This document shows positions 1 through 64,000 of a stretch of 64,000 nt of DNA, piece by piece. Below the pieces are notes generated by a model that was not told where the DNA came from, searched no databases, and was given only the letters and a program-made list of their open reading frames with translations. Origin of the DNA: Candidatus Kapaibacterium sp. (lineage in GTDB: Bacteria; Bacteroidota; Ignavibacteria; Kapaibacteriales; HRBIN21). The stretch is from the NCBI GenBank assembly GCA_025059875.1, contig JANXCT010000002.1, forward strand, positions 153,180-217,179, in the 5' to 3' direction. A program made the position numbers and the translations under genes. Within the stretch, counting starts at the first letter, position 1, and each line of letters opens with the position of its first letter.

Positions 1-43
1 TGAGCAACTTTGCAGTTCTGGTAAACTGCAGTATTGCTACCTA

Positions 44-51
44 GCTTTGTA
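44..51 (+). promoter_or_regulatory. Candidate Bacteroidota-type sigma-A -7 element (TAnnTTTG: TAGCTTTG) 8 nt upstream of the atuA-like start codon
   Basis: Exact TAnnTTTG match at 44-51 in a comparatively AT-rich leader; TTG motifs lie about 20-30 nt upstream. Established knowledge: Bacteroidetes promoters use a -7 TAnnTTTG / -33 TTTG architecture. Purely sequence-pattern based. Confidence 0.2.
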
Positions 52-59
52 ACCAACCC

Positions 60-1415
60 ATGCGCTCCCCGATTCGCATAGCTTCCGGTCAAGGGTTTTG
101 GGGTGATTGGCTCTTGGCTCCTCTCCTGCAGGTAACCCGTGGTCCAATTGACTACCTCGTGATGGACTACCTAGCCGAGGTTACGATGTCCATCCTCCAG
201 AAGCAACGGCAGCGTGATCCTCGGCTTGGGTATGCACGAGATCTGCTCACGGTCTTCCGAGACATCGCCCCTTACTTGGTAGAACGCAACATTCGGCTCA
301 TCACGAATGGCGGCGGAGTCAATCCCATGGCCGCTGCTGAGGAGTTAGTCAAGATCGCCCATTCCGTAGGGCTACGGCAGCTCCGCATCGGTGTCGTCCT
401 CGGCGACGATTTGATGCCCCGCATTGACGAGCTCTTGGCTGCTGGCTATGAATTCCGTCACTTGGAGACGGGACAGCCCTTGCGCGAAATTCGGGACCGT
501 CTCTTAAGCGCCAATGCCTACTTCGGGGCCTTCCCCATTGTTGAAGCCCTGCGCCAAGGAGCTCAAGTGGTCGTCACTGGACGCACCACCGACACTGGCA
601 TTACCCTGGCACCGATGATCTACGAGTTCGGCTGGAAGGAGGATGACTATGACCTCCTCGCCGCCGGTGTCGTAGCAGGACACATCTTAGAGTGCGGGGC
701 TCAGGCGAGCGGAGGGAACTTCTTGGGAGACTGGACATCCTTGGACCTCGTGGAACCGGGCTTTCCAATCGTGGAAGCGTACCCTGATGGGAGCTTCATC
801 GTTACGAAGCACGAAGGAACCGGTGGAGCCGTCACCCGTGAGACCGTTGCTGAGCAGCTCCTCTACGAGATCGCGGATCCGCGTGAGTACATCACACCTG
901 AGTGTATCGCGGACTTTACCACAATCCGGTTAGAAGACTTAGGCAATAACCGCGTCCGCGTCTTTGGAATCAAAGGGCGTCCACCAACACCCTTCTACAA
1001 GGTCTCTGCTAGCTACGCTGCTGGCTACATGGCTGTGGGAACCTTGGTGTACTCTGCCCCTGGAGCGCTCCAACGGGCACAGGCTGCCGACGCCATCCTC
1101 CGCGAACGATTGCGCCGCTTGGGACTTCAGTTTGAGGAAATCCGAACGGAATTTGTCGGCTACAATGCTTGCCATGGTCCTCTGGCGAAACCGATAGAAC
1201 CCAACGAGGTCATGCTCCGAATCGCTGTCCGCTCGCCTGACTATGCAGCGGTCGATCGCTTCACGCGAGAGTTAGCACCGCTCATCCTCACTGGGCCACC
1301 TGGCGTAACGGGTTTCTCCGGTGGCCGTCCTAAGCCCAGCGAAGTGGTGGCCTACTTCCCCACCCTCATCCCGAAGGAGCTCGTCCACCACGAAGTCCGC
1401 ATCCTGGAGTTATGA
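60..1415 (+). CDS. AtuA-like (DUF1446, acyclic terpene utilization family) protein
   Basis: 451-aa ORF with uniform coding potential. The N-terminal ASGQGFWGD motif, the GGG/GxD-rich core and overall architecture recall DUF1446/AtuA proteins. Stop overlaps the start of the next ORF (ATGA). Confidence 0.55.
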   Translation: MRSPIRIASGQGFWGDWLLAPLLQVTRGPIDYLVMDYLAEVTMSILQKQRQRDPRLGYARDLLTVFRDIAPYLVERNIRLITNGGGVNPMAAAEELVKIAHSVGLRQLRIGVVLGDDLMPRIDELLAAGYEFRHLETGQPLREIRDRLLSANAYFGAFPIVEALRQGAQVVVTGRTTDTGITLAPMIYEFGWKEDDYDLLAAGVVAGHILECGAQASGGNFLGDWTSLDLVEPGFPIVEAYPDGSFIVTKHEGTGGAVTRETVAEQLLYEIADPREYITPECIADFTTIRLEDLGNNRVRVFGIKGRPPTPFYKVSASYAAGYMAVGTLVYSAPGALQRAQAADAILRERLRRLGLQFEEIRTEFVGYNACHGPLAKPIEPNEVMLRIAVRSPDYAAVDRFTRELAPLILTGPPGVTGFSGGRPKPSEVVAYFPTLIPKELVHHEVRILEL

Positions 1416-2422
1416 GCTGCTGCCTCCTCCTCACTCTGGCCCTGTCACTGCCGGTAGTAGCTGCACCCGATTCTGTCCCTCCCTCGGACACCCTCGCACC
1501 ATTACAGAAGCCATCCCCAAGCCCTACGCAGAGCGCCCCGCGTTACCCCACTGCTATGCTAACCTTCGGAGGGTATCCGCGAGTGACGTTAGCTGGCGGT
1601 CTCCAGACCGTTTCTGGCTCCCCAAATCTGCAGACACTAGCGGCGTTAGGCACAATCTACGCCGGCACCATGGTGGCACTCCACATCATCCAGCACAACG
1701 CGTGGTGGAAGGTGCCGGGCCCATTCCAGGTGGTAGAGGACTGGAACTACGCCCTCCAGGTCGACAAGGCAGGGCACATCTACGGCGGGTACTTGATGTC
1801 GTACCTATGGGGGGAATTCCTCCTAGCAGCCGGAGTAGAGCTGCCAACGGCTGTCCGATGGGGAACGCTTCTGGGATTGCTCTACCAGACGTACGTGGAA
1901 GTTGAAGATGGCTTCAGCCGGGATTGGGGCTTCAGCCCCACGGACGCCCTTGCCAACTTCATTGGGGCCTACTGGTACCTAGCCCAACACTACTGGAAGC
2001 CCCTCCAAGCCTTTCAACCACGCTGGCAGTACATTCCTGCCCAATGGGCTGGTGACTTACCCCGACGCCATAGCGGCACCTTCATTGACGACTACAACAG
2101 CTCCACGTTCTGGCTCTCTATCAATCTGCACCAGCTCTTGCCGGAGCACTGGCGGCGGTACTATCCAGCATGGCTCATGCTGAGCTTCGGCTACGGCGCC
2201 CGAAACGTTGACACCGAACTCCCCAAGCAACGCCGAATCATTGTCGGCCTAGACTACAACCTCTATGCCCTCCTCCCCGAGGGCCCACCACTGTGGAACT
2301 GGCTGCGACAGAGCTTCTCTATGATTAAACTGCCAGCACCAGCGATCGAGTTCGGGCCTCACCCACCGCGATTTGCGCTGCTCTACCCCTTCCGTCTCCG
2401 GCTCGGTGCGCTCCGTCTGTAG
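1412..2422 (+). CDS. Secreted hypothetical protein (signal peptide, Pro/Ser-rich linker; possibly DUF2279-like)
   Basis: N-terminal hydrophobic signal (MSCCLLLTLALSLPVVAAP), then a PSPSPTQS low-complexity linker and a Trp/Tyr-rich conserved core (VDKAGHIYGGY). ATGA translational coupling with the upstream AtuA-like gene. Family assignment is tentative. Confidence 0.4.
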   Translation: MSCCLLLTLALSLPVVAAPDSVPPSDTLAPLQKPSPSPTQSAPRYPTAMLTFGGYPRVTLAGGLQTVSGSPNLQTLAALGTIYAGTMVALHIIQHNAWWKVPGPFQVVEDWNYALQVDKAGHIYGGYLMSYLWGEFLLAAGVELPTAVRWGTLLGLLYQTYVEVEDGFSRDWGFSPTDALANFIGAYWYLAQHYWKPLQAFQPRWQYIPAQWAGDLPRRHSGTFIDDYNSSTFWLSINLHQLLPEHWRRYYPAWLMLSFGYGARNVDTELPKQRRIIVGLDYNLYALLPEGPPLWNWLRQSFSMIKLPAPAIEFGPHPPRFALLYPFRLRLGALRL

Positions 2423-2483
2423 CCAAGCTCCCCGGTGGGGTTGTATTTTTGCAGCGTCTCGGTGTACTGCTCTGGGAACGCCG

Positions 2484-3026
2484 ATGGCAGAACTCTTTAC
2501 GCCTGCTGAGCTGGAAGAGGTGGAACGAATCAAATCGCTCTATCCGGAGCCACAGGCCGCTCTGCTGCCTGTGCTCTGGATGGTCCAGCGAAAGTACGGC
2601 TGGATTTCGCTGGAGAACATCCGAGCGGTAGCCGAACTCCTACGCCTCCCATATGCCCACGTACTCGGTGTCGTGCGTTTCTACACGATGTTCCACACCG
2701 AGCCAGTCGGACGGTACCACATCCAGGTATGCACGAACGTTTCGTGCATGCTCCGCGGCGGGGAGCGTGTGCTGGAGTACATCTCCGAGAAACTCGGTAT
2801 CCGGCACAAGGAGCGTACGGCCGATGGCCTCTTCTCGCTGGAAGAGGTAGAATGCATGGGCGCCTGCGGCGGTGCCCCGATGATCGCAATCAACGAGGAC
2901 TACTACGAGAACATCACGCTAGAGCAGGTAGACCACCTGCTGGAACGCCTTCGACGAGAGAGCACAGCCGAAAGCAGGCATGAGAGTTTACCAAACGGAC
3001 TCCCCAATGAAGAACTCGCGCCGTGA
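2484..3026 (+). CDS. nuoE: NuoE-like thioredoxin-fold [2Fe-2S] ferredoxin (NADH-quinone oxidoreductase subunit E / HoxF-N family), standalone
   Basis: MAELFTPAELEEVERIKSLYPE...LPVLW..Q...GWIS start typical of NuoE. Four Cys in NuoE spacing (CxxxxC ... CMGACGGAPM). ATG at 2484 inside the longer track ORF 2373-3026. No nuoF/nuoG follows. Confidence 0.7.
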   Translation: MAELFTPAELEEVERIKSLYPEPQAALLPVLWMVQRKYGWISLENIRAVAELLRLPYAHVLGVVRFYTMFHTEPVGRYHIQVCTNVSCMLRGGERVLEYISEKLGIRHKERTADGLFSLEEVECMGACGGAPMIAINEDYYENITLEQVDHLLERLRRESTAESRHESLPNGLPNEELAP

Positions 3027-3753
3027 CTTCCTCCGTCGATTAGCAGCTCTCACAGCTGCGGCTGCTGCTGGGGTACCAGCAACGGCACGACTCTTACCAG
3101 AGCTACTAGGACCTGATCGCCGACCCTGCGGGCGGCTCCGCATCCGCTTGAGCGACTACCCTGCACTCCAAAGTGTGAACGGCTCGGTGAAAGTCAACGT
3201 TCCCGATGCTACTGGTGCCGTTCCCGAGCGGCTCATCATCACCCGAACTGCCACAGACACCTTCGCGGCTGTAGATGACATCTGCACGCATGCCGGTTGC
3301 CTTGTCAATGTCTACCAGGCATCGCTCAGAGCGCTACCGTGCCCCTGCCACGGCTCACTCTTCCATCCGACGGGTGAGGTCATCCGCGGTCCAGCAACTC
3401 GTCCGCTACGGAGCTTCCAGACCTTCTATGAGGCCGGTAGCGACTTCGTGGAGGTAGAAATCCCAGGCTACACGTCTGTCCCGGAGCCTAGCACTGCCTT
3501 CGAGCTGACAGTCGCTCCCAACCCGGCAACGGAGTTCATTACCGTCTCCGGCACTCTGAGGGAGAGTGCCGTCCTGTCCTTCCGTATCCTCTCTACCCGA
3601 GGGCAGACAGTTGTGGAATGGCAACAATGGCTGCCAGCAGGTCCATTTAGCCTTCGGTATCCCCTTAACGGCTTCGCTCCTGGAACTTACTGGCTGCATG
3701 TCTCTGGCCGTTCTGTTCCGAGTGTTGTACAGCCCTTCTCTGTGATCCGCTGA
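3007..3753 (+). CDS. Rieske [2Fe-2S] domain protein with twin-arginine (TAT) signal and C-terminal Por/T9SS sorting domain
   Basis: TAT motif SRRDFLRRLAALTAAAAAG; Rieske box I CTHAGC and box II CPCHGS. The C-terminal ~90 aa (ELTVAPNPATEFITVSG...GTYWLHV...) match the T9SS type-A CTD pattern. Start taken at M10 of track ORF 2980-3753, overlapping the nuoE stop. Confidence 0.7.
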   Translation: MKNSRRDFLRRLAALTAAAAAGVPATARLLPELLGPDRRPCGRLRIRLSDYPALQSVNGSVKVNVPDATGAVPERLIITRTATDTFAAVDDICTHAGCLVNVYQASLRALPCPCHGSLFHPTGEVIRGPATRPLRSFQTFYEAGSDFVEVEIPGYTSVPEPSTAFELTVAPNPATEFITVSGTLRESAVLSFRILSTRGQTVVEWQQWLPAGPFSLRYPLNGFAPGTYWLHVSGRSVPSVVQPFSVIR

Positions 3754-5207
3754 TGCGGAGGTGCCGTCTCGGTTTCTTGCCTATCTCGCTCCTTGTTCTG
3801 TTTGGCCTCTCGCTATGGGGATGCGAGACTCCAGACGTTGGGGAATTCGGCAGTGATGCACCACTGGAAGTGACACCACGAGAGGTCGACTTCAGAAATG
3901 TACGCGTAGGGCAGACAGCCGAACTATGGCTCCGCATCCGTAATCGAGCAGATTCAGCCATTGTCTTGGCTCCTTCCATCACCGGAGCTGATAAAAATGC
4001 CTTCAGCATTGCGCGACAACCCAGCGGAGCACTCCGCCCCGGCCAGAGTGATAGTCTGCTACTCCGCTTCTCCCCAACCGAAGCCCGTGTGTACCAGGCA
4101 ACACTCCTCCTTGGCGGGGACAATCCCTTGAACATCCCCTTGCGCGGGACTGGTACAACAGGAGACCGAATGGAGCTCTTGGCTGTCGTTGCCTCAACAC
4201 CGCCGGAGATCGACGGCTCCGCCTCCGACGCTGTCTGGAATGCAGCTCCACCGCTCCACCTCCAGCTCTTCCAGGTAGAGCCTACGGCCAACGATCCTCG
4301 GACTCTCTCGGCAACACTGCGAGCTGCCGTGGACAACGAGTTCCTGTACCTACTCGTGGAAGTTGCCGATCCAACCCCTCACGAAACTCCCAACATCTTC
4401 CGCTTCCGCGGTGGGGACCCTGCCTCCGACGCGAATTGGACGCTGACCACAGAGGGGCAAGATGGTCTCGGCTTCATCTTCCCGATTGGAGACCCGCAAA
4501 GCGTTCGAGGTGACAGACTTGGAGAGACCTTCGCTACCATCGGCTGTGCTGTCGCCTGCCATCCTACCGCCACTACGAACGCTTACGAAGGCGGCAGCTA
4601 CCCAACCTATGGGCGGATTGACCTCTGGTACTGGAAGGCGGGGACTACAAACCCCCAGGGCTACGCTGACGACTACATTGCCGAAGGGCGCGATGGGACG
4701 ACATTCCCTGAGGAGCGCCGTGGTGATGTAGGAAATGCGTTTGAAGAGCCCAACTATCCACCACGCGGAGCCGGTCCGCTCCTACCTATCAGCATGGCTG
4801 GCGGAGACAACGGCGGATTGGACCGACGCCGCTTCCTGTGGCAGGCTACCTCTGTACCCTTCAACCCCCGAGCTCCGAACCCAGCAACTGGTCGACCCTG
4901 GGCTGCCGGCGATGTAGTTCCAGGCTGGACCCTTCGAGGCCAAGAGCATCCCTTCTCCAGCCGTGGTGACATCCAGGCCCGCGGACGCCACGCGAGTGGC
5001 CGTTGGACCATTGAACTACGGCGCCGGCTCTCCACCGGGAAGAGTGACGATGCCTCGTTTGACCGCGGGCGCTCCGTTCCCTTCAGCCTGGCGTACTTCG
5101 ACAACACGCGCAAGTATGCCGTCTTTGAATACCTCAACCTCACCTCGGCCCCTCGCCCAGGCCACTTTGGCCCTAATCCTCCGGTCATTTGGCTACACTT
5201 GCCATAA
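3753..5207 (+). CDS. Lipoprotein with N-terminal ASH/Ig-like domain and C-terminal ethylbenzene-dehydrogenase-like (EB_dh / DOMON-like) heme-binding domain
   Basis: Lipobox LSLWGC after a hydrophobic signal. Ig/ASH-like segment (EVTPREVDFRNVRVGQTAELWLRIRN...NIPLRGTG). EB_dh-type segment (PPEIDGSASDAVWNAAPPLHLQL ... Y/W-rich). Start codon ATGA-coupled to the Rieske gene stop. Confidence 0.55.
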   Translation: MRRCRLGFLPISLLVLFGLSLWGCETPDVGEFGSDAPLEVTPREVDFRNVRVGQTAELWLRIRNRADSAIVLAPSITGADKNAFSIARQPSGALRPGQSDSLLLRFSPTEARVYQATLLLGGDNPLNIPLRGTGTTGDRMELLAVVASTPPEIDGSASDAVWNAAPPLHLQLFQVEPTANDPRTLSATLRAAVDNEFLYLLVEVADPTPHETPNIFRFRGGDPASDANWTLTTEGQDGLGFIFPIGDPQSVRGDRLGETFATIGCAVACHPTATTNAYEGGSYPTYGRIDLWYWKAGTTNPQGYADDYIAEGRDGTTFPEERRGDVGNAFEEPNYPPRGAGPLLPISMAGGDNGGLDRRRFLWQATSVPFNPRAPNPATGRPWAAGDVVPGWTLRGQEHPFSSRGDIQARGRHASGRWTIELRRRLSTGKSDDASFDRGRSVPFSLAYFDNTRKYAVFEYLNLTSAPRPGHFGPNPPVIWLHLP

Positions 5208-5259
5208 GCCCTTCGTTTCTGTGCTTTTCGGTACTTTGCATAGCTGAATAAAGGCGTGC

Positions 5260-6645
5260 ATGTTCCACAGTACTGAGCTGGCGTCAACAATGCTCCAGAC
5301 TGTAGAGTATGCCACCGTGCACAATGGATACGCCGTAGTCCAGAACGGGCTGACCTACCTTTCGGGCTTTGGCAACGAGTTTGCAACTGAAGCGTTACCA
5401 GGAGCGCTCCCGAAAGGCCAGAACTCACCCCAGCGTTGCCCGTATGGGCTCTACAATGAGCAGCTCAATGGGACTCCATTTACAGCCCCACGGCTTCTCA
5501 ATCGCCGTACATGGCTCTACCGGATTCGTCCCTCAGTCGTCCACCCTCCCTTCCGGCAGACTCACCACCCGACATGGAAGAGCACCCCTTTCAATGAAGT
5601 TCCCCCGCCACCGACGCAGCTCCGTTGGAATCCTCTCCCCATCCCCGATTCCCCGACTGACTTCATTGACGGGATTGTCACTTACGGCGGGAACGGGGAC
5701 CTGACAACCCACACTGGCTGCGCAGTCCATCTCTACGCAGCCAACCGTTCTATGGAACGGCGCTACTTCTACAATGCTGACGGCGAGCTCCTCATCGTTC
5801 CTCAGCTCGGCCGGCTGCGCATCCACACGGAGATGGGCATCCTGGAGGCAGCACCGGGTGAGATTGCTGTCATCCAGCGTGGCATCAAGTTCCGAGTCGT
5901 ACTCCCTGACGGTCACGCACGCGGATACATCTGCGAGAATTACGGTGCCCTCTTCCGCCTCCCGGACTTAGGCCCCATCGGTGCCAACGGATTGGCGAAC
6001 CCCCGTTTCTTCTTGACACCCGTGGCGGCGTACGAAGACCTTGAGGAGGAGTGCGAGCTGATTGCGAAGTTCCAAGGGAACTTCTGGGCAACGACGTTGG
6101 ATCATTCTCCGCTGGACGTCGTCGCCTGGGCCGGCAACTATGCCCCGTACAAGTATGACCTGCACACTTTCATGTGCATCAACACGGTCTCGTTCGACCA
6201 CTGTGATCCCTCCATCTACACTGTGCTGACATCGCCTTCGGAGCTGCCAGGCGTGGCAAACGTGGACTTCGTTATCTTCCCTGAGCGCTGGAGCGTCGCT
6301 GAACACACCTTTCGTCCGCCGTGGTTCCACCGCAACTTCATGAGCGAGTTCATGGGGCTCGTCTTCGGCAAGTACGATGCCAAAGAAGAGGGATTCGTCC
6401 CCGGCGGAGCTAGCCTCCATAACTCCATGTCTGGCCACGGCCCTGACGCAGCGACCTTTGAGAAGGCCATCTCAGCCGAGCTTAAGCCCGAGTATCTCGC
6501 CAACACGTTAGCATTCATGTTCGAGATGCGCTACGTATGCCGCCCCACTCGGTGGGCCCTGGAGACCCCACTGCTGCAGACGGACTACTACAAAGCTTGG
6601 GAGGGACTGCGCCGTCGGTTTGACCCAACCAACCCAAACGCGTAA
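5260..6645 (+). CDS. hmgA: Homogentisate 1,2-dioxygenase
   Basis: Classic HGD motifs ([23 protein letters not shown], cupin core, length ~450 aa). True start may be the internal Met at 5290 (MLQTVEY). Confidence 0.85.
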
Positions 6646-6760
6646 CACCAACAGAAACTCCGCTACCATCGGAGTCGGACGTACGGGCCACTGTCGGTGG
6701 CTGACGGGATCCCTCTCGGCCTCATTCCGATGCACGGGCCAACAAGGTCTGTGGAGGGAG

Positions 6761-7396
6761 CTAATGGGGGAAATGCGCCCGGAAAATGGCAGCACAGCGA
6801 GCTTTAACCTCTGCCATGGGGAGCTGCTGCCCTAGCTCCCGTGCCATCGAGGTTACAGTCTTGTCCGCAATTCCGCAGGGAACGATGTAGGCAAACTCCT
6901 CCAGACGATTGTTGACGTTGAGTGCAAAACCATGCCAGCTAACCCATCGAGTGACATGGAGGCCGATGGCGCAGATCTTGCGAGCTCCATCAATCCATAC
7001 GCCCGTCAGCCCCGGGACACGATGCCCGGAAATTCCGAAGTCTGCCAACAGCTCAATGATGCACTGCTCTATCTCTCGCACGAACCAGTGGAGGTCCTCG
7101 CGGTACTCCGAAAGCCGAATGATGGGATAGCCAACGAGCTGACCAGGATTGTGGAGCGTCACATCCCCGCCGCGCTCTACTTCGTAGACTTCGACTCCAC
7201 GTTCGCGCAATAGTGGCTCAGGCAGCAAAATATGACGCCGCGATCCCGAGCGTCCAATGGTGATAACCGTGGGATGTTCGCATAGGACCAGCGTATTCCC
7301 TGCCTGCCGACTCTGCACCCGCTGAAGGAGGTCCCTCTGGCGCTGCCAAGCCTCAGCATACGGGATACAGCCCCAATCTTCCACTTGTAGCATCGC
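6761..7396 (-). CDS. lipB: Lipoyl(octanoyl) transferase
   Basis: LipB motifs (LCEHPTVITIGR, NPGQLVGYPII, catalytic Cys region CAIGL, HGFALNVN). Start set at the internal Met (MLQVEDWG); the track ORF extends to 7504. Confidence 0.8.
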   Translation of the reverse strand, partial: AMLQVEDWGCIPYAEAWQRQRDLLQRVQSRQAGNTLVLCEHPTVITIGRSGSRRHILLPEPLLRERGVEVYEVERGGDVTLHNPGQLVGYPIIRLSEYREDLHWFVREIEQCIIELLADFGISGHRVPGLTGVWIDGARKICAIGLHVTRWVSWHGFALNVNNRLEEFAYIVPCGIADKTVTSMARELGQQLPMAEVKARCAAIFRAHFPH

Positions 7397-7406
7397 GCCA
7401 CGATGC

Positions 7407-7868
7407 CTACCGTAGTGGGCTTTCAGTCCCCGTGCTGCCGAACCCACCACTTCCTCGCTCTGTCTGAGGCAATTCCTGGACAAGCTCCCATTGGACACGC
7501 TCATACCGTGTCACGACCAATTGCGCAATCCGATCTCCTCTCCGAATCCAAAACGGCTCCCGGCCAAAGTTGGCCAGTATCACACGGATTTCGCCACGGT
7601 AGTCACTGTCAATTGTGCCAGGAGCGTTTAGGACAAAGACCCCATGGCGAGCTGCGATCCCACTGCGAGGACGGACTTGGCATTCATAGCCAAGGGGGAG
7701 TGCGATGGCAATACCCGTCGGGATAACTACGATACCTCCCGGAGGGAGCTCCACTGGCTCCGTTACCGCTGCGTAGACGTCCATGCCAGCAGAACCCTCC
7801 GTTGCATAGGTCGGCAGCGGCAGGTCTGCAAAAGCGGGATCTGTGCGCTGGATCTGAACGACCAGCAT
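7407..7868 (-). CDS. dut: dUTP diphosphatase
   Basis: 153 aa with the five dUTPase motifs ([39 protein letters not shown]). Confidence 0.85.
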
Positions 7869-7876
7869 CTGCCCGC

Positions 7877-9058
7877 TCAGCTACTCGCCACCGGCTGTGG
7901 AGCAGTGTAGCCGACTTCGCGGAGTAGCTCCCGAGCAATGATGATGTGCTGGATCTCAGAGGTGCCTTCGTAGATCTCCGTGATCTTGGCGTCACGCAGG
8001 TACCGCTCCACCTTGTACTCCCGAACGTAGCCATAGCCCCCATGGATCTGGATAGCCTCCAGAGCCAGCTCTACAGCCGTTCGAGAGGCGAAGAGCTTTG
8101 CGTGAGATGCCGCCTTGATGTACCGCTCACCTTGATCCCGCAGCCATGCTGCTTTCAAGAGGAGCAGTCGGGCAGCCTCTAGCTTGACAGACATATCCGC
8201 CAGCTTCATCTGGATAGCCTGGTGCTCGCAGATAGGTTTGCCGAAGGTCTTCCGCTGCTGGGAGTACGCCAGCGCCGCTTGGAAGGCTGCCTCAGCAATC
8301 CCAACTGCTTGCGCTGCAATCCCAATTCGCCCGCCGTTGAGGGTGTTCATCGCAATCCGAAAGCCCTCGCCAATGTCCCCCAACACATTAGCGTCGGGCA
8401 CGAAGACGTTGGTGAGCCCAATGGAGCAAGTGTCGCTAGAGCGGATCCCGAGCTTGTCCTCCTTCTTACCAGGGACGAAGCCCTCGATGCCCCGCTCTAT
8501 CAGGAACGCCGTGATTCCCCGATGGCCTTTGGAGCGGTCAGTCTGGGCGAAGACAACGTAGACGTCGGCCGTAGTACCGTTGGTGATCCAATTCTTCGTG
8601 CCGTTGAGAATCCACCCACCATCGCCACGGACGGCCATCGTATGCTGACGCGTTGCATCAGAGCCAGCCTCGGGCTCGCTCAGGCAGAAGGCACCAAGCT
8701 TGCGCCCTGTGGCCAAGTCACGGAGGTAGCGCTCCTTCTGGTCTTGAGTCCCATATGTCTCGATCGGCCAGCAAGCCAGAGAGTTGTTGACCGACATGAT
8801 AACGCCAACGCTTGCATCGGCCTTGGAGATCTCCACCAGCGCCAGGACATAGCTAATGGTATCCAAGCCACTCCCGCCCCACTCAGGCGAGACCATCATT
8901 CCCATGAAGCCAAGCTCTCCCAGCTTGCGCACGATCTCGTAAGGAAACTCACCCGTAATATCTCGCTCGATGGCCGTCGGCTCTATCTCTGTCTCAGCAA
9001 ACTCCCGTGCCGTCTGCTGAATAAGCCGCTGCTCTTCTGTAAGCTCCAAGCTGAACAT
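7877..9058 (-). CDS. Acyl-CoA dehydrogenase
   Basis: ACAD N-, middle- and C-terminal domain motifs ([35 protein letters not shown]). Start chosen at MFSLEL (9058); the upstream in-frame ATG at 9115 would overlap asnB. Confidence 0.8.
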
Positions 9059-9101
9059 TTCTGCCACTGCTGCAGGGAAGACTTCAGCGCTACTTGCCAA
9101 A

Positions 9102-11075
9102 TTACGAAATCTCAACCCGGAACGCTTCCTCAGCGACCTCTACACCGTCGTGCAGCGCAGGGCTACTCCAAAGCGCCAGCCACTCAGCCAGCACCAAGCA
9201 TCCCCAGAGAAGGTGCGCATGGTTCGCTACACCCCGGCGATGCTCATCCAGAAGACGGAGCACTTCCGCTGCATTGAGGTATTCCCGATGGAGTCCAGGC
9301 TGACCAGTATACCACCACCGTAGGCGCTCCCCCAATGCTCCTGCCATCCACGAGATGAGCGGTGTCATAAACGGGGCTTTCGGCCGGTAGAGGACCTGTT
9401 TGGGCACGTATGCCTCTGCCGCCCGCTTCAGGAGGTACTTCTGCTGGAAGCCGTGGATACGGTACCGGTCGGGCAATCGAAAAGCGAACTCCACCACTTC
9501 CACATCTAGTAATGGCGGTCGCGTCTCGACAGCCACTGCCATAGAGGCCTTATCCGAGTAGAGCAAGTTGAGGCCCGTCAAGAACAGCTTGGTATCCAGG
9601 TAAGTCATCTGAGCAACTGGCGAAGCTCCGCGGACCCGTTCGGCCGTCTCCCAGTACCGGCGTATCGGATACAGCTCCGAATACGCCGGCAACGGCTGCA
9701 ACCACAGCCGGCGTAGCCGCTCTGGCGGGCAGTACGCGAAACCATAGATGAAGGCCTCTAGAGGTCGGAGCTGTATCGGGAAAAGCATCCGTGCAAACCA
9801 CCGCAGCGGGCGAATGCGTGAACGCACCCATGAGCTCGGTAGCGATCGGAGAACGGGTTCTACAAGCCCTCTCCGAAACCACTGTGGCAGCCGATGGTAG
9901 TAGGTCAGCAGTAGCGTTGCCAACTGCTTCCGGTAGCCAGCGAAGACCTCATCACCCCCCATCCCGTTGAGCAGTACGGTTGTCCCATTCGCTCTGGCAT
10001 GGTGCGCAATGAGATACGTGTTGATCGCAGCTCCGTCGGCAACGGGGTCGTCCAAGTGCCAGAGGACCTTCGGTAGCAGAGCATTGATGGCCGGGCGGAT
10101 TCGGATCTCCCGATGCCGTGTACGCAATTGCTGTGCAACGAAGCGAGCGTAGGCAGGATCGTCCGGGTGTGCCTCTATGCGATGGTCTTCAGGCGCGAAG
10201 GCGATCGTGTACGTTGCCAAGTCGGCATCGGGGACAGCACGTCGCATGAGTGCTACGACGAGCGAGGAGTCCACCCCTCCGGAGAGGAAGGCCCCGACAG
10301 GAACGTCCGCAAGCATCTGCCGAGCAACGGCTCGTTCCAAGAGGTAGCGCAAGTGCTCCACATACTCCGACTCATGGCGGTAGCGGAGCTGTCCCTCCGG
10401 TGTTGGAGTCGGCACGTCCCAGTACTGGGTGATCTCCAGCCGCCCATTACGGAAAAACGCGTACGAACCGGCTGGCAGCTTGTGGATGCCAACGAAACCG
10501 GTCTTCGGCTCAGGCACCCACAGGAGAATAAGTGTACTCACCAACGCATCCATGTCCGGCACGCACGCTACATTGGGCAGTGCACAGAGTGCCTTCGCCT
10601 CTGAAGCAAAGGCAAGCATGGAGCCCACTTGGACATAGTAGAGCGGCTTGATGCCAAGATGGTCACGGGCTAAGAAGAGCTCGCGCGTCTCCGTGTCGTA
10701 GATTCCGAAAGCGAACATCCCATTGAAGCGGCGCACACAGTCCGCCCCCCACTCATCGTATGCTGCCAGGATGACCTCTGTATCCGTTCGTGAGCGAAAG
10801 CGGTAGCCCAGCCGCTCTAGCTCAGCACGGAGTTCCCAGAAGTTGTAGATTTCTCCATTGTAGGTAATCCATCGCGTTCCGCGCCCATTGGGCATTGGCT
10901 GGTGTCCAGCAGGAGTCAGATCTAGAATCGCCAACCGGCGATGTGCTAGTCCCGAGCGATGTTCTGGGAACCATTCAACTCCCCAATCATCCGGTCCGCG
11001 ATGGCGCAGCCGTTGGAGCATCCGCTCCAAGGCCTCACGACTACCCCCATTGATGATTCCCGCGATGCCGCACAT
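9102..11075 (-). CDS. asnB: Asparagine synthase (glutamine-hydrolysing) family amidotransferase
   Basis: N-terminal MCGIAG class-II glutamine amidotransferase nucleophile; PP-loop SGGVDSS in the synthetase domain; 657 aa. Located at the edge of a glycosyltransferase cluster (AsnB paralogs often amidate sugars). Confidence 0.85.
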   Translation of the reverse strand: MCGIAGIINGGSREALERMLQRLRHRGPDDWGVEWFPEHRSGLAHRRLAILDLTPAGHQPMPNGRGTRWITYNGEIYNFWELRAELERLGYRFRSRTDTEVILAAYDEWGADCVRRFNGMFAFGIYDTETRELFLARDHLGIKPLYYVQVGSMLAFASEAKALCALPNVACVPDMDALVSTLILLWVPEPKTGFVGIHKLPAGSYAFFRNGRLEITQYWDVPTPTPEGQLRYRHESEYVEHLRYLLERAVARQMLADVPVGAFLSGGVDSSLVVALMRRAVPDADLATYTIAFAPEDHRIEAHPDDPAYARFVAQQLRTRHREIRIRPAINALLPKVLWHLDDPVADGAAINTYLIAHHARANGTTVLLNGMGGDEVFAGYRKQLATLLLTYYHRLPQWFRRGLVEPVLRSLPSSWVRSRIRPLRWFARMLFPIQLRPLEAFIYGFAYCPPERLRRLWLQPLPAYSELYPIRRYWETAERVRGASPVAQMTYLDTKLFLTGLNLLYSDKASMAVAVETRPPLLDVEVVEFAFRLPDRYRIHGFQQKYLLKRAAEAYVPKQVLYRPKAPFMTPLISWMAGALGERLRWWYTGQPGLHREYLNAAEVLRLLDEHRRGVANHAHLLWGCLVLAEWLALWSSPALHDGVEVAEEAFRVEIS

Positions 11076-11106
11076 GGTTTACGAAGCGACGCCAGCCTCA
11101 GCTTTC

Positions 11107-12573
11107 TCAGGTTTTTTCAATCTCCTGATCTTCGTCGAAAATTGGCTCTGAGAGAACTCGGGACACAACGGCCTGGACTGTCCAAAAGAAGAGCCATAGG
11201 GGGAAGACTACGCGAGTTACCTCCCACCAGTTATCCACGAACCCTAGTCCAAAGAGGTAGATAGCCCCCATCAAGGTAGCGACAGCGACTGGAAGGACCT
11301 CGGACGCGTGTTCACGGGCTAGCCGAACGAGCTGGTATGAGCGACGGAGGAGGTACCCATAGAGACCGAATACCGCCACTGCTCCTAAGATGCCCACCTC
11401 CGCAAGCGGTGCCAAGTAGCTAGAGTAAGGACTGGCGAAGATGTAGGAGCCGAACACGATCTCCCGTGGGAGACTCCCTAAGTACTGCTGACTGAACTCT
11501 GTTGTCCACGGCTTAGTCATTCCGAAGAGCTGCTGGATGATCCCCCCTACCCCTTTCCCCTTCTGTTCTACAGAGCTGAACTCTACAGCGAACGTGTAGT
11601 AGGCACGACTGACGTAGTTACCTGGACCTACGCCTACGAGGAATGTCCAAGGATGATCCCAGAACATTTGGAACGTTGCCGGAAACGCTTGGAACTTAGC
11701 ATAGTGCAGGTAGTCACCTGGATTCGCTAAAACGAGCAACAGATCACCATAGCCCAAATCTCCTTGGGCAGCTCGTGAGGTATAGTCCACGAGCCGCTGC
11801 TGAGCCTGTCCTGCCAGTTCTTCCAAAGCTCGTTCAATGAGGGCAGCACTCAAAAGGAGAGCTATCACGCTCACGATCACCCCTCGCAGAACCTGTCGTC
11901 CGTAGAGGGCAACCAGAGTCGTTCCGTACGCTACTAAGAAGAACGGGAATCCTGCCCGAAACTGCAGAAGGTAGTACACTGCGAAGATGAGGACTTGCAA
12001 GGCAATAGTAACGATTCGGGATACCCCCTGCGCTTGGCTAGCCCCCAAAAGCATTCCAGCGGCTATGGCTAAGAAGAACGAGAACTGGTATGGATTGTTG
12101 CCAAACGTCCCCGAGAGCCTATCCGGATCGGCGTGGGATAGGAAGGCAGGGAAATCCAAGAACGCCACCACGAGAAGGTTGAGCACGAGGATCCCGAACA
12201 GAAGGTGCTGGAGCTCGCGAGCAAACGCAAATTCTTCTACTACCCACCGACGGAGTGCAAGGAAGAGCAGCGGTCCACCAGCGAACCCAATCGTGAACAG
12301 CAGAACGGCTGGCAGCAGCACCCTATCGGCATTTGCTAGTACCGATATCCCTACTGCCAACAGGAAGAGAAAGACAAAGCGTGCTACTCGGCGCTCATCT
12401 TCACTAGCGATCCCTCCCAGTGCCGGTCGGAAGAGGAAGCCCAGCACTACGATGCTCAGCGCTAGCGGCATATCCAACACATCAACCCACTTCGGCAGGA
12501 GTCGCAGCTTCTCCGTCAGCAGTCGGCTGACCAAGAAGAAGCCAAGTCCGAAGAGGATTACCCTCTCAACCAT
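11107..12573 (-). CDS. Polytopic membrane protein, O-antigen ligase/polymerase (Wzy/RfaL)-like
   Basis: About 10 or more predicted TM helices with a central periplasmic-loop region and a Glu/Asp-rich C-terminus. Sits within a glycosyltransferase cluster. Family assignment by architecture only. Confidence 0.45.
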   Translation of the reverse strand: MVERVILFGLGFFLVSRLLTEKLRLLPKWVDVLDMPLALSIVVLGFLFRPALGGIASEDERRVARFVFLFLLAVGISVLANADRVLLPAVLLFTIGFAGGPLLFLALRRWVVEEFAFARELQHLLFGILVLNLLVVAFLDFPAFLSHADPDRLSGTFGNNPYQFSFFLAIAAGMLLGASQAQGVSRIVTIALQVLIFAVYYLLQFRAGFPFFLVAYGTTLVALYGRQVLRGVIVSVIALLLSAALIERALEELAGQAQQRLVDYTSRAAQGDLGYGDLLLVLANPGDYLHYAKFQAFPATFQMFWDHPWTFLVGVGPGNYVSRAYYTFAVEFSSVEQKGKGVGGIIQQLFGMTKPWTTEFSQQYLGSLPREIVFGSYIFASPYSSYLAPLAEVGILGAVAVFGLYGYLLRRSYQLVRLAREHASEVLPVAVATLMGAIYLFGLGFVDNWWEVTRVVFPLWLFFWTVQAVVSRVLSEPIFDEDQEIEKT

Positions 12574-12582
12574 CTCACGAGC

Positions 12583-13767
12583 TCAAGAGCGCTCAAGGAC
12601 CCAATACAGCTCCTCCTCCCAGCGCTGAACGACGTTCTCAATTGCAAAATCCGTTGCAACTCTCTGCCGGTTTCGTGCCCCAGCTAACCGCAACCATCCC
12701 GGTTCCTGAAGAGACTGCAAGAGAGCCGACGCTAAGGCAGCTGTATCTCCCGGCGGTACAACTCTACCGTGGATCCCATCCGTCACCAATTCTGTTAAGG
12801 CACCCACTGCAGTAACGACGACAGGTAACCCTGCAGCCATCGCCTCCAGTAACGCCATCGAGAATCCCTCACTGTAGGAAGGTAGTACGAACACGTCCGC
12901 CTCAACCATAGCTTGCCTCACTGCGGAAGCGGGAAGTACCCCTGAGATGCGGATTCCATACTGTTCTTGTTGCTTTAGGTAATGGTCAATCTCGGCCTCA
13001 ATCTCGGCAGAGTGCTTGCGATAGTACTGCTGCCATTCCGGTGGCAGGAAGCTGGCAGCCACTTCAGGGTCAGCAATCCGAGTCCCGATGAGCCAGAGCT
13101 CCACAGGGACCGCGTCCCGCAACTGGCGATATGCCCTCAGGAGCTCCCGAACTCCCTTCGCGAAGGCAATATGACCAACGAAGAGTAGCCGATATGGCGG
13201 AGCTTCCGCTACTACCCTCCGGCGCCTTGGGAGGCCCTCTAACTGGACCCCATTTACGAGGACTCGAATCTGCTCTGCTGGGACCAACCCCTCAAACTGT
13301 TGCCGTAGTCCATCACTTTGGACGAATACCCCCTGCAGTTGCCTCAGCCCCCATCGGATTACTGAACGCCGCAATGGAGGCTGGAGAGCAAAGAATCCTG
13401 CAAAGTTCCCCCCTCGATACTGAGCAACTACCCTCGCCCCCCAAAGACGTGCCGTTACTATCAAGACGATATCCCGAACGATCCCTACCCAGCTGGAAGA
13501 GAGCAGGAGGAAGACCAGATGCGGACGCCACCGCCACAATGCTGTGATATATTCCCGCCATACACGCACGAACTTGGCTATTCCCTTCCAGTCAAAGCGA
13601 CCCTTCTCTGCATTACTCTCCCGTAGGGTGGTACGGACATGCATGAGGGCCAATCGCTCTGAACGCCAATGCCGCAACACCAACTCCATCCCCACCTCAG
13701 GCCCTGCATAGGGCGGTGGCGTCGGCACAGCCATTAATACCCGCTTCATTCCATCCACTGCACCCAT
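12583..13767 (-). CDS. Glycosyltransferase family 4 (GT-B)
   Basis: GT4 C-terminal signature (VLPSYSEGFSMALLEAMAAGLPVV, E-x7-E). Likely start at the internal Met (MKRVLMAV, 13749). Confidence 0.7.
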   Translation of the reverse strand: MGAVDGMKRVLMAVPTPPPYAGPEVGMELVLRHWRSERLALMHVRTTLRESNAEKGRFDWKGIAKFVRVWREYITALWRWRPHLVFLLLSSSWVGIVRDIVLIVTARLWGARVVAQYRGGNFAGFFALQPPLRRSVIRWGLRQLQGVFVQSDGLRQQFEGLVPAEQIRVLVNGVQLEGLPRRRRVVAEAPPYRLLFVGHIAFAKGVRELLRAYRQLRDAVPVELWLIGTRIADPEVAASFLPPEWQQYYRKHSAEIEAEIDHYLKQQEQYGIRISGVLPASAVRQAMVEADVFVLPSYSEGFSMALLEAMAAGLPVVVTAVGALTELVTDGIHGRVVPPGDTAALASALLQSLQEPGWLRLAGARNRQRVATDFAIENVVQRWEEELYWVLERS

Positions 13768-15455
13768 GGGAGCGAGCGCACGCGAAACTCTACCACCCCA
13801 CCCCCTTCACGTCGCACGGCGAATACAGGTATGCGACGGTGCCGACGCCAATTCCATTCTTGAGAAGGCAACGACAGGCCACTGTTCCTGAGAGCTTCAA
13901 CTTCTGCAGAGTCGCCTACACAGAAAGTAACGATTGCCCTTAGCACCTCGAGCATCCTCTCCTCAGAGTAGCCCGGTAACTTCTGCCGCAGAGCAATCTC
14001 GGCAAGATGGGGCATAGCTATCAACGGGTCCAGAATGAGACGCCCCGTGGAAGTAGGAGCCGCCAACCGCTCCAAAGCTCGCCATAGCTCTGGTCGGGAG
14101 AGCTCAAGGCGTCCGAGAGTAAATTGCAGCTCACGAGCGGTTGTCGGATACAATCGGTTCAACGCTAACGTTCCATGAAAGTCCCCTGCTATCACGACAT
14201 CCTCAGGCAGGAGCTGTGCCCGGTACCGCTTGTTGACCGCATAGATATCGTTGTCCGGCGAACGATAGAGCCATATCACCGGTGCCGTTGATACAGCAAT
14301 GGCCCCAACCGCCACACTGGCCATAACCCGACTCCCATGAGAACGCACCCCAGCAACACCGAGAGCCCCTAGAGGTATCATCCACAGCCAGAACTCGTTC
14401 GAACTAGGCTCCCAGAGGATGGCTAGGAACGCCAAACCAACTCCCCATCCGACAAGGCTCCAGTATGCCAAATGCCCCGACAGCTCCCTATGGCGCTGCC
14501 GAAAGGTCTTCAGGGCTGTCCAGATAACCACGACCGTCCCTATAAGGCCAATGCCTCCTAAGAGCACAGCAGCCTCTACGGGAAGACTACGCAAAAGGAA
14601 GCGCTCATCCAGGAAGAGCTTCATACTCCATCGCTGCTGCACGTACTCCCAAATATCCCCTACCCGCAGAAAGTACTCCGGAAACGTCCACGCCCGCATG
14701 ATGCCTACGGCAGCATATACGGGCGTCAGAGGCTGGAGGTGATCGTACGGCGTAAACTGCATGTGTAGTGCGTATCCCAGGACAAAGCTGACGATATCTC
14801 GGTACTCACTCTGCAGCCAGAAAGCCACCAGATAGGATACCCCGATGAGGACACTGCTGAGGCATAAGAGAGCTGCTGCCGGCTTTGGTCTTCGGGCAGC
14901 GAGGAGCAAGAGACTTGCAATAACAGCAAAAAGGGCATAGCTCTGATGGAAGAGTGCCGCAGTCCACACGCACACCGCTGCTCCCACAATCCAGCCCCAT
15001 TGCCGGGACTGCTGGGCTCTTTCCACCATCATTGCCGAAGTTAGCACCATCGCAATTCCGGGGACATAGAAGTCCGGAACGACACTGTAAGCCCAGAAAC
15101 CATAGCTGGCGGCCATCGTTAGCATTGCAGCAGCGATTGCCCACGTACCCTTCCACCACAGCCAGGCCAAATACCCAACGCAGAGTATCCCTACAAGGCT
15201 GAAGGCCCCAACGATAAAGCGAACGAACGAGAGCGTCTGCCGAAACTCCAGAGGCCCCGTCCAACCGAGAGCGGCGTTCACCTTTCCAAGGAAGCCTACA
15301 ATGAGGTGGTGGGGGTGGGACATCCCCTCGTGGATCCGCACCACGAATGGGAGGGCATCATCGGCATAGAGGAAGTTCCAGCTCTGGCTGATGGCTACTA
15401 CCAACAGCCAAAGCACGGCGACGCCCCCGAGAAGGAGCTTAGGCTGCCTTCCCAT
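13746..15455 (-). CDS. Large polytopic membrane protein (GT-C-like / polysaccharide-associated, hypothetical)
   Basis: 569 aa, many TM segments in the N-terminal two thirds and a soluble C-terminal domain. Sits between two GT4 genes. No specific motif recognised. Confidence 0.45.
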   Translation of the reverse strand: MGRQPKLLLGGVAVLWLLVVAISQSWNFLYADDALPFVVRIHEGMSHPHHLIVGFLGKVNAALGWTGPLEFRQTLSFVRFIVGAFSLVGILCVGYLAWLWWKGTWAIAAAMLTMAASYGFWAYSVVPDFYVPGIAMVLTSAMMVERAQQSRQWGWIVGAAVCVWTAALFHQSYALFAVIASLLLLAARRPKPAAALLCLSSVLIGVSYLVAFWLQSEYRDIVSFVLGYALHMQFTPYDHLQPLTPVYAAVGIMRAWTFPEYFLRVGDIWEYVQQRWSMKLFLDERFLLRSLPVEAAVLLGGIGLIGTVVVIWTALKTFRQRHRELSGHLAYWSLVGWGVGLAFLAILWEPSSNEFWLWMIPLGALGVAGVRSHGSRVMASVAVGAIAVSTAPVIWLYRSPDNDIYAVNKRYRAQLLPEDVVIAGDFHGTLALNRLYPTTARELQFTLGRLELSRPELWRALERLAAPTSTGRLILDPLIAMPHLAEIALRQKLPGYSEERMLEVLRAIVTFCVGDSAEVEALRNSGLSLPSQEWNWRRHRRIPVFAVRREGGGVVEFRVRSLPWVQWME

Positions 15456-16725
15456 CGCGCTGGCTCACGCCTCTCTCTCGCACTCCCAGAGCCACGAGCA
15501 CCTGCTCAAGGATTGCGTCGTATGAAAACCGTGCAGCGTTCTCATCCGCAGCAGCTTGGCGCCACTGACAGCGCTGAGCTTCAGAAAGGGGTGCGATCGT
15601 CTGGACTGCCGTAGCAAGTGTCTCTTCAAAGCCGTGCGGCTCTTCCCAGTACCATCCCGTGCGACCTTCCTGGAGAAGGTGAAGGAGCGAAGCACGACGA
15701 GGTAACACAAGAGGAAGCCCTACTCCTAAGGACTCATTTGCTGAGATAGCCGGCTGCATCCACACACCGAGATCTGCTGCAGCCGCTAGCCGACGCGTCT
15801 GCTCCGGTGGCAAGAATGGATAGACCGCAAAGTGCTCGGGTATCGGCTGACGTTGGATCTGCTCCAGTAGCTCCCTCTGGTACCCATCCCCCAATCCACC
15901 AACCAGCACATACCGCACTGGAAGCCCGACTCGCTGCATCTTACCAACGGCAGCGATGATACGCTCAAGACCTTTTCGCGGGACAACTCGTGTGACAGTG
16001 AGGATGAGCACCTCTTCAGGCCTCACTCCAAGTTGCTCTCGAGTCTGCTGCCGCTCCAACGCGGAGAAGAAGAAGAGCTGAGGGTCATAGCCGAGCGCTA
16101 GCACTCGTGCCTTTGCCTCCAGAAGTTCTAGCTCCTCCCTATTAGCACAGCATTGCTGCAACCATTCCAGCGTTGCCGGCATATTGCAGACGAGTAACTC
16201 AGCACGGCGAATAGCACGACGATAGAACGGACGCTTCACGAGCTCAAACCCTCGATCCTGTAGCCAGCTAACAACTCGCGCCGACAATGAGTGCCGACGG
16301 CGGTACTCATGCAACTCGCTGAAGAAACACGCGATTGGCACCTGCCTCAGCTCTGCAGCCGTCAGAATTGGTACACCGAAGAGCTTTCCCACCCCCAACA
16401 GCAGAATCGCGTCAGGGCGCCACTCCACAACAGCAGAGACAACCCCACGGCTCAGCACTGCCGAGCGAAACCGAAAGGCAACCGGCAGACGCACGAGCTC
16501 GTAGCCATCCTCGCATATCCTGCCTACGGGATAAGGCCGGCGCCGTAGCCGCCGAGCACTGGAGGAGACTGCCGTGGAAGTAACTACCCGTACCGCAATC
16601 CCTTTACGGACCAAGGTCCGAGCAATCCAGACCTCCTGATACCCCACCTCGGGCATGAAGTGGCCACATACAACGGCAATTCGCATACCAAAAGCTCTCG
16701 GTAGCCTTTCGCTCCCGATGCTCAC
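15439..16725 (-). CDS. Glycosyltransferase family 4 (GT-B)
   Basis: GT-B fold motifs (MRIAVVCGHF..., C-terminal ...GVGLPLV...). Likely start at MRIAVV (16686). Confidence 0.65.
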   Translation of the reverse strand: MSIGSERLPRAFGMRIAVVCGHFMPEVGYQEVWIARTLVRKGIAVRVVTSTAVSSSARRLRRRPYPVGRICEDGYELVRLPVAFRFRSAVLSRGVVSAVVEWRPDAILLLGVGKLFGVPILTAAELRQVPIACFFSELHEYRRRHSLSARVVSWLQDRGFELVKRPFYRRAIRRAELLVCNMPATLEWLQQCCANREELELLEAKARVLALGYDPQLFFFSALERQQTREQLGVRPEEVLILTVTRVVPRKGLERIIAAVGKMQRVGLPVRYVLVGGLGDGYQRELLEQIQRQPIPEHFAVYPFLPPEQTRRLAAAADLGVWMQPAISANESLGVGLPLVLPRRASLLHLLQEGRTGWYWEEPHGFEETLATAVQTIAPLSEAQRCQWRQAAADENAARFSYDAILEQVLVALGVRERGVSQRDGKAA

Positions 16726-19352
16726 CGTTTCACGAAGAGCCGAGTCTCCACCCTCCCTCTGAGGTACACTCGGACTCCGTAGACTCCGGGTGCCCAGCCG
16801 TGGAGGTTAATGCCTGCCTTCTCCCTGCCCCTCAAGCTCTCGCGATAAACGCAGCGCCCGAGTGGATCCACAACCTCCACTGATACCACCCTCCCTCCCT
16901 CAACCAGCAGCCATACGACCTCCGTTGCAGGATTTGGCTCAAGACGCCACCGCAGAGAGCTTACCTCTTCTACGCTCGTGCGAACGAACCGATACGGATC
17001 CGAGATACTGGAGCAGCTATCCACCGTCACCTGCACGTAGTAGATGCCATCCCGCGGCGGGACGAACTCCCGGCCTGTCGCCCCAGGGATCGGTTGCTTG
17101 TTCTCATCCAGCCACTGGTTCCCTGTCAGCGCGCTCGAGACGAGCGTATCCCCGCGCTGTCCAATGACAGGCTTCGGAGGACGCGGGGCAACGGTTACAT
17201 GAACGCTATTGAGTGATCGCACCACGCCACATGCATTGCGAGCCTCCACCGTGTACCTTCCACCCTGCCAAACTCGAAGGACAGTATCCTGAGCCCTGGG
17301 AAGCGCGGTATCGTTACGGAACCACTGAAAGGCTACTCCAACCTCCCCAGCAATGCGGAGCTCTACAGTATCTCCACGGCAGAGCCGAACCCCACCTTCA
17401 GGCACAATCCTCGGCCTCCTCGGCAAGGGACGCATCGTCAGCGTAACGTTCCTCCGCCCTCGGACACTCCCACAGGCATTGTAGGCCTCCACACTGTACC
17501 GCCCCGATTGGGAAGCAGCATAGGCCGTCGCATCCTCTGCCACGACAATCGAATCACGCCACCACCGGTACCGAACCCCTGGCTGCGGCTGCAGAACGTA
17601 GAGCACAACCTGACGCCCTTCACAGAACACAGTATCGCCATCTATCTCGAGCTGCGGCTCCTGCGGACGTTGCTGAGCAGAGAGCAAGCGCCCATTATCG
17701 TTGCTGTAGGCAATCGGCTGTGAAGCTGAGACTCTGATCCGGTATTGCCCCCCAGGAGGCTGGAACGGAACGAAGACTCGCAGCCCTGTGTCTCGACGAG
17801 CCGCGACCGAATCGAGAACTAGTGGAACCTGGAAGCTTCCCCCTGCGTCGGAGAGCTCCACACGGAACATGTTGTTTGCACCAAACTCCCCGCCACGCAC
17901 ACGCCAGCGGACCAGAAGGCTGTCACCCGTACAGAGGACCGTGTCGGGCACTGCCTCCAACTCAAGGCTCAGGAGGTACCCCGATAGACGCACGAGGAGT
18001 CCATCGGCAAGTCCCGCCAGCGCCGACTGGTACGACGGAGGCTCGAGTGGGACATCGGTGCTCGTAGTACTCCCGACAAGCGCTATGTTCCCCGCGCTAT
18101 CTACGGCGATCCCCAGAGCAGCATCGCCAGCACCCCCTCCTAGTAGAAGACTCCACTGCGGCATACCCTGCCGATGGAGCTTCAGGAGGAAGCAGTCATC
18201 CCCTTCCGTAGAGCGTTGTCCTACGCCAATCTGTGGGAAATTCGAGCTGGCCGTACGTCCAGCAATGTAGAGGTTCCCCAACGCGTCCACAGCACAGCTT
18301 GTGGCGACGTCATTCTCCCCGCCGCCGAGGAAGGTCGCCCAGCGTAGCCCTCCGCTTGCTGAGAATTGGACCGCGAACCCATCCGCTCCCCCTCCAGCAT
18401 ACTGAAGCTGCCATATGGGAGTAATCGGCAAATTCTGGCTCCCTGTCATCCCTACGACGGTCACCCACCGCTCCGAGGTTACCGCGATCCCCAGGGCCCG
18501 GTCGCTCTCTGTCCCGCCATAGTAAGTAGACCAGCCCCACACGCCAAAGGGTCCAAACGAGGCAACGAAGGCATCTGTACCACCCCGCAGGACCTGCTGG
18601 AAAGCATTCCGCAGTGGGAAGTTCGAACTACTGGTCTCTCCGCAGATGTAGATGTTGCGGCGGTCATCCACACAGATCGCCGTGGCATAGTCAGGTCCGG
18701 AGCCACCGAAGTAGGTCGCCCACACCCGTGCCCCATCAGGTCGAAGCTGTAGCACAAACGCATCAGTATACCCAGCCAGTCGGTTCTGGACAGCGTTCGT
18801 GGTCACAGAAAAGTTCGTACTGCTTGTGTAGCCCACAACATTCAGCAGTCCCTGAGCATCCACCGCAACGGCTGTTGCCCCCTCCTCTCCGTTCCCACCA
18901 TAGTATGTCGCCCAAAGACGGACTCCATCAATGGAGAAGCACGCAATGAAGGCGTCGCTCCCTGCTGCTTTGGTGGACTGGAAAGCATTCGCAACGGGGA
19001 AGTCCGAACTCGCAGTCACTCCCACGACGTAAATCCTTCCTCCGCTGTCTACCGCAACCCCGAGGGCACGGTCATTGTCGCTGCCTCCTAGGTAGGTGGA
19101 CCACAAGAGAGAGCCGGAGGACGAGAACTTTGCAATAACGGCATCTTCGCGCCCCCGGTTCTGCCCCTGCCAGGCGTTGACGACCGGGAAGCTCACCCCC
19201 AAACTCCACCCAACTACCACGATTGAACCATCTGACGCTATGGCCGTTGCTCGCAGCTCATCCTGGGCTGGCGAGCCGAGATAGGTACCCCAATCAACCG
19301 TTGGCTGAGCAAAGGCCGGTAGGAAAAGGAGAAGCGTCCATGCTCTTTGCAT
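16722..19352 (-). CDS. SBBP (beta-propeller) repeat protein with C-terminal Por/T9SS sorting domain (T9SS cargo)
   Basis: More than 8 repeats of the SBBP pattern (YLGGSxxDxAxGIAVDxxGNIYVxGxTxSSxFP); Sec signal MQRAWTLLLFLPAFA. C-terminal ~80 aa (RLEPNPATEVVWL...GVYGVRVYL...) is a T9SS type-A CTD. Start set at MQRAW (19352); the track ORF extends into the tRNA. Confidence 0.7.
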   Translation of the reverse strand: MQRAWTLLLFLPAFAQPTVDWGTYLGSPAQDELRATAIASDGSIVVVGWSLGVSFPVVNAWQGQNRGREDAVIAKFSSSGSLLWSTYLGGSDNDRALGVAVDSGGRIYVVGVTASSDFPVANAFQSTKAAGSDAFIACFSIDGVRLWATYYGGNGEEGATAVAVDAQGLLNVVGYTSSTNFSVTTNAVQNRLAGYTDAFVLQLRPDGARVWATYFGGSGPDYATAICVDDRRNIYICGETSSSNFPLRNAFQQVLRGGTDAFVASFGPFGVWGWSTYYGGTESDRALGIAVTSERWVTVVGMTGSQNLPITPIWQLQYAGGGADGFAVQFSASGGLRWATFLGGGENDVATSCAVDALGNLYIAGRTASSNFPQIGVGQRSTEGDDCFLLKLHRQGMPQWSLLLGGGAGDAALGIAVDSAGNIALVGSTTSTDVPLEPPSYQSALAGLADGLLVRLSGYLLSLELEAVPDTVLCTGDSLLVRWRVRGGEFGANNMFRVELSDAGGSFQVPLVLDSVAARRDTGLRVFVPFQPPGGQYRIRVSASQPIAYSNDNGRLLSAQQRPQEPQLEIDGDTVFCEGRQVVLYVLQPQPGVRYRWWRDSIVVAEDATAYAASQSGRYSVEAYNACGSVRGRRNVTLTMRPLPRRPRIVPEGGVRLCRGDTVELRIAGEVGVAFQWFRNDTALPRAQDTVLRVWQGGRYTVEARNACGVVRSLNSVHVTVAPRPPKPVIGQRGDTLVSSALTGNQWLDENKQPIPGATGREFVPPRDGIYYVQVTVDSCSSISDPYRFVRTSVEEVSSLRWRLEPNPATEVVWLLVEGGRVVSVEVVDPLGRCVYRESLRGREKAGINLHGWAPGVYGVRVYLRGRVETRLFVKR

Positions 19353-19376
19353 CCGTTCCCCTTGCCACCGTTCTAG

Positions 19377-19450
19377 CGCGCCCGGCAGGACTCGAACCCG
19401 CAACCCCCAGATCCGAAGTCTGGTGCTCTCTCCAATTGAGCTACGGGCGC
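19377..19450 (-). tRNA. tRNA-Arg (anticodon TCG)
   Basis: Reverse complement folds as a cloverleaf: acceptor GCGCCCG/CGGGCGC, D-arm TAGCTCAATTGGAGAGAGC, anticodon loop CTTCGGA (U33, anticodon TCG), T-arm GGTTCGAGTCC. Confidence 0.8.
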
Positions 19451-19462
19451 AGCAGTGCAAAT

Positions 19463-21100
19463 TTACTCGCTTTTTTTAGCCTCCCGCATTGGAGTCACCC
19501 ATATGACCTCCTCGCGTTCCAACCGCACTGCCCCAGGAATACCTCGAACCTTGCGGACGTACTTTCGCCACGTGTAGACGACCGGTACCGATCCGGAGGA
19601 ACGCAGGCGAGAGTAGTAAGCCACAATTGCAGCTGCCTGCTCCAGAACTTCTTGCGGCGGGAGCTGTCCTTTCACCGGTCCCCGCAGAATCCCATGAGCG
19701 CCCGGTGCTCCACGGACATGGAGGAAGAGGTCATGCGGCTTCGCATAGCTAAAGGTCAGCGCATCGTTACTGTTGGCATCCTTACCGACATAGAGCGAGT
19801 AGCCATGGGGAAGGTTGAAGACCCGGAAACGCTCACCAGTTTTAAGCTGGATCTCGCGGGGCGGGAATTCCTCCCTCAGGCGCTGCGCGAGCTGGCGCAG
19901 TTGGCGCAGGGAATGAGCTTGCGCCACTTGGTCGTGGAGGTGTTGAAGCCGATCTCGCTGTTCTTCCAGCACTGGTAGTCGTTGAAGGGCATAAGAGCAG
20001 GAGTGCTCCAGACGACGCGCACGCTGGAAGTAGGCATCAGCGTTCTCCCGCAGCGTCTGCGCTGGGTTCAGAGGAATACGGTGGGGCTTCCCTTCCCAGT
20101 CAGCGAGCACGATCTCCTCCCGCCCGCGCTGATGCAGGTCCGGTTGCGACAGCAGCAAGCTCCCCCACAAGCGGTAAAGTTCGCTCCGAGAAGCCTGCTC
20201 GCACCGTGCGCGTAACTCAACACATTGATGCTCTACCTGCCGACAGTGGCGATCGATTGTCTTCAGGAGGGCTGCACGCTGCTGGCGGAATTCCTCCCAG
20301 ACGAGCGTCCGTCGGACGCGCTCAGCAACAGCTTCGTGGATGGATGTAAACGTCGCCGCTACTTCCGGATACTCCCTCAACGGCACCAACGACAGTAGTG
20401 GCGGTCCCTCCGGGCGCCGGAGGAGCAGCACTTCCGTGGAACCCATCAGCTCGGTAGTGAAGTGAAGGAGGGCTATGGCAAGGCTCTCCCGCTGAGATGC
20501 CGAGAGCTCTCCTAAGGGCATCTCCGGACTTAGTCCGCAGCGATAGCAGAGCTCCCGTGCATAAAAAGTCCCCAACTGCTGTTGACAGCTTGCTAGCGCT
20601 CGGAGAAGCGGGGTGGATTCAGGATACTGTGTCCACGAGAGCAGCTGTCTAGAGGTCTTATCCCACGACCACTGCCTCTCCTCTGTACCCTCTGTGGCTG
20701 CACCGAGCATCGCATGTGGCTTCCCCGTATCGTCCACGACGAACGCTCCACTCTGCGCCGTCCCAAAGAGGCACAAGATGAGCTGCTCTCCCGTATGAAG
20801 GCTCCAACGGACTTGTCGCTCTACGGGATGGAGCTCTACCAGCCGGATTACCTTGCCCCAGAGGCCCTCAGCCCATGGCAGTAGCGGCTGCGGTCTGCCC
20901 CACCTCTCTGGCCGGCGGAAGAATGTACTCATCCCCGGCCGCAAGTGCACTTCCACAAGGAAGGGCTCACCTGTAGGTGGCTCAATCTCTACGAAGAGGA
21001 GCGACTTGCCCTGCCGCCAAACGGCCAGGAGCCGAGCCCCACCAACGATCGAAGCAAGCTCTCCGACGAGGCGGCGAAGCGTCTCTCGGTGTGCCACCAT
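19463..21100 (-). CDS. rqcH: NFACT-family protein (RqcH/Rqc2/FbpA homolog, ribosome quality control)
   Basis: NFACT-N-like start (LVGELASIVGGARLLAVWRQGKSLLFVEI), central coiled-coil, and a C-terminal NFACT-R/DUF814 motif (YVGKDANSNDALTFSYAKPHDLFLHVRGAPGAHGILRG). 545 aa. Confidence 0.7.
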   Translation of the reverse strand: MVAHRETLRRLVGELASIVGGARLLAVWRQGKSLLFVEIEPPTGEPFLVEVHLRPGMSTFFRRPERWGRPQPLLPWAEGLWGKVIRLVELHPVERQVRWSLHTGEQLILCLFGTAQSGAFVVDDTGKPHAMLGAATEGTEERQWSWDKTSRQLLSWTQYPESTPLLRALASCQQQLGTFYARELCYRCGLSPEMPLGELSASQRESLAIALLHFTTELMGSTEVLLLRRPEGPPLLSLVPLREYPEVAATFTSIHEAVAERVRRTLVWEEFRQQRAALLKTIDRHCRQVEHQCVELRARCEQASRSELYRLWGSLLLSQPDLHQRGREEIVLADWEGKPHRIPLNPAQTLRENADAYFQRARRLEHSCSYALQRLPVLEEQRDRLQHLHDQVAQAHSLRQLRQLAQRLREEFPPREIQLKTGERFRVFNLPHGYSLYVGKDANSNDALTFSYAKPHDLFLHVRGAPGAHGILRGPVKGQLPPQEVLEQAAAIVAYYSRLRSSGSVPVVYTWRKYVRKVRGIPGAVRLEREEVIWVTPMREAKKSE

Positions 21101-21102
21101 AG

Positions 21103-21176
21103 CGCGCCCGGCAGGATTTGAACCTGCGACCCTCGGCTTAGAAGGCCGGTGCTCTGTCCAGCTGAGCTACGGGCGC
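21103..21176 (-). tRNA. tRNA-Arg (anticodon TCT)
   Basis: Reverse complement: acceptor GCGCCCG, D-arm TAGCTCAGCTGGACAGAGC, anticodon stem-loop CGGC-CTTCTAA-GCCG (anticodon TCT), T-arm GGTTCAAATCC, 3' CGGGCGC. Confidence 0.8.
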
Positions 21177-21177
21177 G

Positions 21178-23394
21178 TTAGAACTCGCGGTAGAACTCAC
21201 TCCGCCGGTCTACGATAGCAGCCCGATCCCGAACAGCGTTGTACCAGTAGTAGTACGCTGACGCCTTCGCAGTATTGTACAGCCGTCGGTAGAGTTCTGC
21301 AAACTGCTTCGTCTCCAACTGCTTTGGATCGGCTTCTTGGCGCTGAGTAACTCGGATGAGGAAGTATGCCCGCTCTCCTCGAATCGGTGGCGGGATGGTA
21401 CCAATAGGCACGCGGTAGATCATAGCCGTTACGATAGGATCGCTGCCATACCCCTGAAGGAAACCGTTTTCCTTAACCCCCGTTGCTGTCTGAACTTGGG
21501 CGCTGGGATCAATCTCCACAATCCTGGCCAGAATGTCGGCATTTTTGAGGCGCTCATAGATGCTGTCCACCCGAACCTTCAGAGCATTCAGCTTCTTTAT
21601 GCGACGGACCCGTTCTTCTATCTCTGCCCGAACGTCTGCCAATGGCTTGTAGCCTGGCTTTCGCTCATCCACAATCTGCGCGACGACGACACCATATGGC
21701 TTTAGCTCCATCGGGTCAGAGAGGCGCCCAACGGGGTTGTTGAAGGCGAATTCCGTCAATGCCCGGGAGCCGAGTACAGGAGTGGTAGCCTCAAAGAAGG
21801 CTGTCTCCACAGGGTTCCGCTTAAGCCGTCGAGCCAACGTGTCGAAGGGCACACCCTTCTCTACCTGCTGTTTGAAGCTGTAAGCCTCCCGAAAGACCTG
21901 GTTGCGGCTCGCAGTACTGAGTCCTACGGTGAACTCGATCTCGCTATAGGCGATCCGATCTGAAGACTTTGCATGGACTGCGATGATGTGGAACCCAAAC
22001 GGACTTTCAACGGGCCCCACAATGCTACCAGGCTGGGCAGCGAAAGCAGCATCTTCGAAAGGCTTGACCATCCGTCCCCGCGGGAACCATCCTAGGTCGC
22101 CTCCTCTCTCGGCCGTCCCCCGGTCTTGAGAGTACAGTCGCGCCAACTGCGCGAAGTCCTCCCCTGCCTTAGCCCGCTGTAGAATCTTCTGAGCCTCAGC
22201 GCGAGCACTATCCTTGTTCGTCCCAAAATTGATGAGGATATGGCTTGCATGGACAACCACAGTATCCCCCGGCTCCCTCCGATCAACCCGGAAGAAGTAG
22301 AACTTACCCATGAGTTCCACGGGACCAATCACTGCCCCAACGGGCTGCGTTGCCAAGTGGGAAGCCTTCTGGAGGTCTATGGCTGCAAGGGAGCTGAGAC
22401 CGTAGCTTCGGCCTTGGTGCTCAGCCATCAGCAAGGAGAAGACCGAGTCCCGCTGGGCTGCTGGAGCCCGTTCCAGTTCTGACCGGACCCGTTCCAAACG
22501 GCGCCGCAAATTTGCCGTGTCTTGGGCTGTCGGCTCCAGTGGGAAGATAACGTACTTGAGCTTACGAGCTGGCTTCTTCTGCCGGAAAGCCTCTTGGTGC
22601 TGGCGATAGTAGGCTTCGATGTCGGCATCGGTTATCGAAATCTCCTTGTCCGGAATGCGATCGATCGGGTATGCAACATAGGTAACATCGGCAGAGCTGT
22701 TCTCTACGACATATTGGCGTCTTGCATAGCTCGGAGAGACTATGCTGCCAACGAGATTGACAAGGGAGCGCATGTGCTCCCGTGTACGGCTATGGCGGAT
22801 GAAGTCCTCAATCCGGAGCAGATCCCTCTTCCATCGCTCCACCGCCTCCAGCGGATCAACACCGCTATTCGGATCAATGTACTCAGCCAACCGCTCTGGC
22901 TGAGTAACCAGCTCTATGTACCGGTCACGATGGAAAGTACCCGCGGAATCCGTAAACGGCTGCCGTATGTACTCCGGCGGGTTATCCAGCAAGATGTCCC
23001 ACAACTCTCCCCGAGTCACAGGAAAGCCAACCTTGGCCGCTTCCTGGCGCAGTAGGATCTCCTCTACGACAATGTCCCAGATGCTCTGCCGGATTCCAGC
23101 CTCGTCAATGGCAACTTCGTCCCCTGCAGCTCGGCGCTGCTGCTCTATCTGCTGCTGGACGCGTTCGTTGAAGTCTGCATACCGGATGTCCTCTCCGTTG
23201 ACTTCACCAACAGCCGCCGTCGCCAGGTTTCCGCGAAGATGGAGGACATTTTGCAGATCGGCGTCCGTCGCCACCATGAATGCAATGAATACGACGGCAA
23301 ACAACGCCAGGAGGTACGGCGAGACCTCTCGCATTCGTGAAATGACGCCCATGAAAGCCCGCTGTGTAGTCAAGAAACCTTCCAGGGCTTGCAA
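21178..23394 (-). CDS. ppiD: Periplasmic chaperone / peptidyl-prolyl cis-trans isomerase (PpiD/SurA-like)
   Basis: N-terminal membrane anchor ([15 protein letters not shown]), SurA-N-like chaperone region, parvulin rotamase motif (HASHILINF...GGDLGWF...FGFHII). Start may be the internal Met at 23352. Stop codon abuts the tRNA-Arg(TCT). Confidence 0.7.
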
Positions 23395-23472
23395 AGTTAC
23401 GAAGGACCCATCGGACGCATGCCAACTACTACACTAACCGCAGGTTGAGAGCTGTGTACTTCCGGTGGGTTG

Positions 23473-23480
23473 TATCTTTG
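23473..23480 (+). promoter_or_regulatory. Candidate Bacteroidota-type -7 promoter element (TATCTTTG) upstream of trpB2
   Basis: Exact TAnnTTTG match 46 nt upstream of the trpB2 ATG, in the divergent intergenic region with ppiD. Confidence 0.2.
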
Positions 23481-23525
23481 TGCAGCACCAAAAACGACAG
23501 GCAGTCCAACTCTACGAGGGTCGTG

Positions 23526-24902
23526 ATGCGAACGAAGTTTATCCTGGATGAGAGCCAATTACCACGAGCATGGTACAACATCCTGGTGGATCTCCCGGAC
23601 CCCCTCCCTCCGCCACTCCATCCTGTGACCCTACAGCCTCTACGGCCCGAAGATATGGCTCCACTCTTCCCAGAAGACCTCATTCTCCAGGAAGCTGCAG
23701 CAGGCCCATATGCAACCCGCTTCGTGGACATCCCGGAACCTGTATTAGAAGCCTATCGCCTCTGGCGTCCTACACCGCTCTATCGCGCCCGCAGACTAGA
23801 GAAGCTCCTGTCCACACCCGCGGAGATTTACTACAAGTTCGAAGGGGTCTCTCCGACAGGCTCGCACAAGCCCAATACTGCAATTGCCCAAGCCTTCTAC
23901 AACAAACAGGCAGGGATCCGGCGCCTAACGACAGAAACGGGTGCAGGACAATGGGGTAGCGCCCTAGCCTTTGCATGCCACTACTTCGGACTAGAGTGCA
24001 AGGTCTACATGGTTAGCGTCTCCTATCACCAGAAGCCCTACCGCCGCGTGCTCATGGAGCTCTATCGAGCCACAGTCGTTCCCTCACCATCTGCAGATAC
24101 GAGTGTAGGCCGGCGCTATCTTGAAGAAGACCCGAACCATCCCGGCTCCCTTGGGATTGCCATCAGTGAGGCTGTAGAAGATGCCCTCCAACGTGAGGAC
24201 ACCCATTATTCCCTTGGCTCGGTACTCAACCACGTACTGCTCCACCAAACCATTATCGGTGAGGAGGCACTGCGCCAGATGGAGCTCGTCGGAGCATATC
24301 CCGACATCGTCGTCGGATGCGTTGGAGGTGGTTCCAACTTCAGCGGATTAGCCCTCCCCTTTGTGCGAGAGAAGCTCCTCGATGGACGCTCGACACGCAT
24401 CATCGCCGTTGAGCCGACCGCTGCTCCATCACTCACCAAAGGCATCTACACTTACGACTTCGGCGATACGGCTCGCATCGTACCGCTACTCAAGATGCAT
24501 ACGCTCGGCTCCTCATACGTGCCACCTCCTATTCATGCAGGCGGTCTACGCTACCATGGAATGGCACCCATCGTCTCGTACCTCTACCACAAAGGGCTCA
24601 TCGAAGCCGTTGCTGTCCCTCAGCGAAAGGCATTTGAAGCAGGTGTCCTCTTTGCCCAAGCCGAGGGAATTGTGCCAGCACCAGAAGCAAGCCATGCGAT
24701 AAGAGTTGTGATTGATGAAGCGCTCCGCTGCCGAGAAGAAGGGGTGAAAAGGGTGATCCTCTTCAACCTCTGCGGCCATGGCCACTTTGATTTAGCTGGC
24801 TACCAGCGCTTCCTTACCGGGGAGCTGGAGGACTACGAATACTCGAAGGAGCTCATCGAGCGTGCTATTGCAGAGCTCCCAACAGTGCCCGAGCCTCTGT
24901 AA
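23526..24902 (+). CDS. trpB2: TrpB-like PLP-dependent enzyme (tryptophan synthase beta chain, TrpB2 type)
   Basis: TrpB2-type N-terminal extension; PLP lysine region ([18 protein letters not shown]); [11 protein letters not shown] glycine loop; ~458 aa, longer than TrpB1. No trpA adjacent. Confidence 0.8.
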
Positions 24903-24926
24903 CTGGGCACCATCCCTTCTCAAACA

Positions 24927-25751
24927 ATGACTCCGGACTCTATCCGGCTGCAGATCGTAGCCATACAGCAGCTCGTCCTCCACGAGGAGACTGAGCCTGG
25001 ACGAGTTGCTCAACTCCAATCCCAACTCCAGCAGAGCGGCATTCTTCGCAATCCCCCAATTGCTGCACCCTTAGAGGAAGGGACCTTCATCGTGCTTGAC
25101 GGAGCAACACGGATCACAGCGCTGCGACAGCTGGGGATTCCTGCAGTTCCTGTCCAACTGGTTGACTACCCTGGACCTCAGGTCCAGGTCCGAACGTGGT
25201 GTCACTTCCTGCCAGGCTGGACATTGCCGCTCTTCCAACGAGTAGCTACTCAAGCAGGGTTTACGACGCTGCTTTCCCAATGGCCACAAGCACAAGAACT
25301 CCTTGCAGACCACACAGCCGTCGCGTGTGCGTTTGACCAAAACGGTGAAGCACTTGTGCTTCCTCCGGCGTCTCTTTGCCCCTCGCTCTGCTCAGCACTG
25401 CAAGCCCTGGTACGGGGCTACTCCCATCCTTACCCCTTCCAGCGCGTGGCGTGGGAAGAAATCCAGGAGCTCGTACAGCATGGAATCTATCAAGACGGCA
25501 TCTACGTTGCATTTGCTCCTTTTACCCCAGAAGAGATCCGTGCCTTAGCCCTCCGGGGAGAGCTACTCCCAGCCGGGGTGACACGCCACACGATTGCTGG
25601 TCGCCTCCTCCGTGCAAATATCCCGTTGATGCTACTCCAGTCAGGACCAGCAGAGGCAAAAAACCAGCTTTTCCAGCGCTGGTGGCACAACCGTCTGCGC
25701 ACCCACCGCTTACGCTACTATCCCGAACCCACGTTTGTCTTCGACGACTGA
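24927..25751 (+). CDS. ParB/Sulfiredoxin-fold domain protein (candidate SerK-like kinase; function unproven)
   Basis: N-terminal ParB-N-like segment (IRLQIVAIQQLVLHEE...FIVLDGATRITALRQLGIPAVPV). 274 aa with no HTH or DNA-binding region recognisable. Co-directional and 24 nt after trpB2. Confidence 0.55.
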   Translation: MTPDSIRLQIVAIQQLVLHEETEPGRVAQLQSQLQQSGILRNPPIAAPLEEGTFIVLDGATRITALRQLGIPAVPVQLVDYPGPQVQVRTWCHFLPGWTLPLFQRVATQAGFTTLLSQWPQAQELLADHTAVACAFDQNGEALVLPPASLCPSLCSALQALVRGYSHPYPFQRVAWEEIQELVQHGIYQDGIYVAFAPFTPEEIRALALRGELLPAGVTRHTIAGRLLRANIPLMLLQSGPAEAKNQLFQRWWHNRLRTHRLRYYPEPTFVFDD

Positions 25752-25768
25752 GCAAGGCCCACGGAGCC

Positions 25769-26653
25769 ATGCTACAGATTGGGCGCTTCCAGATAGACGT
25801 CGTAGAAACCGGCCGTTTCGGCCTGGACGGTGGAGCGATGTTCGGGGTTGTTCCCAAACCTCTGTGGGAAAAGGCCTACCACCCTGCCGATCCGATGAAC
25901 CGCATCCCAATGGCAGCTAGGGCATTGCTGATTCGGTGGGACAGTCATGCTGTACTCGTTGATACCGGTAACGGCTCCAAGATGTCCGAGAAACAGCGGC
26001 AGATCTATGCGATTGACTCTTCCCAGTACTCCCTAGAACGCTCACTCTCTTACCTTGGGCTCTCGCCAGAAGATATTACCGCCGTGATTCTCACCCATCT
26101 CCACTTCGACCACGCTGGTGGCAGCACCTACTACTCTCCAACTGGCGAATTACTTCCAACCTTCCCTAAAGCTCGCTACTATGTCCAACGCGATCACTTG
26201 CTTGCGGCACGGCACCCTACAGAAAAGGATCGTGCCTCCTTCATCCCAGAAGACTTTGAACCACTGGCATCCCTTGGACTGCTAGAACTTCTCGAGGGCG
26301 AAGGAGAGCTCTTCCCCGGCATCTATCTCCTCCTCACCCATGGTCACACCCGCGCGATGCAGCTCGTGCTTGTCAGCGATGAAGGGCGGCATCTCCTCTA
26401 CTGCGCAGACCTCTGCCCGACAGCAGCCCATATTCCCTACCCCTACATCATGGCATACGACAACTTCCCCCTGACAACGCTGGAAGAGAAAAAGCGCATA
26501 CTACCTAGAGCCTACGAAGAGGGCTGGATCCTCTGCTTTGAGCACGACGCCTTCGTTCAAGCTGGCCGCCTGCAGGTAACCCCAAAAGGATTTGCACTCG
26601 CCGAGCCTCTCACGATCACGACCTACGACCCGCTCCCACCTCAAGTGGGGTAA
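25769..26653 (+). CDS. MBL-fold metallo-hydrolase
   Basis: HxHxDH motif (THLHFDHAGG), downstream His/Asp ligands (LTHGHT, CADL). Start at MLQIGRF inside the longer track ORF 25376-26653. 17 nt after the ParB-like gene. Confidence 0.7.
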   Translation: MLQIGRFQIDVVETGRFGLDGGAMFGVVPKPLWEKAYHPADPMNRIPMAARALLIRWDSHAVLVDTGNGSKMSEKQRQIYAIDSSQYSLERSLSYLGLSPEDITAVILTHLHFDHAGGSTYYSPTGELLPTFPKARYYVQRDHLLAARHPTEKDRASFIPEDFEPLASLGLLELLEGEGELFPGIYLLLTHGHTRAMQLVLVSDEGRHLLYCADLCPTAAHIPYPYIMAYDNFPLTTLEEKKRILPRAYEEGWILCFEHDAFVQAGRLQVTPKGFALAEPLTITTYDPLPPQVG

Positions 26654-27215
26654 GGACCCGATCGGGGAACTGCTCGATGAACTCCCGCCATGTTCGGGGC
26701 CGTTGTGAGTCGACTCGGTAGCGGCGAAAGACATGGCAAAGTGCTACTGCCAAGGCGTCGGAGACATCATAGAAGCGTGATTGCTCCACTTTCTGCCCTG
26801 TGTCTTCGTCACTAAGCAGACGGTACACCATGTAGTGCACCTGCCCCTTTGCTGCATTCCCACGTCCAGTAATTGCCTGCTTGACTTCGCTAGGAGTATA
26901 CTCGATGACTGGGATTCGTGCTAACCCCAGGCTCAGAAGTACAACGCCGCGAGCTTGAGCCAATTTCACTAGCGCTTGAGCATTCCGAGCATAAAAGCTA
27001 CTTTCTACAGCCGCCTCATCTGGCTTCGTTTTGTGGAGAATTGATTGAAGTTGTTCGAAAATAAGGCTCAACTTTGCTGAAAGTCCTTCTGCTTGCTCCG
27101 TTGCTATAACGCCCTGCTCCACTATCCATATCCGTCCATCTTGCCAACCGATAACGCCATAGCCACATCGGATGCTGCCTGGGTCAATTCCAATGATCCG
27201 CAACGGCCTACGCAT
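26616..27215 (-). CDS. ruvC: Crossover junction endodeoxyribonuclease RuvC
   Basis: IIGIDPGS...GYGVI N-terminus, RNase H-like fold residues, conserved ...KQA..G.G.A.K.QV. Start at MRRPLRIIGID (internal to the track ORF). Downstream of yebC as in many bacteria. Confidence 0.8.
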   Translation of the reverse strand: MRRPLRIIGIDPGSIRCGYGVIGWQDGRIWIVEQGVIATEQAEGLSAKLSLIFEQLQSILHKTKPDEAAVESSFYARNAQALVKLAQARGVVLLSLGLARIPVIEYTPSEVKQAITGRGNAAKGQVHYMVYRLLSDEDTGQKVEQSRFYDVSDALAVALCHVFRRYRVDSQRPRTWREFIEQFPDRVLTPLEVGAGRRS

Positions 27216-27963
27216 GTTGCAGCTCTTCCAGGAGAGCGTCGTCCATCTCGAAGTTGGAGTAGACGTTCTGCACGTCGTCCAAATCCTCAATTGTTTCCAA
27301 AAACTTCAGCAAACGCTCCGCCTGCTCACGCGTCTCTATGCGGACGGTGGTTTTGGGTAGCCACTCAAGCTTTGCCTCCTTAACGACCAGGTTGCGCTCT
27401 TGGAAGAACCGCTGGCAGTGGGCAAGCTCCGAAGGAGGACAGTAGACGATGTAGTTCCCATCACCTCTGACGACGTCATCAGCACCAGCCTCCAGAGCAC
27501 ACCCCAGCAGCTCCTCTTCAGATAAGCCACCAGTCTCTACATACAGGACTCCGCGGCGCTCAAAATTCCAGAGCACGGAGCCTGACTCTCCCAGGCTTCC
27601 CCCAAGCCGTGAGAGCGTCGAGCGAAGCTGCGAGACTGTCCGATTGCGATTATCTGTTGCAACCTCTATCAGCAGTGCCACACCGAAGGGACCATACCCT
27701 TCGTAGAGGACCTCTTCTAAGTGTTCTCCCTGTAGCTCCCCTGTCCCACGCAGGATAGCTCGCCGGATATTTTCCATTGGCATATTGGCCGCTCGGGCAT
27801 TCTCTATCGCTAGCCGCAGCCGTGGGTTTGCTTCCGGATCACCTCCACCGAGGCGTGCTGCAATTGTAATCTCTCGAGCCAGCCGGGTGAACAGCTTCCC
27901 TCGACGGGCATCTACAACAGCTTTCCGATGGCGAATGTTCGCCCATTTGCTATGGCCTGCCAT
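27208..27963 (-). CDS. yebC: YebC/PmpR family DNA-binding transcriptional regulator
   Basis: MAGHSKWANIRHRKA start and full-length YebC-family conservation (251 aa). Confidence 0.85.
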   Translation of the reverse strand: MAGHSKWANIRHRKAVVDARRGKLFTRLAREITIAARLGGGDPEANPRLRLAIENARAANMPMENIRRAILRGTGELQGEHLEEVLYEGYGPFGVALLIEVATDNRNRTVSQLRSTLSRLGGSLGESGSVLWNFERRGVLYVETGGLSEEELLGCALEAGADDVVRGDGNYIVYCPPSELAHCQRFFQERNLVVKEAKLEWLPKTTVRIETREQAERLLKFLETIEDLDDVQNVYSNFEMDDALLEELQHA

Positions 27964-28013
27964 CGCAGCTCGTTGTACCTAAGGGAACAAGCCGACTGTG
28001 AGGCACAAATTTA

Positions 28014-29219
28014 CTACGTCCGTGCAGCTTCCTCTGTCCCAAATAGGCATCCCGACGACCCTGCCCATGGCATATCGTTGTATCGGACTCCCATCATTGC
28101 TGCTCGACCTGTGCGTGCCAGGGACATAACGGGCAGCGGTTGTTCCCACTCAGGGAGCCACACCAGCATAACCCGTAGCTCCACAGTGTTCATGCCCACT
28201 GGAGTGTAGATGCATGGAGCGTAGGCAATCCGTTCCTGGAGGAGATACAGCCTCCGCGCCTCCTCCGAGAGGGATCGGACATGGTCCAGCGTGGGATTCA
28301 GGACAACACCCTTGCCAGCAAAAGAGAATAGCGGCTTAAGCACGTAGTTTTCCACGTCTTCGGGAATACCGTCCGACAAGCGCAAAGAGTACGGCACTAA
28401 GGGATGGCGGAGGTAAGGTAGCGTGAACTTGCTCATGCGGAAATACCAGTTCGGATGCCCTGCCCATTCCACTGCTAGATCGTCGGTCCATCGGAAAGGA
28501 AGCTGAACGCCGTACTCCTGGAGCTCGTCGACCACTACCCGGTTGAAGATACGCCGAACCGGTACCCACTGCCCGTTGCGCCGGCGGTAAAGGTAACGGC
28601 CGCGCTTGCGAAGGCTACAGATATCCACAGCCTCTATGCCCAACTGGCACTGCAGCGCCGTGAAATCGGGACGGGTCTTCTGCTCTTCCGGACGATAGTC
28701 AACCAGTACCACCTCCTCCGGGGCGTGATCGCCAAGGATGGCCCGGCGAAGGATGTCCCAATACGCCTCATCGGAGAGGTTGCTGAGGGTGTAGCCCCAG
28801 TGCTCCCCCAACCGGTACACCTCGCGAGCAAGGCGAGCATAGAAGTACTGGTAGCCGAAGAGAGACGGGAAGCCCTGGATCTCCACCACTCGTAGCCCCA
28901 ATCTCTCCTCGCCTTCTTGTACAACAGCGAAGTCCACAACGGCGAAGAGCGGCCGTTCGGGCTCGTTCGGAACTCGATACTCCGGCGGAATGGCCTCTTC
29001 AGACAGCCGGCGATACGCCTCTGCGGTGCACTGAACTGTTATCTCCCGAGCAGCTTGCTCTAGCTGGTATTGAAAGTCACGAGAAACAAAGATCGGAGCC
29101 TCGCAGACTCGGAACTCAATTCGAGAACCCACAGCCTCCTCCAGCCTCTTCCGAAACTGAGCGTACCGCTCCGGCGTGTAGTGCTGCTCAACGAAGCGTC
29201 GCTGCATCTGAGGTAACAT
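28014..29219 (-). CDS. Hypothetical protein (possibly ATP-grasp-like ligase family)
   Basis: 401-aa ORF with consistent codon usage, co-directional after metG and the small membrane protein. No definitive motif recognised. Confidence 0.4.
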   Translation of the reverse strand: MLPQMQRRFVEQHYTPERYAQFRKRLEEAVGSRIEFRVCEAPIFVSRDFQYQLEQAAREITVQCTAEAYRRLSEEAIPPEYRVPNEPERPLFAVVDFAVVQEGEERLGLRVVEIQGFPSLFGYQYFYARLAREVYRLGEHWGYTLSNLSDEAYWDILRRAILGDHAPEEVVLVDYRPEEQKTRPDFTALQCQLGIEAVDICSLRKRGRYLYRRRNGQWVPVRRIFNRVVVDELQEYGVQLPFRWTDDLAVEWAGHPNWYFRMSKFTLPYLRHPLVPYSLRLSDGIPEDVENYVLKPLFSFAGKGVVLNPTLDHVRSLSEEARRLYLLQERIAYAPCIYTPVGMNTVELRVMLVWLPEWEQPLPVMSLARTGRAAMMGVRYNDMPWAGSSGCLFGTEEAART

Positions 29220-29223
29220 CTGC

Positions 29224-29547
29224 CTAAGGACCTAGCTGTTCTCTCGTAGAGGGGAGATACCGCGGGGGCACTGTGGGAAGTTGGAAACCATAACGCTCAG
29301 CAGCAGGGACTACACGCTCTGGCATCTCCATCCGGATGAGCTGCTGGTGGTAGAACAATGCCACTGACTCCAGCGAGTCGCAGACACGCTGGAGGCGCTG
29401 GATTTGCCGGATGCGTTCTTCAATGGCAACGACGTTGTGGACGTAGGCTACCAGCAGTACGTTGCTCCCAAGAATGAGAGCTATCAGCAAGAGATACCGT
29501 AGCCGCTGCCGCTGGCGATGGAATCCTGGCAATGTCTGTTGGCTCAT
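29224..29547 (-). CDS. Small single-pass membrane protein (FtsL/septum-formation-initiator-like, hypothetical)
   Basis: 107 aa: basic N-terminus, one TM helix (YLLLIALILGSNVLLVAYV), then a coiled-coil-like segment. ATGA overlap with the metG stop. Confidence 0.35.
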   Translation of the reverse strand: MSQQTLPGFHRQRQRLRYLLLIALILGSNVLLVAYVHNVVAIEERIRQIQRLQRVCDSLESVALFYHQQLIRMEMPERVVPAAERYGFQLPTVPPRYLPSTREQLGP

Positions 29548-31703
29548 CGCACTTCCGCCCCGCTAGGTACATCCCGTTCAGGAACAAGCAACACTGGGGT
29601 CCCGTCGGACGCTGTAGCAGCCAACAGTATGCCCTGTGACTCTATCCCGCGAATGACGGCTGGCTTGAGATTCGTCGCCACTACGATGGCCCGTCCGAGG
29701 AGCTGCTCTGGGCTGTACTGCTGGGCAATGCCCGCGACGATACGGCGCTCCTCTCCACCGATGTCTACCCGCAGGAGCAGGAGCCGGTCTGTACCCGCGA
29801 TCCTCTCCGCAGCGACAACTTTCCCGATGCGGAGTCCCAACCGTTGGAGTGTCTCCAAGGTTGCGTAAGAATCCTGTGTCTGTAGCGGCATCTCCTGACC
29901 CGAACTTGGTGGGCTACCCAGCTTCTGTCGTTGAAGGGCAATCCGCTGCTCGGGGAACTTGGCAAACAGGAGCCGAGGCTCCGCTAAGAGGTGCCCTTGG
30001 GGGACTTCTGGATAGACCGCACTCAACCAGAGATCAGCCCTGCTTTCCGATTCCGACACGTCACCGATACGAGCGGGCAACTGTAGTAAATGCCATAAGC
30101 GCCGAGCGGCGAAAGGAACTACAGGGGCGAAGAGAATCGCCAGGCTCCGCACGAGCTGGATACAGAAGAAAAGCGTTCGGGCACATGTGGCTGGTTCTTC
30201 CACAATCGTCCGCCATGGAGCCATATCGTTGAAAAATTTGTTTGCTGCTCGCGCTAGCCCCATGGCTTCAGCCACAGCATCCCGGAAGCGAAAGTAGTCA
30301 TAGTGCTGAGCTGCCTGTACTACCCTACCGCAGAGCTCCTGGAGCAGGAAGCGTTCCTCTCTACGCCATCGGTCACTGAATTCCAGCAGCTGTCCTCGCC
30401 ACGCTGCGTCAGCTAAGGAGCGCCACTCTGCCAGGAGCTCCTCCTTTTCATCCGACACCAGTTCTGGAACCTGTCCTCCCCAATACCGATGAACGAACTG
30501 AAGGGTTCGATGGACAAAGTTGCCGAATGCAGCCACAAGCTCGTTGTTCGTCCGGGAAGCGAAGTCGCTCCAAGTGAACTCCGAATCCCGCGTCTCCGGG
30601 AGGTTCATTGCCAAGGCATACCGGAGCGCATCTACGGAGTGCTCCTCGGGGAAGTCCCTGAGGAAATCCCGAACGTCTACACTCCAGTTGCGCGACTTCG
30701 AGAACTTTGCCCCTTCCAAGTTCAGGAACTCGTTTGCCGGCACGTTATCCGGAAGGATGTAGCCGCCATGCGCCATGAGCATGGCGGGAAACATGAGGGT
30801 GTGGAAGACGATGTTGTCTTTGCCGATGAAGGCCACATAGCGCGTTCCGAGGTCTGTCCACCAAAGGCGCCATAACTCGGGCTGGCCCCGTTCCTGAGCC
30901 CACCGGTGAGTTATGGAGATGTAGCCCAGGAGGGCCTCAAACCACACGTACAGCACCTTGCCTTGTGCTTCCGGTAGCGGGACCGGGACCCCCCACTCCA
31001 GGTCCCGTGTGATCGGTCGGTCAGACAGACCACGACGGAGCCAGCTTCGGGTCTGCTGGAGGACGTTCTCTTTCCAATCGTGCTGGTGCCGCTCTATGTA
31101 CTCTTCCAGGGCATTCTGGAAGCGGCTCAGTAAGAAGTACCAGTGCCGGGTTCGGCGCACGACAGGAGGTTTGCCCGTGATCCGACTCCGTGGATTACGG
31201 AGTTCCAGCTGGTTGTAGTAGGCCCCACACTGGTCGCACTGGTCACCCCGAGCAGCTTCGTAGCCGCAGTATGGGCACGTCCCTTCCACGTATCGGTCCG
31301 GCAGGAAGAGGCCGGCCTCGGGATCGTAGAACTGCTCCTCTTCGCGGGGTTCCAGGTACCCCTTTCGCAACAGGGCAAGGAAGAACTGCTGAGCGAACTC
31401 CACGTGCAAGGGATCCGTCGTACGCCCATAGTAGTCAAAGCTCATCCCCAGCCGCTCAAAAGCGAGGGCATTCTCTCGGTGGTAGTGGTCCACGAGCTGC
31501 TGCGGCGAGACGTTCTGCTGTTCTGCAGCAATCGTGATAGGTGCCCCATGTTCATCTGAGCCGCAGATGAAGAGGACCTCACGGCCTCGGAGGCGGGAAT
31601 ATCGGGCATAGAGGTCCGCGGGGAGATAGGCTCCAGCACAGTGACCTAAGTGGATGTAGCCGTTAGCGTACGGCAAGGCTGCCGTGATGAGGACGCGCTC
31701 CAT
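29544..31703 (-). CDS. metG: Methionine--tRNA ligase (with C-terminal EMAP/tRNA-binding domain)
   Basis: HIGH motif (PYANGYIHLGH), KMSKS (KFSKS), zinc knuckle (CPYCGYEA...CDQCG), C-terminal tRNA-binding OB domain. Confidence 0.9.
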   Translation of the reverse strand: MERVLITAALPYANGYIHLGHCAGAYLPADLYARYSRLRGREVLFICGSDEHGAPITIAAEQQNVSPQQLVDHYHRENALAFERLGMSFDYYGRTTDPLHVEFAQQFFLALLRKGYLEPREEEQFYDPEAGLFLPDRYVEGTCPYCGYEAARGDQCDQCGAYYNQLELRNPRSRITGKPPVVRRTRHWYFLLSRFQNALEEYIERHQHDWKENVLQQTRSWLRRGLSDRPITRDLEWGVPVPLPEAQGKVLYVWFEALLGYISITHRWAQERGQPELWRLWWTDLGTRYVAFIGKDNIVFHTLMFPAMLMAHGGYILPDNVPANEFLNLEGAKFSKSRNWSVDVRDFLRDFPEEHSVDALRYALAMNLPETRDSEFTWSDFASRTNNELVAAFGNFVHRTLQFVHRYWGGQVPELVSDEKEELLAEWRSLADAAWRGQLLEFSDRWRREERFLLQELCGRVVQAAQHYDYFRFRDAVAEAMGLARAANKFFNDMAPWRTIVEEPATCARTLFFCIQLVRSLAILFAPVVPFAARRLWHLLQLPARIGDVSESESRADLWLSAVYPEVPQGHLLAEPRLLFAKFPEQRIALQRQKLGSPPSSGQEMPLQTQDSYATLETLQRLGLRIGKVVAAERIAGTDRLLLLRVDIGGEERRIVAGIAQQYSPEQLLGRAIVVATNLKPAVIRGIESQGILLAATASDGTPVLLVPERDVPSGAEVR

Positions 31704-31803
31704 TCAAACAGCGATGAGCACAGCTCTAAGGGGACGTTGCAAAAATACCGAGCTGCCTAGCTTAGTGTCTCTGCTTCCTCTTCATCCGAGATCGCGCTGG
31801 AAG

Positions 31804-32523
31804 CTACAGTCGGTGTCTCGGCTCCTTTAGCACAGAGCACCCTTCAAAGCAGAGCACGAACTCTCCTCGGAAGCGGAGCGTGCGAAAGCGTTCGAAGAGT
31901 TCGGCGAAAGTGCCGTAGTGGTGGGTCTCGTAGGGCATCGTCAGATTGCAGCCGACGTAAGCATGACGATTGGGCATGATGGCAGCAGCATCAGCCAGCA
32001 GTTGCCGAAGGCGGTAGGGAGTCTCTAGGAGAACGACTGTCCGAGGCTCTTCCGCTAAGGCCTGTAGCTGGCGGCGTCGCTCTTCTGGTTTACGGCTCAG
32101 CATCCCACCGAAGAGGAATTGGTCCGTGGAGAAGCCGCTCCGTACCAGCGCTGTGGTAATGCTCGAAGGGCCTGGGACAACGACCAACGGCAGTCCTTCC
32201 TGGAGCACCCTCCGAATGAGAAACAGCCCAGGGTCAGCAATTGCTGGCATCCCAGCGTCTGAAATCAACGCAACATCCTTGCCAGCCCGTAGGTACGAGA
32301 GGACTCGCTCTGTTGCCTCTGGCTCATTGTGCTCATTGAGGGTCTCCAGAGGCCTGTCTATTCGATGTGCCCGCAGTAAGCGGGCCCCCACTTTGAACTC
32401 CTCGCAGAAGACCACAGAGCAGCTCTTCAGCACTCGAAGCGCCCTCAGGGTAATGTCGTCTATGTCCCCAATAGGTGTGCCCACGACGTAGAGGGTACCT
32501 ACGGCGCCGGATTCAGCACCCAT
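31804..32523 (-). CDS. rsmI: 16S rRNA (cytidine1402-2'-O)-methyltransferase
   Basis: Tetrapyrrole-methylase fold with the RsmI pattern (LYVVGTPIGDIDDITLRAL...ALISDAGMPAIADPG...VPGPSS). Start at the internal Met (MGAESG). Confidence 0.75.
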   Translation of the reverse strand: MGAESGAVGTLYVVGTPIGDIDDITLRALRVLKSCSVVFCEEFKVGARLLRAHRIDRPLETLNEHNEPEATERVLSYLRAGKDVALISDAGMPAIADPGLFLIRRVLQEGLPLVVVPGPSSITTALVRSGFSTDQFLFGGMLSRKPEERRRQLQALAEEPRTVVLLETPYRLRQLLADAAAIMPNRHAYVGCNLTMPYETHHYGTFAELFERFRTLRFRGEFVLCFEGCSVLKEPRHRL

Positions 32524-34133
32524 CTGCACTCCCGATGCTGACCCACCACAAAGCACACGAGTGCAACCCCCCGAGGCACAACGCTGCGGGGCAGCCGAGC
32601 CTGCAGTACCCCGTCAGGAAGCGTAGTGAGAAAGCTGGAGAGATCTACGGCTCGCCCTTGCAGCGTGTAGAGGAGTAACCGTCCCGATGCTGTTCCTACC
32701 TGCTGTAGTGTACATCGCAGCAACAGCTCGTCGCCCACCAGCACAGTCGCAGCAGGAGACATTGGTACGCTACTCGGCTCACTCCAGAGAACGCGTAGTT
32801 CCAGCGGACGGACCCCCGCAGCGAACCGGAGCCGCACTCGGAACTCACCTACAGTCCGGCGTTCGGCTCTCAGCGAGAACTGTAGCCATCCAACGCGGAG
32901 AGGCTCCACAATGCTATCAACCACAACCTGCTCTATCACGACCCCCTCAGGGATTCCCAGGAAGTCAACAGCCCGAAGCTGTGCTGGTGCCCAGCCACGG
33001 TTGAGGATGGCCACTCGGTAACTCCATTGCAGAGCCTCTTGTCGATACTCTACGAGCGTGTCCGAGAGAACTGGCTGGGGAACAGGTGGAAAATCCGCTC
33101 CTCCGCCGATTCGGTAGAGCCGTCCGACAAGCTGAGGACGCTCCACGAACGGATTGGCCCGCCCTTGGATAGCAGCAATGCGCCGTGTACGCTCCCGCTC
33201 CCATGCATCCACCGTGTCCTGATTATGCCACTGGCGCAGGAGTGCTTCATAAGCCGCAGTCAGCATGCCGGTCATGTTGCCATAGCGGACGGCAATTGCA
33301 AACAATGCCCGCGCGGCATCACCCTTATGAGCATCCCGCGGCTCAAAGACCTCAGCTCCTGCGGAATCAAACCCATATCGGGAACCCCCAAGCTGCCAGA
33401 GGACCCTTCGGACAATCCCAAAGGGTAGGTTGCTGCGCCGCTCGTTTGCCTCAGCTAATGTTGGGAAGAGGTGATGGAGATCGCTCACAGGCGGGAGGGT
33501 ATCCGCCCCACGACTCCGCGGCCAGGTATGCTCTACGTTGAACACCGTAGGCTGCGGAAGCGGTGGGACGCGAATGGTTCGCCCTGTATACACACACTCC
33601 ACTGTCCCACTGCGGTTGTCAATAGTAAAGAAGATAGCCCGCCGGGCACTATCGTATGGCAGAACGAGCTGAGATTGGAGCATCTCCCGAAGTCGCTGTC
33701 GAAGTGGTTCGCCCCACAATCCGTTGGTAGAGGCGTAGACCGTATCGGAATCCACTCCAAAAGCGCGCAGATGGCACGTCTGCGTCCATTCCGCAGCAGA
33801 GCAGCGCAGGCGGAAGAGCACGAGTGCCTCTTGGTGGATATTGTGGAGAGGCCGTACGAAGACCCGCACAGGGGTACGACTGCCTGGAGCTAATGTCTGC
33901 GGGGCCGAGAACTCCACACCGAAGGAAGCCCACGGTGGCTGCAGGAGCTGCACCGACAGCACCTCAACGGGCTCACGCCCTGTATGCTCGATCCAGAGCC
34001 GTTCTTCCCGCAACTGCCCTATCGGCACAGTACCGAAGTCCACCACTTCCAGGCTCAGCCCAATCCCACACCAGAACCCCCAGCTCTGGCTTGGGACGAG
34101 CACTGCCAATAACAGTAGCCACCACATCCACAT
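32499..34133 (-). CDS. Secreted endonuclease I family (EndA/NucM/Vvn-like) protein with N-terminal Ig/ASH-like domain and C-terminal beta-rich extension
   Basis: Endonuclease-I motifs (NVEHTWPRSRG, DLHHLFP, N..RSN.PFG). Signal peptide from MWMWWLLLLAVLV (start at 34133, internal to the track ORF). N-terminal ASH-like segment and C-terminal ~150-aa beta-rich region. Confidence 0.6.
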   Translation of the reverse strand: MWMWWLLLLAVLVPSQSWGFWCGIGLSLEVVDFGTVPIGQLREERLWIEHTGREPVEVLSVQLLQPPWASFGVEFSAPQTLAPGSRTPVRVFVRPLHNIHQEALVLFRLRCSAAEWTQTCHLRAFGVDSDTVYASTNGLWGEPLRQRLREMLQSQLVLPYDSARRAIFFTIDNRSGTVECVYTGRTIRVPPLPQPTVFNVEHTWPRSRGADTLPPVSDLHHLFPTLAEANERRSNLPFGIVRRVLWQLGGSRYGFDSAGAEVFEPRDAHKGDAARALFAIAVRYGNMTGMLTAAYEALLRQWHNQDTVDAWERERTRRIAAIQGRANPFVERPQLVGRLYRIGGGADFPPVPQPVLSDTLVEYRQEALQWSYRVAILNRGWAPAQLRAVDFLGIPEGVVIEQVVVDSIVEPLRVGWLQFSLRAERRTVGEFRVRLRFAAGVRPLELRVLWSEPSSVPMSPAATVLVGDELLLRCTLQQVGTASGRLLLYTLQGRAVDLSSFLTTLPDGVLQARLPRSVVPRGVALVCFVVGQHRECRWVLNPAP

Positions 34134-34235
34134 CTGACACGCGCTCAGCCACAGAGGTATAGCAGCGCGCAAAATTACGCTCCACCCATAGCGTCTACCT
34201 TTTGCAGTAAGGCTATCCCACGGCCTCTCGCTGAG

Positions 34236-34871
34236 ATGGCAGGATGGATAGAGTTCCTCCAACGCCGGCTCTCGGAGCCCTTACCTGGACAAGCCGCCCA
34301 CCGAGTCGTCATGCCCATTGTAGAAGGCCAGGAGCGCCTGCTCATCCCCCCAAAGGACAGTAGACTGGCTGCTGTTCTTGTGGCTTTTTTGGCAGCAGCT
34401 TCTGAACCTACGTGTGTGCTGACGTTACGAAGCCACCAACTGTCACGCCACCAAGGTGAGTGGAGCTTCCCTGGTGGGATGGTGCATCCGGCGGAGTCTC
34501 CAACGGATGCCGCGCTACGGGAGGCCGCCGAGGAACTAGGCATCCCACCAGAGCAGGTCGCTGTCCTAGGAACGGCAACCCCTGTCTATGTCCCTGCCTC
34601 CCATGCTGCTGTCGTGCCCGTTGTCGCTGTCCTCCAAGGTCACCCGAATTTCCGCCCTAACGGGGAAGTCGCCGAAGTCTTCCTGCTGTCTTTAGAGTTC
34701 CTCCGCCAGCTCCCGCTCCGCCGCGCGGAATGGGTTCGGAACCACCGCATCATCCATGCCCCGTATTGGGAGATCCGCCCTCCGGTCCCCCTGTGGGGAG
34801 CCACCGCTATGATCGCCAATGAGCTCCTTTGGCTCTACACTGAGTTCCGCCAAAGCTGTGCTCGTCTGTAG
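34236..34871 (+). CDS. NUDIX hydrolase (CoA pyrophosphatase-like)
   Basis: Nudix box (GGMVHPAESPTDAALREAAEELGI); upstream UPF0035/NudL-type motif (LRSHQLSRHQGEWSFPGG). Confidence 0.7.
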   Translation: MAGWIEFLQRRLSEPLPGQAAHRVVMPIVEGQERLLIPPKDSRLAAVLVAFLAAASEPTCVLTLRSHQLSRHQGEWSFPGGMVHPAESPTDAALREAAEELGIPPEQVAVLGTATPVYVPASHAAVVPVVAVLQGHPNFRPNGEVAEVFLLSLEFLRQLPLRRAEWVRNHRIIHAPYWEIRPPVPLWGATAMIANELLWLYTEFRQSCARL

Positions 34872-34933
34872 TACCCCGGTCCGGCGCATTCCCGTAATAT
34901 TGTGACTTTGGCAAGGGCAGCCCTCTCACTCCC

Positions 34934-37900
34934 ATGACAAAATGCGGGCTCTCCTGCGGAATACTTGCTGCAGCACTGTCCCTACAGGCAATTGCTGAAG
35001 AGTTACGGCTTCACTGGGAATGGCGCACCCCGCAGGAGGCTCTGTTGACGATCTCTGTTCCAATCCCACTCCTGCTCCAAGCACCTGAAGGTGTACGGCA
35101 AGCAGCTCCGAACTCCCGTTGGGCTTTTCCACTCCCTGACTGGTCCCTCTACGGATTTGCCATCCCTATGGAGCTACCTCTCCAGACTACACTCCGGAGC
35201 GACATCGTGCAGTGGGAGGAACTACCGCTGCCAGCACCACTCCAGCGACGTACGTGCCAAGAATGCTCTCCTGGAGAGCCGCTTGTAGCGCAGCTTGCGC
35301 CCATCGGCTCCTCAGGGGACCGACCCGTTGTAGCGCTGCGCCTCTTGCCGTATCACCCAGTAGAGCATGGCACTCGGCTCCGTGTCGCACGTCAGCTCCG
35401 GCTCCACTTGCGCCTTCCCCAGCCTTCGACAGTTCGTGAGTCCCTAGTTCTGCTGGATTTCAATCCCTCCCGATTAGCATCTCCCCTAGCAGACGTACCC
35501 CTTTCCACCTCAGAACAGCAACTCCCTACAGCTCCCGACGGCTTTCAATACAAGCTCATCGTTCGCCGCCAGGGACTCGTTCGAGTCACAGCTCGACAAC
35601 TGCTCGATGCTGGGCTACCGCTCGCAGCTATCCCTGTAGCGACGCTCCGCCTCTGGAACCGTGGACGTGAAATTCCGCTGTACGTTTACGATCGTAACAA
35701 CAATGGCTACCTCGATGACTATCCCCCAGACCCCGACTACATTGCCTTCTTTGGTGAGCCCAATCGGCTGAACTTCCGTAACCGTGACCGCGATATGTAC
35801 CTTGACCCCGAAACGGAAGAGAATGTCTATGCCCTCACTTGGGGAGGGGGAAATGGGAAGCGGATGGTTGAGGAGTCCGGCGATATCCGCATCCCTGACC
35901 CGCGACGAGCTATAGACCTACGCGGGAAGAGTTTCCGGAGTACTGTCATCGTAGAGCACAACCGAGTCGAGGAACGCTTCGGAGCCGTAGAGGCACAAGA
36001 CCGTGATCTCCTGCTCCCCAGCTTCCAAGGGGACCAACTCTTTTGGGCCCGAGTACCGGCGAACACTAGTGTGACCCTTCCCGTCCCCTTACCCGCACCG
36101 GCGCTCCTGGCAGAGGACTCTGTACGGGTAGAGGTGATGCTATGTGGTGCCATAGCACGTCCCTTGCCGTGCCCTATTCCTGAGCATACTGCGGAGATCT
36201 ACCTCAACCGTCGGCGAATTCTCCGAGCTTCTTGGTCGGGAGCCCGTCCGTTCACTGTTCAGTCCCCTCAACACCAGATTGCTCCCATCCCAGCTTCTGT
36301 TCTCGCTGAAGCCGACAGCAGCACCATTACGGTTGCCAACATCTTTGACTGTCCCCAAGCCAGCGACCGAATTCCCAGCTTCTACGTCAACTGGGTGCGG
36401 ATCGAGTATCCACGGCTCTACGTTGCGACGAACGATGAGCTCTGGTTCTGTACTCCTCCCGGCTCCCCTCCAGGGGTTTACACCTTCGCCCTCGAGGGCT
36501 TTCAAACACCAAATGTCCTGCTCTTCCGCGCCGGCATCTCGCGCATCCTCAACTACAGTCTCGAACGGGTCCGACTGCCTTGGGGGGCCGTGCGATACAC
36601 CATCCGCTTCCAGACTTACGTTGCCTCACCGGAAGAGCTCTTCTATGCTATCGCCGTAGACAGCGTTGCCGGTCCTGCGCGAATTGTCCGTGACCTTCCC
36701 TCCAGCCTATCCCATCCTGACAACGCCGCTGATTACATGATCATCACGCACAAAGGCCTCTGGGATCGCCGTCAGCCACAGGCGAATTCACCAGACCATC
36801 CCATTCAGCGACTCCTCCGCTTGCGGCAGCAGCAGGGGCTGCGCACGATGGTTGTGGACGTTGACGACATCTACGACGAGTTCAATGACGGTATCGCCTC
36901 ACGGGATGCCATTCACCGCTTCCTGCGATTTGCATGGTTGCGGTGGCGAGTCCCTCCGCGGTATATTGTGCTTGTTGGAAATGCCACAGCCATCCCACCG
37001 CAACTATGGCAGACACGCCGCTGGGGAATGACCCCTACGGACTACACGTACGGTTGCGTGGAAGGCACCTACCAAACTCCCACAGGCGCCCTGACGGACG
37101 ATCCGATCCCTGAAATGGCCGTTGGGCGTATTCCTGCAGAATCATTGGCTGATCTGGAAGCCGTAGTGGCAAAGCTGTGGGAGATGGAGGAAGGATACGC
37201 CACGACGTACTTCCAGCCCCGTGCCCTCTTGGTAGCTGGCATCAACGGCTTCATTCACCAGACAGAACTCTTGGCAACGCGGCTCCCCTTGGGACTGTCG
37301 CAGCGCCGCCTCTACGTCCAGCCTGGCACTCCGTACACTGGACATACAGCCGAGCTCCTCCAACTGTTTGCCGATGGAGCTGCTGTCGTCAACTTCCTCG
37401 GCCACGGTGGTGGGGGTATCTGGGAAGATGCCGGGCTACTGCAGGATGAAGATGTTGAGCTCTTCTCCAACCGTGGTCGCTACCCCATTGTCTCCAGTCT
37501 TACGTGCTTCACTGGCGCCTTTGAGCAGCAAGCGGGACGCCGCGGTCTACTGAGCAGCCTCGTTGTAACACCGGGACGTGGGGCCGTCGCCGCTTGGGGG
37601 AACTCCGGCTATGGTTGGCTGGAGAATAGCTTCTTGCTGTCGCTGGCGCTCCTGGAAGCTGTCACAGCCCCCACAGGACGTCTCCAACGTCTTGGAGATG
37701 CTTTCCGTGCTGGCAAAGCCCTCTATGCCGCCCGTGCCTATGGGCTACAGAACGAGATCGTGCTCTCTATGCTCCTGCAGGCAACCCTTATCGGCGATCC
37801 AGCCCAGCTCTTGCGGCTCCCAACGGACACAGTTGAGCTTCGGCTGAGCCGTACAGCCGCTACCGCTGGCGAGGTGCTCACAGTGGTCACCTCTCTGCCG

Positions 37901-39895
37901 TTTTCCTCAGGAAGCGCCCGAGTTCTCCTTGCCGATGAGTATGGCAACGACTTGCCCGGAGGCGAGCGGGTTATCTCCCTCAATGGCCCACGGCTTAGCT
38001 TCTCGGTAACAGTCCCTGCTAACTATATCGGCACGCGCCTCTCCATTCGCCTCTACGCAGTAGAGTCTAACCGGCAACGTGCGGTCATGGGAGGGGCACA
38101 CGTCAGCACAGGTGCTGTTATTCTGGGGGAAATCCAGACCTCACCTTCACCGCCAGTAGCCGGTCAGCCTCTGGCATTGCGCATTCCCATCCGCAGCCGT
38201 ACTGCTATCCAGAGTGTGACCGCCACTGTCAACATTGCCTTCCCTGACGGTACTACAAGCTCTTTGGGACCTATGCCCTGTCAACTCGTTAGCGCCGAGG
38301 TGTACCAGACCGAGCCTCCCATCTCGGCAGCGCTCATACGGGCTGGGGCAGAGATTAGGGCAGTGTTTACGGTCCTTCTGAGCACAGGGCAGAGCATTAG
38401 CTCTCCTATGGCCATCTTCTCGGTCCCAGGGATTGCGGACCCAGCGGTTGTCCAGCCCTTAGCAGGAGACAGCTTACGCACGGCCACCCCATGGCTGCGC
38501 TGTGTCCCAACAGCACAGGGAGCACATCTTCAGGTCCACCTCTACAACTGGCGGGAAACCCCTGCAGGCAACGTCTTGGTCCGTCTGTGGCGCTCCATGC
38601 CGAACGGTCCCCCGCAACTACTGGCTGAGCAGCGTGTGGACATCCCCGGCAACGGCAGCACGGACTGGCTCTTGCGTCCACCCAGAGCTCTACAGAAGGC
38701 CTATCTCCTCTGCGAAGTCGCTAGCGATAGTCTCTCTACCGGGGGTGATCGGTTAGCGAGCAACAATCGGGCTGGAGATAGTCTTCTACTGGGCTGCTTT
38801 GCACTCTTGCCGTCCGTTGGTACTACCGACAATGGCCTGCAGCACTCCCCTGTTGGGATTGAGGGGATAGCGACTGTTGCCGTCCTCCCTGCTCAAGCTC
38901 CGGCGGCTACCGCGCTCCTGTGGATTGAGACCCTCCCCTCCACTCGGACTGTACAGCCGAACGTCCATCTCGTACGTCTTGCCGATAGTTCTGCCGCTGT
39001 GGCAGTGACGGTCTCTTCTCCAACCACGGTCGTAGCAACATTGCAGCTGTGGTACCTGCCACAGGACACCGCGCTCGTCCATGGCCTACCGGCCATCTAC
39101 CGCAAACATAGCCGCTTAGACCTCTGGGAACGCCTCCCCACCCAGCAGATTGGTCCTGGCGTTGTGCAAGCTTCCGTAGTACTTCCTGGCATCTTCGCCG
39201 TTGCGACAAGCTCAGACCGGCGTCCTCCCCAAGTTCGGATAACAGCGGAAGGACGAGCTCTCCCGGCTCGGACTGTCCTCTCGGCGAATCCCCGAATCAG
39301 CATCGTTGGCATAGATGAAAATGGGGTCTCCACCGACACCTCTACCATCCGCTTGACACTGAACGGACAACCCGTACCCGTCCAGCAGCTCAGCATCTCA
39401 GACAGTGCCCAGACACCGACTGCCACCAGCATCAGCTACCGTCCTCAGCTCCAGAGTGGGACCCATATCTTGTGTGCCACGCTCGTAGACTGCAACGGTA
39501 ATCCCAGCGAACGCACCTGCATCCAGATGGAAGTCTCCACACAGCTCGACCTGCGGTTGCTAGGGACCTATCCGAATCCTTTCCGCGAGGAGATGTTCAT
39601 CGCCTACGAGCTGCTGGGGACAAGCAGCGTCGACGAGGTAGAGCTCCGACTATACACTGCTTCGGGACGCTGCATCCGCCGGATGGTCTTCCCAACGACT
39701 TCCCCCGCGGAGGCCTTCGGATTCTTACGCGGCGGGACCGGAATCCCGACAATGCCAGGATACCATGAAATCTGGTGGGACGGCATGGACAACGAAGGCC
39801 GTCCTGTAGCAAATGGGATCTACTTCTACCGACTCCGTGTCCGGTCGGGTGACACCATTGTGGAGCGACGCGGCAGTGTGGCGCGGGTTCGCTAA
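34934..39895 (+). CDS. porU: Type IX secretion system sortase PorU (gingipain-like C25 peptidase), unusually long (1653 aa)
   Basis: Signal peptide. Peptidase C25 core (ADYMIITHKGLW, VGNATAIPP, TDYTYGCVEG, catalytic His in NFLGHGGGGIWED, Cys in SLTCFTGAF). Multiple Ig/FN3-like beta domains. C-terminal FlgD-Ig/T9SS-like domain (GTYPNPFREE...GIYFYRLRV). Immediately followed by porV. Confidence 0.75.
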   Translation: MTKCGLSCGILAAALSLQAIAEELRLHWEWRTPQEALLTISVPIPLLLQAPEGVRQAAPNSRWAFPLPDWSLYGFAIPMELPLQTTLRSDIVQWEELPLPAPLQRRTCQECSPGEPLVAQLAPIGSSGDRPVVALRLLPYHPVEHGTRLRVARQLRLHLRLPQPSTVRESLVLLDFNPSRLASPLADVPLSTSEQQLPTAPDGFQYKLIVRRQGLVRVTARQLLDAGLPLAAIPVATLRLWNRGREIPLYVYDRNNNGYLDDYPPDPDYIAFFGEPNRLNFRNRDRDMYLDPETEENVYALTWGGGNGKRMVEESGDIRIPDPRRAIDLRGKSFRSTVIVEHNRVEERFGAVEAQDRDLLLPSFQGDQLFWARVPANTSVTLPVPLPAPALLAEDSVRVEVMLCGAIARPLPCPIPEHTAEIYLNRRRILRASWSGARPFTVQSPQHQIAPIPASVLAEADSSTITVANIFDCPQASDRIPSFYVNWVRIEYPRLYVATNDELWFCTPPGSPPGVYTFALEGFQTPNVLLFRAGISRILNYSLERVRLPWGAVRYTIRFQTYVASPEELFYAIAVDSVAGPARIVRDLPSSLSHPDNAADYMIITHKGLWDRRQPQANSPDHPIQRLLRLRQQQGLRTMVVDVDDIYDEFNDGIASRDAIHRFLRFAWLRWRVPPRYIVLVGNATAIPPQLWQTRRWGMTPTDYTYGCVEGTYQTPTGALTDDPIPEMAVGRIPAESLADLEAVVAKLWEMEEGYATTYFQPRALLVAGINGFIHQTELLATRLPLGLSQRRLYVQPGTPYTGHTAELLQLFADGAAVVNFLGHGGGGIWEDAGLLQDEDVELFSNRGRYPIVSSLTCFTGAFEQQAGRRGLLSSLVVTPGRGAVAAWGNSGYGWLENSFLLSLALLEAVTAPTGRLQRLGDAFRAGKALYAARAYGLQNEIVLSMLLQATLIGDPAQLLRLPTDTVELRLSRTAATAGEVLTVVTSLPFSSGSARVLLADEYGNDLPGGERVISLNGPRLSFSVTVPANYIGTRLSIRLYAVESNRQRAVMGGAHVSTGAVILGEIQTSPSPPVAGQPLALRIPIRSRTAIQSVTATVNIAFPDGTTSSLGPMPCQLVSAEVYQTEPPISAALIRAGAEIRAVFTVLLSTGQSISSPMAIFSVPGIADPAVVQPLAGDSLRTATPWLRCVPTAQGAHLQVHLYNWRETPAGNVLVRLWRSMPNGPPQLLAEQRVDIPGNGSTDWLLRPPRALQKAYLLCEVASDSLSTGGDRLASNNRAGDSLLLGCFALLPSVGTTDNGLQHSPVGIEGIATVAVLPAQAPAATALLWIETLPSTRTVQPNVHLVRLADSSAAVAVTVSSPTTVVATLQLWYLPQDTALVHGLPAIYRKHSRLDLWERLPTQQIGPGVVQASVVLPGIFAVATSSDRRPPQVRITAEGRALPARTVLSANPRISIVGIDENGVSTDTSTIRLTLNGQPVPVQQLSISDSAQTPTATSISYRPQLQSGTHILCATLVDCNGNPSERTCIQMEVSTQLDLRLLGTYPNPFREEMFIAYELLGTSSVDEVELRLYTASGRCIRRMVFPTTSPAEAFGFLRGGTGIPTMPGYHEIWWDGMDNEGRPVANGIYFYRLRVRSGDTIVERRGSVARVR

Positions 39896-40919
39896 GTGTA
39901 TCGTAGTCCTCGGGGCCAGCATCCAACTATGGGCCGAAGAGGAGCGGTATGCCGCCGCCTTCCTCGAAATCCCCTTGGGAGCCCGGGCCCTCGGCCTCGG
40001 TACAGCCTTCACTGCTATTGCAGACGATGCCTGGGGATTCTACTGGAATCCAGCAGGCACAGCACTGACACCCCCAACAGTGCTCGTAGCCGGGATGTAC
40101 AGCTCGCAGTACGGGGCAATTGGATCACCACTGGCCCACTTCTTCCACACTGGACTGCTCCTGCCTATCTCCGGACTACGGGTTGGGGTCCACTGGGTCC
40201 GGTTCACCGCCCCTGACTTACGGGCGTATCCCGACCTGACGCGTGTCCTCTCTCCCCAGGAGCGGGAGGAGCTTGTACGGCGTGCGAGTGCTGGGGACTT
40301 CATCCCGAATGCGGATGAGGCCATCTGGATCGTGCTCGCCCGACTCCTCGTGGTACCAGTGGACTTCGGTTGGCTACGCTTCCAAGTGCCGGTCGAGTTC
40401 CCCGTAGGACTGAACATTAAGCTCCTCCACGAGCAGATTGCCGAACACCGTGCCTCGGGCATCGGGGTGGACGTTGGCGCTATGCTGCGCGTCAACCTCA
40501 AGGACATTGCCTTTGACGAGCGCTGGCCACGCCTCTCGCTTGGGGTCAATGTGCGAGACCTTGGTGGAACACGGCTGCTTTGGACCACCCAGCGACCGCA
40601 CCGTATCCCTCCCTCCGTCTCCTGGGGAGTGGCATTGACACAGCCCTTGGAGGCATGGAAACTAGAACTGACGCTGGGGTATAGCCGTGACGAGCGCTAC
40701 GGAGGGCATAACAACTACGGCATTGAAGTCCTCTATCGCCGTAGTTTTGCCCTCCGGGCCGGCACGTACCGCTCAGTGCTGACCCTTGGGGCCGGGGTTG
40801 ACGCCGGCGTTCTGACAGCTGACTACGGCTTCCTGGCAGACTCAGACACACAACTGGGGAATGTCCACCGCCTGGGCATATGTCTCCGTTTAGAGCCTCT
40901 GCTGAAGCGATTGCAATGA
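39876..40919 (+). CDS. porV: Type IX secretion system outer-membrane protein PorV (LptO)
   Basis: PorV family signature right after the signal peptide (FLEIPLGARALGLGTAFTAIADDAWGFYWNPAG). Beta-barrel amphipathic strands to the end. Start placed at GTG 39876 (20-nt overlap with porU); the in-frame ATG at 39813 would overlap porU by 83 nt. Confidence 0.75.
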   Translation: MWRGFAKCIVVLGASIQLWAEEERYAAAFLEIPLGARALGLGTAFTAIADDAWGFYWNPAGTALTPPTVLVAGMYSSQYGAIGSPLAHFFHTGLLLPISGLRVGVHWVRFTAPDLRAYPDLTRVLSPQEREELVRRASAGDFIPNADEAIWIVLARLLVVPVDFGWLRFQVPVEFPVGLNIKLLHEQIAEHRASGIGVDVGAMLRVNLKDIAFDERWPRLSLGVNVRDLGGTRLLWTTQRPHRIPPSVSWGVALTQPLEAWKLELTLGYSRDERYGGHNNYGIEVLYRRSFALRAGTYRSVLTLGAGVDAGVLTADYGFLADSDTQLGNVHRLGICLRLEPLLKRLQ

Positions 40920-41677
40920 GCCTCGCCGGCATTGTGCTCGGATGGCTCGTGCTGATAGGGTGTAACGATGCTACTACGCTCCCTGAACCGATGTTGCCCG
41001 CTCCGCAGTGGGTGCCCCGTAGTCCCGATACAGCAGCCTTTGAGACAGGGATTCGTCCTTGGCCGGAAGCAGCTGCCGATGGTGTCGGTGGCATTCGGTT
41101 AGAATGGTACGCCCTTAGTCCCTTGGAGGTCGGCGGCTACCGCATCTACCGGAGCGACACGACAGATTCCCTCGGCCGCCCCATCCGATTTACGGAGCTG
41201 GTCACGATAGAGTACGGCACCACGAGCGAAGACACAGCGTACGTAGACCGCACCGTCGCCCATTGGCGCACGTACTACTACCGCGTCCATGCCTTAGACC
41301 GCTCTCCGCAACGCCGCGAGGGGCCTCCTTCCGAAGTCGTCCGCTTCACGCTGGAACCTCCGCCGATTGCCTTGGCACCGAGTGGCGAGGTGCATCTTGA
41401 CTCGGCCGTCTTTCGATGGAGTGGGAACGTCGGTTACATTGTGCTCCGAGTTTTCGAGGTCGACAGCCTCAACCCTGACATCCTACTCCGCCCAGTATGG
41501 GTGTTCGCAGGAACACCACAGGACTACTCCCGACCGCAGATTCGCTACAACCAGGACGGTCGAGCTCTCCCCCTACAGCCGGGGAAGCTCTACCGCTGGC
41601 GTATCAGCCGCATCACGCCGGGACGCCCGGACCGCGGCTCCAGCTCTATATGGCGCACATTCTGGGTTCGCCAATGA
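40916..41677 (+). CDS. Lipoprotein with fibronectin type III-like domain (hypothetical)
   Basis: Lipobox LVLIGC. FN3-like segment (IRLEWYALSPLEVGGYRIYRSDT...YYYRVHALD) and a second beta-sandwich repeat. Start at internal Met MSLAGIV. Overlaps porV stop and the next gene (ATGA). Confidence 0.45.
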   Translation: MSLAGIVLGWLVLIGCNDATTLPEPMLPAPQWVPRSPDTAAFETGIRPWPEAAADGVGGIRLEWYALSPLEVGGYRIYRSDTTDSLGRPIRFTELVTIEYGTTSEDTAYVDRTVAHWRTYYYRVHALDRSPQRREGPPSEVVRFTLEPPPIALAPSGEVHLDSAVFRWSGNVGYIVLRVFEVDSLNPDILLRPVWVFAGTPQDYSRPQIRYNQDGRALPLQPGKLYRWRISRITPGRPDRGSSSIWRTFWVRQ

Positions 41678-42225
41678 GGGCAATAGGAATCCTCCAGCCC
41701 CTGATAACCCTGCTACTGTCGTCATCAGTGCTCGTTGCTCAGCAACTGCGTGATCCCTTCGGTGCGCAGCGCGATCCCACGCAGCAACGCCCATTACCAT
41801 ACTCCGGCCTGGGTGGCGCAGCCTACTACGACCTCAGCTTCGGTACAGGCCTGACGATCCCAGTCAATCTCTGGGGCTATGTCCGGGTTCCAGGGCGCTA
41901 CATCGTACCGAGCTCCACCACCCTCGTCCAGCTCATCTCTTTCGGCGGGGGACCAACGGAGTACGCTCGGCTAACAGATGTTCGGATCATCCGTGACGTC
42001 CGCGTTGACACTACTATCGTCGAGCGAGTCCTTGTGTACAACTTGGAGCTTTACCAGCGCACGGGCGACCCTAGCCAGAATCCGCTACTCTATCCTGGCG
42101 ATACGGTCATCGTCCCAGGCGGGGCATTGAGCACGTTGGAGGTCGTCGTAGGGGTTGTGCGCGACGTTCTGCTTATCCTCCAGGCTGCCGTCACCCTTGT
42201 GCTCTTCTTCCGAGGCGGGCGATGA
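41674..42225 (+). CDS. Polysaccharide export (Wza-like) periplasmic protein with SLBB domain
   Basis: Signal peptide, then the Poly_export/SLBB pattern (NLWGYVRVPGRYIVPSSTTLVQLISFGGGPTEYA...YPGDTVIVP). Start MRAIGIL at 41674, inside the longer track ORF 41497-42225. Confidence 0.55.
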   Translation: MRAIGILQPLITLLLSSSVLVAQQLRDPFGAQRDPTQQRPLPYSGLGGAAYYDLSFGTGLTIPVNLWGYVRVPGRYIVPSSTTLVQLISFGGGPTEYARLTDVRIIRDVRVDTTIVERVLVYNLELYQRTGDPSQNPLLYPGDTVIVPGGALSTLEVVVGVVRDVLLILQAAVTLVLFFRGGR

Positions 42226-43439
42226 GCCGGTGGGGACCTCTCCTCGTTGCCCTCCCTGTGCTGCTAAGCACCTGCAGCCCGCCAGGAAGCTTGGAAGAAC
42301 GCCAGCTTAGCTTCTGGCACTTCTGGAGCGAACCCTCGCATCGCGCTGCCTTGCAGGAACTCATTGCAGAGTTCGAGCAGCGCTACCGCTGCCGCGTGGA
42401 GCTGACAGAGCTGACGTGGAACGAGGGCAAGGCAAAGCTCTTGGCGGCATTCCACGCTGGTAAACCCCCAGACATTGTGGAGCTAGGTTCCGACTGGGTA
42501 GCACAGTTCTCCAGCGCTGGTGTCCTCTGGGAGCTGCCGCCGGACAGCATAGAGTTGGAGCGGTTCGTCCCATTCGCTCATCCTCCATGTTTCTGGAACG
42601 GCAAGCTCTACGCCGTCCCATGGATTGTGGACACCCGGGTCCTCTTCCTCAATCGCACAGCCCTCGAGAATGCAGGCCTTCCTAGCACCCCACCCAAGAC
42701 ATGGCAGGAGCTCCTGGAGCGAGCCCAACAGCTCCATCGGCCGCCGGAAATCTATGGCTGTGGCGTCAACGGAGCCGATCCCCATCGGCTCTACAAGAAG
42801 GTGCTGCCACTGGTCTGGAGCTTCGGAGGCGACATTGTGGACACGACTGGGGCGGTGACCTTCACTCAGCCAGCGGTCATCGCTGCCGTACGCTTCTACA
42901 CTCGGCTCGCCCGCGTGGGGCTCATAGAGACGCAGCGCCAGCTCGATGATGCCTTCTTCCAGGGCAAGCTGGGATTTTGGATCTCTGGAGCCTGGTTGGC
43001 AGAGAAGCTGCGGCAGCAGCCACCGTCGTGGAGCTATTCGCTGGCGCCTCTACCGGGCAATGCTCCAACGAGCGTGGGGGTATCATTCGCCGGCGGTGAG
43101 TACCTCGCCATTAGCGCCCGCTCGCCACGCAAAGCGTTGGCACTCGAACTTGTCCGCTTCCTGACGGACGGAGCCCAGTCAGTCCGATTCTGCCGAAAGG
43201 TCATAGAAGCAGGATTCCCTGCCGACCGTCGTTACCTCCAGGATTCGGCACTCCTCAGCATCCCCTACCGTCGTGTCTTTGCTGAACAGCTCCAACGCGC
43301 CCGAATGACACCCGTCCACCCTCGGTGGCTGGACATTGAAGCCGCCTTTGAGAACGCTGTCGTAGAAGCACTCTACGGTATCCGCTCCCCCGAGGCTGCC
43401 CTCCAGCAAGCCTCCCAAGACCTTGTCTCCCAGCAGTAG
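42222..43439 (+). CDS. ABC transporter substrate-binding lipoprotein (family-1 extracellular solute-binding protein, sugar/oligosaccharide type)
   Basis: Lipobox LLSTCS. SBP_bac_1-like pattern (LSFWHFWSEP...ELIAEFEQRY...ELTWNEGKAKLLAAFHAGKPPDIVELGSDWVAQFSSAG). ~400 aa. ATGA overlap with the upstream gene. Confidence 0.65.
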   Translation: MSRWGPLLVALPVLLSTCSPPGSLEERQLSFWHFWSEPSHRAALQELIAEFEQRYRCRVELTELTWNEGKAKLLAAFHAGKPPDIVELGSDWVAQFSSAGVLWELPPDSIELERFVPFAHPPCFWNGKLYAVPWIVDTRVLFLNRTALENAGLPSTPPKTWQELLERAQQLHRPPEIYGCGVNGADPHRLYKKVLPLVWSFGGDIVDTTGAVTFTQPAVIAAVRFYTRLARVGLIETQRQLDDAFFQGKLGFWISGAWLAEKLRQQPPSWSYSLAPLPGNAPTSVGVSFAGGEYLAISARSPRKALALELVRFLTDGAQSVRFCRKVIEAGFPADRRYLQDSALLSIPYRRVFAEQLQRARMTPVHPRWLDIEAAFENAVVEALYGIRSPEAALQQASQDLVSQQ

Positions 43440-43477
43440 TCCAGACGAAGGCCTCAGCCTTCTGGAGCAACACCACC

Positions 43478-43957
43478 CTAGGTCTCCGCCTCCACGTGGG
43501 TAATGAGCCACCGCAGCGTGCCACTCCACCGGCGCGGCTCTGGGAGCTCTATACAGCAGATAGCCCCAGCCGGGAAGGCAATCCGAAACGCAGAGCTGCC
43601 ACAGAGCTCACCAATCCAGGCCGGCATGCTTGGTGCGTGTCCCACGAAGAGGACTTGTTGGCATTCGGCAAAGGCAATGAGAAGCGCCTGGACCCCAGCA
43701 GTAGAGCCCATCGGCGACAGCGCTTCGTCTTTGAGAATCTCCTGCGAATACCCCAAACCATCCGCTACTAGCCGTGCCGTCTGCAGAGCCCTCTGGTAAG
43801 GACTGCTCACAATCTGCTCAGGACGCACCCCAAGAGCCCGAAGGCGTGGCAAGAGACGGCGTACATACGCACGTCCTTCCGGAGAGAGCGGTCGGGAAAG
43901 ATCGTCAACCCCCTGCCCTACTTCCGCGCGGGCATGGCGCATGAGGTAGACTAACAT
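43478..43957 (-). CDS. sixA: Phosphohistidine phosphatase SixA (histidine phosphatase superfamily)
   Basis: LMRHARA catalytic RHG-type motif at the N-terminus. ~159 aa, His near the C-terminal third (VGHAPSMP). Confidence 0.7.
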   Translation of the reverse strand: MLVYLMRHARAEVGQGVDDLSRPLSPEGRAYVRRLLPRLRALGVRPEQIVSSPYQRALQTARLVADGLGYSQEILKDEALSPMGSTAGVQALLIAFAECQQVLFVGHAPSMPAWIGELCGSSAFRIAFPAGAICCIELPEPRRWSGTLRWLITHVEAET

Positions 43958-44010
43958 CGCTTGGCCCTAATCGCAGTACAGCCTGTCCACGCCGTTGGCT
44001 GCTGATGGAC

Positions 44011-46077
44011 TCAGGATTCTGAGGCCCGCTCAGGCTCGGAGAGCTGGGAGGTACCAACCGTTGTGGATGGGAGAAGCCGCTCTGCTAGTAACTCTGCGAC
44101 GTCATAGACCCGCACCTCGTCTGCTTTGCCCAGGGCTTTGACCCCGTCCGACAGCATCGTCATGCAGAAAGGGCAATTGACAGCGATCGTTGTAGCACCG
44201 GTGCGGAGCAGCTCCTCCGTGCGCTCCAGATTCACCTTCTTACCCACGCGCTCTTCCATGAACATCCTCCCGCCGCCAGCACCGCAGCAGAAGCCGCGGT
44301 CACGAGCTCGCTCTGGTTCGCGGAGCCCTTCCGGTTGCAGCACCTGCAGGAGGTACCGCGGAGCTTCGTACTCGCTGTTGTATCGCCCAAGGTAGCAGGA
44401 GTCGTGGTAGACCACGGTTCGCAGGAGGGCATCAGTGTCGCGGTCTGCTTGCGGCAGTCTCCCTTGTTCTAAGAGCTGTCGGAGGTACTGCGTGTGGTGA
44501 TATACCTCGTACGTTCCGCCGTAGCGAGGGTACTCATTCCGCAGGGTGTTGTAGCAATGGGGGCAAATCGTTACGATGGTGCGGACTCTGTAGCGGTTGA
44601 GCGTCTCTACATTGGCTCGAGTGAGCATATCGGCTACGTACTCATTCCCAGTTCGTCGAGCGGGATCCCCAGTGCATTGCTCCTCTGCCCCCAGAATGCG
44701 GACCCTCACGCCAGCAGCCAGAAGCAACCGAACAACAGCGCGAGCAACTCGCTGAGCCCGCTGGTCGTAGCTACCCGCACACCCAGCCCAGAAGAGCACG
44801 TCATATGCGGTGGAGTCTTCCGCAAGGGTCTTAATTGGCAGATCTGCTGCCCAGGCCGCTCGGTCAGCCGCGGAGAAGGCCCAAGGGGTCGCATTTGTCT
44901 CCAAGTTTCCGTAGGCCGGTTGGAGCTCGGTCGGGAAGCGGGCTTCCATCATGACTAGGCCCCGTCGTAGCTCCACGATGATGGGGACATGCTCAATCAT
45001 AATCGGGCAAGCCTCCATGCAAGCCCCGCACGTTGTACACTGCCACAATGCCTCCTCCGGGATGTAGTCCCCGACGAAGCGCTTTTGAAGTACGGCCTCT
45101 TCCTCTGCCGTCAATGGCTTCCCCTGTCGCTGCTTCAGCAGCAACGGCATTCGATCGAGCGTCCGCTGCCGCACTGCAACAATGATCGCCCTAGGATCGA
45201 GCACCTTCCCCGTCTGGTTGGCTGGACAGACACTGGTACAGCGCCCACAGTAGGTACAGGAGTAGCCGTCGAGGATGCTCTTCCAGGACAAGTGCTCTAC
45301 ATCGGTCGCCCCAAACGTCTCGGCATCTTCCTTTGTGAAATCCATCGGCTGTAGGGCACTAGCCGGCCTTGTACGGGCAAAGAAGACCGCCGGAATGGAG
45401 GTCAACACATGCAGGTGCTTGGAGAACGGCAGGTAGTTGAGGAAGATGAGAATGAAGCCGATGTGGAACCACCAGCCAATTTCAAAGAGGAAAGGTGTAG
45501 GCTCGGCCGGCGGAAAGAGGTGTGCCAGCAGGGCAGCAACTGGACGTACGGCCCAGGCATGGTCCATTCCTAAGGCAATCCGCGTGCTGTTCTGTAGCAG
45601 GAGCGCCGCCACGATAACCGTGATCAACCCCAGTACTAGAGCGGCATCAAGCTGCTGTGACCGATCCCCTTGGAGGCGTGGGACACGTTGTATCCAGCGG
45701 CGCCAGGCAGCCCATGCAACGCCCGCCAGTACCAGCACGCAGAAGAGGTCCACTGCTATGGTGCTGAGCGAGTAAAGGGGCCCCAAGAAGCTCAACGACC
45801 ACTGCGGATGGAACCCTTCCAAAACGGCCTCCACCGCTGAAGAGAGGAGCACAAGAAATCCCCAGAAGATTGCCGCATGGAGCCAACCTGCCGCTCGGTC
45901 TTTGAGAATTCGCTTCTGTCCAATTCCTACCACTAGCGTCTGCCACAGCCGCTGGCCTATGTTGTCCCACCGCTTCTCTGGGCGTGCCAGCCAGAGGAAA
46001 CGGAGTAGCTGCCATACGTTGTAGGCGAAGATCCCGACTGCAGCCACAAACATCGGAATGAACACGAGCGAGCGCAT
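44011..46077 (-). CDS. Membrane-bound (Fe-S)-binding oxidoreductase: N-terminal NarI-like cytochrome b domain fused to 2x[4Fe-4S] ferredoxin and two CCG domains (HdrD/GlpC/DsrK-like)
   Basis: Five or more TM helices at the N-terminus. Two CxxCxxCxxxCP clusters (CTYCGRCTSVCP, CTTCGACMEACP). Two Cys-rich CCG-type domains (CPHCYNTLRNEYP; FHDSCYLGRYN; GFCCGAGGG). Confidence 0.7.
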   Translation of the reverse strand: MRSLVFIPMFVAAVGIFAYNVWQLLRFLWLARPEKRWDNIGQRLWQTLVVGIGQKRILKDRAAGWLHAAIFWGFLVLLSSAVEAVLEGFHPQWSLSFLGPLYSLSTIAVDLFCVLVLAGVAWAAWRRWIQRVPRLQGDRSQQLDAALVLGLITVIVAALLLQNSTRIALGMDHAWAVRPVAALLAHLFPPAEPTPFLFEIGWWFHIGFILIFLNYLPFSKHLHVLTSIPAVFFARTRPASALQPMDFTKEDAETFGATDVEHLSWKSILDGYSCTYCGRCTSVCPANQTGKVLDPRAIIVAVRQRTLDRMPLLLKQRQGKPLTAEEEAVLQKRFVGDYIPEEALWQCTTCGACMEACPIMIEHVPIIVELRRGLVMMEARFPTELQPAYGNLETNATPWAFSAADRAAWAADLPIKTLAEDSTAYDVLFWAGCAGSYDQRAQRVARAVVRLLLAAGVRVRILGAEEQCTGDPARRTGNEYVADMLTRANVETLNRYRVRTIVTICPHCYNTLRNEYPRYGGTYEVYHHTQYLRQLLEQGRLPQADRDTDALLRTVVYHDSCYLGRYNSEYEAPRYLLQVLQPEGLREPERARDRGFCCGAGGGRMFMEERVGKKVNLERTEELLRTGATTIAVNCPFCMTMLSDGVKALGKADEVRVYDVAELLAERLLPSTTVGTSQLSEPERASES

Positions 46078-46562
46078 CCCACCGCAACACTACAGTCTCA
46101 CCAGACACCGCAAAAATAGGCAGTGCAGCTGCCCTTACCCTTGCTAGCTGCTTCAAGCTCTGCATCAACTACACCCTCGCCCACGAGGGTCACTCTCCGA
46201 GGCTCGAAGAGGATACCTTCGTTTCTCAGCATGGAGCGCGCTTGCCGTGAACAGGAGCTTATTCTCTGGAACACCGTCCTCCCCCGTCCCTTCCTGCTCG
46301 CTCAGAGCTGCTCTACCCCTACTGAGCAAATCCTCCGCCCACCGATACCCCCTTTACACTCAGAAGGGGCCAGGCCTCCCGTGCTTCTCAGCAACGCCTC
46401 ACACCGTAGCAGAATCCTGCAGCTCCTCCTCCACAGTTCAGCACATACGAAGCCCTTAGCTCGCCAGCAGCCCCCGTCCCCGCGTGCATCCCTGATTTCA
46501 AGGGATTGCCGTAGCTTCCCATCTCCCAATTCCAGCGCCGCCATATAGCACCCACACGCCCT

Positions 46563-46985
46563 TCAGGGAAGCCGACGCCGCAGAAACTGCAGCAGTTCTG
46601 AATACAGATCCTCAACGGCCTTGGGAAGCTCCTCACCCATCCCCCACTGGAGCCGATAGCGCCCGCTAGCGGTACGGAGCTCTAAGAAGGCGGTCATATT
46701 GCCAGCTCCTTGTAGCCGTACCCCTTGGCGCTCTAGCACTACCAGCCGCCGGAAGAAGGGTTGGAGACTATCAGCTGCGACGCGACCGAGTTCCTCCATC
46801 CCTTCAGGCCGTCCAGGCATTTGGCTCCAGCGGAGCACCAATCCATCGGAGCGCACAATGTAACCAGAGTAGAGTCCTGTGAATCCTCCACCTTGACCGA
46901 CGAGAATCTCCCCTTCCACAGGCAGATCCACAGCCGAAGAACGGCAGCCCATCACAAAGCCTGCAAAGAGCACAAGCAGTGTCAT
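46563..46985 (-). CDS. Small hypothetical lipoprotein
   Basis: Signal and lipobox (MTLLVLFAGFVMGC) at the internal Met of track ORF 46563-47213. ~141 aa. Terminal gene of a co-directional block. Confidence 0.35.
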   Translation of the reverse strand: MTLLVLFAGFVMGCRSSAVDLPVEGEILVGQGGGFTGLYSGYIVRSDGLVLRWSQMPGRPEGMEELGRVAADSLQPFFRRLVVLERQGVRLQGAGNMTAFLELRTASGRYRLQWGMGEELPKAVEDLYSELLQFLRRRLP

Positions 46986-46995
46986 TGCACTTCCT

Positions 46996-48054
46996 TCACA
47001 TGTCCGTTGACAGCCGGAGCCGAACAATGCGTCCATTGGCCGCATCGGCAATGTAGATGGTCCTGTTGTACACTGCCACTCCCGATGGAGCTCGAAGTCG
47101 AAATACCCCCTCCCCACGATACCCGCGAACGAGCATCCCCGACGGCGAGAGCACGTAGAGGCTATCGGTCTCCACATCCACAACGTATACCGATCCCGCA
47201 GCGTCGAAGGCAACCCCTTCAGGCGCAGTGAACCGCCCAGGCTGCAGTACTGTGGGGGTCTGTCGCGTAGGGTCGAACTTCTGCGTCCATCCAGCCCCTT
47301 CGCCAGTAACGTACGTCAGCCACTGCACGCGGTACTGCATCGCCTCGCCTCGCTGACAGAAGACTAACTCCCGCCCGTTAGCAGAGACGGCTAATCCGCT
47401 GAGCTGTTCGATAGCGTTGAGGGCAATCCCCACCGGTCGAAGTACAGGGATCGGCGAACGCAGCCGGTCATCTGCCCCGATGTGCAGTACGGCCTCGTCT
47501 GGGTCCACGGGAGAGCTGTTGTACGGGCCTGTCCGGGCAACGAGGTAGCTGTTGTCTGGCAAGACAGCGATGCCACTGAAGCGTCGCTGTGGCCGCTCCG
47601 GTTCTGCATAAGCCACTAAGACCCGTGCTCGCTGGATGTCGTGTCGCGCTTCGCGGAGCTTGATCCGAAAGACCGCTCCAATTGTCACCCGACCCCTCGG
47701 CAGGACTGTGTCGAGCTCCCCGCAGACGAGCAGGTCAAAATGCCCATCCTGTGCCAACGCTACAGGTCGTCGGATAGGCGGAGAGACCCCCACAAGACGC
47801 CCTGCCAAGTCCAACATCACCACCCGATCGTTGTCCGTATCGGCCACGTAGATGAAAGGTTCGCGTCCAACCAGAACATCTGACGGGTTACGGAAGCCCA
47901 TCCACGCAGGGTCCAAGGGGACATAGACTGTGTCTCCTATTCTGGCGGTATCCAGGGGCGGCACTGTCGGCAACGAAGGGGGGTCTACGAGACACCCCCA
48001 GTTCCCAACAGACACCATCACCACCAAGGGCCACCACCGTAGCAACCGTGTCAT
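46996..48054 (-). CDS. NHL-repeat (beta-propeller) lipoprotein
   Basis: Lipobox-like VSVGNWGC. Repeated NHL-type segments (PSDVLVGREPFIYVADTDNDRVVMLD; PEGVAFDAAGSVYVVDVETDSLYVL; APSGVAVYNRTIYIADAANGRIVRL). Confidence 0.55.
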   Translation of the reverse strand: MTRLLRWWPLVVMVSVGNWGCLVDPPSLPTVPPLDTARIGDTVYVPLDPAWMGFRNPSDVLVGREPFIYVADTDNDRVVMLDLAGRLVGVSPPIRRPVALAQDGHFDLLVCGELDTVLPRGRVTIGAVFRIKLREARHDIQRARVLVAYAEPERPQRRFSGIAVLPDNSYLVARTGPYNSSPVDPDEAVLHIGADDRLRSPIPVLRPVGIALNAIEQLSGLAVSANGRELVFCQRGEAMQYRVQWLTYVTGEGAGWTQKFDPTRQTPTVLQPGRFTAPEGVAFDAAGSVYVVDVETDSLYVLSPSGMLVRGYRGEGVFRLRAPSGVAVYNRTIYIADAANGRIVRLRLSTDM

Positions 48055-49058
48055 GGCAAGCGGAAAGGCTCGATACTCAGCCCCAACCGATAGACCAAGC
48101 CAAGCGGGGCCCGCGTGGCGAGAGCATAATCAAGCTGCCACATGACTGGAGGCACTGGTAACCGAAACCCAATCCCAGCTCCCCACCACTCTGCCGCTCG
48201 AGCTCGCAGCCCCGCACGCACCATGAGCTCGGCAGGGAAGGCGGCCGAGAAGCGCACTACGTACTCGCTGGCAACGGCATAACTCTCGACGTCGTCACTG
48301 GGATGCTCCAGCGAGAGCATCCATGTCCAGCGCTGGTCCTCTCGCTGGATGAGCTCTCCGGCCACCCCGATCCGAAAGACCGTTGGTGGAGCAAACTCAC
48401 GGAAATCGGCTGAATGGTTACCCACAGGCTCTACCGCAGCAATGCTCCCACGGGCTCGTAGAGGGAGCCCGAACTGCGAGACCGCAACTGCGAGCCGCAG
48501 GCTCCCAATTCCTGTCCAGTACAGCGTCCCAGCGTCCCAGACGAGTCCTTCCAACGTAGCCTCTGCCCACTGTTCCCGAACATACCGCACGGTAACGCCA
48601 GCGGCAAACTGGTCCGTGAACCGATGTGCGTAGGCAATCCCAGCATTCCAGTGGCCGAAGCGGAACTGTCGCCCTGTGCCGTAAGGACGGTATTCAGTCG
48701 TTTCCTCAATCGGTGGCAATCCAAGTGCAGAAGCCGTCAGCACAACCATCCCCGCCGACCACGGACGGAAGCCCACCGCTAAGGAGGAATGGATGATGTC
48801 TGCAACGAAGCGCTGAAATACTACGCCTACGGCATACGGAGCTGCGAGCTCCACGGCCGTCGCCGGGTTAGGGCTGACGTTGATTCCATCAGGCAGTGCC
48901 GTCGTTGCTCCCACCAGCGCTGCACTCCGAGCACTCCCCAGCAGTCGCAGGGCCACAGCCGTGGAGATCCCGACACGCTCTTCACCAAAGCGCGGGAAGA
49001 CCTGCCCTACTGCGATGGCAGCTAGTAACGATGTCAAGCAGCACGCCCAGAACCACAT
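48051..49058 (-). CDS. PorV/PorQ-family outer-membrane beta-barrel protein (putative PorQ-like)
   Basis: Signal peptide, then a motif resembling the PorV/PorQ N-terminal signature (LRLLGSARSAALVGATTALPDGINVSPNPA). Alternating amphipathic beta-strands throughout. Compare with the bona fide PorV at 39876. Confidence 0.45.
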   Translation of the reverse strand: MWFWACCLTSLLAAIAVGQVFPRFGEERVGISTAVALRLLGSARSAALVGATTALPDGINVSPNPATAVELAAPYAVGVVFQRFVADIIHSSLAVGFRPWSAGMVVLTASALGLPPIEETTEYRPYGTGRQFRFGHWNAGIAYAHRFTDQFAAGVTVRYVREQWAEATLEGLVWDAGTLYWTGIGSLRLAVAVSQFGLPLRARGSIAAVEPVGNHSADFREFAPPTVFRIGVAGELIQREDQRWTWMLSLEHPSDDVESYAVASEYVVRFSAAFPAELMVRAGLRARAAEWWGAGIGFRLPVPPVMWQLDYALATRAPLGLVYRLGLSIEPFRLP

Positions 49059-49822
49059 CAGTGCCGCGCTACCCCTCCGTCAACATTGATGGTCTGGCCT
49101 GTGATAATTCCAGAAGCCGGCATCGCCAAAAAGACCACGACGTTGGCAATATCCTCCGGCTCGTCAGCTCGATGGACCGCCTGCGTTGGCAGGATATGCT
49201 GGAGGATCGTCTGCGAAAGTGGAGCGGCATTAGGCCGCTGCGTTGCTGTCAATCCGACGGTAATAGCGTTGACCGTAATCCCATACCGGCCTACCTCCGC
49301 TGCCAGTGAGCGGACGAAGCCGATGATGCCCATCTTGGCCGTTACGTAGTGGACCAAATACGGCGTCCCCAGCCAGACCGTGTCAGAAGAGAGGGCAATG
49401 ATGCGCCCAAAGCCATGCTCCTTCATCAAGGGCAGCACAGCCTTGACGGTGAGGAAGAGGCTATCGAGCGTCACCCCCAGCATTCGCTTCCACTGCTGGA
49501 AGGTCAGTAGCTCAAAGGGCTCCTCCTCGTAAATGCCGACGTTGTGGACCAAGATATCCACCCTCCCCCAGCGAGAGCGGATTGTCTCCACGACTCGTTC
49601 AACGTCCGATGGCTGCGTGAGGTCTGCCTGAACGGTGAGGACCTCTCCCCCTATGCGGTGGACTGCTTCGGCAGTCTCGCTCGCGTCTGCAATATCGGCA
49701 ATAGCGATACGTGCTCCTTCTTCGGCCAGGCGCTCACAAAAGGCACGTCCGTTTCCGATCGCCGCTCCCGTAACTAACGCAACGCGTCCCTGGAGCCCCT
49801 GCTCAAAGCGGTGGATTTGCAT
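49058..49822 (-). CDS. SDR-family oxidoreductase (3-oxoacyl reductase-like; candidate 3-ketosphinganine-type reductase by context)
   Basis: TGAAIGNG Rossmann motif, NVG..., catalytic S...Y...K (YVTAKMG). 254 aa. Its start overlaps the alpha-oxoamine synthase stop. Confidence 0.75.
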
Positions 49823-51251
49823 CCGCTCGTTGTACTTGTTGGCCTGCAGCCGACCGTCGGTCTACACCAGCAGACGCAATCCCCTCTGCGATGCGCTCAC
49901 GCGCCTCAGGTGTCAGCAGACCGAGTTCCTTCCCCACGCGTTCGAACACTTCTAAGATGCGATCCAGGTGCTCGTCCTCGTGGGTTGCCATGTAGCTTGT
50001 CCGCATCATGCTCATCGTGGGAGGGACACCCGGAGGGATGAATGTGTTGACGTAGACGCCAGCATCGAAGAGCTTACGCCAGAAGAGCAGCGCTGTCTGG
50101 ACGTCCCCGACGATGACTGGTACGATAGCTGTCTGCCCGTCAAGGGTATGGAATCCTAGCTCCTTGAACCCCTGCCGCATCTTGTTGGCATTCCGGATGA
50201 GCTTGTCCACCAACTCGGGCTGCTCCTCTAAGATCTCCAATGCAGCTAATGCCGCAGCACATGAAGCCGGCGTCGGGCTAGCACTGAAGATGAGAGCCGC
50301 TGAGTGATGCTTCAGGTAGTTGATGACCCGCTCCGGACCCGCCACGAAGCCGCCGAGCGAAGCAAACGTCTTGGAGAACGTGCCCATCGTCAGGTCAGTC
50401 TGCTCCGTCAGCCCAAACATGCTCGCCGTCCCTCGTCCCCCCACGCCAATGACCCCAATAGCGTGGGCATCATCGATGAGGACACGAGCACCGTAGCGGT
50501 GAGCAATTTCTACAAGCCGTGGCAAATCCACGATTTCTCCCGTGACAGAGAAGACCCCGTCGGAGACCACTAACTTCGGAGCCGACTCCGGAAGGCCCGC
50601 TAAGATGCGCTCTAGATCCTCCATGTCGTTGTGGCGGTAGCGGATGAACTCCGCCCCCATGCCCCTGGCAATGAGAGCACCGGTGACGATAGAGGCATGG
50701 TTCTCGCGATCGCTGATGACGTAGTCCCCCTTCTGCACTAAGCCAGCAATTGTTCCCAGCGCTGTCTGGAAACCAGTGCTGAAGAGCAGGACTGCCTCGT
50801 AACCCAGGAAGCGCGCGAGTCGTTCTTCCAGCTCTACGTGGAGGTCCAGCGTGCCCGTTAGGTACCGCGATCCTGAGCAGCCGGTGCCATACTTACGGAT
50901 GGCCGCCATCGCGGCTTCCTTGACCTTGGGGTGAGTGGTCAATCCCAGGTAGTTGTTCGAACCCGCCATGATGACTTTGCGGCCCCCAACCGTCACTACA
51001 GGACCCTCGTTCTCCTGAATCGGGTGGAAGTAGGGATATAAGCCCATAGCTTTGACTTCGTCCGCACGCGTAAAGGCGTAGCACCGTTCGAACAGGTCCA
51101 CTTCTTCACCGTCTCTGTTGTAGTACTGTCCCGCGCAAGACGGGCACAAATATCTGAAAAAGTCAGCGGAGGCATCGCACGGGCCCAATTCACCGCTTGG
51201 AGACAGCAGCAGAGGTACGGAGGAAGAAGCGGAGGAGGAGGTCACGGCCAC
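49803..51251 (-). CDS. Alpha-oxoamine synthase family PLP enzyme (serine palmitoyltransferase / Cfa / KBL-like)
   Basis: GSNNYLGLT motif; PLP region ([10 protein letters not shown]...[13 protein letters not shown] with Schiff-base Lys). ~400-aa conserved core. The track ORF has a 60-70-aa Cys-containing N-terminal extension, so the true start may be internal. Followed by the SDR. Confidence 0.7.
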
Positions 51252-51804
51252 GAGTTACACCAACTCGCGGACTCACGGCGATCTCTTCCGGAGATGGGGG
51301 CTCTGCTGGAGGCTGGATGAAGAGGGTATCGGAGCAGACAGAGCGGAAGTTATCGCAAAGATCAAAGCCAAACGCTAGCGCTAAGTTCGCAGGCCCGCGA
51401 CACAGTATCTCCTTGGAGACGTCCCCGCGGCGACGGCGCAACAGTGCTATCCCTGCAATGGGCTCAGCTGCCCGCAGCAGCACCGCTGCCCCACGCCCCG
51501 CCGGCTCTGTAACGATGTTCACACACCGGTGCCGCCCGTAGATAGCGTATACGTAGAGGATGCCTCCCGGTTGGAACATCGGCGCAGTCCGCCGGCTCCA
51601 TCCTCGAGCAGCATGGTTAGCGGGATCGCCCTCCGGAAGGTACGCTTCAATCTCTACCAGTCGCGCGGCACACCAGTCATGTTCCTCCCGCTTGACGAGG
51701 ACAGCCCCCAAGAGAGCACGAGCGACCTCTACCGTCGGGCGTTGAAAGAATTCGCATGGGAACGCCAGCGCCGGATTAGGTTCAAACGCTTCCGACAAGC
51801 TCAT
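51190..51804 (-). CDS. mpg: DNA-3-methyladenine glycosylase (Mpg/AAG family)
   Basis: MPG motifs ([48 protein letters not shown]). Start at the internal Met (MSLSEAF) chosen to avoid overlap with divergent dus; an alternative start is 51840. Confidence 0.7.
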
Positions 51805-51845
51805 GCGTCTTTTGCTGTCGGTGACTGCACTCTCTTCCATGGACG

Positions 51846-52895
51846 ATGCAGCGTCGGCAGGCTGTACTGCGTATCGGGTCCCTCGAGCTCCACAACGCCG
51901 TACTCCTAGCACCGATGGAGGACGTCACCGACAGCGCTTTCCGGCTCCTCTGTCGGCAGATGGGAGCGGACATTGTTTACACCGAGTTCGTCTCCTCCGA
52001 CGCCCTTGTCCGGAACGCGTGGAAGGCATACCAGAAAATCCAGCTCCACCCCGAAGAGCACCCGGTTGCAATCCAAATCTTCGGTGGAGACATCCCCACC
52101 GTCGTAGAAGCAGCCTGTAGGGCCGTCGCTGCCAATCCTGACTTCCTGGACCTCAACTGCGGCTGCTGGGTGCAGAATGTTGTTGCTCGGAACGCTGGGG
52201 CTGCCCTCCTGAAGGACCCGGACAGGATGGTCGCTATGGCAGCAGCAATGGTGCGGGCAGTCCCTCTCCCTGTAACGGTCAAGACCCGACTGGGATGGTC
52301 GCGGGACTCCATCAACATCGTGACGATTTCCCAACGCCTAGAGCAGGAAGCTGGCATTGCCTCACTCTGTGTCCACTGCCGAACCCGAGATCAAGGTCAT
52401 TCCGGACAGGCCGATTGGAGCTGGATCCCGCGGATAAAGGCTGTCGTCTCCATCCCCGTCATCCTCAACGGCGACGTCAAGACTCCAGAGGATGTCCTTC
52501 GAGCCTTCCGAGAGACAGGCTGCGACGCGGTCATGATTGGCCGGGCCGCCATTGGCAATCCTTTCATCTTCCGCCAGGCCAAGGAGTTCTTGGCAACAGG
52601 AACATACTCTCAGCCTACCCCAGTCGAGCGTATCCACGTCTGTCTCCAGCATCTGCGGACTGCAATTGCATCCAAAGGCGAAGAACGGGCCATCCGCGAT
52701 TTCCGCATCTTCTACGCTGGATATCTTCGTGGGCTTCCTCATTCGGCTGCTGTTCGGAACGAACTCATGCGGCTGACCACTTATGCCGCTGTGGAAGACA
52801 CCCTCTTAACATACGCCGAGCGCTTAGCGGAGCGCGATATCCTGGTAATTGCTCCTGACACAGCCGAAGAGTCCTGCCTCTCATGTGTGTCGTAG
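51846..52895 (+). CDS. dusB: tRNA-dihydrouridine synthase (DusB-like)
   Basis: LAPMEDVTD N-terminal motif, TIM-barrel FMN-binding motifs, catalytic Cys (CGCW), C-terminal helical domain. Confidence 0.8.
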   Translation: MQRRQAVLRIGSLELHNAVLLAPMEDVTDSAFRLLCRQMGADIVYTEFVSSDALVRNAWKAYQKIQLHPEEHPVAIQIFGGDIPTVVEAACRAVAANPDFLDLNCGCWVQNVVARNAGAALLKDPDRMVAMAAAMVRAVPLPVTVKTRLGWSRDSINIVTISQRLEQEAGIASLCVHCRTRDQGHSGQADWSWIPRIKAVVSIPVILNGDVKTPEDVLRAFRETGCDAVMIGRAAIGNPFIFRQAKEFLATGTYSQPTPVERIHVCLQHLRTAIASKGEERAIRDFRIFYAGYLRGLPHSAAVRNELMRLTTYAAVEDTLLTYAERLAERDILVIAPDTAEESCLSCVS

Positions 52896-54304
52896 AGGAG
52901 GTCCAACGCCACGTCTCCGAACGCTTTACCGAACTTGGGGTCCAGCCTGGAAGCCGGCTCCTCTGTGCCGTCAGCGGAGGGGTGGACTCTATCGTGCTGT
53001 TGGACGTCGCCGAAGCAGTAGCTCCGCAGCTTGGTCTTACTCTTGGGATTGCCCACGCAGACCATGGCCTTCGTGGGGATGAATCCCGTCATGATGCTCT
53101 CTTCGTCCAGACTCTCGCCAACGAGCGTAGGTTGCCAGTGTTCATAGAGTCCATCCCCGTCCAGCAGTATGCACGCCGTCACCGCTGTGGCATCGAAGAG
53201 GCTGCCCGGCAGCTCCGCTACGAGTTTCTCCAGCGCTGCGCCATCACCTTTGGAGCAACTCACGTAGCCACAGCACATACTGCTGATGACAATGCCGAGA
53301 CAGTACTCCTCCACCTGCTCCGAGGAACCGGGTTAGAAGGCCTCGCCGGCATTCCTCCTCGGCGGGAGCTCTTCCCTGGATGCTGGCTCATCCGCCCACT
53401 CCTGCAGCTCCGCAAGAGCGTCCTAACTGCATACGCACGGGCCCGAGGGCTCAGTTGGCGTGAAGATTCCAGCAACCGCGACCGCCGTTTCCGGCGCAAC
53501 CGAATTCGCTGGGAACTCTTGCCCACGGCCGAGCAGATCGTGCCCAAGGGCGTGGAGAACATCAACCGCTGCAGTACGCTCATTCGGCGTGCCGTAGAGG
53601 GGATTGGCCAACTCTTGGAACCACTCCTCCTGCGCTCTACACTCCCCGATGGAGGCTTCTTCTTTCCTGACACCGAATGGGACGCCCTCCCTACCTTCTT
53701 CCGCGGCGAGCTCCTCCGCCGTGCCCTGCAACGGTTAGGTCACCCCTACAGTCCCCCAGCACACCGCATAGAGGCTGCCCTTGCCCTGAGAACTGCTACG
53801 ACTGGCAAACGGTGCTCGTTAGCGCCGGCAACTATGCTCATCCGAGAGCATTCGGGCCTGAGTCTGGTTCAGCTCCCGCCGCCCTGGCCCGAGCTTACCG
53901 TAGAACCCCAAGGAGTGGTTCGCTTCGGCAGTTGGGAGCTGGAGTTCCAACACATCAGCATCGGTGACTTCCAGACGACCGAGGACCCATGGGTTGAGTA
54001 CATGGATGCTGACTGGCTCCCACCACGACTACAGTGGCGTGCGCCGAAGTCTGGCGACCGCTTCCATCCCCTGGGAATGCCAAAAGCGATGAAGCTGGGA
54101 GATTTCCTCACCAACCAGCGTCTTCCCCACTGGCGTCGGCTCTCATTGACGGTCTTGGCCGACGGCCACCGCATCCTCTGGGTCTGCGGTGTCCGCTTGA
54201 GCGAAGACGTCAAAATCACCTCAACGACTCGTCGGGTCATCCGAGTCCGCCTCCGCCGTGTTGGACCAACAATTGCTGAGGACGATGCCACCAGAGACCA
54301 TTGA
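52883..54304 (+). CDS. tilS: tRNA(Ile)-lysidine synthetase
   Basis: PP-loop SGGVDS and the HADHGLR motif; C-terminal TilS substrate domain. Upstream of hpt and ftsH (conserved tilS-hpt-ftsH order). Confidence 0.8.
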   Translation: MCVVEEVQRHVSERFTELGVQPGSRLLCAVSGGVDSIVLLDVAEAVAPQLGLTLGIAHADHGLRGDESRHDALFVQTLANERRLPVFIESIPVQQYARRHRCGIEEAARQLRYEFLQRCAITFGATHVATAHTADDNAETVLLHLLRGTGLEGLAGIPPRRELFPGCWLIRPLLQLRKSVLTAYARARGLSWREDSSNRDRRFRRNRIRWELLPTAEQIVPKGVENINRCSTLIRRAVEGIGQLLEPLLLRSTLPDGGFFFPDTEWDALPTFFRGELLRRALQRLGHPYSPPAHRIEAALALRTATTGKRCSLAPATMLIREHSGLSLVQLPPPWPELTVEPQGVVRFGSWELEFQHISIGDFQTTEDPWVEYMDADWLPPRLQWRAPKSGDRFHPLGMPKAMKLGDFLTNQRLPHWRRLSLTVLADGHRILWVCGVRLSEDVKITSTTRRVIRVRLRRVGPTIAEDDATRDH

Positions 54305-54833
54305 GCTCCACGGCCATCGCTTCCGTCTCTTCCTGCACCGTGAGAAGATCGCAGAAATTGTCCGCCAGTTGGCCACCCAGATTGAGCGCGATTATGCAGG
54401 CAGGGCGCCTGTGTGCTTGATTGTCCTCAAAGGGGCCTTCATCTTCGCTGCCGATCTCCTCCGGTGCCTGTCCTTGCCTTGCACTGTAGAGACCATTCGC
54501 GCACGCAGCTACGGAATGGGAATGACCTCCTCAGGCTCTGTGCAGATTGATCCACCCACAGTAGAGCTCCGTGGCAAGGATGTGCTCCTCCTGGAGGACA
54601 TCGTTGACACGGGGTTGACTCTCCAAGCTCTGGTTGACTTCATTGAAGAGCAGCAGCCCGCATCGCTGCGGATCGCTACGCTCTTGGCAAAGCCGCCAGC
54701 TCGGGCACTCGCTGTACCTTTAGCATACATCGGCAAGGACATCCCGCCAGTCTTCGTCGTCGGCTATGGGATGGACTACGCCGAAGCAGGGCGTGGGTTA
54801 GCAGATATCTATGCTGCCGTTGACGCTTCATAG
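54285..54833 (+). CDS. hpt: Hypoxanthine phosphoribosyltransferase
   Basis: PRT motif (VLLLEDIVDTGLTL), KGAFIFAADL region. Start at MPPETIE (the track ORF begins 27 nt earlier, overlapping tilS). Confidence 0.85.
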   Translation: MPPETIELHGHRFRLFLHREKIAEIVRQLATQIERDYAGRAPVCLIVLKGAFIFAADLLRCLSLPCTVETIRARSYGMGMTSSGSVQIDPPTVELRGKDVLLLEDIVDTGLTLQALVDFIEEQQPASLRIATLLAKPPARALAVPLAYIGKDIPPVFVVGYGMDYAEAGRGLADIYAAVDAS

Positions 54834-54878
54834 AGCTCTACACGTTGCAGAGCAATCCCTACCGTAGACGTACGTCCT

Positions 54879-57503
54879 TTGAGACAGTCCACCAATAGGG
54901 CAAGGTTCTGTCAGCTCATGCAGCAACCGACACGCCCACCACAGCCCCCGACTGGTGGCCAGCAACCGCCGTTCGGACGCCTCCTTCGAGCCGTCTTTGG
55001 CTGGATGCTTCTGCTGATGGGCATCCTGATGGTCTACGTGCTACTCCGTGGCACTGACCGGCCGGAGTGGCCCGTGACCTACACGGAGTACCGACAACTG
55101 CTGGAAGAGGGAAAGATTGCCTCGGCCACAGTCGTCAAGTCTCGCTTCAACGATTACGAGTTCCGTGGTGTTCTCAAGGAGCCCATCACGCTCATCCGCG
55201 ATGGTCGTCCCCGTAAGGTCCAGTACATCGTTACACGGCTCGGCTTCCTTGATGCCGAAACGGAGAAGCTCTGGGCTGAGAAGGGGATTACGTGGACCTA
55301 TGAGTCGGGTGACAACCCGTGGTGGGACAGCCTGATTTCCGTCCTACCGTGGGTGGCCCTCATCGCGATCTACTTCCTCCTGCTACAGCGCATGCAGGTC
55401 GGCACGACCCGCAACATCTTCTCCTTCGGCAAGGCACGGGTACGCCTCCACGATCCTTCCCAACCTCGCGTCACCTTTGACGACGTAGCCGGAGCTGAGG
55501 AGGCAAAGGAAGAGCTCCGCGAAATCATTGACTTCCTGCGCAACCCAGAGCGTTTCCGGAGCCTGGGGGCAAAGGTACCCAAGGGTGTGCTCCTGGTAGG
55601 CCCTCCGGGCACTGGGAAGACTCTCTTAGCCCGCGCCGTGGCTGGAGAGGCAGGGGTACCGTTCTTCTCAATCTCGGGCGCCGACTTCGTTGAGATGTTC
55701 GTTGGCGTTGGAGCAGCTCGGGTACGCGACCTCTTTGAGCAGGCCAAGCGCCATGCCCCTTGCATCATCTTCATTGACGAGCTGGACGCTGTAGGCCGCC
55801 AGCGGGGTGCTGGGTTGGGCGGTGGCCACGACGAACGGGAGCAGACCCTGAACCAGCTCCTCGTGGAGATGGACGGATTCGAGCAGAACAGTGGGATTGT
55901 GGTCATCGCTGCGACGAACCGACCGGACATCCTCGATCCCGCGCTCCTACGTCCCGGACGCTTCGATCGGCGTATCGTTGTTGACCTCCCGGACGTTCGA
56001 GGACGGGAACAAATCCTGCGAGTCCACGCCCGCCGTATCCCATTGGCGCCTGATGTAGACTTAGCAAAGCTGGCTAAGGGCACCCCAGGCTTCTCGGGGG
56101 CAGACTTGGCGAACCTCATCAATGAAGCAGCACTCCTTGCAGCCCGCCGTAACAGCCGTTACGTTACGATGCGCGACCTAGAGGATGCCAAGGACAAAAT
56201 CCTCATGGGGATAGAGCGCCGCAGCATTGTGCTCTCCGAGGAGGAGCGGCGTGTGACAGCCTACCACGAGGCCGGACATGCCCTCGTTGCCAAACTCTTA
56301 CCGAACGCAGACCCCATCCACAAGGTCACCATTATTCCCCGAGGACGCGCGCTCGGCGTGACAGCACAACTCCCCGAAGAGGATCGCTATACGCTCACGA
56401 AAGAGTACATCGAAGACCGCATCGTCACCGTCCTCGGCGGGCGAGCAGCCGAGAAAGTCATCTTCGGCCGCCTCACCACAGGTGCAGCGAACGACTTAGA
56501 ACAGGCCACCCGCCTTGCCCGCAAGATGGTCTGTGAGTGGGGAATGAGCGAAGTGCTGGGCCCCGTTGCTTTCAGCAACCGGCACGAGGAGGTCTTTCTG
56601 GGGAGGGAGATTGTACAGCCACGCGAGTACAGCGAAGAGACGGCCCGCCTGATTGATGCTGAAGTCCGACGTATCATCACGGAAGCCCTAGAGAAAGCCG
56701 AGCGCCTCCTACGCGACAACATCGAAGCGCTCCACAAGATTGCACATGCTCTGTTGGAACACGAAACCCTCACTGGTGAGGACATCGACCACATCCTCCA
56801 AGAGGTCGGAGTCCCTACAGCGCTATCCGACCAAAGCTCGCCTACACCAGAGCCCCAATCCTCCGATGGTCTACTTAACGGCCATCTCGCCCAAATTGGC
56901 ACCTGGAAACTCCCAGAGGACACAGAACTTTCCGCATCGGAGCTGCAGAACCTTGCAGAGCAGCTTGCCCACCGCATAGGCTCCCCTAGTGCCGTGGCAC
57001 TCCTCCGAAGCATGCAGCATGACCTATCGCCGCTAGAGCTGTGCAACTTGGAGCCTTCGGCAGAGGAACTCCCGACAGTCGTCCAGCGACTTGCTGAGCT
57101 CGGCGGCTACGGCAGCGCAGAGCAAGCAGCAATTTCTTTTGCGCTTCCCCTTCGCGATGGTCACATCCCAACGGAGCTCTGGCGTCAGCTCCACGAGCGC
57201 CTGCGAGAGCAAGTGCTGCGCTCATTCTGGTTTGGTGCTGTCAAACGCCTCCACGAGCAGTGGCTATCCACCTCTGAGCGAAACACGAGGATGTCGCTGC
57301 CAGAACTCCAAGAAGCAGTCCGCAACCTCAGCCGTTGGCTCGGCTACCGCAGTGCAGAAGAGGCAGCTCAACAGCTTGGAATCCCTTTAGACTCTACCGC
57401 CAGCAGTTGGCGCCGACTGCTCTCGGCAATGGAGCAGCAGCTACGCGACCGACTTGCACACCATCGCCGCGGCGCTAACCCTCCTGCAGAATCCCCCTCC
57501 TGA
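54879..57503 (+). CDS. ftsH: ATP-dependent zinc metalloprotease FtsH with ~220-aa C-terminal extension carrying three tandem repeats
   Basis: Two N-terminal TM helices. Walker A (GPPGTGKT), Walker B (IIFIDELDA), SRH ([19 protein letters not shown]), HEAGH zinc motif. Extension beyond ~aa 650 with three ~40-aa repeats. Confidence 0.9.
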
Positions 57504-57509
57504 GACCCT

Positions 57510-58550
57510 ATGGAATGGCAGCGGGAAGCCCCTCTGGAGGGTTGGAACAGCTTCCGCGTCCCTGCAACAGCCGCATACAGAGTTTGCTGCCGTCACCCCG
57601 AGGAATTGGAGCGGCTCGGTCAATACGTACCCTTGCAAGAGCTTTCGCTGTTCGTGCTCGGGAAGGGCACGAATGTTCTCTTCGTGGAGGACTTCCCCGG
57701 CATCGTCTGCCAGGTGGAATTTCGGGGCATCCGCTGCCTCGAGGATGACGGTGATACCGTCTGCGTGGAAGTGGCTGCTGGCGAACCGTGGCACGACTTC
57801 GTCGCCTACTGCCTGCAGCAGGGATGGTACGGGGTGGAGAACCTAGCCCTCATCCCAGGTACCGTAGGAGCCGCTCCAGTCCATAACATCGGTGCCTATG
57901 GCGTAGAGGTCGCCGAAGTACTCGAGGGAGTCCAAGTGTGGGACGTGGCAGCGGGCGATTATCGGTGGCTCCCTGCTCATCAGCTCGGCTTGCGGTACCG
58001 TGGTAGTGTTCTCCGTGACTCCTTGCTCGGCCGCGTCGTGATCACCCACGTTCGCTTCCGATTGCACAGAAGACCTACCCCTCGGTACGAGTACGCCGAA
58101 CTTCAACAGTTCCTCCGAACCCACCAAATCCCCAATCCCACGCCGCACGACATCTTCCGAGCCATCTGCCAGCTACGGCAACGGAAGCTGCCCGACCCTG
58201 CTGTCTTCCCGAACGCGGGTAGCTTCTTCAAGAACCCACAGCTCTCTGCTGAGCAGGCCGAAGAGCTGCGAACCCGCTTTCCGACAGTTCCACTCTTCCA
58301 GAATCCCGACGGAAGCTACAAAGTACCAGCAGGCTGGCTCATTGAACAGTGTGGCTGGAAAGGAAAGCGATGCGGCCCAGTCGGCACCTGGGTCTCGCAT
58401 GCTCTCGTTGTAGTTGCCTATAGTCCAGCAACAGGTGCTGACATTCTACACTTCGCAACCCTCCTCTGGCGCTCTGTCTACGAGCGTTTCGGGATCGCGC
58501 TGGAGCCAGAAGTCCTGATCGTCCCACCAACGGCTTGGCAGCCTTCGTAG
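57510..58550 (+). CDS. murB: UDP-N-acetylenolpyruvoylglucosamine reductase
   Basis: FAD-binding domain (GKGTNVLF), LIPGTVGAAPVHNIGAYG, C-terminal MurB domain. 346 aa. Confidence 0.85.
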   Translation: MEWQREAPLEGWNSFRVPATAAYRVCCRHPEELERLGQYVPLQELSLFVLGKGTNVLFVEDFPGIVCQVEFRGIRCLEDDGDTVCVEVAAGEPWHDFVAYCLQQGWYGVENLALIPGTVGAAPVHNIGAYGVEVAEVLEGVQVWDVAAGDYRWLPAHQLGLRYRGSVLRDSLLGRVVITHVRFRLHRRPTPRYEYAELQQFLRTHQIPNPTPHDIFRAICQLRQRKLPDPAVFPNAGSFFKNPQLSAEQAEELRTRFPTVPLFQNPDGSYKVPAGWLIEQCGWKGKRCGPVGTWVSHALVVVAYSPATGADILHFATLLWRSVYERFGIALEPEVLIVPPTAWQPS

Positions 58551-58553
58551 CCC

Positions 58554-59243
58554 CTAGCCAGCTCCCTGCTCCTGCCTACTCCCCGTGTACCCAACGATGC
58601 TGGAGTACTCCTCCGGAACTTCCACCGAGGGGAACGGCCTATCCGTTATCGGAGCTGCCATCTCGGGTGAAGGGGGACGCAGCCCATGCTGCACCATCCA
58701 GTAGTAGGCTGCTTCTAGGACCCCGTTGACGAACTGCCCGCTGTGGGCTGTGGAGTACTTCTTCGCCAGTTCCACGGCCTCGTCAATGACAACGGGAACC
58801 GGCATCTGAGGGAAGGCCAACATCTCAGCAATACCCAACTGGAGGATGAGCCGGTCGATCGGCACCAATCGCCCAACATCCCAATTCTGCAAGACTTGAC
58901 GTAGAATACTCGTGCCCAGTTCCAACGATTGCTCTGCCGCCTGCAGGAGCCGCCGAGCAAACTCTACGTCCTTCTCCTCCCATCGAATGGGCGTATCAGC
59001 CTCCAGCTCCTGCACCTCCTCTACGCTCAGCAATGGGCGATCAGGGGTAGGAACATCCACGGTGAAATCCCGATAGAAGATGTGCTCGAAGACAGTCTGC
59101 CAGGGTACCTGCGCGCCGACGGCAGCAGCAAAGACCTGCAAGACTTTCTCTCTCGCCATCCTTCGAGTTCCCCGACAAACGCGTGTGCGTCGCAGTGGGA
59201 ACAACGCTTGCTCAACCGCCTGCGTTTTCCGCCCCCTCCCCAT
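58554..59243 (-). CDS. nusB: Transcription antitermination factor NusB (with C-terminal extension)
   Basis: AREKVLQVF...NusB helical pattern, RLILQLGIAEML, EAVELAKKY. Start uncertain (Met at 59243 vs 59159). Confidence 0.6.
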   Translation of the reverse strand: MGRGRKTQAVEQALFPLRRTRVCRGTRRMAREKVLQVFAAAVGAQVPWQTVFEHIFYRDFTVDVPTPDRPLLSVEEVQELEADTPIRWEEKDVEFARRLLQAAEQSLELGTSILRQVLQNWDVGRLVPIDRLILQLGIAEMLAFPQMPVPVVIDEAVELAKKYSTAHSGQFVNGVLEAAYYWMVQHGLRPPSPEMAAPITDRPFPSVEVPEEYSSIVGYTGSRQEQGAG

Positions 59244-59248
59244 AGGTA

Positions 59249-60337
59249 TCAAGCGCAGCACGACTCTCGGGAACGTACTGCATTGAGAGCACGGAGCGCT
59301 CTCACAGCAGCAATTCGCTCCTCGGCTATCCTGGCTGCTGCTTCCGTGGGCAGGATATTCTGCTCTTGAGCCATCCGGAAGACCCGTAAGAGGGTATCGT
59401 AAATCCCGGCAGCCTGTGCCAGAACACGCTTGCGATCGTAGTTTCCCGTCAGCTCTGCTGCCACGTTCATCAGGCCCCCCGCATTGATGACATAATCCGG
59501 GGCATACAGGATGCCACGCTCATGGAGCCGCTGAGCATCCGCAGACTCATCAGCCAAGGGATTGTTGGCTCCCCCCGCCACGATCGCGCACCGCAAGCGT
59601 GGGATCGAAGCGGAGTTCAGCACGCCTCCCAGCGCGTTCGGCGAGAAGATATCGCACGGTAGATCGTAGATCTCCTCTGCCCCGACCGGAGTCCCCCCTA
59701 TCTCATCGCAGAGCCGACGTGCCTTCTCCGGGTAGATGTCCGCAACGAAGACTTGAGCCCCTTCACGCACCAAGTACTCCACCAAGTGGCGTGCTACATT
59801 CCCTGCGCCCTGGACTGCAATCGTTCGATTGGCCAGCGTGTCCGAGCCGAAGACAACCTTAGCGCAAGCCTTCATTCCGTAGTAGACACCGTGCGCGGTC
59901 ACCGGCGAAGGATCCCCGCTCTTACCCAACACCCCCGTAACGTAGCGCGTTTCCATCCGTATCCATTCCATGTCAGCCACGGTGGTGCCGACATCCTCAG
60001 CAGTGATGTAGCGCCCACCCAACGACTCGACAAAGCGGCCGAAGGCACGAAAGAGGGCTTCGGTCTTCTGCGTGCGGTGGTCTCCCAGGATGACAGCCTT
60101 TCCTCCTCCGAGATTCAGCCCAGCAACAGCTGCTTTGTAGGTCATAGCCCGAGAGAGACGCAGTACATCCTGAAGTGCCTCCTCTTCGCTTGCGTACGGC
60201 CACATCCGTACACCACCTAACGCTGGCCCCAGCGTTGTGTCATGGATCGCAATGATAGCTCGCAGCCGTACCGTGGGTTCCCAACAGAAGATGACCTGCT
60301 CGTGCCCCTCAGCGGCTAATGTATCAAAGAGTGCCAT
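59249..60337 (-). CDS. ldh: Leucine/valine dehydrogenase (Glu/Leu/Phe/Val dehydrogenase family)
   Basis: GGVRMWPY...catalytic Lys region (KAAVAGLNLGGGKAVI), Rossmann GAGNVARHL. Start at MALFDTL. Confidence 0.8.
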   Translation of the reverse strand: MALFDTLAAEGHEQVIFCWEPTVRLRAIIAIHDTTLGPALGGVRMWPYASEEEALQDVLRLSRAMTYKAAVAGLNLGGGKAVILGDHRTQKTEALFRAFGRFVESLGGRYITAEDVGTTVADMEWIRMETRYVTGVLGKSGDPSPVTAHGVYYGMKACAKVVFGSDTLANRTIAVQGAGNVARHLVEYLVREGAQVFVADIYPEKARRLCDEIGGTPVGAEEIYDLPCDIFSPNALGGVLNSASIPRLRCAIVAGGANNPLADESADAQRLHERGILYAPDYVINAGGLMNVAAELTGNYDRKRVLAQAAGIYDTLLRVFRMAQEQNILPTEAAARIAEERIAAVRALRALNAVRSRESCCA

Positions 60338-60506
60338 CGCCCCTTGAGTCGCTGCAGACACTACGCCAACGACGGCGGCAAAATTAGGACAAAGCACCAC
60401 TTGCCATCTGGCATACGTACCACACTAACCCCTCAGGAGCGTCGTCCCGACCGCCGGCAATCGAGCATCTCGAGGGAGGTAGCCCCCTTGACCTTGCGCA
60501 GCGAAG

Positions 60507-63002
60507 ATGGACAGCACCTCTGATGGCATGCCAATCCTCCAGTCCCCATCGAACGCTGAGCCACGGAAAACAGGCTCATTCCTACATACTGCTGTCTACG
60601 CCGTCAGCGGCATGAGCTGTGCTGCCTGCGCCAGGAACATAGAGAGTTACCTCCGAGCTCAGCCAGGGATCAGCACTGCTGACGTCAACTTCGCAGCACA
60701 GACATTAACCGTCGTCTATGACCCCCAACGGTACCGACCAGAGGACCTTCGGCACCTCGTCCAGCAGCTCGGCTACGACTTAATAGACCCACACTCCTGG
60801 AGCCAAGAGCAGCAGAAGCAGCTCACGCACCACTCTCGCCAGACATGGATAGCACTCAGCTTCGCTATCCCCGTCATCGTGCTCTCGATGGGATTCCACG
60901 GGCGTATCCCCGCCGCACTCCTCTTGGCACTGACACTCCCTGTGGTGTGGGTTGCCCGAGACATCTTCATCGCAGCATGGACACAAGCCCGCCGAGGTCG
61001 GGCAACCATGGAGACGCTGGTAGCTCTAGGCACAGGAGCGGCTCTTTCCCTCAGCATCTGGGCAACGGTTGCCCCCCAAAGCTTCTCATCTCTCGGGCTT
61101 ACCCCCCCTCTGTACTATGAAGCTGCCGCCGCAGTCCTCGCTGCTGTACTCCTTGGACGGCTACTCGAGGAACGAGCCCGCTTTCGAGGCTCGCGCGCGA
61201 TTGAACGGCTCATGACCCTCCAACCCCGAACAGCCTGTCGGATACAGGATGGCCGTGAGGAGGAGGTACCACTGGAAGCCCTTCGTGTTAGCGACCTCCT
61301 CCGGATCCGTCCGGGCGAGCGGGTTCCTGTCGACGGGACCGTTGTTGAGGGAATCTCCGCGATAAACGAGAGTGCCCTCACAGGTGAGCCACTCCCCGTG
61401 GAGAAGCGCCCTGGAACGCGGGTCTGGGCTGGCACACTGAACACTACCGGAAGCCTGCTGATACGTGCTGAACAGGTCGGTGAAGCCACCGTCCTGGCCC
61501 GCATCATTGAACTCGTTCGTTCGGCCCAGAGCCACAAAGCGCCGATCCAGCGGACTATTGACCGAGTCGCAGGTATCTTCGTCCCGATAGTTCTGGCCCT
61601 CTCCGCCACTACGGCAGCATTGTGGCTCCTCTTCGGACCGGAGCCACGCATAGCCTATGCCCTCCTGACGAGCATCTCTGTGCTCCTCATCGCTTGTCCT
61701 TGTGCCCTCGGATTAGCAACCCCACTGGCATTCCTCTTTGGGGTAGGGCGTGCTGCCGAGGAAGGGGTGCTGGTTAAGGACGCTGCAGCCCTCGAACGTC
61801 TTGCACAGTGCACTGCCATCGTGTTGGACAAAACAGGAACCCTCACTGAAGGGAAGCCTCGTGTGGTATCCGATCGCTGGCTAGAGGACTCCGCACGACA
61901 CCGTGCTGCCCTCGCTGCAATTGCTGCCCACTCTGAGCATCCCCTAGCTGCAGCACTCTATCGCTTCCTCGGAGTCACAGCACTACCGCCTGTAGAGGCT
62001 TTCGTGAGCATCCCCGCCCAAGGAATCGTTGGACGAGTTCGGGGAACGACCTATACAATTGGCAGCCCAGAACTTCTTCGAGAGCGTGCACTCGACTTCC
62101 CTCCTACTTTGCAGGATGTCCTAGACGGATGGTATCGGGCAGGCTACACCATAGTCTGCGCTGCAGCAGAAGAGTGTGTCATTGCCATCTTTGCCATTGC
62201 TGACTCTCTACGAGACGGCACTGCCGAGGCCGTCCGCTTCCTGAAGCGGAGGGGGGTCGAGGTGCATTTAGTTACCGGTGACCATACAGAGGCCGCTGAG
62301 CACGTAGCTCGTGCCACAGGAATTGAGCACGTTCAGGCTCGAACACAGCCGGAGCAGAAAGCCGCCTACGTGCGTTACCTTCAAGCCCAAGGACACCGCG
62401 TAGCCGTCGTTGGGGATGGTATCAACGATGCTCCTGCCCTGGCGGCTGCCGATGTCGGTATAGCAGTTGGCACAGGAATAGATGTTGCCCTGGAGACAGC
62501 TTCGATTGTCTTAGCTGGCAGAGATATCCGCCGGATTGCTTTTGCCTGGCAGCTATCGCGTGCGCTCCGTCATGTCGTTGTCCAGAACTTGGTAGGAGCC
62601 TCGATTTACAACCTCATAGCCCTTCCCGTAGCAGCTGGGGTCCTTTATCCCTTCACTGGGCTCCTCCTGACCCCAATGGTCGCTGGAATTGCTATGGCAC
62701 TTAGCTCTATCTCGGTCGTTTTCAGTAGTTTGCGCCTTAGCAGGTTCACGCCACATTACCGCTCCAAGATGCGCCGATATGTCTTCCGGACAACACTCCA
62801 CTGTGGTAGCTGTGTCACTACTGTTGCACCGGAATTAGACAGAATCGCAGGAGTTCGGCAGTGGCAGGTAGATCTTGCCCACCCGGAGAAGCGCCTTGTC
62901 GTAGATGCGGAAAGTGACGTCCGCCATGCCGTCATCGCCGTGCTGCAGCGCCATGGCTATACGGCCGAACCTGTGCACTCCGCGGAGATGTCCCACCAGT
63001 AA
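60507..63002 (+). CDS. copA: Heavy-metal (Cu+/Ag+-type) translocating P1B-type ATPase with N-terminal HMA domain and extra C-terminal CxxC metal-binding-like domain
   Basis: N-terminal HMA ([12 protein letters not shown]), TM CPC motif ([12 protein letters not shown]), [18 protein letters not shown]-terminal ~80 aa with HCGSC. Confidence 0.85.
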
Positions 63003-63017
63003 GCTTCGGAAGACCCT

Positions 63018-64000
63018 ATGGCACTCCGGTTGAAACGCTTCCAAAACGAACCCCGCCTGGACTTCAGCAATCCGGAAGTTGCTCGCAAACAGCGGCAAGC
63101 AATTGAGCGAGTTCGGAAGCAGTTTGGACAGGAGTACCCCAACCTCATCGGTGGCAAAGAGGTCTACAACAACCGTGAGAAGCTGCGCTCTATCAATCCG
63201 GCCCATCCAGATGAAGTCGTTGGGCTTTTCCAACGGGCCACCCAACGCGATGCCGAGAATGCACTCAACGCTGCTTGGCGTGCCTTCGAGGAGTGGAAGC
63301 GAGTTCCTGCCGAAGAGCGCGTCCGCTACCTACTGCAAGCTGCAAAGGAGATGCGGCGCCGCCGCCTTGAACTGAATGCCTGGATGATCTGTGAGGTCGG
63401 TAAAAACTACGCTGAAGCAGATGCCGATACCTGCGAAGCGATCGACTTCCTGGAGTACTACGCTCGTGAGGCTCTTCGGTATGCGCAACCACAGCCTGTA
63501 ACCCCCGTCCCTGGTGAGCGCAACGAGTACTTCTACATTCCCCTTGGAGCTGGCGTCATCATCCCTCCATGGAACTTCCCGCTGGCGATTCTGACTGGGA
63601 TGACAGCGGCAGCTATTGTCACCGGCAATACTGTCGTTGTCAAGCCCTCCTCAGAATCCCCAATGATGGGATGGTTGTTAGCAGACATCTTTCGAAGCGT
63701 CGGTCTCCCAGATGGTGTACTCAACCTCGTTGTCGGCAGTGGCAGTGAAATCGGGGACTTCCTCGTCTCGCACCCTCGCACCCGCTTCATTGCTTTCACC
63801 GGCTCGATGGAGGTAGGCCTCCGCATCCATGAGCTAGCTTCCAAACCGCAGCCAGGCCAGATTTGGATTAAGCGCACCATCTTGGAGATGGGCGGGAAAG
63901 ATGCTATCATCGTCGACTCCGAGGCCGATTTAGATGCGGCCGTTGCTGGGGTCATCGTCTCGGCTTACGGCTACCAAGGACAGAAGTGCTCTGCATGCTC
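63018..64000 (+). CDS. rocA: 1-pyrroline-5-carboxylate (L-glutamate gamma-semialdehyde) dehydrogenase, RocA/PruA type; 5' partial, continues past the window end
   Basis: Own translation from the ATG at 63018 (frame 0): MALRLKRFQNEPRLDFSNPEV...YPNLIGGKEV...SINPAHPDEVVG..., ALDH motifs (PWNFPLAI, EMGGKDAIIV, Cys in GQKCSAC). Not in the ORF track because there is no stop before the window end. Confidence 0.8.
   Translation, partial: MALRLKRFQNEPRLDFSNPEVARKQRQAIERVRKQFGQEYPNLIGGKEVYNNREKLRSINPAHPDEVVGLFQRATQRDAENALNAAWRAFEEWKRVPAEERVRYLLQAAKEMRRRRLELNAWMICEVGKNYAEADADTCEAIDFLEYYAREALRYAQPQPVTPVPGERNEYFYIPLGAGVIIPPWNFPLAILTGMTAAAIVTGNTVVVKPSSESPMMGWLLADIFRSVGLPDGVLNLVVGSGSEIGDFLVSHPRTRFIAFTGSMEVGLRIHELASKPQPGQIWIKRTILEMGGKDAIIVDSEADLDAAVAGVIVSAYGYQGQKCSAC

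Follow-up and report, generated by a model that had tools for sequence, protein, structure and literature searches.

We propose, with moderate confidence, that a TrpB2-type tryptophan synthase and the serine-kinase-like protein encoded directly downstream of it constitute a two-gene module that was inserted 5' of an older resident gene. In this module, the putative kinase (hereafter S) would convert serine to O-phospho-L-serine (OPS), from which TrpB2 would form tryptophan with indole. The two genes are located on a stretch of 64,000 nucleotides from a Candidatus Kapaibacterium sp. (the window).

Three co-directional genes occur at this locus. The first (23526..24902, plus strand; ATG at 23526, stop ending at 24902) encodes a TrpB2-type tryptophan synthase beta-like PLP enzyme of 458 aa. 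It is followed after 24 nt by the gene for S, a SerK/SbnI-type two-domain ParB/Srx-fold protein of 274 aa (24927..25751, plus strand; ATG at 24927), and after a further 17 nt by the gene for an MBL-fold, lactonase-like di-metal hydrolase of 294 aa (25769..26653, plus strand; ATG at 25769). Reading frames and spacers were found exactly as described in an earlier sequence-only reading of this DNA, and the same three gene calls are present in the public assembly GCA_033581675.1 (JAVQST010000002.1). The block is bounded upstream by a divergent ppiD/SurA-like rotamase gene (21178..23352, minus strand; gene call and Pfam families) and downstream by the convergent ruvC (26616..27215, minus strand; gene call and Pfam RuvC), the 3' end of which overlaps that of the MBL gene by 38 nt. 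Scans of the plus strand within the block revealed neither an intrinsic terminator nor a sigma-70-type promoter, the latter being an expected result in an FCB-group organism. The short spacers, together with the absence of internal terminators and promoters in these scans, suggest a single operon, and the three genes are probably co-transcribed from one promoter 5' of TrpB2. No Rfam match (T-box, Trp leader, riboswitch) was obtained upstream of or inside the block. Similarly, no homologues of trpA, trpB1, trpC/D/E, trpS, serA, serC or cysK/M occur across the 64-kb window, which agrees with the earlier statement on trpA; the adjacent trpA and further trp genes of a canonical TrpA-TrpB operon are thus missing from it.

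A -7 promoter box had been suggested upstream of the block. The candidate Bacteroidota-type box TATCTTTG is indeed present at 23473..23480 (plus strand), 45 nt 5' of the TrpB2 ATG, and is an exact match to TANNTTTG. However, this pattern occurs 15 times in the window compared to an expected 10.7 ± 3.3 and is not enriched; with a count this close to expectation, the box alone is no evidence for a promoter, and we regard it as a possible lead only. To determine whether TrpB2 had been inserted behind an older promoter, we aligned the ppiD-proximal intergenic regions among relatives. The sole conserved element was the -7 box of ppiD itself, TAACTTTG (23392-23399, minus strand), while the ppiD-S spacers of the relatives contain no conserved counterpart of the box upstream of TrpB2.

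The PLP enzyme scored 724.5 bits against NCBIfam model NF009057 (cut-off 366) and 649.7 bits against TIGR01415 (cut-off 518.85), compared to 157.9 bits against the TrpB1 model trpB TIGR00263, which is below the cut-off of 392.45. The top PDB matches were the TrpB2 chains 6hul_B, 4qys_B, and 6hte_B from S. solfataricus, aligned over the full length with E values from 7.6e-137 to 4.6e-120. The PLP lysine is K115. Residue R342, within GGLRYHG, corresponds to the same Arg in 4qys, 6hul, and 6hte; in two TrpB1 structures, the aligned position is the Asp of 'AGLDYPG'. We take this Asp to be the residue contacting the serine hydroxyl, and an Arg in its place reportedly sets the preference for OPS versus serine. 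Cut-offs, PDB matches, and R342 all group the enzyme with TrpB2 and not with TrpB1. TrpB2 enzymes occur in many archaea, bacteria, and plants and prefer OPS in vitro, while it is still debated what they do physiologically and where their OPS comes from. Relatives of the window enzyme adjoin trpS/trpE or are located within trpDCF-B1-A-B2 operons; others precede a class-V aminotransferase and PGDH, which are OPS-making enzymes. As the nearest relatives are those beside trpS/trpE or inside trp operons, the alternative that the module synthesizes a non-canonical amino acid, raised in the sequence-only reading, is weakened. For other TrpB2 enzymes, Busch et al. 2014, as cited in PMC11917138, found a higher catalytic efficiency with OPS than with L-serine. 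We predict from genomic context, with relatives adjoining either an aminotransferase plus PGDH or S, that the TrpB2 of the window uses OPS as well.

S was assigned by NCBIfam searches, by searching the PDB with both sequence and profile, and by fold comparison; Pfam returned no match at all, including ParBc and HTH. The NCBIfam model of SbnI (NF033589) matched S over its full length (E=1e-29, 103.7 bits, equivalog cut-off 350) and that of SerK (NF053625) matched with E=1.4e-10 (40.8 bits, equivalog cut-off 380). As both scores are far below the equivalog cut-offs, S is a homologue in a separate bacterial clade and an equivalog of neither protein. The distance to the cut-offs, together with an identity of about 25% to SbnI, implies that its substrate could differ from serine. 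In the PDB profile search, SbnI (5e-36) was a closer relative of S than SerK (4e-14). In the sequence-only reading, SerK was considered the sole free serine kinase to have been characterised; this no longer holds, since SbnI from Staphylococcus is a second one and the closer one here. In a Foldseek search using the AF2 model of S (pLDDT 93), full-length matches were obtained exclusively with SbnI and SerK (TM by target length 0.74–0.83, 236–266 aligned columns). ParB, Noc, KorB, and Srx superposed over about 80 residues only, and the N-domain (about 80 aa) of ParB, KorB, or Noc gave a TM by query length of about 0.25. S has the two-domain architecture of SerK and SbnI, comprising a ParB/Srx-like N-domain and the C-terminal domain of the family without an HTH; it does not have the HTH and C-terminal dimerisation domain of the DNA-binding ParB/KorB/Noc proteins, the grouping that would have argued against a kinase. 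Across an alignment of 84 sequences, SerK and SbnI among them, the residues H19, E20, P43, D58, G59, R62, W91, and R220 are invariant. E20 is equivalent to E30 of SerK and E20 of SbnI, D58 to D69 and D58, and R62 to R73 and R62, respectively, and S thus harbors the catalytic Glu and the D-G-x-x-R motif of both proteins. The titles of SerK mutant structures in the PDB name E30A/E30Q, the position that aligns with E20 of S.

As full-length likeness in sequence and fold is confined to the two characterised free serine kinases, we predict that S is a free L-serine kinase. All in silico tests that were run agree with the proposal that S may feed TrpB2, with the reservation set by the equivalog cut-offs. 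To our knowledge, free serine kinases have so far been known only from Thermococcales/Desulfurococcales and the staphylococcal sbn operon. The S family comprises about 530–1400 representative clusters, the lower figure applying at E ≤ 1e-30. It occurs in at least 582 species genomes, and S diverges much faster than its neighbours (46–53% identity versus 77–91%). Its members are currently annotated as 'ParB N-terminal domain-containing protein' or 'hypothetical'. Searches of the accessible literature on serine kinases yielded no account of this bacterial clade or of a link to TrpB2.

We surveyed the neighbourhood of S in 80 genome loci. A fold-type-II PLP beta-replacement enzyme was encoded within 3 kb of S in 28 of these, mostly directly adjacent and on the same strand; the adjacent enzymes were CBS-like in 14 loci, CysM-like in 13, and TrpB2 in 6–7. 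This arrangement mirrors the known SbnI-SbnA pair. Many S homologues are part of CGS-CBS-S-CysM-Rrf2 or CysM-MoeZ clusters, and three of the 80 loci displayed the order S-SerC-SerA. Proteins in which S is fused to a PGDH(SerA)-like dehydrogenase were present in at least five representative clusters, and a fusion of a JAB/desampylase with S was also found. An association of S with cysteine, serine, and tryptophan genes is seen, among others, in Chloroflexota, Armatimonadota, Eisenbacteria, and Ignavibacteria; most other phyla have S linked to Cys or Ser genes and not to TrpB2. Taken together, the neighbours and fusion partners of S suggest a link to serine/OPS, and the CBS-like and CysM-like neighbours would accordingly be users of OPS.

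Adjacency of TrpB2 and S was observed in the window and at loci L172, L020, L047, L031/L039/L043/L079, L075, and L125, in all cases co-directionally and closely spaced. Outside Kapabacteria, such pairs come from Chloroflexota, from a Comamonadaceae MAG, and from a metagenome contig. In rough NJ trees, the pairs fall in at least five separate places of both the S and the TrpB2 tree. Thus, the adjacency arose independently at least five times in different phyla, and the pairing is more than chance. The window and L172 lineages share the arrangement with a TrpB2-S spacer of 24–28 nt while their flanking ppiD proteins are only 82% identical, indicating that it has been kept. A search of the accessible literature on TrpB2 and serine kinases retrieved no report of such a gene pairing.

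These surveys also bear on a different reading, which we consider unlikely, namely that S is a serine kinase for a general OPS or serine-catabolic need and that TrpB2 came to lie beside it by neutral insertion into a permissive site near ppiD, without a dedicated function of the adjacency. Such needs would be, for example, cysteine synthesis via an OPS sulfhydrylase encoded elsewhere or conversion of serine via OPS to 3-phosphoglycerate by SerC/SerA. Among six Kapabacteria loci that we compared, four have S and MBL without TrpB2, indicating a role of S that requires no adjacent TrpB2; throughout Kapabacteria and Ignavibacteria, this arrangement is more common than the one with TrpB2. The full trio occurs elsewhere on one other Kapabacteria contig only (L172) and is absent from four close relatives; the trio as such is therefore poorly conserved, and it is the TrpB2-S pair that recurs independently. 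The ppiD-proximal site appears to have taken up S at an earlier stage, as FCB relatives have ppiD next to MBL without S. In a reverse survey starting from TrpB2, S was nearby in only one of the 80 closest metagenomic relatives. We therefore rejected a general association of TrpB2 with S; for most TrpB2 enzymes, OPS evidently comes from another source, presumably SerA/SerC. The predominance of Cys and Ser genes next to S in other phyla likewise suits a neutral insertion. However, such an event does not readily account for at least five independent origins with constant direction and close spacing, nor for a TrpB2 gene that, in both diverged lineages, separates S from the only intergenic region and has nearly the same spacer. 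In addition, biochemical work has established TrpB2 as a consumer of OPS (Busch et al. 2014, cited in PMC11917138).

The third protein belongs to Pfam Lactamase_B and matched the NCBIfam YtnP-family lactonase model NF047919 over its full length (200.9 bits, below the cut-off of 425) as well as PDB 3esh (1.8e-38). Its metal motif HxHxDH is intact (HLHFDH from residue 110); the earlier family calls hold for all three proteins. In other bacteria, MBL homologues with 55–62% identity adjoin ppiD, as seen in the FCB group, or Rieske/QueG genes, in each case without S, and in Bacteroidota-like genomes a homologue occupies the same ppiD-proximal site, followed by Rieske and QueG. Because it adjoins ppiD without S in these bacteria, the MBL gene was probably resident at the locus before S and TrpB2 arrived and is probably a bystander with a separate function. 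The sequence-only reading had the MBL enzyme process a product or precursor of the pathway; on the synteny history, with close homologues adjoining ppiD in the absence of S or TrpB2, we rejected it as a pathway member. A single pathway of all three proteins, in which MBL would for example free the kinase substrate by opening a lactone or ester, or hydrolyse a by-product, is quite improbable. The enzyme is of the lactonase type, and the distance of -4 to 63 nt between S and MBL in nine Ignavibacteria/Kapabacteria loci, 17 nt in the window, suggests co-transcription. On the other hand, close MBL homologues without S exist by the thousand, none was found next to S outside the Ignavibacteria/Kapabacteria lineage among the 80 S loci, and none next to TrpB2 in 80 metagenome TrpB2 loci. 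A related idea for the S-MBL pair, leading from homoserine lactone via homoserine to the kinase, was dropped since S is linked to serine/OPS in all its other contexts.

It is very improbable that S runs in the opposite direction or replaces SerB, removing OPS rather than supplying it. The S-SerC-SerA clusters and SerA-S fusions would suit such a role, and a comparable idea exists for the unrelated DUF1015 'SerBK' family (bioRxiv 10.1101/2024.10.14.618325), but the reverse reaction is thermodynamically unfavourable (same source), both characterised relatives of S work as kinases, and the position beside OPS-consuming enzymes (TrpB2, CysM-like) fits supply better. We give hardly any credence to S being mainly a DNA- or ligand-binding regulator or a ParB-like nuclease/NTPase controlling the operon: SbnI does bind DNA and heme besides its kinase activity (PMC7139808), and the ParB/Srx fold is versatile, one archaeal SerK-like protein having bound CTP in a survey (PMC12704722), but S has no HTH, resembles ParB/Noc/KorB in its N-terminal 80 or so residues only, keeps its catalytic Glu/Asp/Arg set invariant across the 84 sequences, and is fused to metabolic enzymes, which is hard to square with a pure regulator.

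For the preferred reading, a serine kinase coupled to TrpB2, we propose the following mechanism, building on the gene structure, the family and fold assignments, the conserved catalytic residues, and the recurrent clustering and fusions observed here. S would phosphorylate the hydroxyl of L-serine at the expense of a nucleotide, either ATP (like SbnI) or ADP (like SerK), with E20 as the catalytic base, resulting in OPS. TrpB2 would take up OPS on the PLP bound to K115, with R342 gripping the phosphate, eliminate phosphate to give aminoacrylate, and add indole to yield L-tryptophan. In this way, the module may salvage indole that is available in free form or that escapes from a TrpA encoded at another locus, with serine as the C3 donor. 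As no trpA is nearby, indole salvage is most likely the physiological role.

With S directly 3' of TrpB2 in several phyla, a concrete source of OPS can be named for at least some organisms. In Chloroflexota, the pair is part of a larger cluster comprising hydantoinase A/B, a V4R protein, IorAB, and a molybdenum hydroxylase. Here, indole might be captured as tryptophan and converted via indolepyruvate to indoleacetyl-CoA for anaerobic indole assimilation or degradation. A broader generalization is possible but tentative: S may represent a widespread bacterial family of free serine kinases, by which phosphorylation and not O-acetylation activates serine for TrpB2, CysM-like, and, unexpectedly, CBS-like enzymes, including the Chloroflexota indole route and the rationale for OPS preference. 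If true, that route would supply the missing physiological rationale for the preference of TrpB2, and the S family would widen the known bacterial use of phosphoserine as activated serine and improve the annotation of pathway gaps.

The locus resembles several known systems. The MBL protein shares fold, HxHxDH motif, and best family match with YtnP/AiiA-type MBL lactonases and PDB 3ESH, an S. aureus hydrolase of unknown function; in contrast to YtnP/AiiA, the conserved neighbours of its homologues are Rieske and QueG and not quorum-sensing genes. OPS-dependent cysteine synthesis (CysM/CysO/Mec of M. tuberculosis; archaeal OPS sulfhydrylase) follows the same logic, as serine is phosphorylated for PLP-dependent beta-replacement, and many S homologues cluster with CysM-type genes or are fused to a JAB/Mec-like domain, whereas the window contains no cysteine-synthesis genes. 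The S. solfataricus TrpB2 chains share with the window enzyme a strong full-length match and the Arg of GGLRYHG; the latter, however, is bacterial (Kapabacteria), has no trpA, and is coupled directly to a predicted serine-kinase gene.

SerK (TK0378, Thermococcus kodakarensis; PDB 5X0B etc.) is an ADP-dependent free serine kinase, reported to be confined to Thermococcales and Desulfurococcales, from which OPS passes to PLP beta-replacement enzymes or SerC/SerA (PMC5120207); S is predicted to act likewise. Both proteins have the fold (TM by target length 0.74–0.82), the catalytic Glu, Asp, and Arg, and a T-R-H motif in common, but SerK is archaeal, only about 19–20% identical, and without the C-terminal R-x-Y-x-E extension common to S and SbnI. 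SbnI (Staphylococcus aureus/S. pseudintermedius; PDB 5UJD, 5UJE, 6NR6) is the free L-serine kinase encoded in the staphyloferrin B operon; it depends on ATP and is also a heme-responsive regulator (PMC7139808). It differs from S in sequence, in its siderophore context, and in the product of the SbnI-SbnA pair, which is diaminopropionate instead of the tryptophan predicted here. Nevertheless, S has the same full-length two-domain fold (TM by target length 0.81–0.83) and has kept E20, D58, R62, and the W-x-H and T-R motifs of SbnI, and both adjoin a fold-type-II PLP enzyme using OPS, SbnA in staphylococci and, as predicted, TrpB2 in the window.

Three co-directional genes on the plus strand, encoding a TrpB2-type beta-substitution enzyme (23526-24902, 458 aa), a 274-aa protein of the ParB/sulfiredoxin (Srx) fold, here termed S (24927-25751), and an MBL-fold protein (25769-26653, 294 aa), are separated by spacers of 24 and 17 nt. 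This arrangement, described in the sequence-only reading, agrees with the gene calls of the Kapabacteria/Chlorobiota MAG assembly GCA_033581675.1 (contig JAVQST010000002.1), which match all three ORFs. The block is flanked upstream by a divergent ppiD-like gene and downstream by the convergent ruvC (minus strand), whose 3' end overlaps that of the MBL gene by 38 nt (26616-26653); the same overlap pattern is present in the gene calls of relatives. The candidate -7 promoter box, TATCTTTG, is present as a sequence match at 23473-23480 (+), but its pattern is not enriched in the window (15 occurrences versus 10.7 +/- 3.3 in shuffles) and the matching spacers of relatives do not retain it. A search of the plus strand inside the block for sigma-70-like promoters and terminators found none, and an Rfam scan of the block returned no element. 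Queries with trp, serA/serC, CBS/CysM-like and iorA sequences yielded no other homologue within the 64-kb window, in line with the reported absence of trpA.

A free serine kinase has been described from the staphylococcal sbn operon, so that the archaeal SerK is not, as had been assumed, the only characterised one. A Pfam search of S gave no match. Using NCBIfam, a full-length match to SbnI, the staphylococcal kinase (E=1e-29), and a match to SerK (E=1.4e-10) were obtained, both scoring well under the equivalog cut-offs. A profile of 33 S homologues searched against the PDB likewise recovered SbnI (5e-36) and SerK (4e-14). The alignment behind this profile was used for an AlphaFold model, which was confident (pLDDT 93), and in Foldseek SbnI and SerK chains matched the model over both domains (target-length-normalised TM 0.74-0.83). 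ParB, Noc, KorB and sulfiredoxin matched the N-domain only, over about 80 residues, and for this reason S is not assigned to the DNA-binding ParB/KorB proteins that carry an HTH; its proposed SerK-like nature is upheld. By alignment, E20 of S corresponds to E20 of SbnI and to E30 of SerK, for which E30A and E30Q mutant structures have been deposited, while D58, G59 and R62 correspond to SerK D69, G70 and R73. H19, E20, P43, D58, G59, R62, W91 and R220 were invariant in 84 of 84 aligned sequences, SerK and SbnI included.

The TrpB2 assignment was confirmed by scores above both curated TrpB2 models of NCBIfam (724.5 and 649.7 bits) and failure of the model for TrpB1, the canonical tryptophan synthase beta. 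The closest solved structures are three Sulfolobus TrpB2 chains. In a residue-by-residue alignment, R342 (motif GGLRYHG) falls on the same Arg in TrpB2 structures and on the Asp of 'AGLDYPG' in two TrpB1 structures. This position reportedly decides between the use of O-phospho-L-serine (OPS) and of serine. That TrpB2 enzymes use OPS is the conclusion of Busch et al. 2014 as cited in PMC11917138.

We propose that S phosphorylates free L-serine to OPS. E20 would act as the base, and the nucleotide would be bound by the ParB/Srx-type domain; the phosphate donor is ATP for SbnI and ADP for SerK. TrpB2, with PLP at K115 and R342 binding the phosphate, would take OPS from S, eliminate phosphate and condense the resulting aminoacrylate with indole to tryptophan. 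Since no trpA is nearby, the module would likely serve indole salvage, with serine as C3 donor. We consider this reading as a whole probable, with moderate confidence.

To place S among its relatives, a genome scan with one genome per GTDB species gave at least 582 confirmed S relatives, and the best 80 loci were analysed (Kapabacteria, Ignavibacteria, Chloroflexota, Armatimonadota, Eisenbacteria, Latescibacterota and a few Proteobacteria MAGs). Genes in the fetched loci were called by a simple longest-ORF rule. Neighbours were identified from tblastn matches and clusters of ORFs, and the representatives alone were compared with Pfam and NCBIfam. Of these 80 loci, 28 have a fold-type-II PLP beta-replacement enzyme within 3 kb of S, nearly always adjacent and co-directional. 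Directly adjoining S were a CBS-like enzyme in 14 loci (the representative exceeding the TIGR01137 cut-off), a CysM-like enzyme in 13 and TrpB2 in 6-7; because many loci come from related MAGs, these raw counts overstate independent events. The cysteine-type clusters also carry cystathionine gamma-synthase/lyase, a MoeZ-like ThiF-rhodanese protein, cysteine desulfurase and a CymR-like Rrf2 regulator. Three Chloroflexia loci (L033 6928-9852, L059 and L078) have the order S-SerC-SerA, in which SerC scores above the TIGR01364 cut-off and SerA is short and PGDH-like. A HMMER search of 1.84 billion representatives recovered 529 family members at E <= 1e-30 and 1402 at E <= 1e-10; among them are predicted fusions of a PGDH (SerA)-like dehydrogenase to S in at least five representative clusters (P0284, P0348, P0354, P0369 and P0376) and one JAB/desampylase-S fusion (P0293). 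The SerC-SerA clusters and PGDH fusions tie S to the phosphorylated serine pathway, whether it runs towards serine breakdown or towards serine synthesis. Each partner of S listed here acts on serine, on phosphoserine or on something that serine beta-replacement yields, and this pattern is the strongest indirect evidence for serine phosphorylation by S.

In Armatimonadota-like and related MAGs, cystathionine gamma-synthase/lyase, CBS-like, S, CysM-like and CymR-like Rrf2 genes are clustered (L005, L016, L028, L052, L056, L061 and L062), and in many Anaerolineae a CBS-like gene lies directly upstream of S. The CBS-like/CysM-like/S clusters, together with the JAB/desampylase fusion, suggest OPS-dependent transsulfuration or cysteine synthesis in those bacteria.

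In six Chloroflexota loci (L020, L031, L039, L043, L047 and L079) TrpB2 immediately precedes S, whereas in a Comamonadaceae MAG (L075) it immediately follows S, and S directly precedes TrpB2 on metagenome contig L125. With one or two TrpB2 genes among a few thousand per genome, chance adjacency would be expected in well under one case in 80 loci. In rough neighbour-joining trees on BLOSUM distances, the adjacent pairs occupy at least five separate places in both the S and the TrpB2 tree; the pairing was therefore assembled repeatedly. The link is far from universal, S being near TrpB2 in one of the 80 closest metagenomic relatives of the window TrpB2 (L125). S could be a general OPS supplier or act in serine catabolism, its adjacency to TrpB2 having no dedicated meaning; we regard this main rival, which the cysteine-type and SerC-SerA contexts suit and the repeated assembly does not, as rather unlikely.

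Other TrpB2 relatives adjoin trpS and trpE or close trpD-C-F-B1-A operons; the trpS-linked copies of L089, L090 and L092 are sister to the window TrpB2. The window clade thus belongs to tryptophan metabolism, and these contexts argue against the alternative, raised in the sequence-only reading, of a non-canonical beta-substituted amino acid as product. On four metagenome contigs (L096, L098, L117 and L140) the genes after TrpB2 encode a class-V aminotransferase and a full-length PGDH (above the TIGR01327 cut-off), which together convert 3-phosphoglycerate to OPS. Such neighbours independently support, at the genomic level, the use of OPS by this clade, which is repeatedly clustered with one or the other OPS-making route.

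A longer cluster in Chloroflexota/Anaerolineae (L031 1910-11000, L039, L043 and L079) comprises hydantoinase A, hydantoinase B, a V4R-domain protein, TrpB2, S, IorA and IorB and ends with the FAD, 2Fe-2S and Mo subunits of a xanthine-dehydrogenase-family enzyme; the Comamonadaceae MAG has IorA (opposite strand), S and TrpB2. The longer cluster, which we take to resemble the anaerobic indoleacetate (iaa) cluster, may serve indole/Trp catabolism or aryl-acid assimilation (indole to Trp to indolepyruvate to indoleacetyl-CoA).

The same frame, NFACT-ppiD on one side and ruvC-yebC-...-metG on the other, surrounds six Kapabacteria loci. Between ppiD and ruvC, four hold S-MBL (HR21, L085, L087/L088 and L173; assembly GCA_002898295.1 is one of the relatives lacking TrpB2) and two, the window and L172, TrpB2-S-MBL, so that conservation of the trio extends to L172 and stops short of the other four. 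Window and L172 are 87% identical in TrpB2, 82% in PpiD, 80% in MBL and 52% in S; the trio has therefore been kept through a split at species level or deeper. Either TrpB2 was gained in part of the group or lost in the rest. Across the Kapabacteria loci (window versus L172, L173, L083, L085 and L087) S is 46-53% identical, with invariant catalytic residues, compared with 77-82% for PpiD, 78-82% for MBL, 85-91% for YebC and 87% for TrpB2; S evolves much faster than its neighbours. Conserved ORFs without a Pfam family occur in the window at 28014-29219, 29224-29547, 11107-12573 and 13746-15455 (all minus strand). Among them, the pair encoding 401 aa and 107 aa is found at the same place, between yebC and metG, in every Kapabacteria relative examined. 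The genes at 60-6645 (AtuA-family protein, Rieske protein, ethylbenzene-dehydrogenase-like-domain protein and homogentisate 1,2-dioxygenase) may function in aromatic or terpenoid catabolism and have no evident link to TrpB2-S.

The MBL protein retains an intact HLHFDH motif. Its best family is YtnP lactonase (200.9 bits, against a cut-off of 425), its best structure an uncharacterised S. aureus hydrolase (3ESH), and its family has at least 7988 matches at E <= 1e-20, with 55-62% identity across phyla. More distant Ignavibacteria have S-MBL-Rieske next to ppiD, and Bacteroidota-like genomes have MBL-Rieske-QueG, with or without ppiD and lacking S. At L169 (4001-6196) and L171 (4001-6410), an MBL homologue (57-58% identity) precedes a small Rieske protein and QueG (epoxyqueuosine reductase), at L169 adjoining ppiD without S; MBL-Rieske(-QueG) looks like a conserved FCB-group unit. 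On the simplest reading MBL has occupied the place beside ppiD for longest; in Ignavibacteria/Kapabacteria S then entered upstream of it, and TrpB2 arrived later upstream of S. Because this order makes MBL the older ppiD neighbour, it is probably co-transcribed with TrpB2-S but not in the pathway. A three-gene pathway in which MBL processes a product or precursor, as suggested in the sequence-only reading, is unlikely and less probable than the main rival. The same holds for S working in reverse or in a SerB-like role and for a regulatory S, like the second function of SbnI (PMC7139808).

Free serine kinases have been described in Thermococcales/Desulfurococcales, in a paper according to which bacteria have no clear homologues (PMC5120207). 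In a 2025 survey of the ParB-CTPase fold, SerK and SbnI figure only as sporadic cases (PMC12704722), and the one context in which a GapMind 2026 preprint takes up serine kinases is the unrelated DUF1015 family. Among the papers that it covered, our literature search found none naming both TrpB2 and a serine kinase and no description of the bacterial S clade. A few family members are already labelled 'L-serine kinase (ATP) / ParB family regulator' by pipelines (JGI name of P0075), which means that the homology had been recognised before. The coupling of S to TrpB2, predictable from known biochemistry, apparently unreported and directly testable, appears to be new, as does, more broadly, the picture of one bacterial clade of serine kinases working for several OPS-related enzymes. 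The neighbours and fusions of S present the same arrangement as the staphylococcal pair of SbnI and its partner SbnA, generalised.

What the first reader, a model, noticed from the sequence alone, without database searches (positions are those of the whole stretch)
34934..43439. Oversized PorU and an extended porU-porV operon with FN3 lipoprotein, Wza-like SLBB protein and a solute-binding lipoprotein
PorU here is 1653 aa, about 500 aa longer than the Porphyromonas prototype, with extra N-terminal beta-sandwich domains before the C25 core. porV overlaps its end. Three further genes follow with ATGA-type overlaps: FN3 lipoprotein, SLBB/Poly_export domain protein, family-1 solute-binding lipoprotein. 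Linking the T9SS sortase/shuttle pair translationally to polysaccharide-export-like and sugar-binding components suggests co-ordination of cargo processing with glycan attachment or export (compare A-LPS anchoring of T9SS cargo). Such an operon extension is not a described norm.
Basis: partly seen in the sequence, partly recalled or inferred. Interest (0 to 1): 0.5.

Follow-up and report, generated by a model that had tools for sequence, protein, structure and literature searches.

The report
PorU-like/PorV-like operon with Wza-like partner
A surface-protein "sortase" gene and its outer-membrane barrel partner are, in two little-studied classes of Bacteroidota-group bacteria, always followed by a miniature relative of the Wza polysaccharide-export protein. 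This is a conserved, apparently undescribed link between protein sorting and glycan-export machinery, and its mechanism is still only inferred.

Summary
The five co-directional, overlapping genes are real. They are a 1653-aa C25 peptidase, a PorV/PorQ-family barrel, a two-FN3 lipoprotein, a 183-aa SLBB plus C-terminal-helix protein, and a sugar-type solute-binding (SBP) lipoprotein.

The peptidase's only solved relative is P. gingivalis PorU. Its catalytic His/Cys and a type IX secretion (T9SS) C-terminal domain (CTD) are conserved. The barrel model's best structural match is PorV. [quoted passage not shown] Across 37 species-level genomes (Kapabacteria and Kryptoniota) and 11 metagenome contigs:
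- The barrel–SLBB pair is invariant.
- The upstream partner is a full C25 in 28 species and a CTD-only lipoprotein in 5.
- The FN3 gene is present in 23 of 37.
- The SBP is present in 8 of 37, on the Kapabacteria branch only.

More distant SLBB homologues sit beside Wzc in classical polysaccharide loci. More distant C25–barrel pairs lack SLBB.

The operon extension is therefore conserved and seems undescribed. Two things remain open. PorU and PorV equivalog thresholds are not met, and a second PorV/PorQ barrel lies 4.6 kb away. Coupling to a glycan is inference only. I classify it as a new variant of a known kind, with moderate interest.

The parts
34934..39895 (+). PorU-like C25 cysteine peptidase, 1653 aa, with a signal peptide. 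About 200 poorly conserved N-terminal residues are followed by a PorU-type N-terminal region, the C25 core, a roughly 600-aa post-core region and a CTD.
   Evidence: Pfam Peptidase_C25 covers residues 601-957, E 1e-65. NCBIfam PorU scores 167.7 bits (cutoff 420) and PorU2 151.3 (cutoff 450). The only PDB sequence hit is P. gingivalis PorU 6za2, E 1.5e-10. Nine full-length orthologues at 39-95% identity were found.
36734..37804 (+). C25 catalytic core (residues 601-957), with catalytic His824 (37403-37405) and Cys858 (37505-37507).
   Evidence: The His in GHGG and the Cys in SLTC align with the PorU GHGG and TATC motifs. Both residues are invariant in 25 of 25 full-length orthologues.
39593..39892 (+). 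C-terminal T9SS-type sorting domain (CTD, residues ~1554-1653). It is the best-conserved part of the protein.
   Evidence: Scanned alone, the last 114 aa give FlgD_ig 31.6 bits (cutoff 27), CHU_C 19 and Por_Secre_tail 18. The region is collinear with the PorU CTD. Column conservation is 0.76 in the last 50 residues. The same domain is all that remains in the 'CTD-only' lipoproteins of L008 and L015-L018, L021.
39876..40919 (+). PorV/PorQ-family outer-membrane beta-barrel, 347 aa, with a signal peptide. Its start overlaps the C25 gene by 20 nt.
   Evidence: NCBIfam PorV_fam 85.4 bits (cutoff 90), PorV2 51, PorQ 36, PorV 29. The AlphaFold2 model has pLDDT 93.7. The best PDB fold match is F. johnsoniae PorV 8gl6_F (E 7.9e-10, TM 0.67), followed by FadL/TodX.
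40916..41677 (+). Lipoprotein of 253 aa with two FN3-like domains (residues ~50-145 and ~150-250). ATGA overlap with the barrel gene.
   Evidence: The lipobox Cys16 is invariant across 44 family members. The family profile matches FN3 structures for both halves (3mpc E 1.6e-7; 2ic2 E 3.5e-3). The exhaustive search gave 1089 hits, many of them FN3-like repeats inside giant proteins. There is no Pfam hit for the single sequence.
41674..42225 (+). Minimal Wza/OPX-like protein of 183 aa. It has a signal peptide, a disordered linker, one SLBB domain (41869-42114) and a 31-residue C-terminal helix (42124-42216). ATGA overlap with the FN3 gene.
   Evidence: Pfam SLBB 28.6 bits (cutoff 27) and SLBB_2 26.7. 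The family profile's best PDB hits are OPX/Wza proteins. The AlphaFold2 model shows a beta-grasp plus helix 151-181. The top 10 fold hits are all Wza/OPX, with rmsd 2-3 A over about 90 residues. No Poly_export domain is detected.
42222..43439 (+). Carbohydrate-type family-1 solute-binding lipoprotein, 405 aa. No transporter genes are nearby. ATGA overlap with the SLBB gene.
   Evidence: SBP_bac_1 E 2.9e-33 and SBP_bac_8 E 8.8e-27. The best solved relatives are sugar/oligosaccharide SBPs (3uor E 7e-30, 5ysb). Flanking genes are housekeeping, with no permease or ATPase. The gene is present after SLBB in only 8 of 37 species, plus L002, L004, L077 and L080.

Best explanation
This is a conserved outer-membrane sorting module of the T9SS attachment-complex type, specific to Kapabacteria and Kryptoniota.

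Shown:
- A PorU-like C25 peptidase has an intact His/Cys dyad and carries its own T9SS-type C-terminal domain (CTD).
- It is co-transcribed and translationally coupled with a PorV/PorQ-family barrel.
- In this clade the barrel gene is always followed by a miniature Wza-type protein made of one SLBB domain and a C-terminal helix. Its homologues elsewhere sit beside Wzc in polysaccharide loci.
- Often a two-FN3 lipoprotein lies between the barrel and SLBB genes. On the Kapabacteria branch an orphan sugar-binding lipoprotein follows.

Inferred:
- The peptidase is exported by the T9SS and stays docked on the barrel through its uncleaved CTD, as PorU does on PorV.
- The SLBB-helix protein oligomerises next to the barrel, as Wza does.
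- That oligomer delivers or positions a glycan or polysaccharide acceptor, so that cargo CTDs removed by the peptidase are replaced by that glycan.
- The FN3 and sugar-binding lipoproteins help hold the glycan. This would be a functional counterpart of PorZ/PorQ presenting A-LPS to PorU in P. gingivalis.
For: Part identities:
- C25 core E 1e-65.
- The sole PDB sequence hit is PorU, with a collinear core and CTD.
- His824 and Cys858 are invariant in 25 of 25 orthologues, and the CTD is the most conserved segment.
- The CTD alone scores FlgD_ig 31.6 bits, with weaker CHU_C and Por_Secre_tail hits.
- The barrel model's best structural match is PorV.
- The SLBB model matches only Wza/OPX structures.
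- The 253-aa lipoprotein is FN3-like in both halves, and the SBP is sugar-type.

Coupling: a 20-nt overlap and three ATGA overlaps join the genes.

Conservation:
- Among 37 species-level genomes carrying the A-type SLBB, the barrel is adjacent in 36 of 36 informative cases.
- The upstream partner is a full C25 in 28 species and a CTD-only lipoprotein in 5.
- Flanking genes differ between lineages: secA, IscS/NifU or ParAB in Kryptoniota, NUDIX and HdrD-like in the window.
- Anchoring independently on the barrel in metagenomes gives Lip and SLBB in 11 of 11 loci with enough downstream DNA.

Links to polysaccharide export and to the T9SS:
- 25 of 27 more distant SLBB homologues lie within 5 kb of a Wzc-type co-polymerase, alongside glycosyltransferases and a flippase.
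- The window encodes a cargo protein with a T9SS type A sorting domain above its curated cutoff.
- Established knowledge: PorU is anchored on PorV and exchanges the cargo CTD for A-LPS supplied by PorZ (PMC12365241).
- FN3 and SBP genes occur only where the full peptidase is present, never in the CTD-only variant.
Against: - Equivalog thresholds for PorU, PorV, PorU2 and PorV2 are all missed by a wide margin.
- A second PorV/PorQ-family barrel lies in the same window, so this pair may be a paralogous sorter rather than the main one.
- No glycan-synthesis, flippase or Wzc gene lies in or next to the module in any of roughly 50 loci.
- The barrel-SLBB pair persists where the peptidase is reduced to its CTD. 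The SLBB protein therefore cannot depend on sortase chemistry.
- The SBP is absent from most species, and the FN3 gene from about 40%.
- The C-terminal helix has not been shown to span the outer membrane. It has only 15 uncharged residues after an E/R/D-containing half.
- There is no expression or interaction evidence.
Confidence: 0.45

Rival explanations
1. The core is a polysaccharide-export pair, not a protein sorter. The SLBB-helix protein is simply the lineage's OPX, and it works with the PorV/PorQ-like barrel as an outer-membrane exit, as Myxococcus class-3 OPX proteins work with beta-barrel porins. The C25 protein is a surface protease that merely uses the barrel as its anchor. The Wzc and synthesis genes are encoded elsewhere.
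For: - The barrel-SLBB adjacency is the only invariant feature, and it survives loss of the peptidase domain.
- Homologues of the SLBB protein function in Wzc loci.
- No genome in the scan showed both an A-type and a B-type copy, so the A-type could be the only OPX.
- OPX/beta-barrel pairing is documented (PMC9603273).
- An EPS-like glycosyltransferase cluster lies 20 kb upstream in the window.
Against: - The SLBB protein keeps its own C-terminal helix, which is a class-1-like feature and one that does not need a porin (PMC9603273).
- PorV/FadL-type 14-strand barrels are not known polysaccharide conduits, and the known OPX partners are 16-18-strand PgaA/BcsC/AlgE/GfcD-type barrels.
- The conserved upstream partner is always a CTD-bearing protein, which points to CTD-barrel docking.
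- No PCP, flippase or GT lies within 10 kb in 37 of 37 A-type loci.
Confidence: 0.2
2. The SLBB-helix protein has been exapted as a purely structural subunit of the sorting complex, for example a periplasmic ring or tether for the barrel, with no glycan role. The FN3 and SBP genes are lineage-specific passengers.
For: - SLBB is invariant, whereas the sugar-binding gene is rare and the FN3 gene is dispensable.
- No glycan genes lie nearby.
- The PES/Poly_export domain that marks all OPX classes is missing.
Against: - The A-type and Wzc-associated B-type proteins share the same architecture and conserved motifs, including the RD-containing C-terminal helix.
- The SBP is translationally coupled to SLBB (ATGA) and recurs in a lineage whose barrel is only 36% identical (L080).
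- The SBP belongs to carbohydrate-binding clusters.
Confidence: 0.2
3. The adjacency has no functional meaning and reflects inherited synteny of unrelated envelope genes.
For: Only gene order and domain identity are available. There are no expression or interaction data.
Against: - The order is kept across two classes, with barrel identity down to about 30% and completely different flanking genes.
- Start and stop codons overlap.
- The sister clade of C25-barrel pairs lacks SLBB, while the sister SLBB clade sits with Wzc. That is a clean switch rather than drift.
Confidence: 0.05

Closest known systems
PorU-PorV arm of the P. gingivalis / F. johnsoniae T9SS attachment complex
   Same: - A C25 peptidase with a His/Cys dyad and a retained C-terminal sorting domain is encoded directly upstream of a PorV/PorQ-family barrel.
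- PorU is the only solved sequence relative of the peptidase.
- PorV is the best structural match of the barrel.
   Different: - The protein is about 500 aa longer, with about 195 extra residues at the N-terminus and about 320 between the core and the CTD.
- Scores are far below the PorU and PorV equivalog cutoffs.
- The operon continues into FN3, SLBB and SBP genes, which I did not find described for porUV.
- In some species the peptidase is reduced to a CTD-only lipoprotein.
Wza / OPX proteins (class 1 Wza of E. coli; class 3 WzaB of M. xanthus)
   Same: - The SLBB beta-grasp superposes on Wza and WzaB (rmsd 2-3 A, 23-30% identity).
- The C-terminal long helix is in the position of Wza_C.
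- Close family members are encoded beside Wzc-type PCPs, GTs and flippases.
   Different: - The Poly_export/PES domain that defines all three OPX classes is absent (PMC9603273).
- There is only one SLBB domain, and the protein is 183 aa against a median of about 378 (class 1) or 256 (class 3).
- It is not a lipoprotein.
- Here it is encoded with a PorV-like barrel rather than with Wzc.
NCBIfam 'PorU2' (NF052324) / 'PorV2' (NF052325) putative type IX sorting pair
   Same: - All 33 barrel orthologues match PorV2 at least as well as any other specific model (best E 6.7e-33).
- The peptidase aligns over residues 206-957 to the PorU2 N-terminal model.
   Different: - Scores are 51 vs cutoff 325 and 151 vs cutoff 450, so the pair is not a member.
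- I found no paper describing that pair.
PorZ-PorQ arm, which presents A-LPS to PorU
   Same: In the favoured model the FN3, SLBB and SBP proteins would play the glycan-supplying role that PorZ plays (PMC12365241).
   Different: - There is no sequence or fold relationship between them.
- A separate candidate PorQ-like barrel with an NHL beta-propeller lipoprotein lies at 46996-49058.
MalE-type cluster of carbohydrate ABC-transporter binding proteins
   Same: The SBP_bac_1 fold family and sugar-type relatives match.
   Different: - It is an orphan, with no permease or ATPase genes.
- It is a lipoprotein translationally coupled to an OPX-like gene.

Membership tests
Peptidase family C25 | Pfam PF01364 above gathering score | tested here: met
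   222.9 bits against a cutoff of 23, over residues 601-957.
Peptidase family C25 | Catalytic His/Cys dyad | tested here: met
   His824 and Cys858 align to the PorU GHGG and TATC motifs. Both are invariant in 25 of 25 orthologues.
T9SS sortase PorU (NF033707 equivalog) | Score at or above the curated cutoff of 420 bits | tested here: not met
   167.7 bits in 3 stretches.
T9SS sortase PorU | Own C-terminal T9SS sorting domain, retained | tested here: inconclusive
   The isolated C-terminus scores FlgD_ig 31.6 bits (cutoff 27). The T9SS-specific models are below cutoff (CHU_C 19, Por_Secre_tail 18). The region is collinear with the PorU CTD. Whether the domain is retained or cleaved is not testable here.
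T9SS sortase PorU | Encoded next to porV | tested here: met
   A PorV/PorQ-family barrel gene overlaps its 3' end. This holds in 28 species.
T9SS sortase PorU | CTD cleavage and transpeptidation of cargo to a glycan | not testable with these tools
   This needs biochemistry or mass spectrometry of cargo C-termini.
T9SS PorV (NF033710 equivalog) | Score at or above the cutoff of 250 bits | tested here: not met
   29.4 bits. The best E among the 33 orthologues is 2.6e-13.
PorV/PorQ family (NF033709 subfamily model) | Score at or above the cutoff of 90 bits | tested here: inconclusive
   85.4-85.8 bits, E about 4e-24, which is just under the cutoff. Sister proteins score 104-131 bits.
PorV/PorQ family | FadL-like outer-membrane barrel fold closest to PorV | tested here: met
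   The model has pLDDT 93.7. The top PDB match is PorV 8gl6_F (E 7.9e-10, TM 0.67), followed by TodX/FadL.
PorU2 / PorV2 (NF052324 / NF052325) | Scores at or above the cutoffs of 450 / 325 bits | tested here: not met
   151.3 and 51.3 bits.
OPX (Wza) proteins | Poly_export (PES) domain, the marker used for all OPX classes | tested here: not met
   No Pfam Poly_export hit. Only about 35 disordered residues precede the SLBB domain. Class definitions come from PMC9603273.
OPX (Wza) proteins | SLBB domain of Wza type | tested here: met
   Pfam SLBB 28.6 bits against 27. The profile hits OPX structures. The top 10 fold hits are all Wza/OPX.
OPX (Wza) proteins | C-terminal OM-spanning helix (Wza_C) forming an oligomeric pore | tested here: inconclusive
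   A helix is predicted at residues 151-181. It has a charged N-terminal half and 15 uncharged residues. There is no Wza_C Pfam hit, and oligomerisation was not tested.
OPX (Wza) proteins | Encoded with a PCP (Wzc/Wzz) and glycan-assembly genes | tested here: not met
   0 of 37 A-type loci have Wzc within 10 kb, against 25 of 27 B-type homologues within 5 kb.
Fibronectin type III domain | Significant match to FN3 structures or models | tested here: met
   The family profile matches FN3 structures 3mpc (E 1.6e-7), titin, and 2ic2 for the second half. The single sequence gives no Pfam hit at E <= 0.05.
ABC-transporter solute-binding protein family 1 | SBP_bac_1 above cutoff | tested here: met
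   116.6 bits against a cutoff of 26.
ABC-transporter solute-binding protein family 1 | Cognate permease and ATPase genes | tested here: not met
   None were found within 10 kb in the window or in L002, L004 and L011-L014.

The most novel reading that the evidence does not exclude
The PorV-like barrel, a CTD-bearing partner and an oligomeric SLBB-helix pore form a previously unknown outer-membrane complex. In it an exported polysaccharide, rather than LPS, is the acceptor onto which a PorU-like sortase transfers T9SS cargo. In other words, protein sorting and Wza-type glycan export are physically fused in Kapabacteria and Kryptoniota.
Probability: 0.2. Interest if true: 0.75.

Novelty: new variant of a known kind. 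Interest (0 to 1): 0.5.

Why it matters
How T9SS cargo is anchored has been worked out only for P. gingivalis, where PorU exchanges the cargo's C-terminal domain (CTD) for A-LPS delivered by PorZ. What happens in the many T9SS-bearing lineages outside Bacteroidia is open. A sortase-like/shuttle-like pair that is always encoded with a Wza-derived protein provides a specific candidate for an alternative glycan-supply route. On one branch a sugar-binding lipoprotein is encoded as well.

The finding also exposes two things of wider use:
- A minimal OPX form (one SLBB plus a helix, no Poly_export domain) that surveys keyed on Poly_export would not detect.
- A natural 'CTD-only' variant, which suggests that CTD-barrel docking, rather than proteolysis, is the conserved interaction.

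Tried and rejected
I used the barrel alignment instead.
- Neighbour-joining tree of the SLBB domain, to test for a single recruitment event: A-type sequences did not form a clean clade. The domain is too short for the tree to be trusted, so no claim is made.
- Rosetta-stone search for FN3-lipoprotein domains fused to C25 or the barrel in species that lack the gene: no hit, even at E 10.
- An HMM of the C25-type CTD found no other such domain in the window. The window's cargo protein carries a standard type A domain instead.
- Promoter and terminator scans were at or below shuffle expectation and uninformative.
- I considered whether the ~414-aa gene after SLBB in Kryptoniota is a diverged SBP. 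It is a class-V aminotransferase (IscS-like) followed by NifU.
- I considered whether the ~1020-aa gene upstream of C25 in Kryptoniota is a T9SS component. It is SecA.
- More distant PorV/PorQ proteins (L074-L076) were checked for SLBB neighbours, and none was found.
- I could not determine whether a canonical porU/porV exists elsewhere in these genomes.
- Literature searches for PorU2/PorV2, T9SS with SLBB, PorU with Wza, and Kapabacteria or Kryptonia with T9SS found nothing describing this operon.

Full report
**1. What is in the window**

Five + strand genes occupy 34934-43439. An independent public gene call on an identical contig gives the same five products: 1653, 347, 253, 183 and 405 aa. 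The junctions were read directly:
- The barrel gene starts at GTG 39876, 20 nt inside the C25 gene, whose TAA stop is at 39893-39895.
- The next three junctions are ATGA overlaps at 40916, 41674 and 42222.

The module is bounded by housekeeping genes. A NUDIX gene lies 62 nt upstream. A convergent histidine phosphatase gene and an HdrD-like gene lie downstream. The simple sigma-70-type scan showed no internal promoter-like or terminator-like signals above shuffle expectation.

The window is 98% identical at the SLBB protein to MAG 'Chlorobiota bacterium DT_Bin_21'. Its close relatives are named Candidatus Kapabacteria or bacterium HR21.

**2. The parts**

*(a) C25 protein*
- The Peptidase_C25 core spans residues 601-957 (E 1e-65).
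- Its only sequence relative in the PDB is P. gingivalis PorU (6za2). Query residues 569-982 align to PorU 375-807. A weak second stretch, 1409-1638, aligns to PorU 916-1139 and includes the sorting-domain motifs.
- This alignment places about 195 extra residues before the core and about 320 between the core and the C-terminal domain (CTD).
- His824 and Cys858 align with the PorU catalytic motifs and are invariant in all 25 full-length orthologues. The last ~50 residues are the most conserved part, and the first 200 the least.
- Scanned alone, the last 114 residues reach FlgD_ig 31.6 bits (cutoff 27), with sub-threshold CHU_C and Por_Secre_tail hits.
- NCBIfam PorU (168 vs 420 bits) and PorU2 (151 vs 450) are both far below cutoff.

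*(b) Barrel*
- PorV/PorQ family model: 85.4 bits against a cutoff of 90. PorV2 scores 51, PorQ 36 and PorV 29.
- The AlphaFold2 model is confident (pLDDT 93.7).
- Its best solved match is F. johnsoniae PorV (E 7.9e-10, TM 0.67), ahead of TodX and FadL.
- All 33 orthologues score PorV2 ≈ PorV_fam > PorQ > PorV. None reaches an equivalog cutoff.

*(c) 253-aa protein*
- The lipobox Cys is invariant in 44 family members.
- The family profile matches FN3 structures in both halves.
- The exhaustive search found 1089 relatives. Many are FN3-like repeats in giant proteins, and about 60 of the top 150 are full-length lipoproteins of 230-280 aa.

*(d) 183-aa protein*
- SLBB is just above the Pfam cutoff.
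- The model shows a beta-grasp plus a 31-residue C-terminal helix.
- The ten best PDB matches are all Wza/OPX proteins.
- There is no Poly_export domain, although that domain is the marker of all three OPX classes (PMC9603273).

*(e) 405-aa protein*
- It is a sugar-type SBP_bac_1 lipoprotein.
- No transporter genes lie nearby.

**3. Conservation**

*Genome scan anchored on SLBB.* A scan of one genome per species with the SLBB alignment returned 64 loci. tblastn and HMM panels and ORF clustering split them into two groups.

| Feature | Type A (37 species: Kapabacteria, Kryptoniota, unnamed Bacteroidota MAGs) | Type B (27 species: Ignavibacteria, Chitinophagales and others) |
|---|---|---|
| PorV-like barrel adjacent | 36 of 36 informative loci | 0 of 27 |
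| Upstream partner of the barrel | Full C25 in 28, CTD-only lipoprotein in 5, uninformative in 4 | No C25 |
| FN3 lipoprotein | 23 of 37 | not found |
| SBP | 8 of 37, all on the Kapabacteria branch | not found |
| Wzc within range | 0 of 37 (within 10 kb) | 25 of 27 (within 5 kb), typically with glycosyltransferases and a flippase |

*Flanking genes.* These differ by lineage. In Kryptoniota they are secA upstream and IscS/NifU or P-II/ParA/ParB downstream. The module boundaries are therefore C25 to SLBB, plus the SBP where it is present.

*Metagenome scan anchored on the barrel.*
- All 11 loci whose barrel scores 265 bits or more and which have enough downstream DNA carry the FN3 lipoprotein and SLBB. 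One of them, L080, has a barrel only 36% identical to the window's and also carries the SBP.
- Barrels scoring 190-227 bits sit beside a C25 gene but without SLBB.
- Lower-scoring barrels are mostly alone.
- Still more distant PorV/PorQ proteins have no SLBB neighbour.

The extension is thus a clade-specific addition to an older C25-barrel pair.

**4. The CTD-only variant**

In L008/L009, L015-L018 and L021 the ~1650-aa gene is replaced, at the same position, by a lipoprotein of 145-195 aa. It consists of a lipobox, a short linker and the CTD-like domain. The barrel and SLBB genes remain, but the FN3 and SBP genes are absent.

This suggests that CTD-barrel docking and barrel-SLBB association are the conserved interactions. 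It also suggests that the FN3 and SBP proteins are tied to the peptidase function.

**5. T9SS context and paralogy**

The window encodes a 912-aa SBBP/Ig protein with a type A sorting domain above its curated cutoff. T9SS-type secretion is therefore expected in this organism.

A second PorV/PorQ-family barrel lies at 48051-49058 on the minus strand. It scores 91.1 bits against a cutoff of 90, with PorQ above PorV, and is only 24% identical to the first barrel. It is coupled to an NHL beta-propeller lipoprotein.

I could not scan whole genomes. Whether the C25-adjacent pair is the organism's principal PorU/PorV or a paralogous sorter therefore remains open.

**6. Interpretation**

The best-supported reading is an attachment-complex-like module. 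A PorU-like peptidase is docked by its CTD on a PorV/PorQ-type barrel, as established for PorU-PorV (PMC12365241). A Wza-derived SLBB-helix subunit is an obligate third partner.

That this third partner supplies or positions a glycan acceptor is inference. It rests on three observations: the OPX ancestry of the SLBB protein, the sugar-binding lipoprotein on one branch, and the P. gingivalis precedent of CTD-for-glycan exchange.

The rivals are:
- An OPX plus barrel polysaccharide exit, with the peptidase as an accessory.
- A purely structural exaptation of the SLBB protein.
- Meaningless synteny.

The evidence for and against each is given in the Rival explanations section of this report.

**7. 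Novelty**

Full-text searches found no paper linking type IX secretion to SLBB or Wza-like proteins in this way. They also found none describing PorU2/PorV2 or the T9SS of Kapabacteria or Kryptonia.

I rate the finding a new variant of a known kind. The parts are known families. The conserved combination, the Poly_export-less minimal OPX and the CTD-only variant appear undescribed.

Interest is moderate. The association is robust and suggests a testable alternative glycan-supply route for T9SS cargo anchoring. However, the function is inferred and the organisms are mostly uncultivated.

Noticed in passing
window 48051-49058 (-) and 46996-48054 (-): A second PorV/PorQ-family barrel (335 aa) scores NF033709 91.1 bits against a cutoff of 90, with PorQ above PorV. 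It is only 24% identical to the C25-adjacent barrel. Its stop overlaps the start of a 352-aa NHL-repeat beta-propeller lipoprotein that has no CTD. This may be a PorQ/PorZ-like arm. The pair is conserved at the same place in L011, L014 and L047.
   Followed up: partly
window 16722-19460 (-): A 912-aa SBBP beta-propeller/Ig protein ends in a T9SS type A sorting domain (TIGR04183, 31.2 bits against a cutoff of 23). It is a likely T9SS cargo and evidence that the organism uses type IX secretion.
   Followed up: partly
window 9102-16725 (-): An EPS-like gene cluster lies directly beside the cargo gene. It contains an XrtA/PEP-CTERM-type asparagine-synthase amidotransferase, two GT4 glycosyltransferases and two unannotatable proteins of 488 and 569 aa. 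No Wzc/PCP was found anywhere in the window.
   Followed up: no
L008 8349-8825; L015, L016, L017, L018, L021 (same position upstream of the barrel): Here the 1650-aa C25 gene is replaced by a 145-195-aa lipoprotein consisting only of a lipobox, a linker and a CTD-like domain. The FN3 and SBP genes are absent from these loci.
   Followed up: partly
L005, L006, L046, L049-L073: Short SLBB-plus-helix proteins (~170-185 aa) without a Poly_export domain sit beside Wzc-type co-polymerases, GTs and flippases in Ignavibacteria, Chitinophagales and other Bacteroidota. This appears to be a minimal OPX form that surveys keyed on Poly_export would not detect.
   Followed up: partly
L100 1-8771: Two tandem C25 genes (499 and 555 bits to the C25 HMM, each with a CTD) precede a PorV-like barrel that has no SLBB gene.
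   Followed up: no
L023 2998-7817: The C25 gene is split into two ORFs of 773 and 796 aa in one Candidatus Kryptonium MAG. This could be a frameshift, a pseudogene or an assembly error.
   Followed up: no
L023-L044, L048 (upstream of C25): secA lies immediately upstream of the C25 gene in 18 Kryptoniota-type loci. This may be simple synteny of housekeeping genes.
   Followed up: partly
window 49058-51251 (-): A short-chain dehydrogenase and a class I/II aminotransferase (482 aa) lie directly upstream of the second barrel on the same strand, overlapping each other by 20 nt. Their role is unknown.
   Followed up: no
P0062: A 242-aa database protein combines a FlgD_ig hit with 68% identity to the first half of the barrel. 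It is probably a gene call running from the C25 CTD into the barrel gene.
   Followed up: no

Follow-up and report, generated by a model that had tools for sequence, protein, structure and literature searches.

The five genes analysed here, encoded on the minus strand of a 64,000-nt stretch of Candidatus Kapaibacterium sp. DNA (hereafter, the window), are best read, with moderate confidence, as a sphinganine-forming enzyme pair that shares a transcript with a barrel-lipoprotein module to which it is unrelated. When about 170 related loci were compared, the block resolved into two modules, each conserved independently of the other, which have become neighbours in one Kapabacteria lineage, where they are probably carried on a single transcript.

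Gene content, junctions and start of the block

The earlier note had described five co-directional, tightly packed ORFs, and both the ORF coordinates and the reading of the junctions bore this out (Table 1). The alpha-oxoamine synthase (AOS) stop and the SDR start overlap by 20 nt, the SDR and barrel genes have TGATG in common (a 1-nt overlap at 49058), the barrel and NHL genes share ATGA (a 4-nt overlap), and the NHL stop at 46996 is separated from the ATG of the small gene at 46985 by a 10-nt gap containing AGGAAG. The motifs that had been named were also present, namely GSNNYLGLT and the PLP lysine in GTFSKTF, and lipoboxes were found in the small lipoprotein (VMGC) and in the NHL protein (NWGC; LSGC in one relative). 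All five ORFs are real genes and were correctly identified. In the 12 orthologous loci with enough flanking DNA (13 clade loci when the window is counted), identity to the window proteins was 84-98% for the AOS, 87-98% for the SDR, 54-96% for the barrel, 73-95% for the NHL protein and 47-90% for the small lipoprotein. Overlap or abutment of same-strand genes was common across the window, unrelated genes included, as illustrated by Dus and TilS (13 nt) and by two further 4-nt overlaps (15439-16725/16722-19460 and 41497-42225/42222-43439). Because overlapping neighbours are the rule in this Kapabacteria genome, the overlaps are weak evidence of a functional connection.

Table 1 Features of the block, numbered from the first nucleotide of the window.
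Feature	Position	Strand	Basis or remark
AOS as ORF	49803-51251	-	ORF extent, before start reassignment
AOS/serine palmitoyltransferase (SPT)-like, 432 aa, GTG start	49803-51101	-	Start from ortholog alignment
Classical SDR, 254 aa, putative 3-ketosphinganine reductase	49058-49822	-	Pfam adh_short_C2, motifs, SPT linkage
PorV/PorQ-superfamily 14-strand outer-membrane barrel (FadL fold), 335 aa, signal peptide	48051-49058	-	
NHL-repeat beta-propeller lipoprotein, 352 aa, conserved barrel partner	46996-48054	-	Pfam NHL, lipobox
Small lipoprotein as ORF (216 aa)	46563-47213	-	ORF extent
Small lipoprotein, 140 aa (MTLLVLFAGFVMGC...)	46563-46985	-	ATG at 46985
Conserved upstream DNA box GACTTTTTCAGATATTTG	51147-51164	-	46 nt before SPT start codon

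One feature that had been singled out, a Cys-containing N-terminal extension of the synthase, is not protein and, judging from an alignment of seven orthologous upstream regions, is an ORF-calling artefact. Coding-type conservation started at a conserved GTG (51101 in the window, residue 51 of the ORF), which in the relatives was preceded by a GGAGG-like ribosome-binding site, and the indels upstream of it were not multiples of three. Moreover, the AOS ORF begins inside the glycosylase gene that lies upstream (stop at 51190), its first 62 nt coinciding with that gene's 3' end. These observations together gave a protein of 432 aa, so that, if the main reading is true, the 50-codon "extension" is to be removed from the SPT gene model. 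The only conserved stretch upstream of the GTG was the DNA box GACTTTTTCAGATATTTG, whose in-frame reading DFFRYLC is fortuitous; it was identical or nearly so in the seven orthologous loci while the flanking intergenic DNA varied, it occurs once in the window, and it had no match in Rfam. In most of the Kapabacteria loci that have the SDR, a related core, CGATATTTGC, precedes the SPT start by 45-60 nt. The Bacteroidota -7 promoter element is TAnnTTTG, and because of its resemblance to that element the box probably serves the transcription unit as a promoter (-7-like box) or as an operator, from which the five genes would be co-transcribed.

The synthase and its adjacent reductase

The synthase matched Pfam Aminotran_1_2 (4e-58), and its best NCBIfam family was SerpalmtaseCFB (SPT-CFB, NF047600), at 478.6 bits against 385.8 for the next family, yet below the equivalog cutoff of 640. 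Scores for the NCBIfam KBL models were 367-386 bits and for BioF 370 bits. Among proteins of known structure, the best match was the SPT of Sphingobacterium multivorum (3a2b/8guh, E 7e-115, 387 bits), followed at a distance by BioF/KBL (277 bits), KBL (248-259), BioF (199) and the cysteate acyltransferases 28eh (CFAT, 223) and 7u7h (SulA, 189). The AOS catalytic motifs NHASI, DDAHA and GTFSK aligned with those of the S. multivorum enzyme, so that the residues expected of a fold-type I PLP enzyme of this family, the His stacked on PLP, the Asp/His pair and the Lys of the Schiff base, are all in place. By these scores the synthase is SPT-like and lies outside the curated Bacteroidota equivalog, and the identification made in the earlier note was upheld, since the characterised Bacteroidota SPT stood far above the other characterised relatives, be they KBL, BioF, ALAS, CqsA or the cysteate acyltransferases.

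The second gene does encode an SDR, as had been proposed, and one of the classical type (Pfam adh_short_C2, 5e-58), with the TGxxxGxG cofactor motif (TGAAIGNG) and the catalytic Ser...YxxxK residues (YVTAK) in the translation; its nearest PDB relatives were phenylethanol dehydrogenase, pyridoxal 4-dehydrogenase and FabG. Its beta-2 strand ends in an Asp (IAIAD), which suggests that it uses NAD(H) and not NADPH, the cofactor of known KDSRs. The SDR gene lay directly 3' of SPT in 29 of the 80 SPT loci (66-98% identity; 25/73 among loci with at least 900 nt of flank), and from this linkage the protein is a putative 3-ketosphinganine reductase. SPT orthologues from Ignavibacteria (69-76% identity to the window enzyme) had the gene for an NDUFA9/epimerase-type reductase on one side and that for a GNAT acyltransferase on the other. 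This arrangement and the SDR never occurred together in the 80 SPT loci, being mutually exclusive, and when the window was searched by tblastn for the two partner proteins of Ignavibacteria, GNAT and epimerase-type, nothing was found. The presence of a cytoplasmic classical SDR in place of the GNAT/epimerase pair implies that reduction would come first and acylation after it. The SPT would form 3-ketosphinganine from L-serine and a long-chain acyl thioester, the adjacent SDR would reduce the 3-keto group to yield sphinganine, in an order of steps that is eukaryote-like or Bacteroides-like, and the N-acyltransferase needed for ceramide would be encoded elsewhere.

Two other identities of the enzyme pair were weighed against this reading. 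It is very improbable that the synthase is a cysteate acyltransferase and the SDR a 3-ketocapnine reductase, making a sulfonolipid of the capnine type: that route employs the same enzyme types, a CFAT/SulA of the AOS family and ketocapnine reductases that are SDRs (PMC11211663, PMC9304779), and the organism belongs to the Bacteroidota/Chlorobiota group with T9SS, but the synthase resembles SPT much more closely than the two solved cysteate acyltransferases, SPT-CFB is its top NCBIfam model, the Ignavibacteria orthologues adjoin ceramide-type partner genes, and no cysteate synthase was noticed in a non-exhaustive look through the window. Hardly credible is a housekeeping KBL or BioF of threonine catabolism or biotin synthesis, accompanied by an SDR that is unrelated or threonine-dehydrogenase-like. 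The NCBIfam scores for those families are substantial, the cutoff of the SPT model was not reached, and kbl-tdh operons exist; nevertheless, SPT models and structures were ahead by about 90-190 bits and the Ignavibacteria orthologues have a ceramide-like context. In addition, SDR-type threonine dehydrogenases are extended, GalE-like SDRs of about 310-320 aa, unlike the 254-aa, FabG-type classical SDR of the window.

The barrel, its lipoprotein partners and their linkage to SPT

The barrel had been called PorV/PorQ-like, which stood at the level of the family and not at that of the T9SS proteins themselves. It passed the PorV/PorQ family model NF033709 marginally (91.1 bits, cutoff 90), a model matched by 108/108 aligned members of the barrel family, and the family profile retrieved PorV 6h3i_F with an E value of 3.9e-34, whereas the equivalog cutoffs of PorV (16 bits, cutoff 250) and PorQ (27 bits, cutoff 220) were missed by far. 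The protein is a 14-strand FadL-type barrel with the N-terminal segment inside, PorV is its best structural match, and a putative N-P-A hatch motif is invariant (N64, P65, A66). The BamG model was weakly touched by 13 of the 108 family members; no significant membership of the FadL/TodX or BamG sequence families was found for the barrel, nor any BamA/BamD context. From these comparisons the barrel is a subfamily paralogous to T9SS PorV/PorQ. A second PorV-family paralogue lies 7 kb away, such paralogues being frequent. Genes of the PorU2-like and PorV2-like kinds occur in the window as a pair, which constitutes a different locus, and a Por_Secre_tail protein is encoded there too.

The NHL protein (Pfam NHL, 6.6e-11) carries its lipobox Cys after a signal peptide. 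Among the 73 distant metagenome loci, defined by barrels at 30-39% identity and within which the following denominators fall, an NHL gene was directly 3' of the barrel in 48/57, a TonB-dependent receptor (TBDR) upstream of it in 46/56 and LP500 in 21/25; NHL also followed the barrel in L083, L085 and L087. Most organisms carry the barrel-NHL pair as the tail of a four-gene cassette (500-aa lipoprotein, TBDR, barrel, NHL), which ties its ancestral job to a TonB-dependent outer-membrane transporter and not to lipid synthesis. The small lipoprotein had no family in Pfam or NCBIfam, gave only 11 clusters in a search of 5.8 billion proteins, and was present in 12/12 clade loci with enough flank and in 0/73 distant barrel loci; it is restricted to this Kapabacteria clade. 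Most likely, the barrel and the NHL lipoprotein, with the clade-specific small lipoprotein in addition, would form a complex at the outer membrane, with the barrel holding or docking the lipoprotein. Should the main reading be true, the four-gene cassette of which barrel and NHL are part is a widespread and uncharacterised outer-membrane system.

The five-gene arrangement is confined to one Kapabacteria clade. The barrel followed SPT-SDR in only 4 of 65 genome loci, all of them close relatives, and AOS, SDR and the small gene were each next to the barrel in none of the 73 distant metagenome loci; in an exhaustive search, which yielded 834 barrel-family representatives at E<=1e-10, the SPT-linked clade amounted to one 50%-identity cluster. 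The earlier note had suggested a dedicated route that delivers a lipid to the outer membrane or to the T9SS surface machinery, and had itself named co-occurrence in related genomes as a test; the suggestion fails that test. The four loci were also syntenic for unrelated flanks (MPG, TilS, CCG, SixA, SBP), and since these housekeeping flanks are equally syntenic within the clade, gene order there is little informative. Even so, within the clade the SDR-barrel junction was kept down to 54% barrel identity, as a stop/start overlap or gaps of at most 35 nt, and there was no terminator-like site between the two genes, so co-expression, and hence some shared physiology (e.g. outer-membrane remodelling), is plausible. 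In this clade, moreover, the barrel-NHL pair is no longer next to TBDR and LP500, its usual neighbours, and has a new lipoprotein beside it; a change of function would leave such a pattern, which counts against independence of the modules. So do nine Ignavibacteria loci in which, in a second and unrelated case, SPT is close to a PorV-family barrel and PorD. In favour of independence, SPT-SDR is elsewhere followed by the gene for a 1261-aa T9SS cargo protein.

Three other accounts of the barrel and its partners have to be set against this evidence. A T9SS attachment-type complex that anchors or processes cargo independently of the lipid genes, comparable to PorQ with the beta-propeller PorZ, is unlikely, although the barrel belongs to the PorV/PorQ superfamily with PorV as best structural match, it is paired with a beta-propeller protein, the cassette of L087 is bordered by T9SS cargo genes, and PorU2-like, PorV2-like and Por_Secre_tail genes are in the window: the barrel scores far under the equivalog cutoffs, the NHL partner is a lipoprotein in which Pfam and NCBIfam found no T9SS C-terminal domain, and the dominant conserved neighbour is a TBDR, the T9SS partners SprA, PorU and PorZ not being conserved barrel neighbours. 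We regard as quite unlikely the capture of the barrel and two lipoproteins into the spt operon for dedicated export, insertion or use of the SPT-SDR sphingoid lipid, be it to supply the outer membrane or to give T9SS surface proteins an anchor or environment of lipid. The translationally coupled junctions, the persistence of the arrangement in the clade, the FadL/PorV fold with its putative hatch motif, and the exchange of the TBDR partner for a new lipoprotein are consistent with it, and the known components that move sphingolipids to the bacterial outer membrane are limited to Caulobacter LptF2G2C2 (10.64898/2026.04.12.717747). Against it stand the restriction of the five-gene association to a single shallow clade, the absence of a neighbouring barrel from the roughly 25 remaining Kapabacteria loci with SPT-SDR, the equal synteny of the housekeeping flanks and the ubiquity of gene overlaps in the genome; the frequency of PorV-family paralogues, with one 7 kb away, makes accidental adjacency likelier. 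Slightly more doubtful still is that barrel and NHL left their ancestral TBDR cassette, entered the spt operon, were joined by the new small lipoprotein and were repurposed, either for transport of sphingoid bases or ceramides into or through the outer membrane or for linking the supply of sphingolipids to the display of surface proteins. No earlier component at the outer membrane would then be known for sphingolipid transport in bacteria; attractive as such a route is, the comparative evidence here does not support it. Because SPT-SDR and barrel-NHL are conserved independently and meet only in one small lineage, a lipid-delivery machine is unsupported, and we favour two functionally independent modules.

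Comparison with known systems

The window synthase is like the S. multivorum SPT and Bacteroides BT_0870 in being a soluble homodimer-type AOS that aligns over its full length and keeps the PLP Lys/His/Asp motifs, and differs from that type in its score below the equivalog cutoff and its origin in Kapabacteria rather than in a characterised genus, its activity being a prediction. Among solved structures the SDR is nearest to FabG-like NAD(H) enzymes, unlike the NADPH-using KDSRs, and a correspondence to BT_0972 or Tsc10 is hypothetical. BT_0972, an SDR, is the proven 3-ketosphinganine reductase of Bacteroides and, like yeast Tsc10 and human FVT1, has in common with the window enzyme the SDR fold, the Gly-rich cofactor motif, Y-x-x-x-K and a presumed step right after SPT (PMC9278070). 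The genes for BT_0972 and the ketocapnine reductases lie apart from those of their synthases (PMC9278070, PMC11211663); the SDR studied here, by contrast, is operonic with SPT in over a third of SPT loci. The enzyme classes of Caulobacter spt/bcerS/cerR (10.1101/2023.11.08.566215) match the neighbours of the Ignavibacteria SPT; in contrast, both partner genes are missing from the surroundings of SPT in the window and in the other Kapabacteria loci of the SDR type, where a cytoplasmic classical SDR is found instead. If the main reading is true, the conserved Kapabacteria spt-SDR operon provides a genomic-context candidate for a bacterial 3-ketosphinganine reductase, distinct from both the unclustered Bacteroides enzyme and the CerR route.

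FadL-family barrels are conduits for hydrophobic molecules, a point against independence of the two modules. Compared with PorV of the Flavobacterium johnsoniae T9SS (6h3i_F/8gl6_F), the window barrel shows 13-18% identity, is about 30-65 residues shorter, and has an NHL lipoprotein and a TonB-dependent receptor as conserved neighbours in place of SprA or PorU. There are documented cases, BamG-BamH among them (PMC12611786), of a FadL-fold barrel binding a surface lipoprotein by its N-terminus, and docking by the window barrel would be analogous to that of PorV, PorQ and BamG with their partners. Under the two-module reading, this family would add to the emerging theme of FadL/PorV-fold barrels as docking subunits of larger outer-membrane machines.

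Gene models and the region upstream of the synthase

All five genes of the block run in one direction, and they are closely packed: the genes for the synthase (AOS) and the SDR overlap by 20 nt, a TGATG joins the SDR stop to the barrel start, an ATGA joins the barrel stop to the NHL start, and the ATG of the small lipoprotein gene lies 10 nt from the NHL stop. Sigma-70 and terminator scans of the block revealed nothing above the shuffled expectation that would separate the five genes and, as no promoter-like or terminator-like feature was found between the SDR and barrel genes, they are probably expressed as one transcript. Throughout this genome, neighbouring genes on the same strand as a rule overlap or lie a few bases apart, even functionally unrelated ones such as Dus and TilS, and in such a compact genome a single transcript is weak evidence of shared function.

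The region upstream of the synthase was aligned for seven orthologous loci. Conservation of the protein type set in at a conserved GTG at 51101, preceded by a GGAGG-like ribosome-binding site seen in relatives, and 5' of this codon the loci differed by indels that were not multiples of three, except in one DNA box. The upstream glycosylase gene (MPG) ends at 51190, within the long AOS open reading frame. Together, these three features (onset of conservation, non-triplet indels and glycosylase end) indicated that the N-terminal extension ascribed to the synthase in the earlier note is wrong, being a promoter/5' untranslated region translated in frame. A search of the window for further copies of the box found none, and its region gave zero matches to Rfam. 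A related core, CGATATTTGC, which resembles the Bacteroidota -7 promoter element, occurs 45-60 nt ahead of the SPT start in most of the Kapabacteria loci that have the SDR.

The window derives from a Kapabacteria MAG (Chlorobiota/Bacteroidota group), its small lipoprotein being identical to a protein annotated in 'Candidatus Kapabacteria bacterium', and a contig of Chlorobiota bacterium DT_Bin_21 showed 92-94% DNA identity to the window. Just past the small gene, all relatives examined carried a convergent gene for a Crp/FNR-type regulator (cNMP_binding + HTH_Crp_2). This gene is absent from the window, where about 360 nt without similarity to the 94%-identical relative locus L001 are found instead.

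Features of the window and their positions
Feature	Position	Strand	Remark
Conserved DNA box	51147-51164	-	GACTTTTTCAGATATTTG; 7-locus upstream alignment
AOS/SPT	49803-51101	-	
SDR	49058-49822	-	
Barrel	48051-49058	-	
NHL lipoprotein	46996-48054	-	
Small lipoprotein	46563-46985	-	start 46985; 140 aa
Stretch in place of the regulator gene	46206-46562		
PorU-like protein and second barrel	34934-40919	+	
SBBP/beta-propeller protein	16722-19460	-	912 aa; T9SS type A sorting domain

The synthase and its adjacent reductase

The synthase falls into the Pfam family Aminotran_1_2, and its top NCBIfam model was the Bacteroidota SPT equivalog, with a score (478.6 bits) below the 640-bit cutoff of that model and the next family 93 bits lower. 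Among solved structures, the Sphingobacterium multivorum SPT, with which the catalytic motifs align, was far in front (E 7e-115, 387 bits); KBL/BioF enzymes scored 199-277 bits, Sphingomonas SPTs 252-269 and cysteate acyltransferases 223 and 189. The SDR is a classical enzyme of 254 aa (motifs TGAAIGNG and YVTAK) whose closest solved relatives are FabG-like, and an Asp after beta-2 hints at a preference for NADH over NADPH. Both a KBL/threonine-dehydrogenase reading and a sulfonolipid reading were rejected on the basis of these scores and the SDR type.

SPT neighbourhoods were compared in 80 related genome loci, all from Kapabacteria, Ignavibacteria and relatives. An SDR gene was located immediately 3' of SPT in 29 of them (25/73 among loci whose downstream sequence extends for 900 nt or more), the encoded proteins being 66-98% identical to the window SDR. 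The Ignavibacteria SPT orthologue, with 69-76% identity to the window synthase, is flanked by a divergent gene for an NAD-epimerase/NDUFA9-type reductase, and a 373-aa GNAT acyltransferase is encoded next downstream; Caulobacter cerR and bcerS encode these same enzyme classes (10.1101/2023.11.08.566215). The Ignavibacteria gene context thus supports a putative sphingolipid role for the whole SPT orthologous group. None of the 80 loci combined the SDR with the GNAT/epimerase arrangement, and no GNAT, epimerase-type CerR-like reductase or PorD homologue was found within the 64-kb window. The proven 3-ketosphinganine reductase of Bacteroides is the SDR BT_0972 (PMC9278070), and neither its gene nor those for the ketocapnine reductases are clustered with the corresponding synthase gene (PMC9278070, PMC11211663). 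As the genes for these reductases are unclustered, the conserved spt-SDR operon represents a modestly new arrangement. Judging from linkage, it is also a good candidate for a route in which reduction comes first, with the SDR as putative 3-ketosphinganine reductase.

Further neighbours recur on the SPT side. In 17 Kapabacteria loci (L030, L034, L036-L038, L040, L041, L043, L045-L048, L061-L063, L069, L071) a DUF520/YajQ gene precedes SPT, and the gene after SPT-SDR encodes a secreted protein of 1261 aa that combines PNGase F C-terminal, LamG-like and T9SS sorting domains. Among Ignavibacteria, one synteny group (L054, L057, L059, L065, L066, L067, L074, L075, L077) carries, about 1-6 kb downstream of SPT and after the CerR-like, SPT and GNAT cluster, an opposite-strand PorD gene (NF052317, 220 bits), then a gene for a PorV-family-like barrel of 284 aa, whose score of 62 bits is below the cutoff, and one for a protein of 664 aa with a helix-hairpin-helix of ComEA type at its N-terminus. 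A second Ignavibacteria group (L019, L021, L026, L028, L049, L055, L058, L073, L076, L078-L080) encodes after SPT-GNAT a protein of about 308 aa resembling, by eye, the branched-chain amino-acid aminotransferase IlvE, which could supply iso-branched acyl primers.

The barrel family

The barrel barely reached the cutoff of the PorV/PorQ family model (91.1 versus 90), and its score was far from the PorV and PorQ equivalogs of NCBIfam. The single sequence retrieved only noise from PDB sequences (phmmer); a family profile from a 108-sequence alignment matched PorV (6h3i_F) with an E of 3.9e-34. Structure prediction with these 108 sequences was confident (pLDDT 93.9), while predictions from the single sequence or from 11 sequences (pLDDT 52) were discarded. 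The 10 homologues obtained by a word-indexed protein search had pointed to a tiny family, a view overturned by an exhaustive profile search that yielded 1920 representatives at E<=1e-3 (834 at <=1e-10 and 96 at <=1e-30) and placed the window's barrel clade in a single 50% cluster.

A second PorV/PorQ-family barrel of 368 aa (PorV_fam 85 bits, PorV2 51 bits) is encoded in the window directly 3' of a 1653-aa PorU-like protein, for which the model of the T9SS sortase PorU gave 168 bits and the 'PorU2' model 151 bits. Two PorV-family barrels within 10 kb imply that such paralogues are frequent in this genome. T9SS cargo is also encoded in the window, as deduced from the sorting domain of the beta-propeller protein.

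Linkage of the two halves of the block

From the SPT side, barrel, NHL and small lipoprotein genes followed SPT-SDR only in four relative loci (L001-L004), which share the synteny of the MPG, TilS, Dus, CCG, SixA and SBP genes too; the same extended synteny surrounds the same-clade barrel homologues P0008 and P0010. The distant homologues P0011, P0014 and P0065 reside in a different conserved cassette, composed of a lipoprotein of about 500 aa (LP500), a CarboxypepD_reg/Plug/TonB-dependent receptor of about 950 aa (TBDR), barrel and NHL. A metagenome scan with a barrel profile of 17 sequences provided 80 loci. The order MPG-AOS-SDR-barrel-NHL-small was present in the 7 with barrel identity of at least 54%. 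In the other 73, with 30-39% identity, the receptor was directly upstream (46/56), NHL directly downstream (48/57) and the 500-aa lipoprotein present (21/25), and AOS, SDR and small lipoprotein genes never occurred (0/73). The small lipoprotein is restricted to the clade, the Kapabacteria lineage with an SPT-linked barrel, and neither LP500 nor TBDR, the barrel's usual partners, was found in the 64-kb window.

The four-gene outer-membrane cassette, apparently undescribed and with an LP500 that contains no known domain, is widespread (L097, L110, L113, L125, L135, L148, L150, L157, L083, L085, L087 and some 40 further loci from metagenomes); the L087 copy has T9SS cargo genes flanking it. Another set of barrel homologues (L100, L104, L106-L109, L111, L112, L086; 34-36% identity), one of which follows gpsA, lacks TBDR and NHL neighbours and probably forms one more paralogous subfamily, which would have a different role.

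The best-supported reading is that the block brings together, in one lineage only, two modules: an spt-SDR pair that would form sphinganine, and a barrel with its propeller lipoprotein, whose ancestral setting would be the TonB-dependent transporter cassette. The earlier note was right in its gene identifications and, N-terminal extension aside, largely right about the five-gene block; its functional coupling of lipid to barrel genes, with barrel and lipoproteins delivering the SPT-SDR product, was not supported and appears improbable. FadL-type barrels are conduits for hydrophobic molecules, how bacteria bring sphingolipids to their surface has yet to be worked out (10.64898/2026.04.12.717747), and the clade in which the barrel-NHL pair joined the spt operon is the very one where this pair parted from its receptor neighbours and acquired a new lipoprotein, yet comparative support for delivery amounted to zero. 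The SPT-PorD-barrel group of nine Ignavibacteria loci is a second case of SPT lying near outer-membrane genes of T9SS type, and it may be independent of the first. As independent support for delivery it was judged insufficient because it is one synteny group only, its barrel is related only remotely (E 2e-4 to 0.03 with the profile of the clade) and the second Ignavibacteria group has other neighbours after SPT-GNAT.

What is new under the two-module reading is limited to the variant gene arrangement, the spt-SDR operon, and to an affiliation with an uncharacterised cassette of PorV-like/NHL type. Docking of the NHL lipoprotein by the barrel at the outer membrane is probable, given the parallels with PorV-PorU, PorQ-PorZ and, above all, BamG, a barrel of FadL fold that binds BamH, a surface lipoprotein, by its N-terminal region (PMC12611786).
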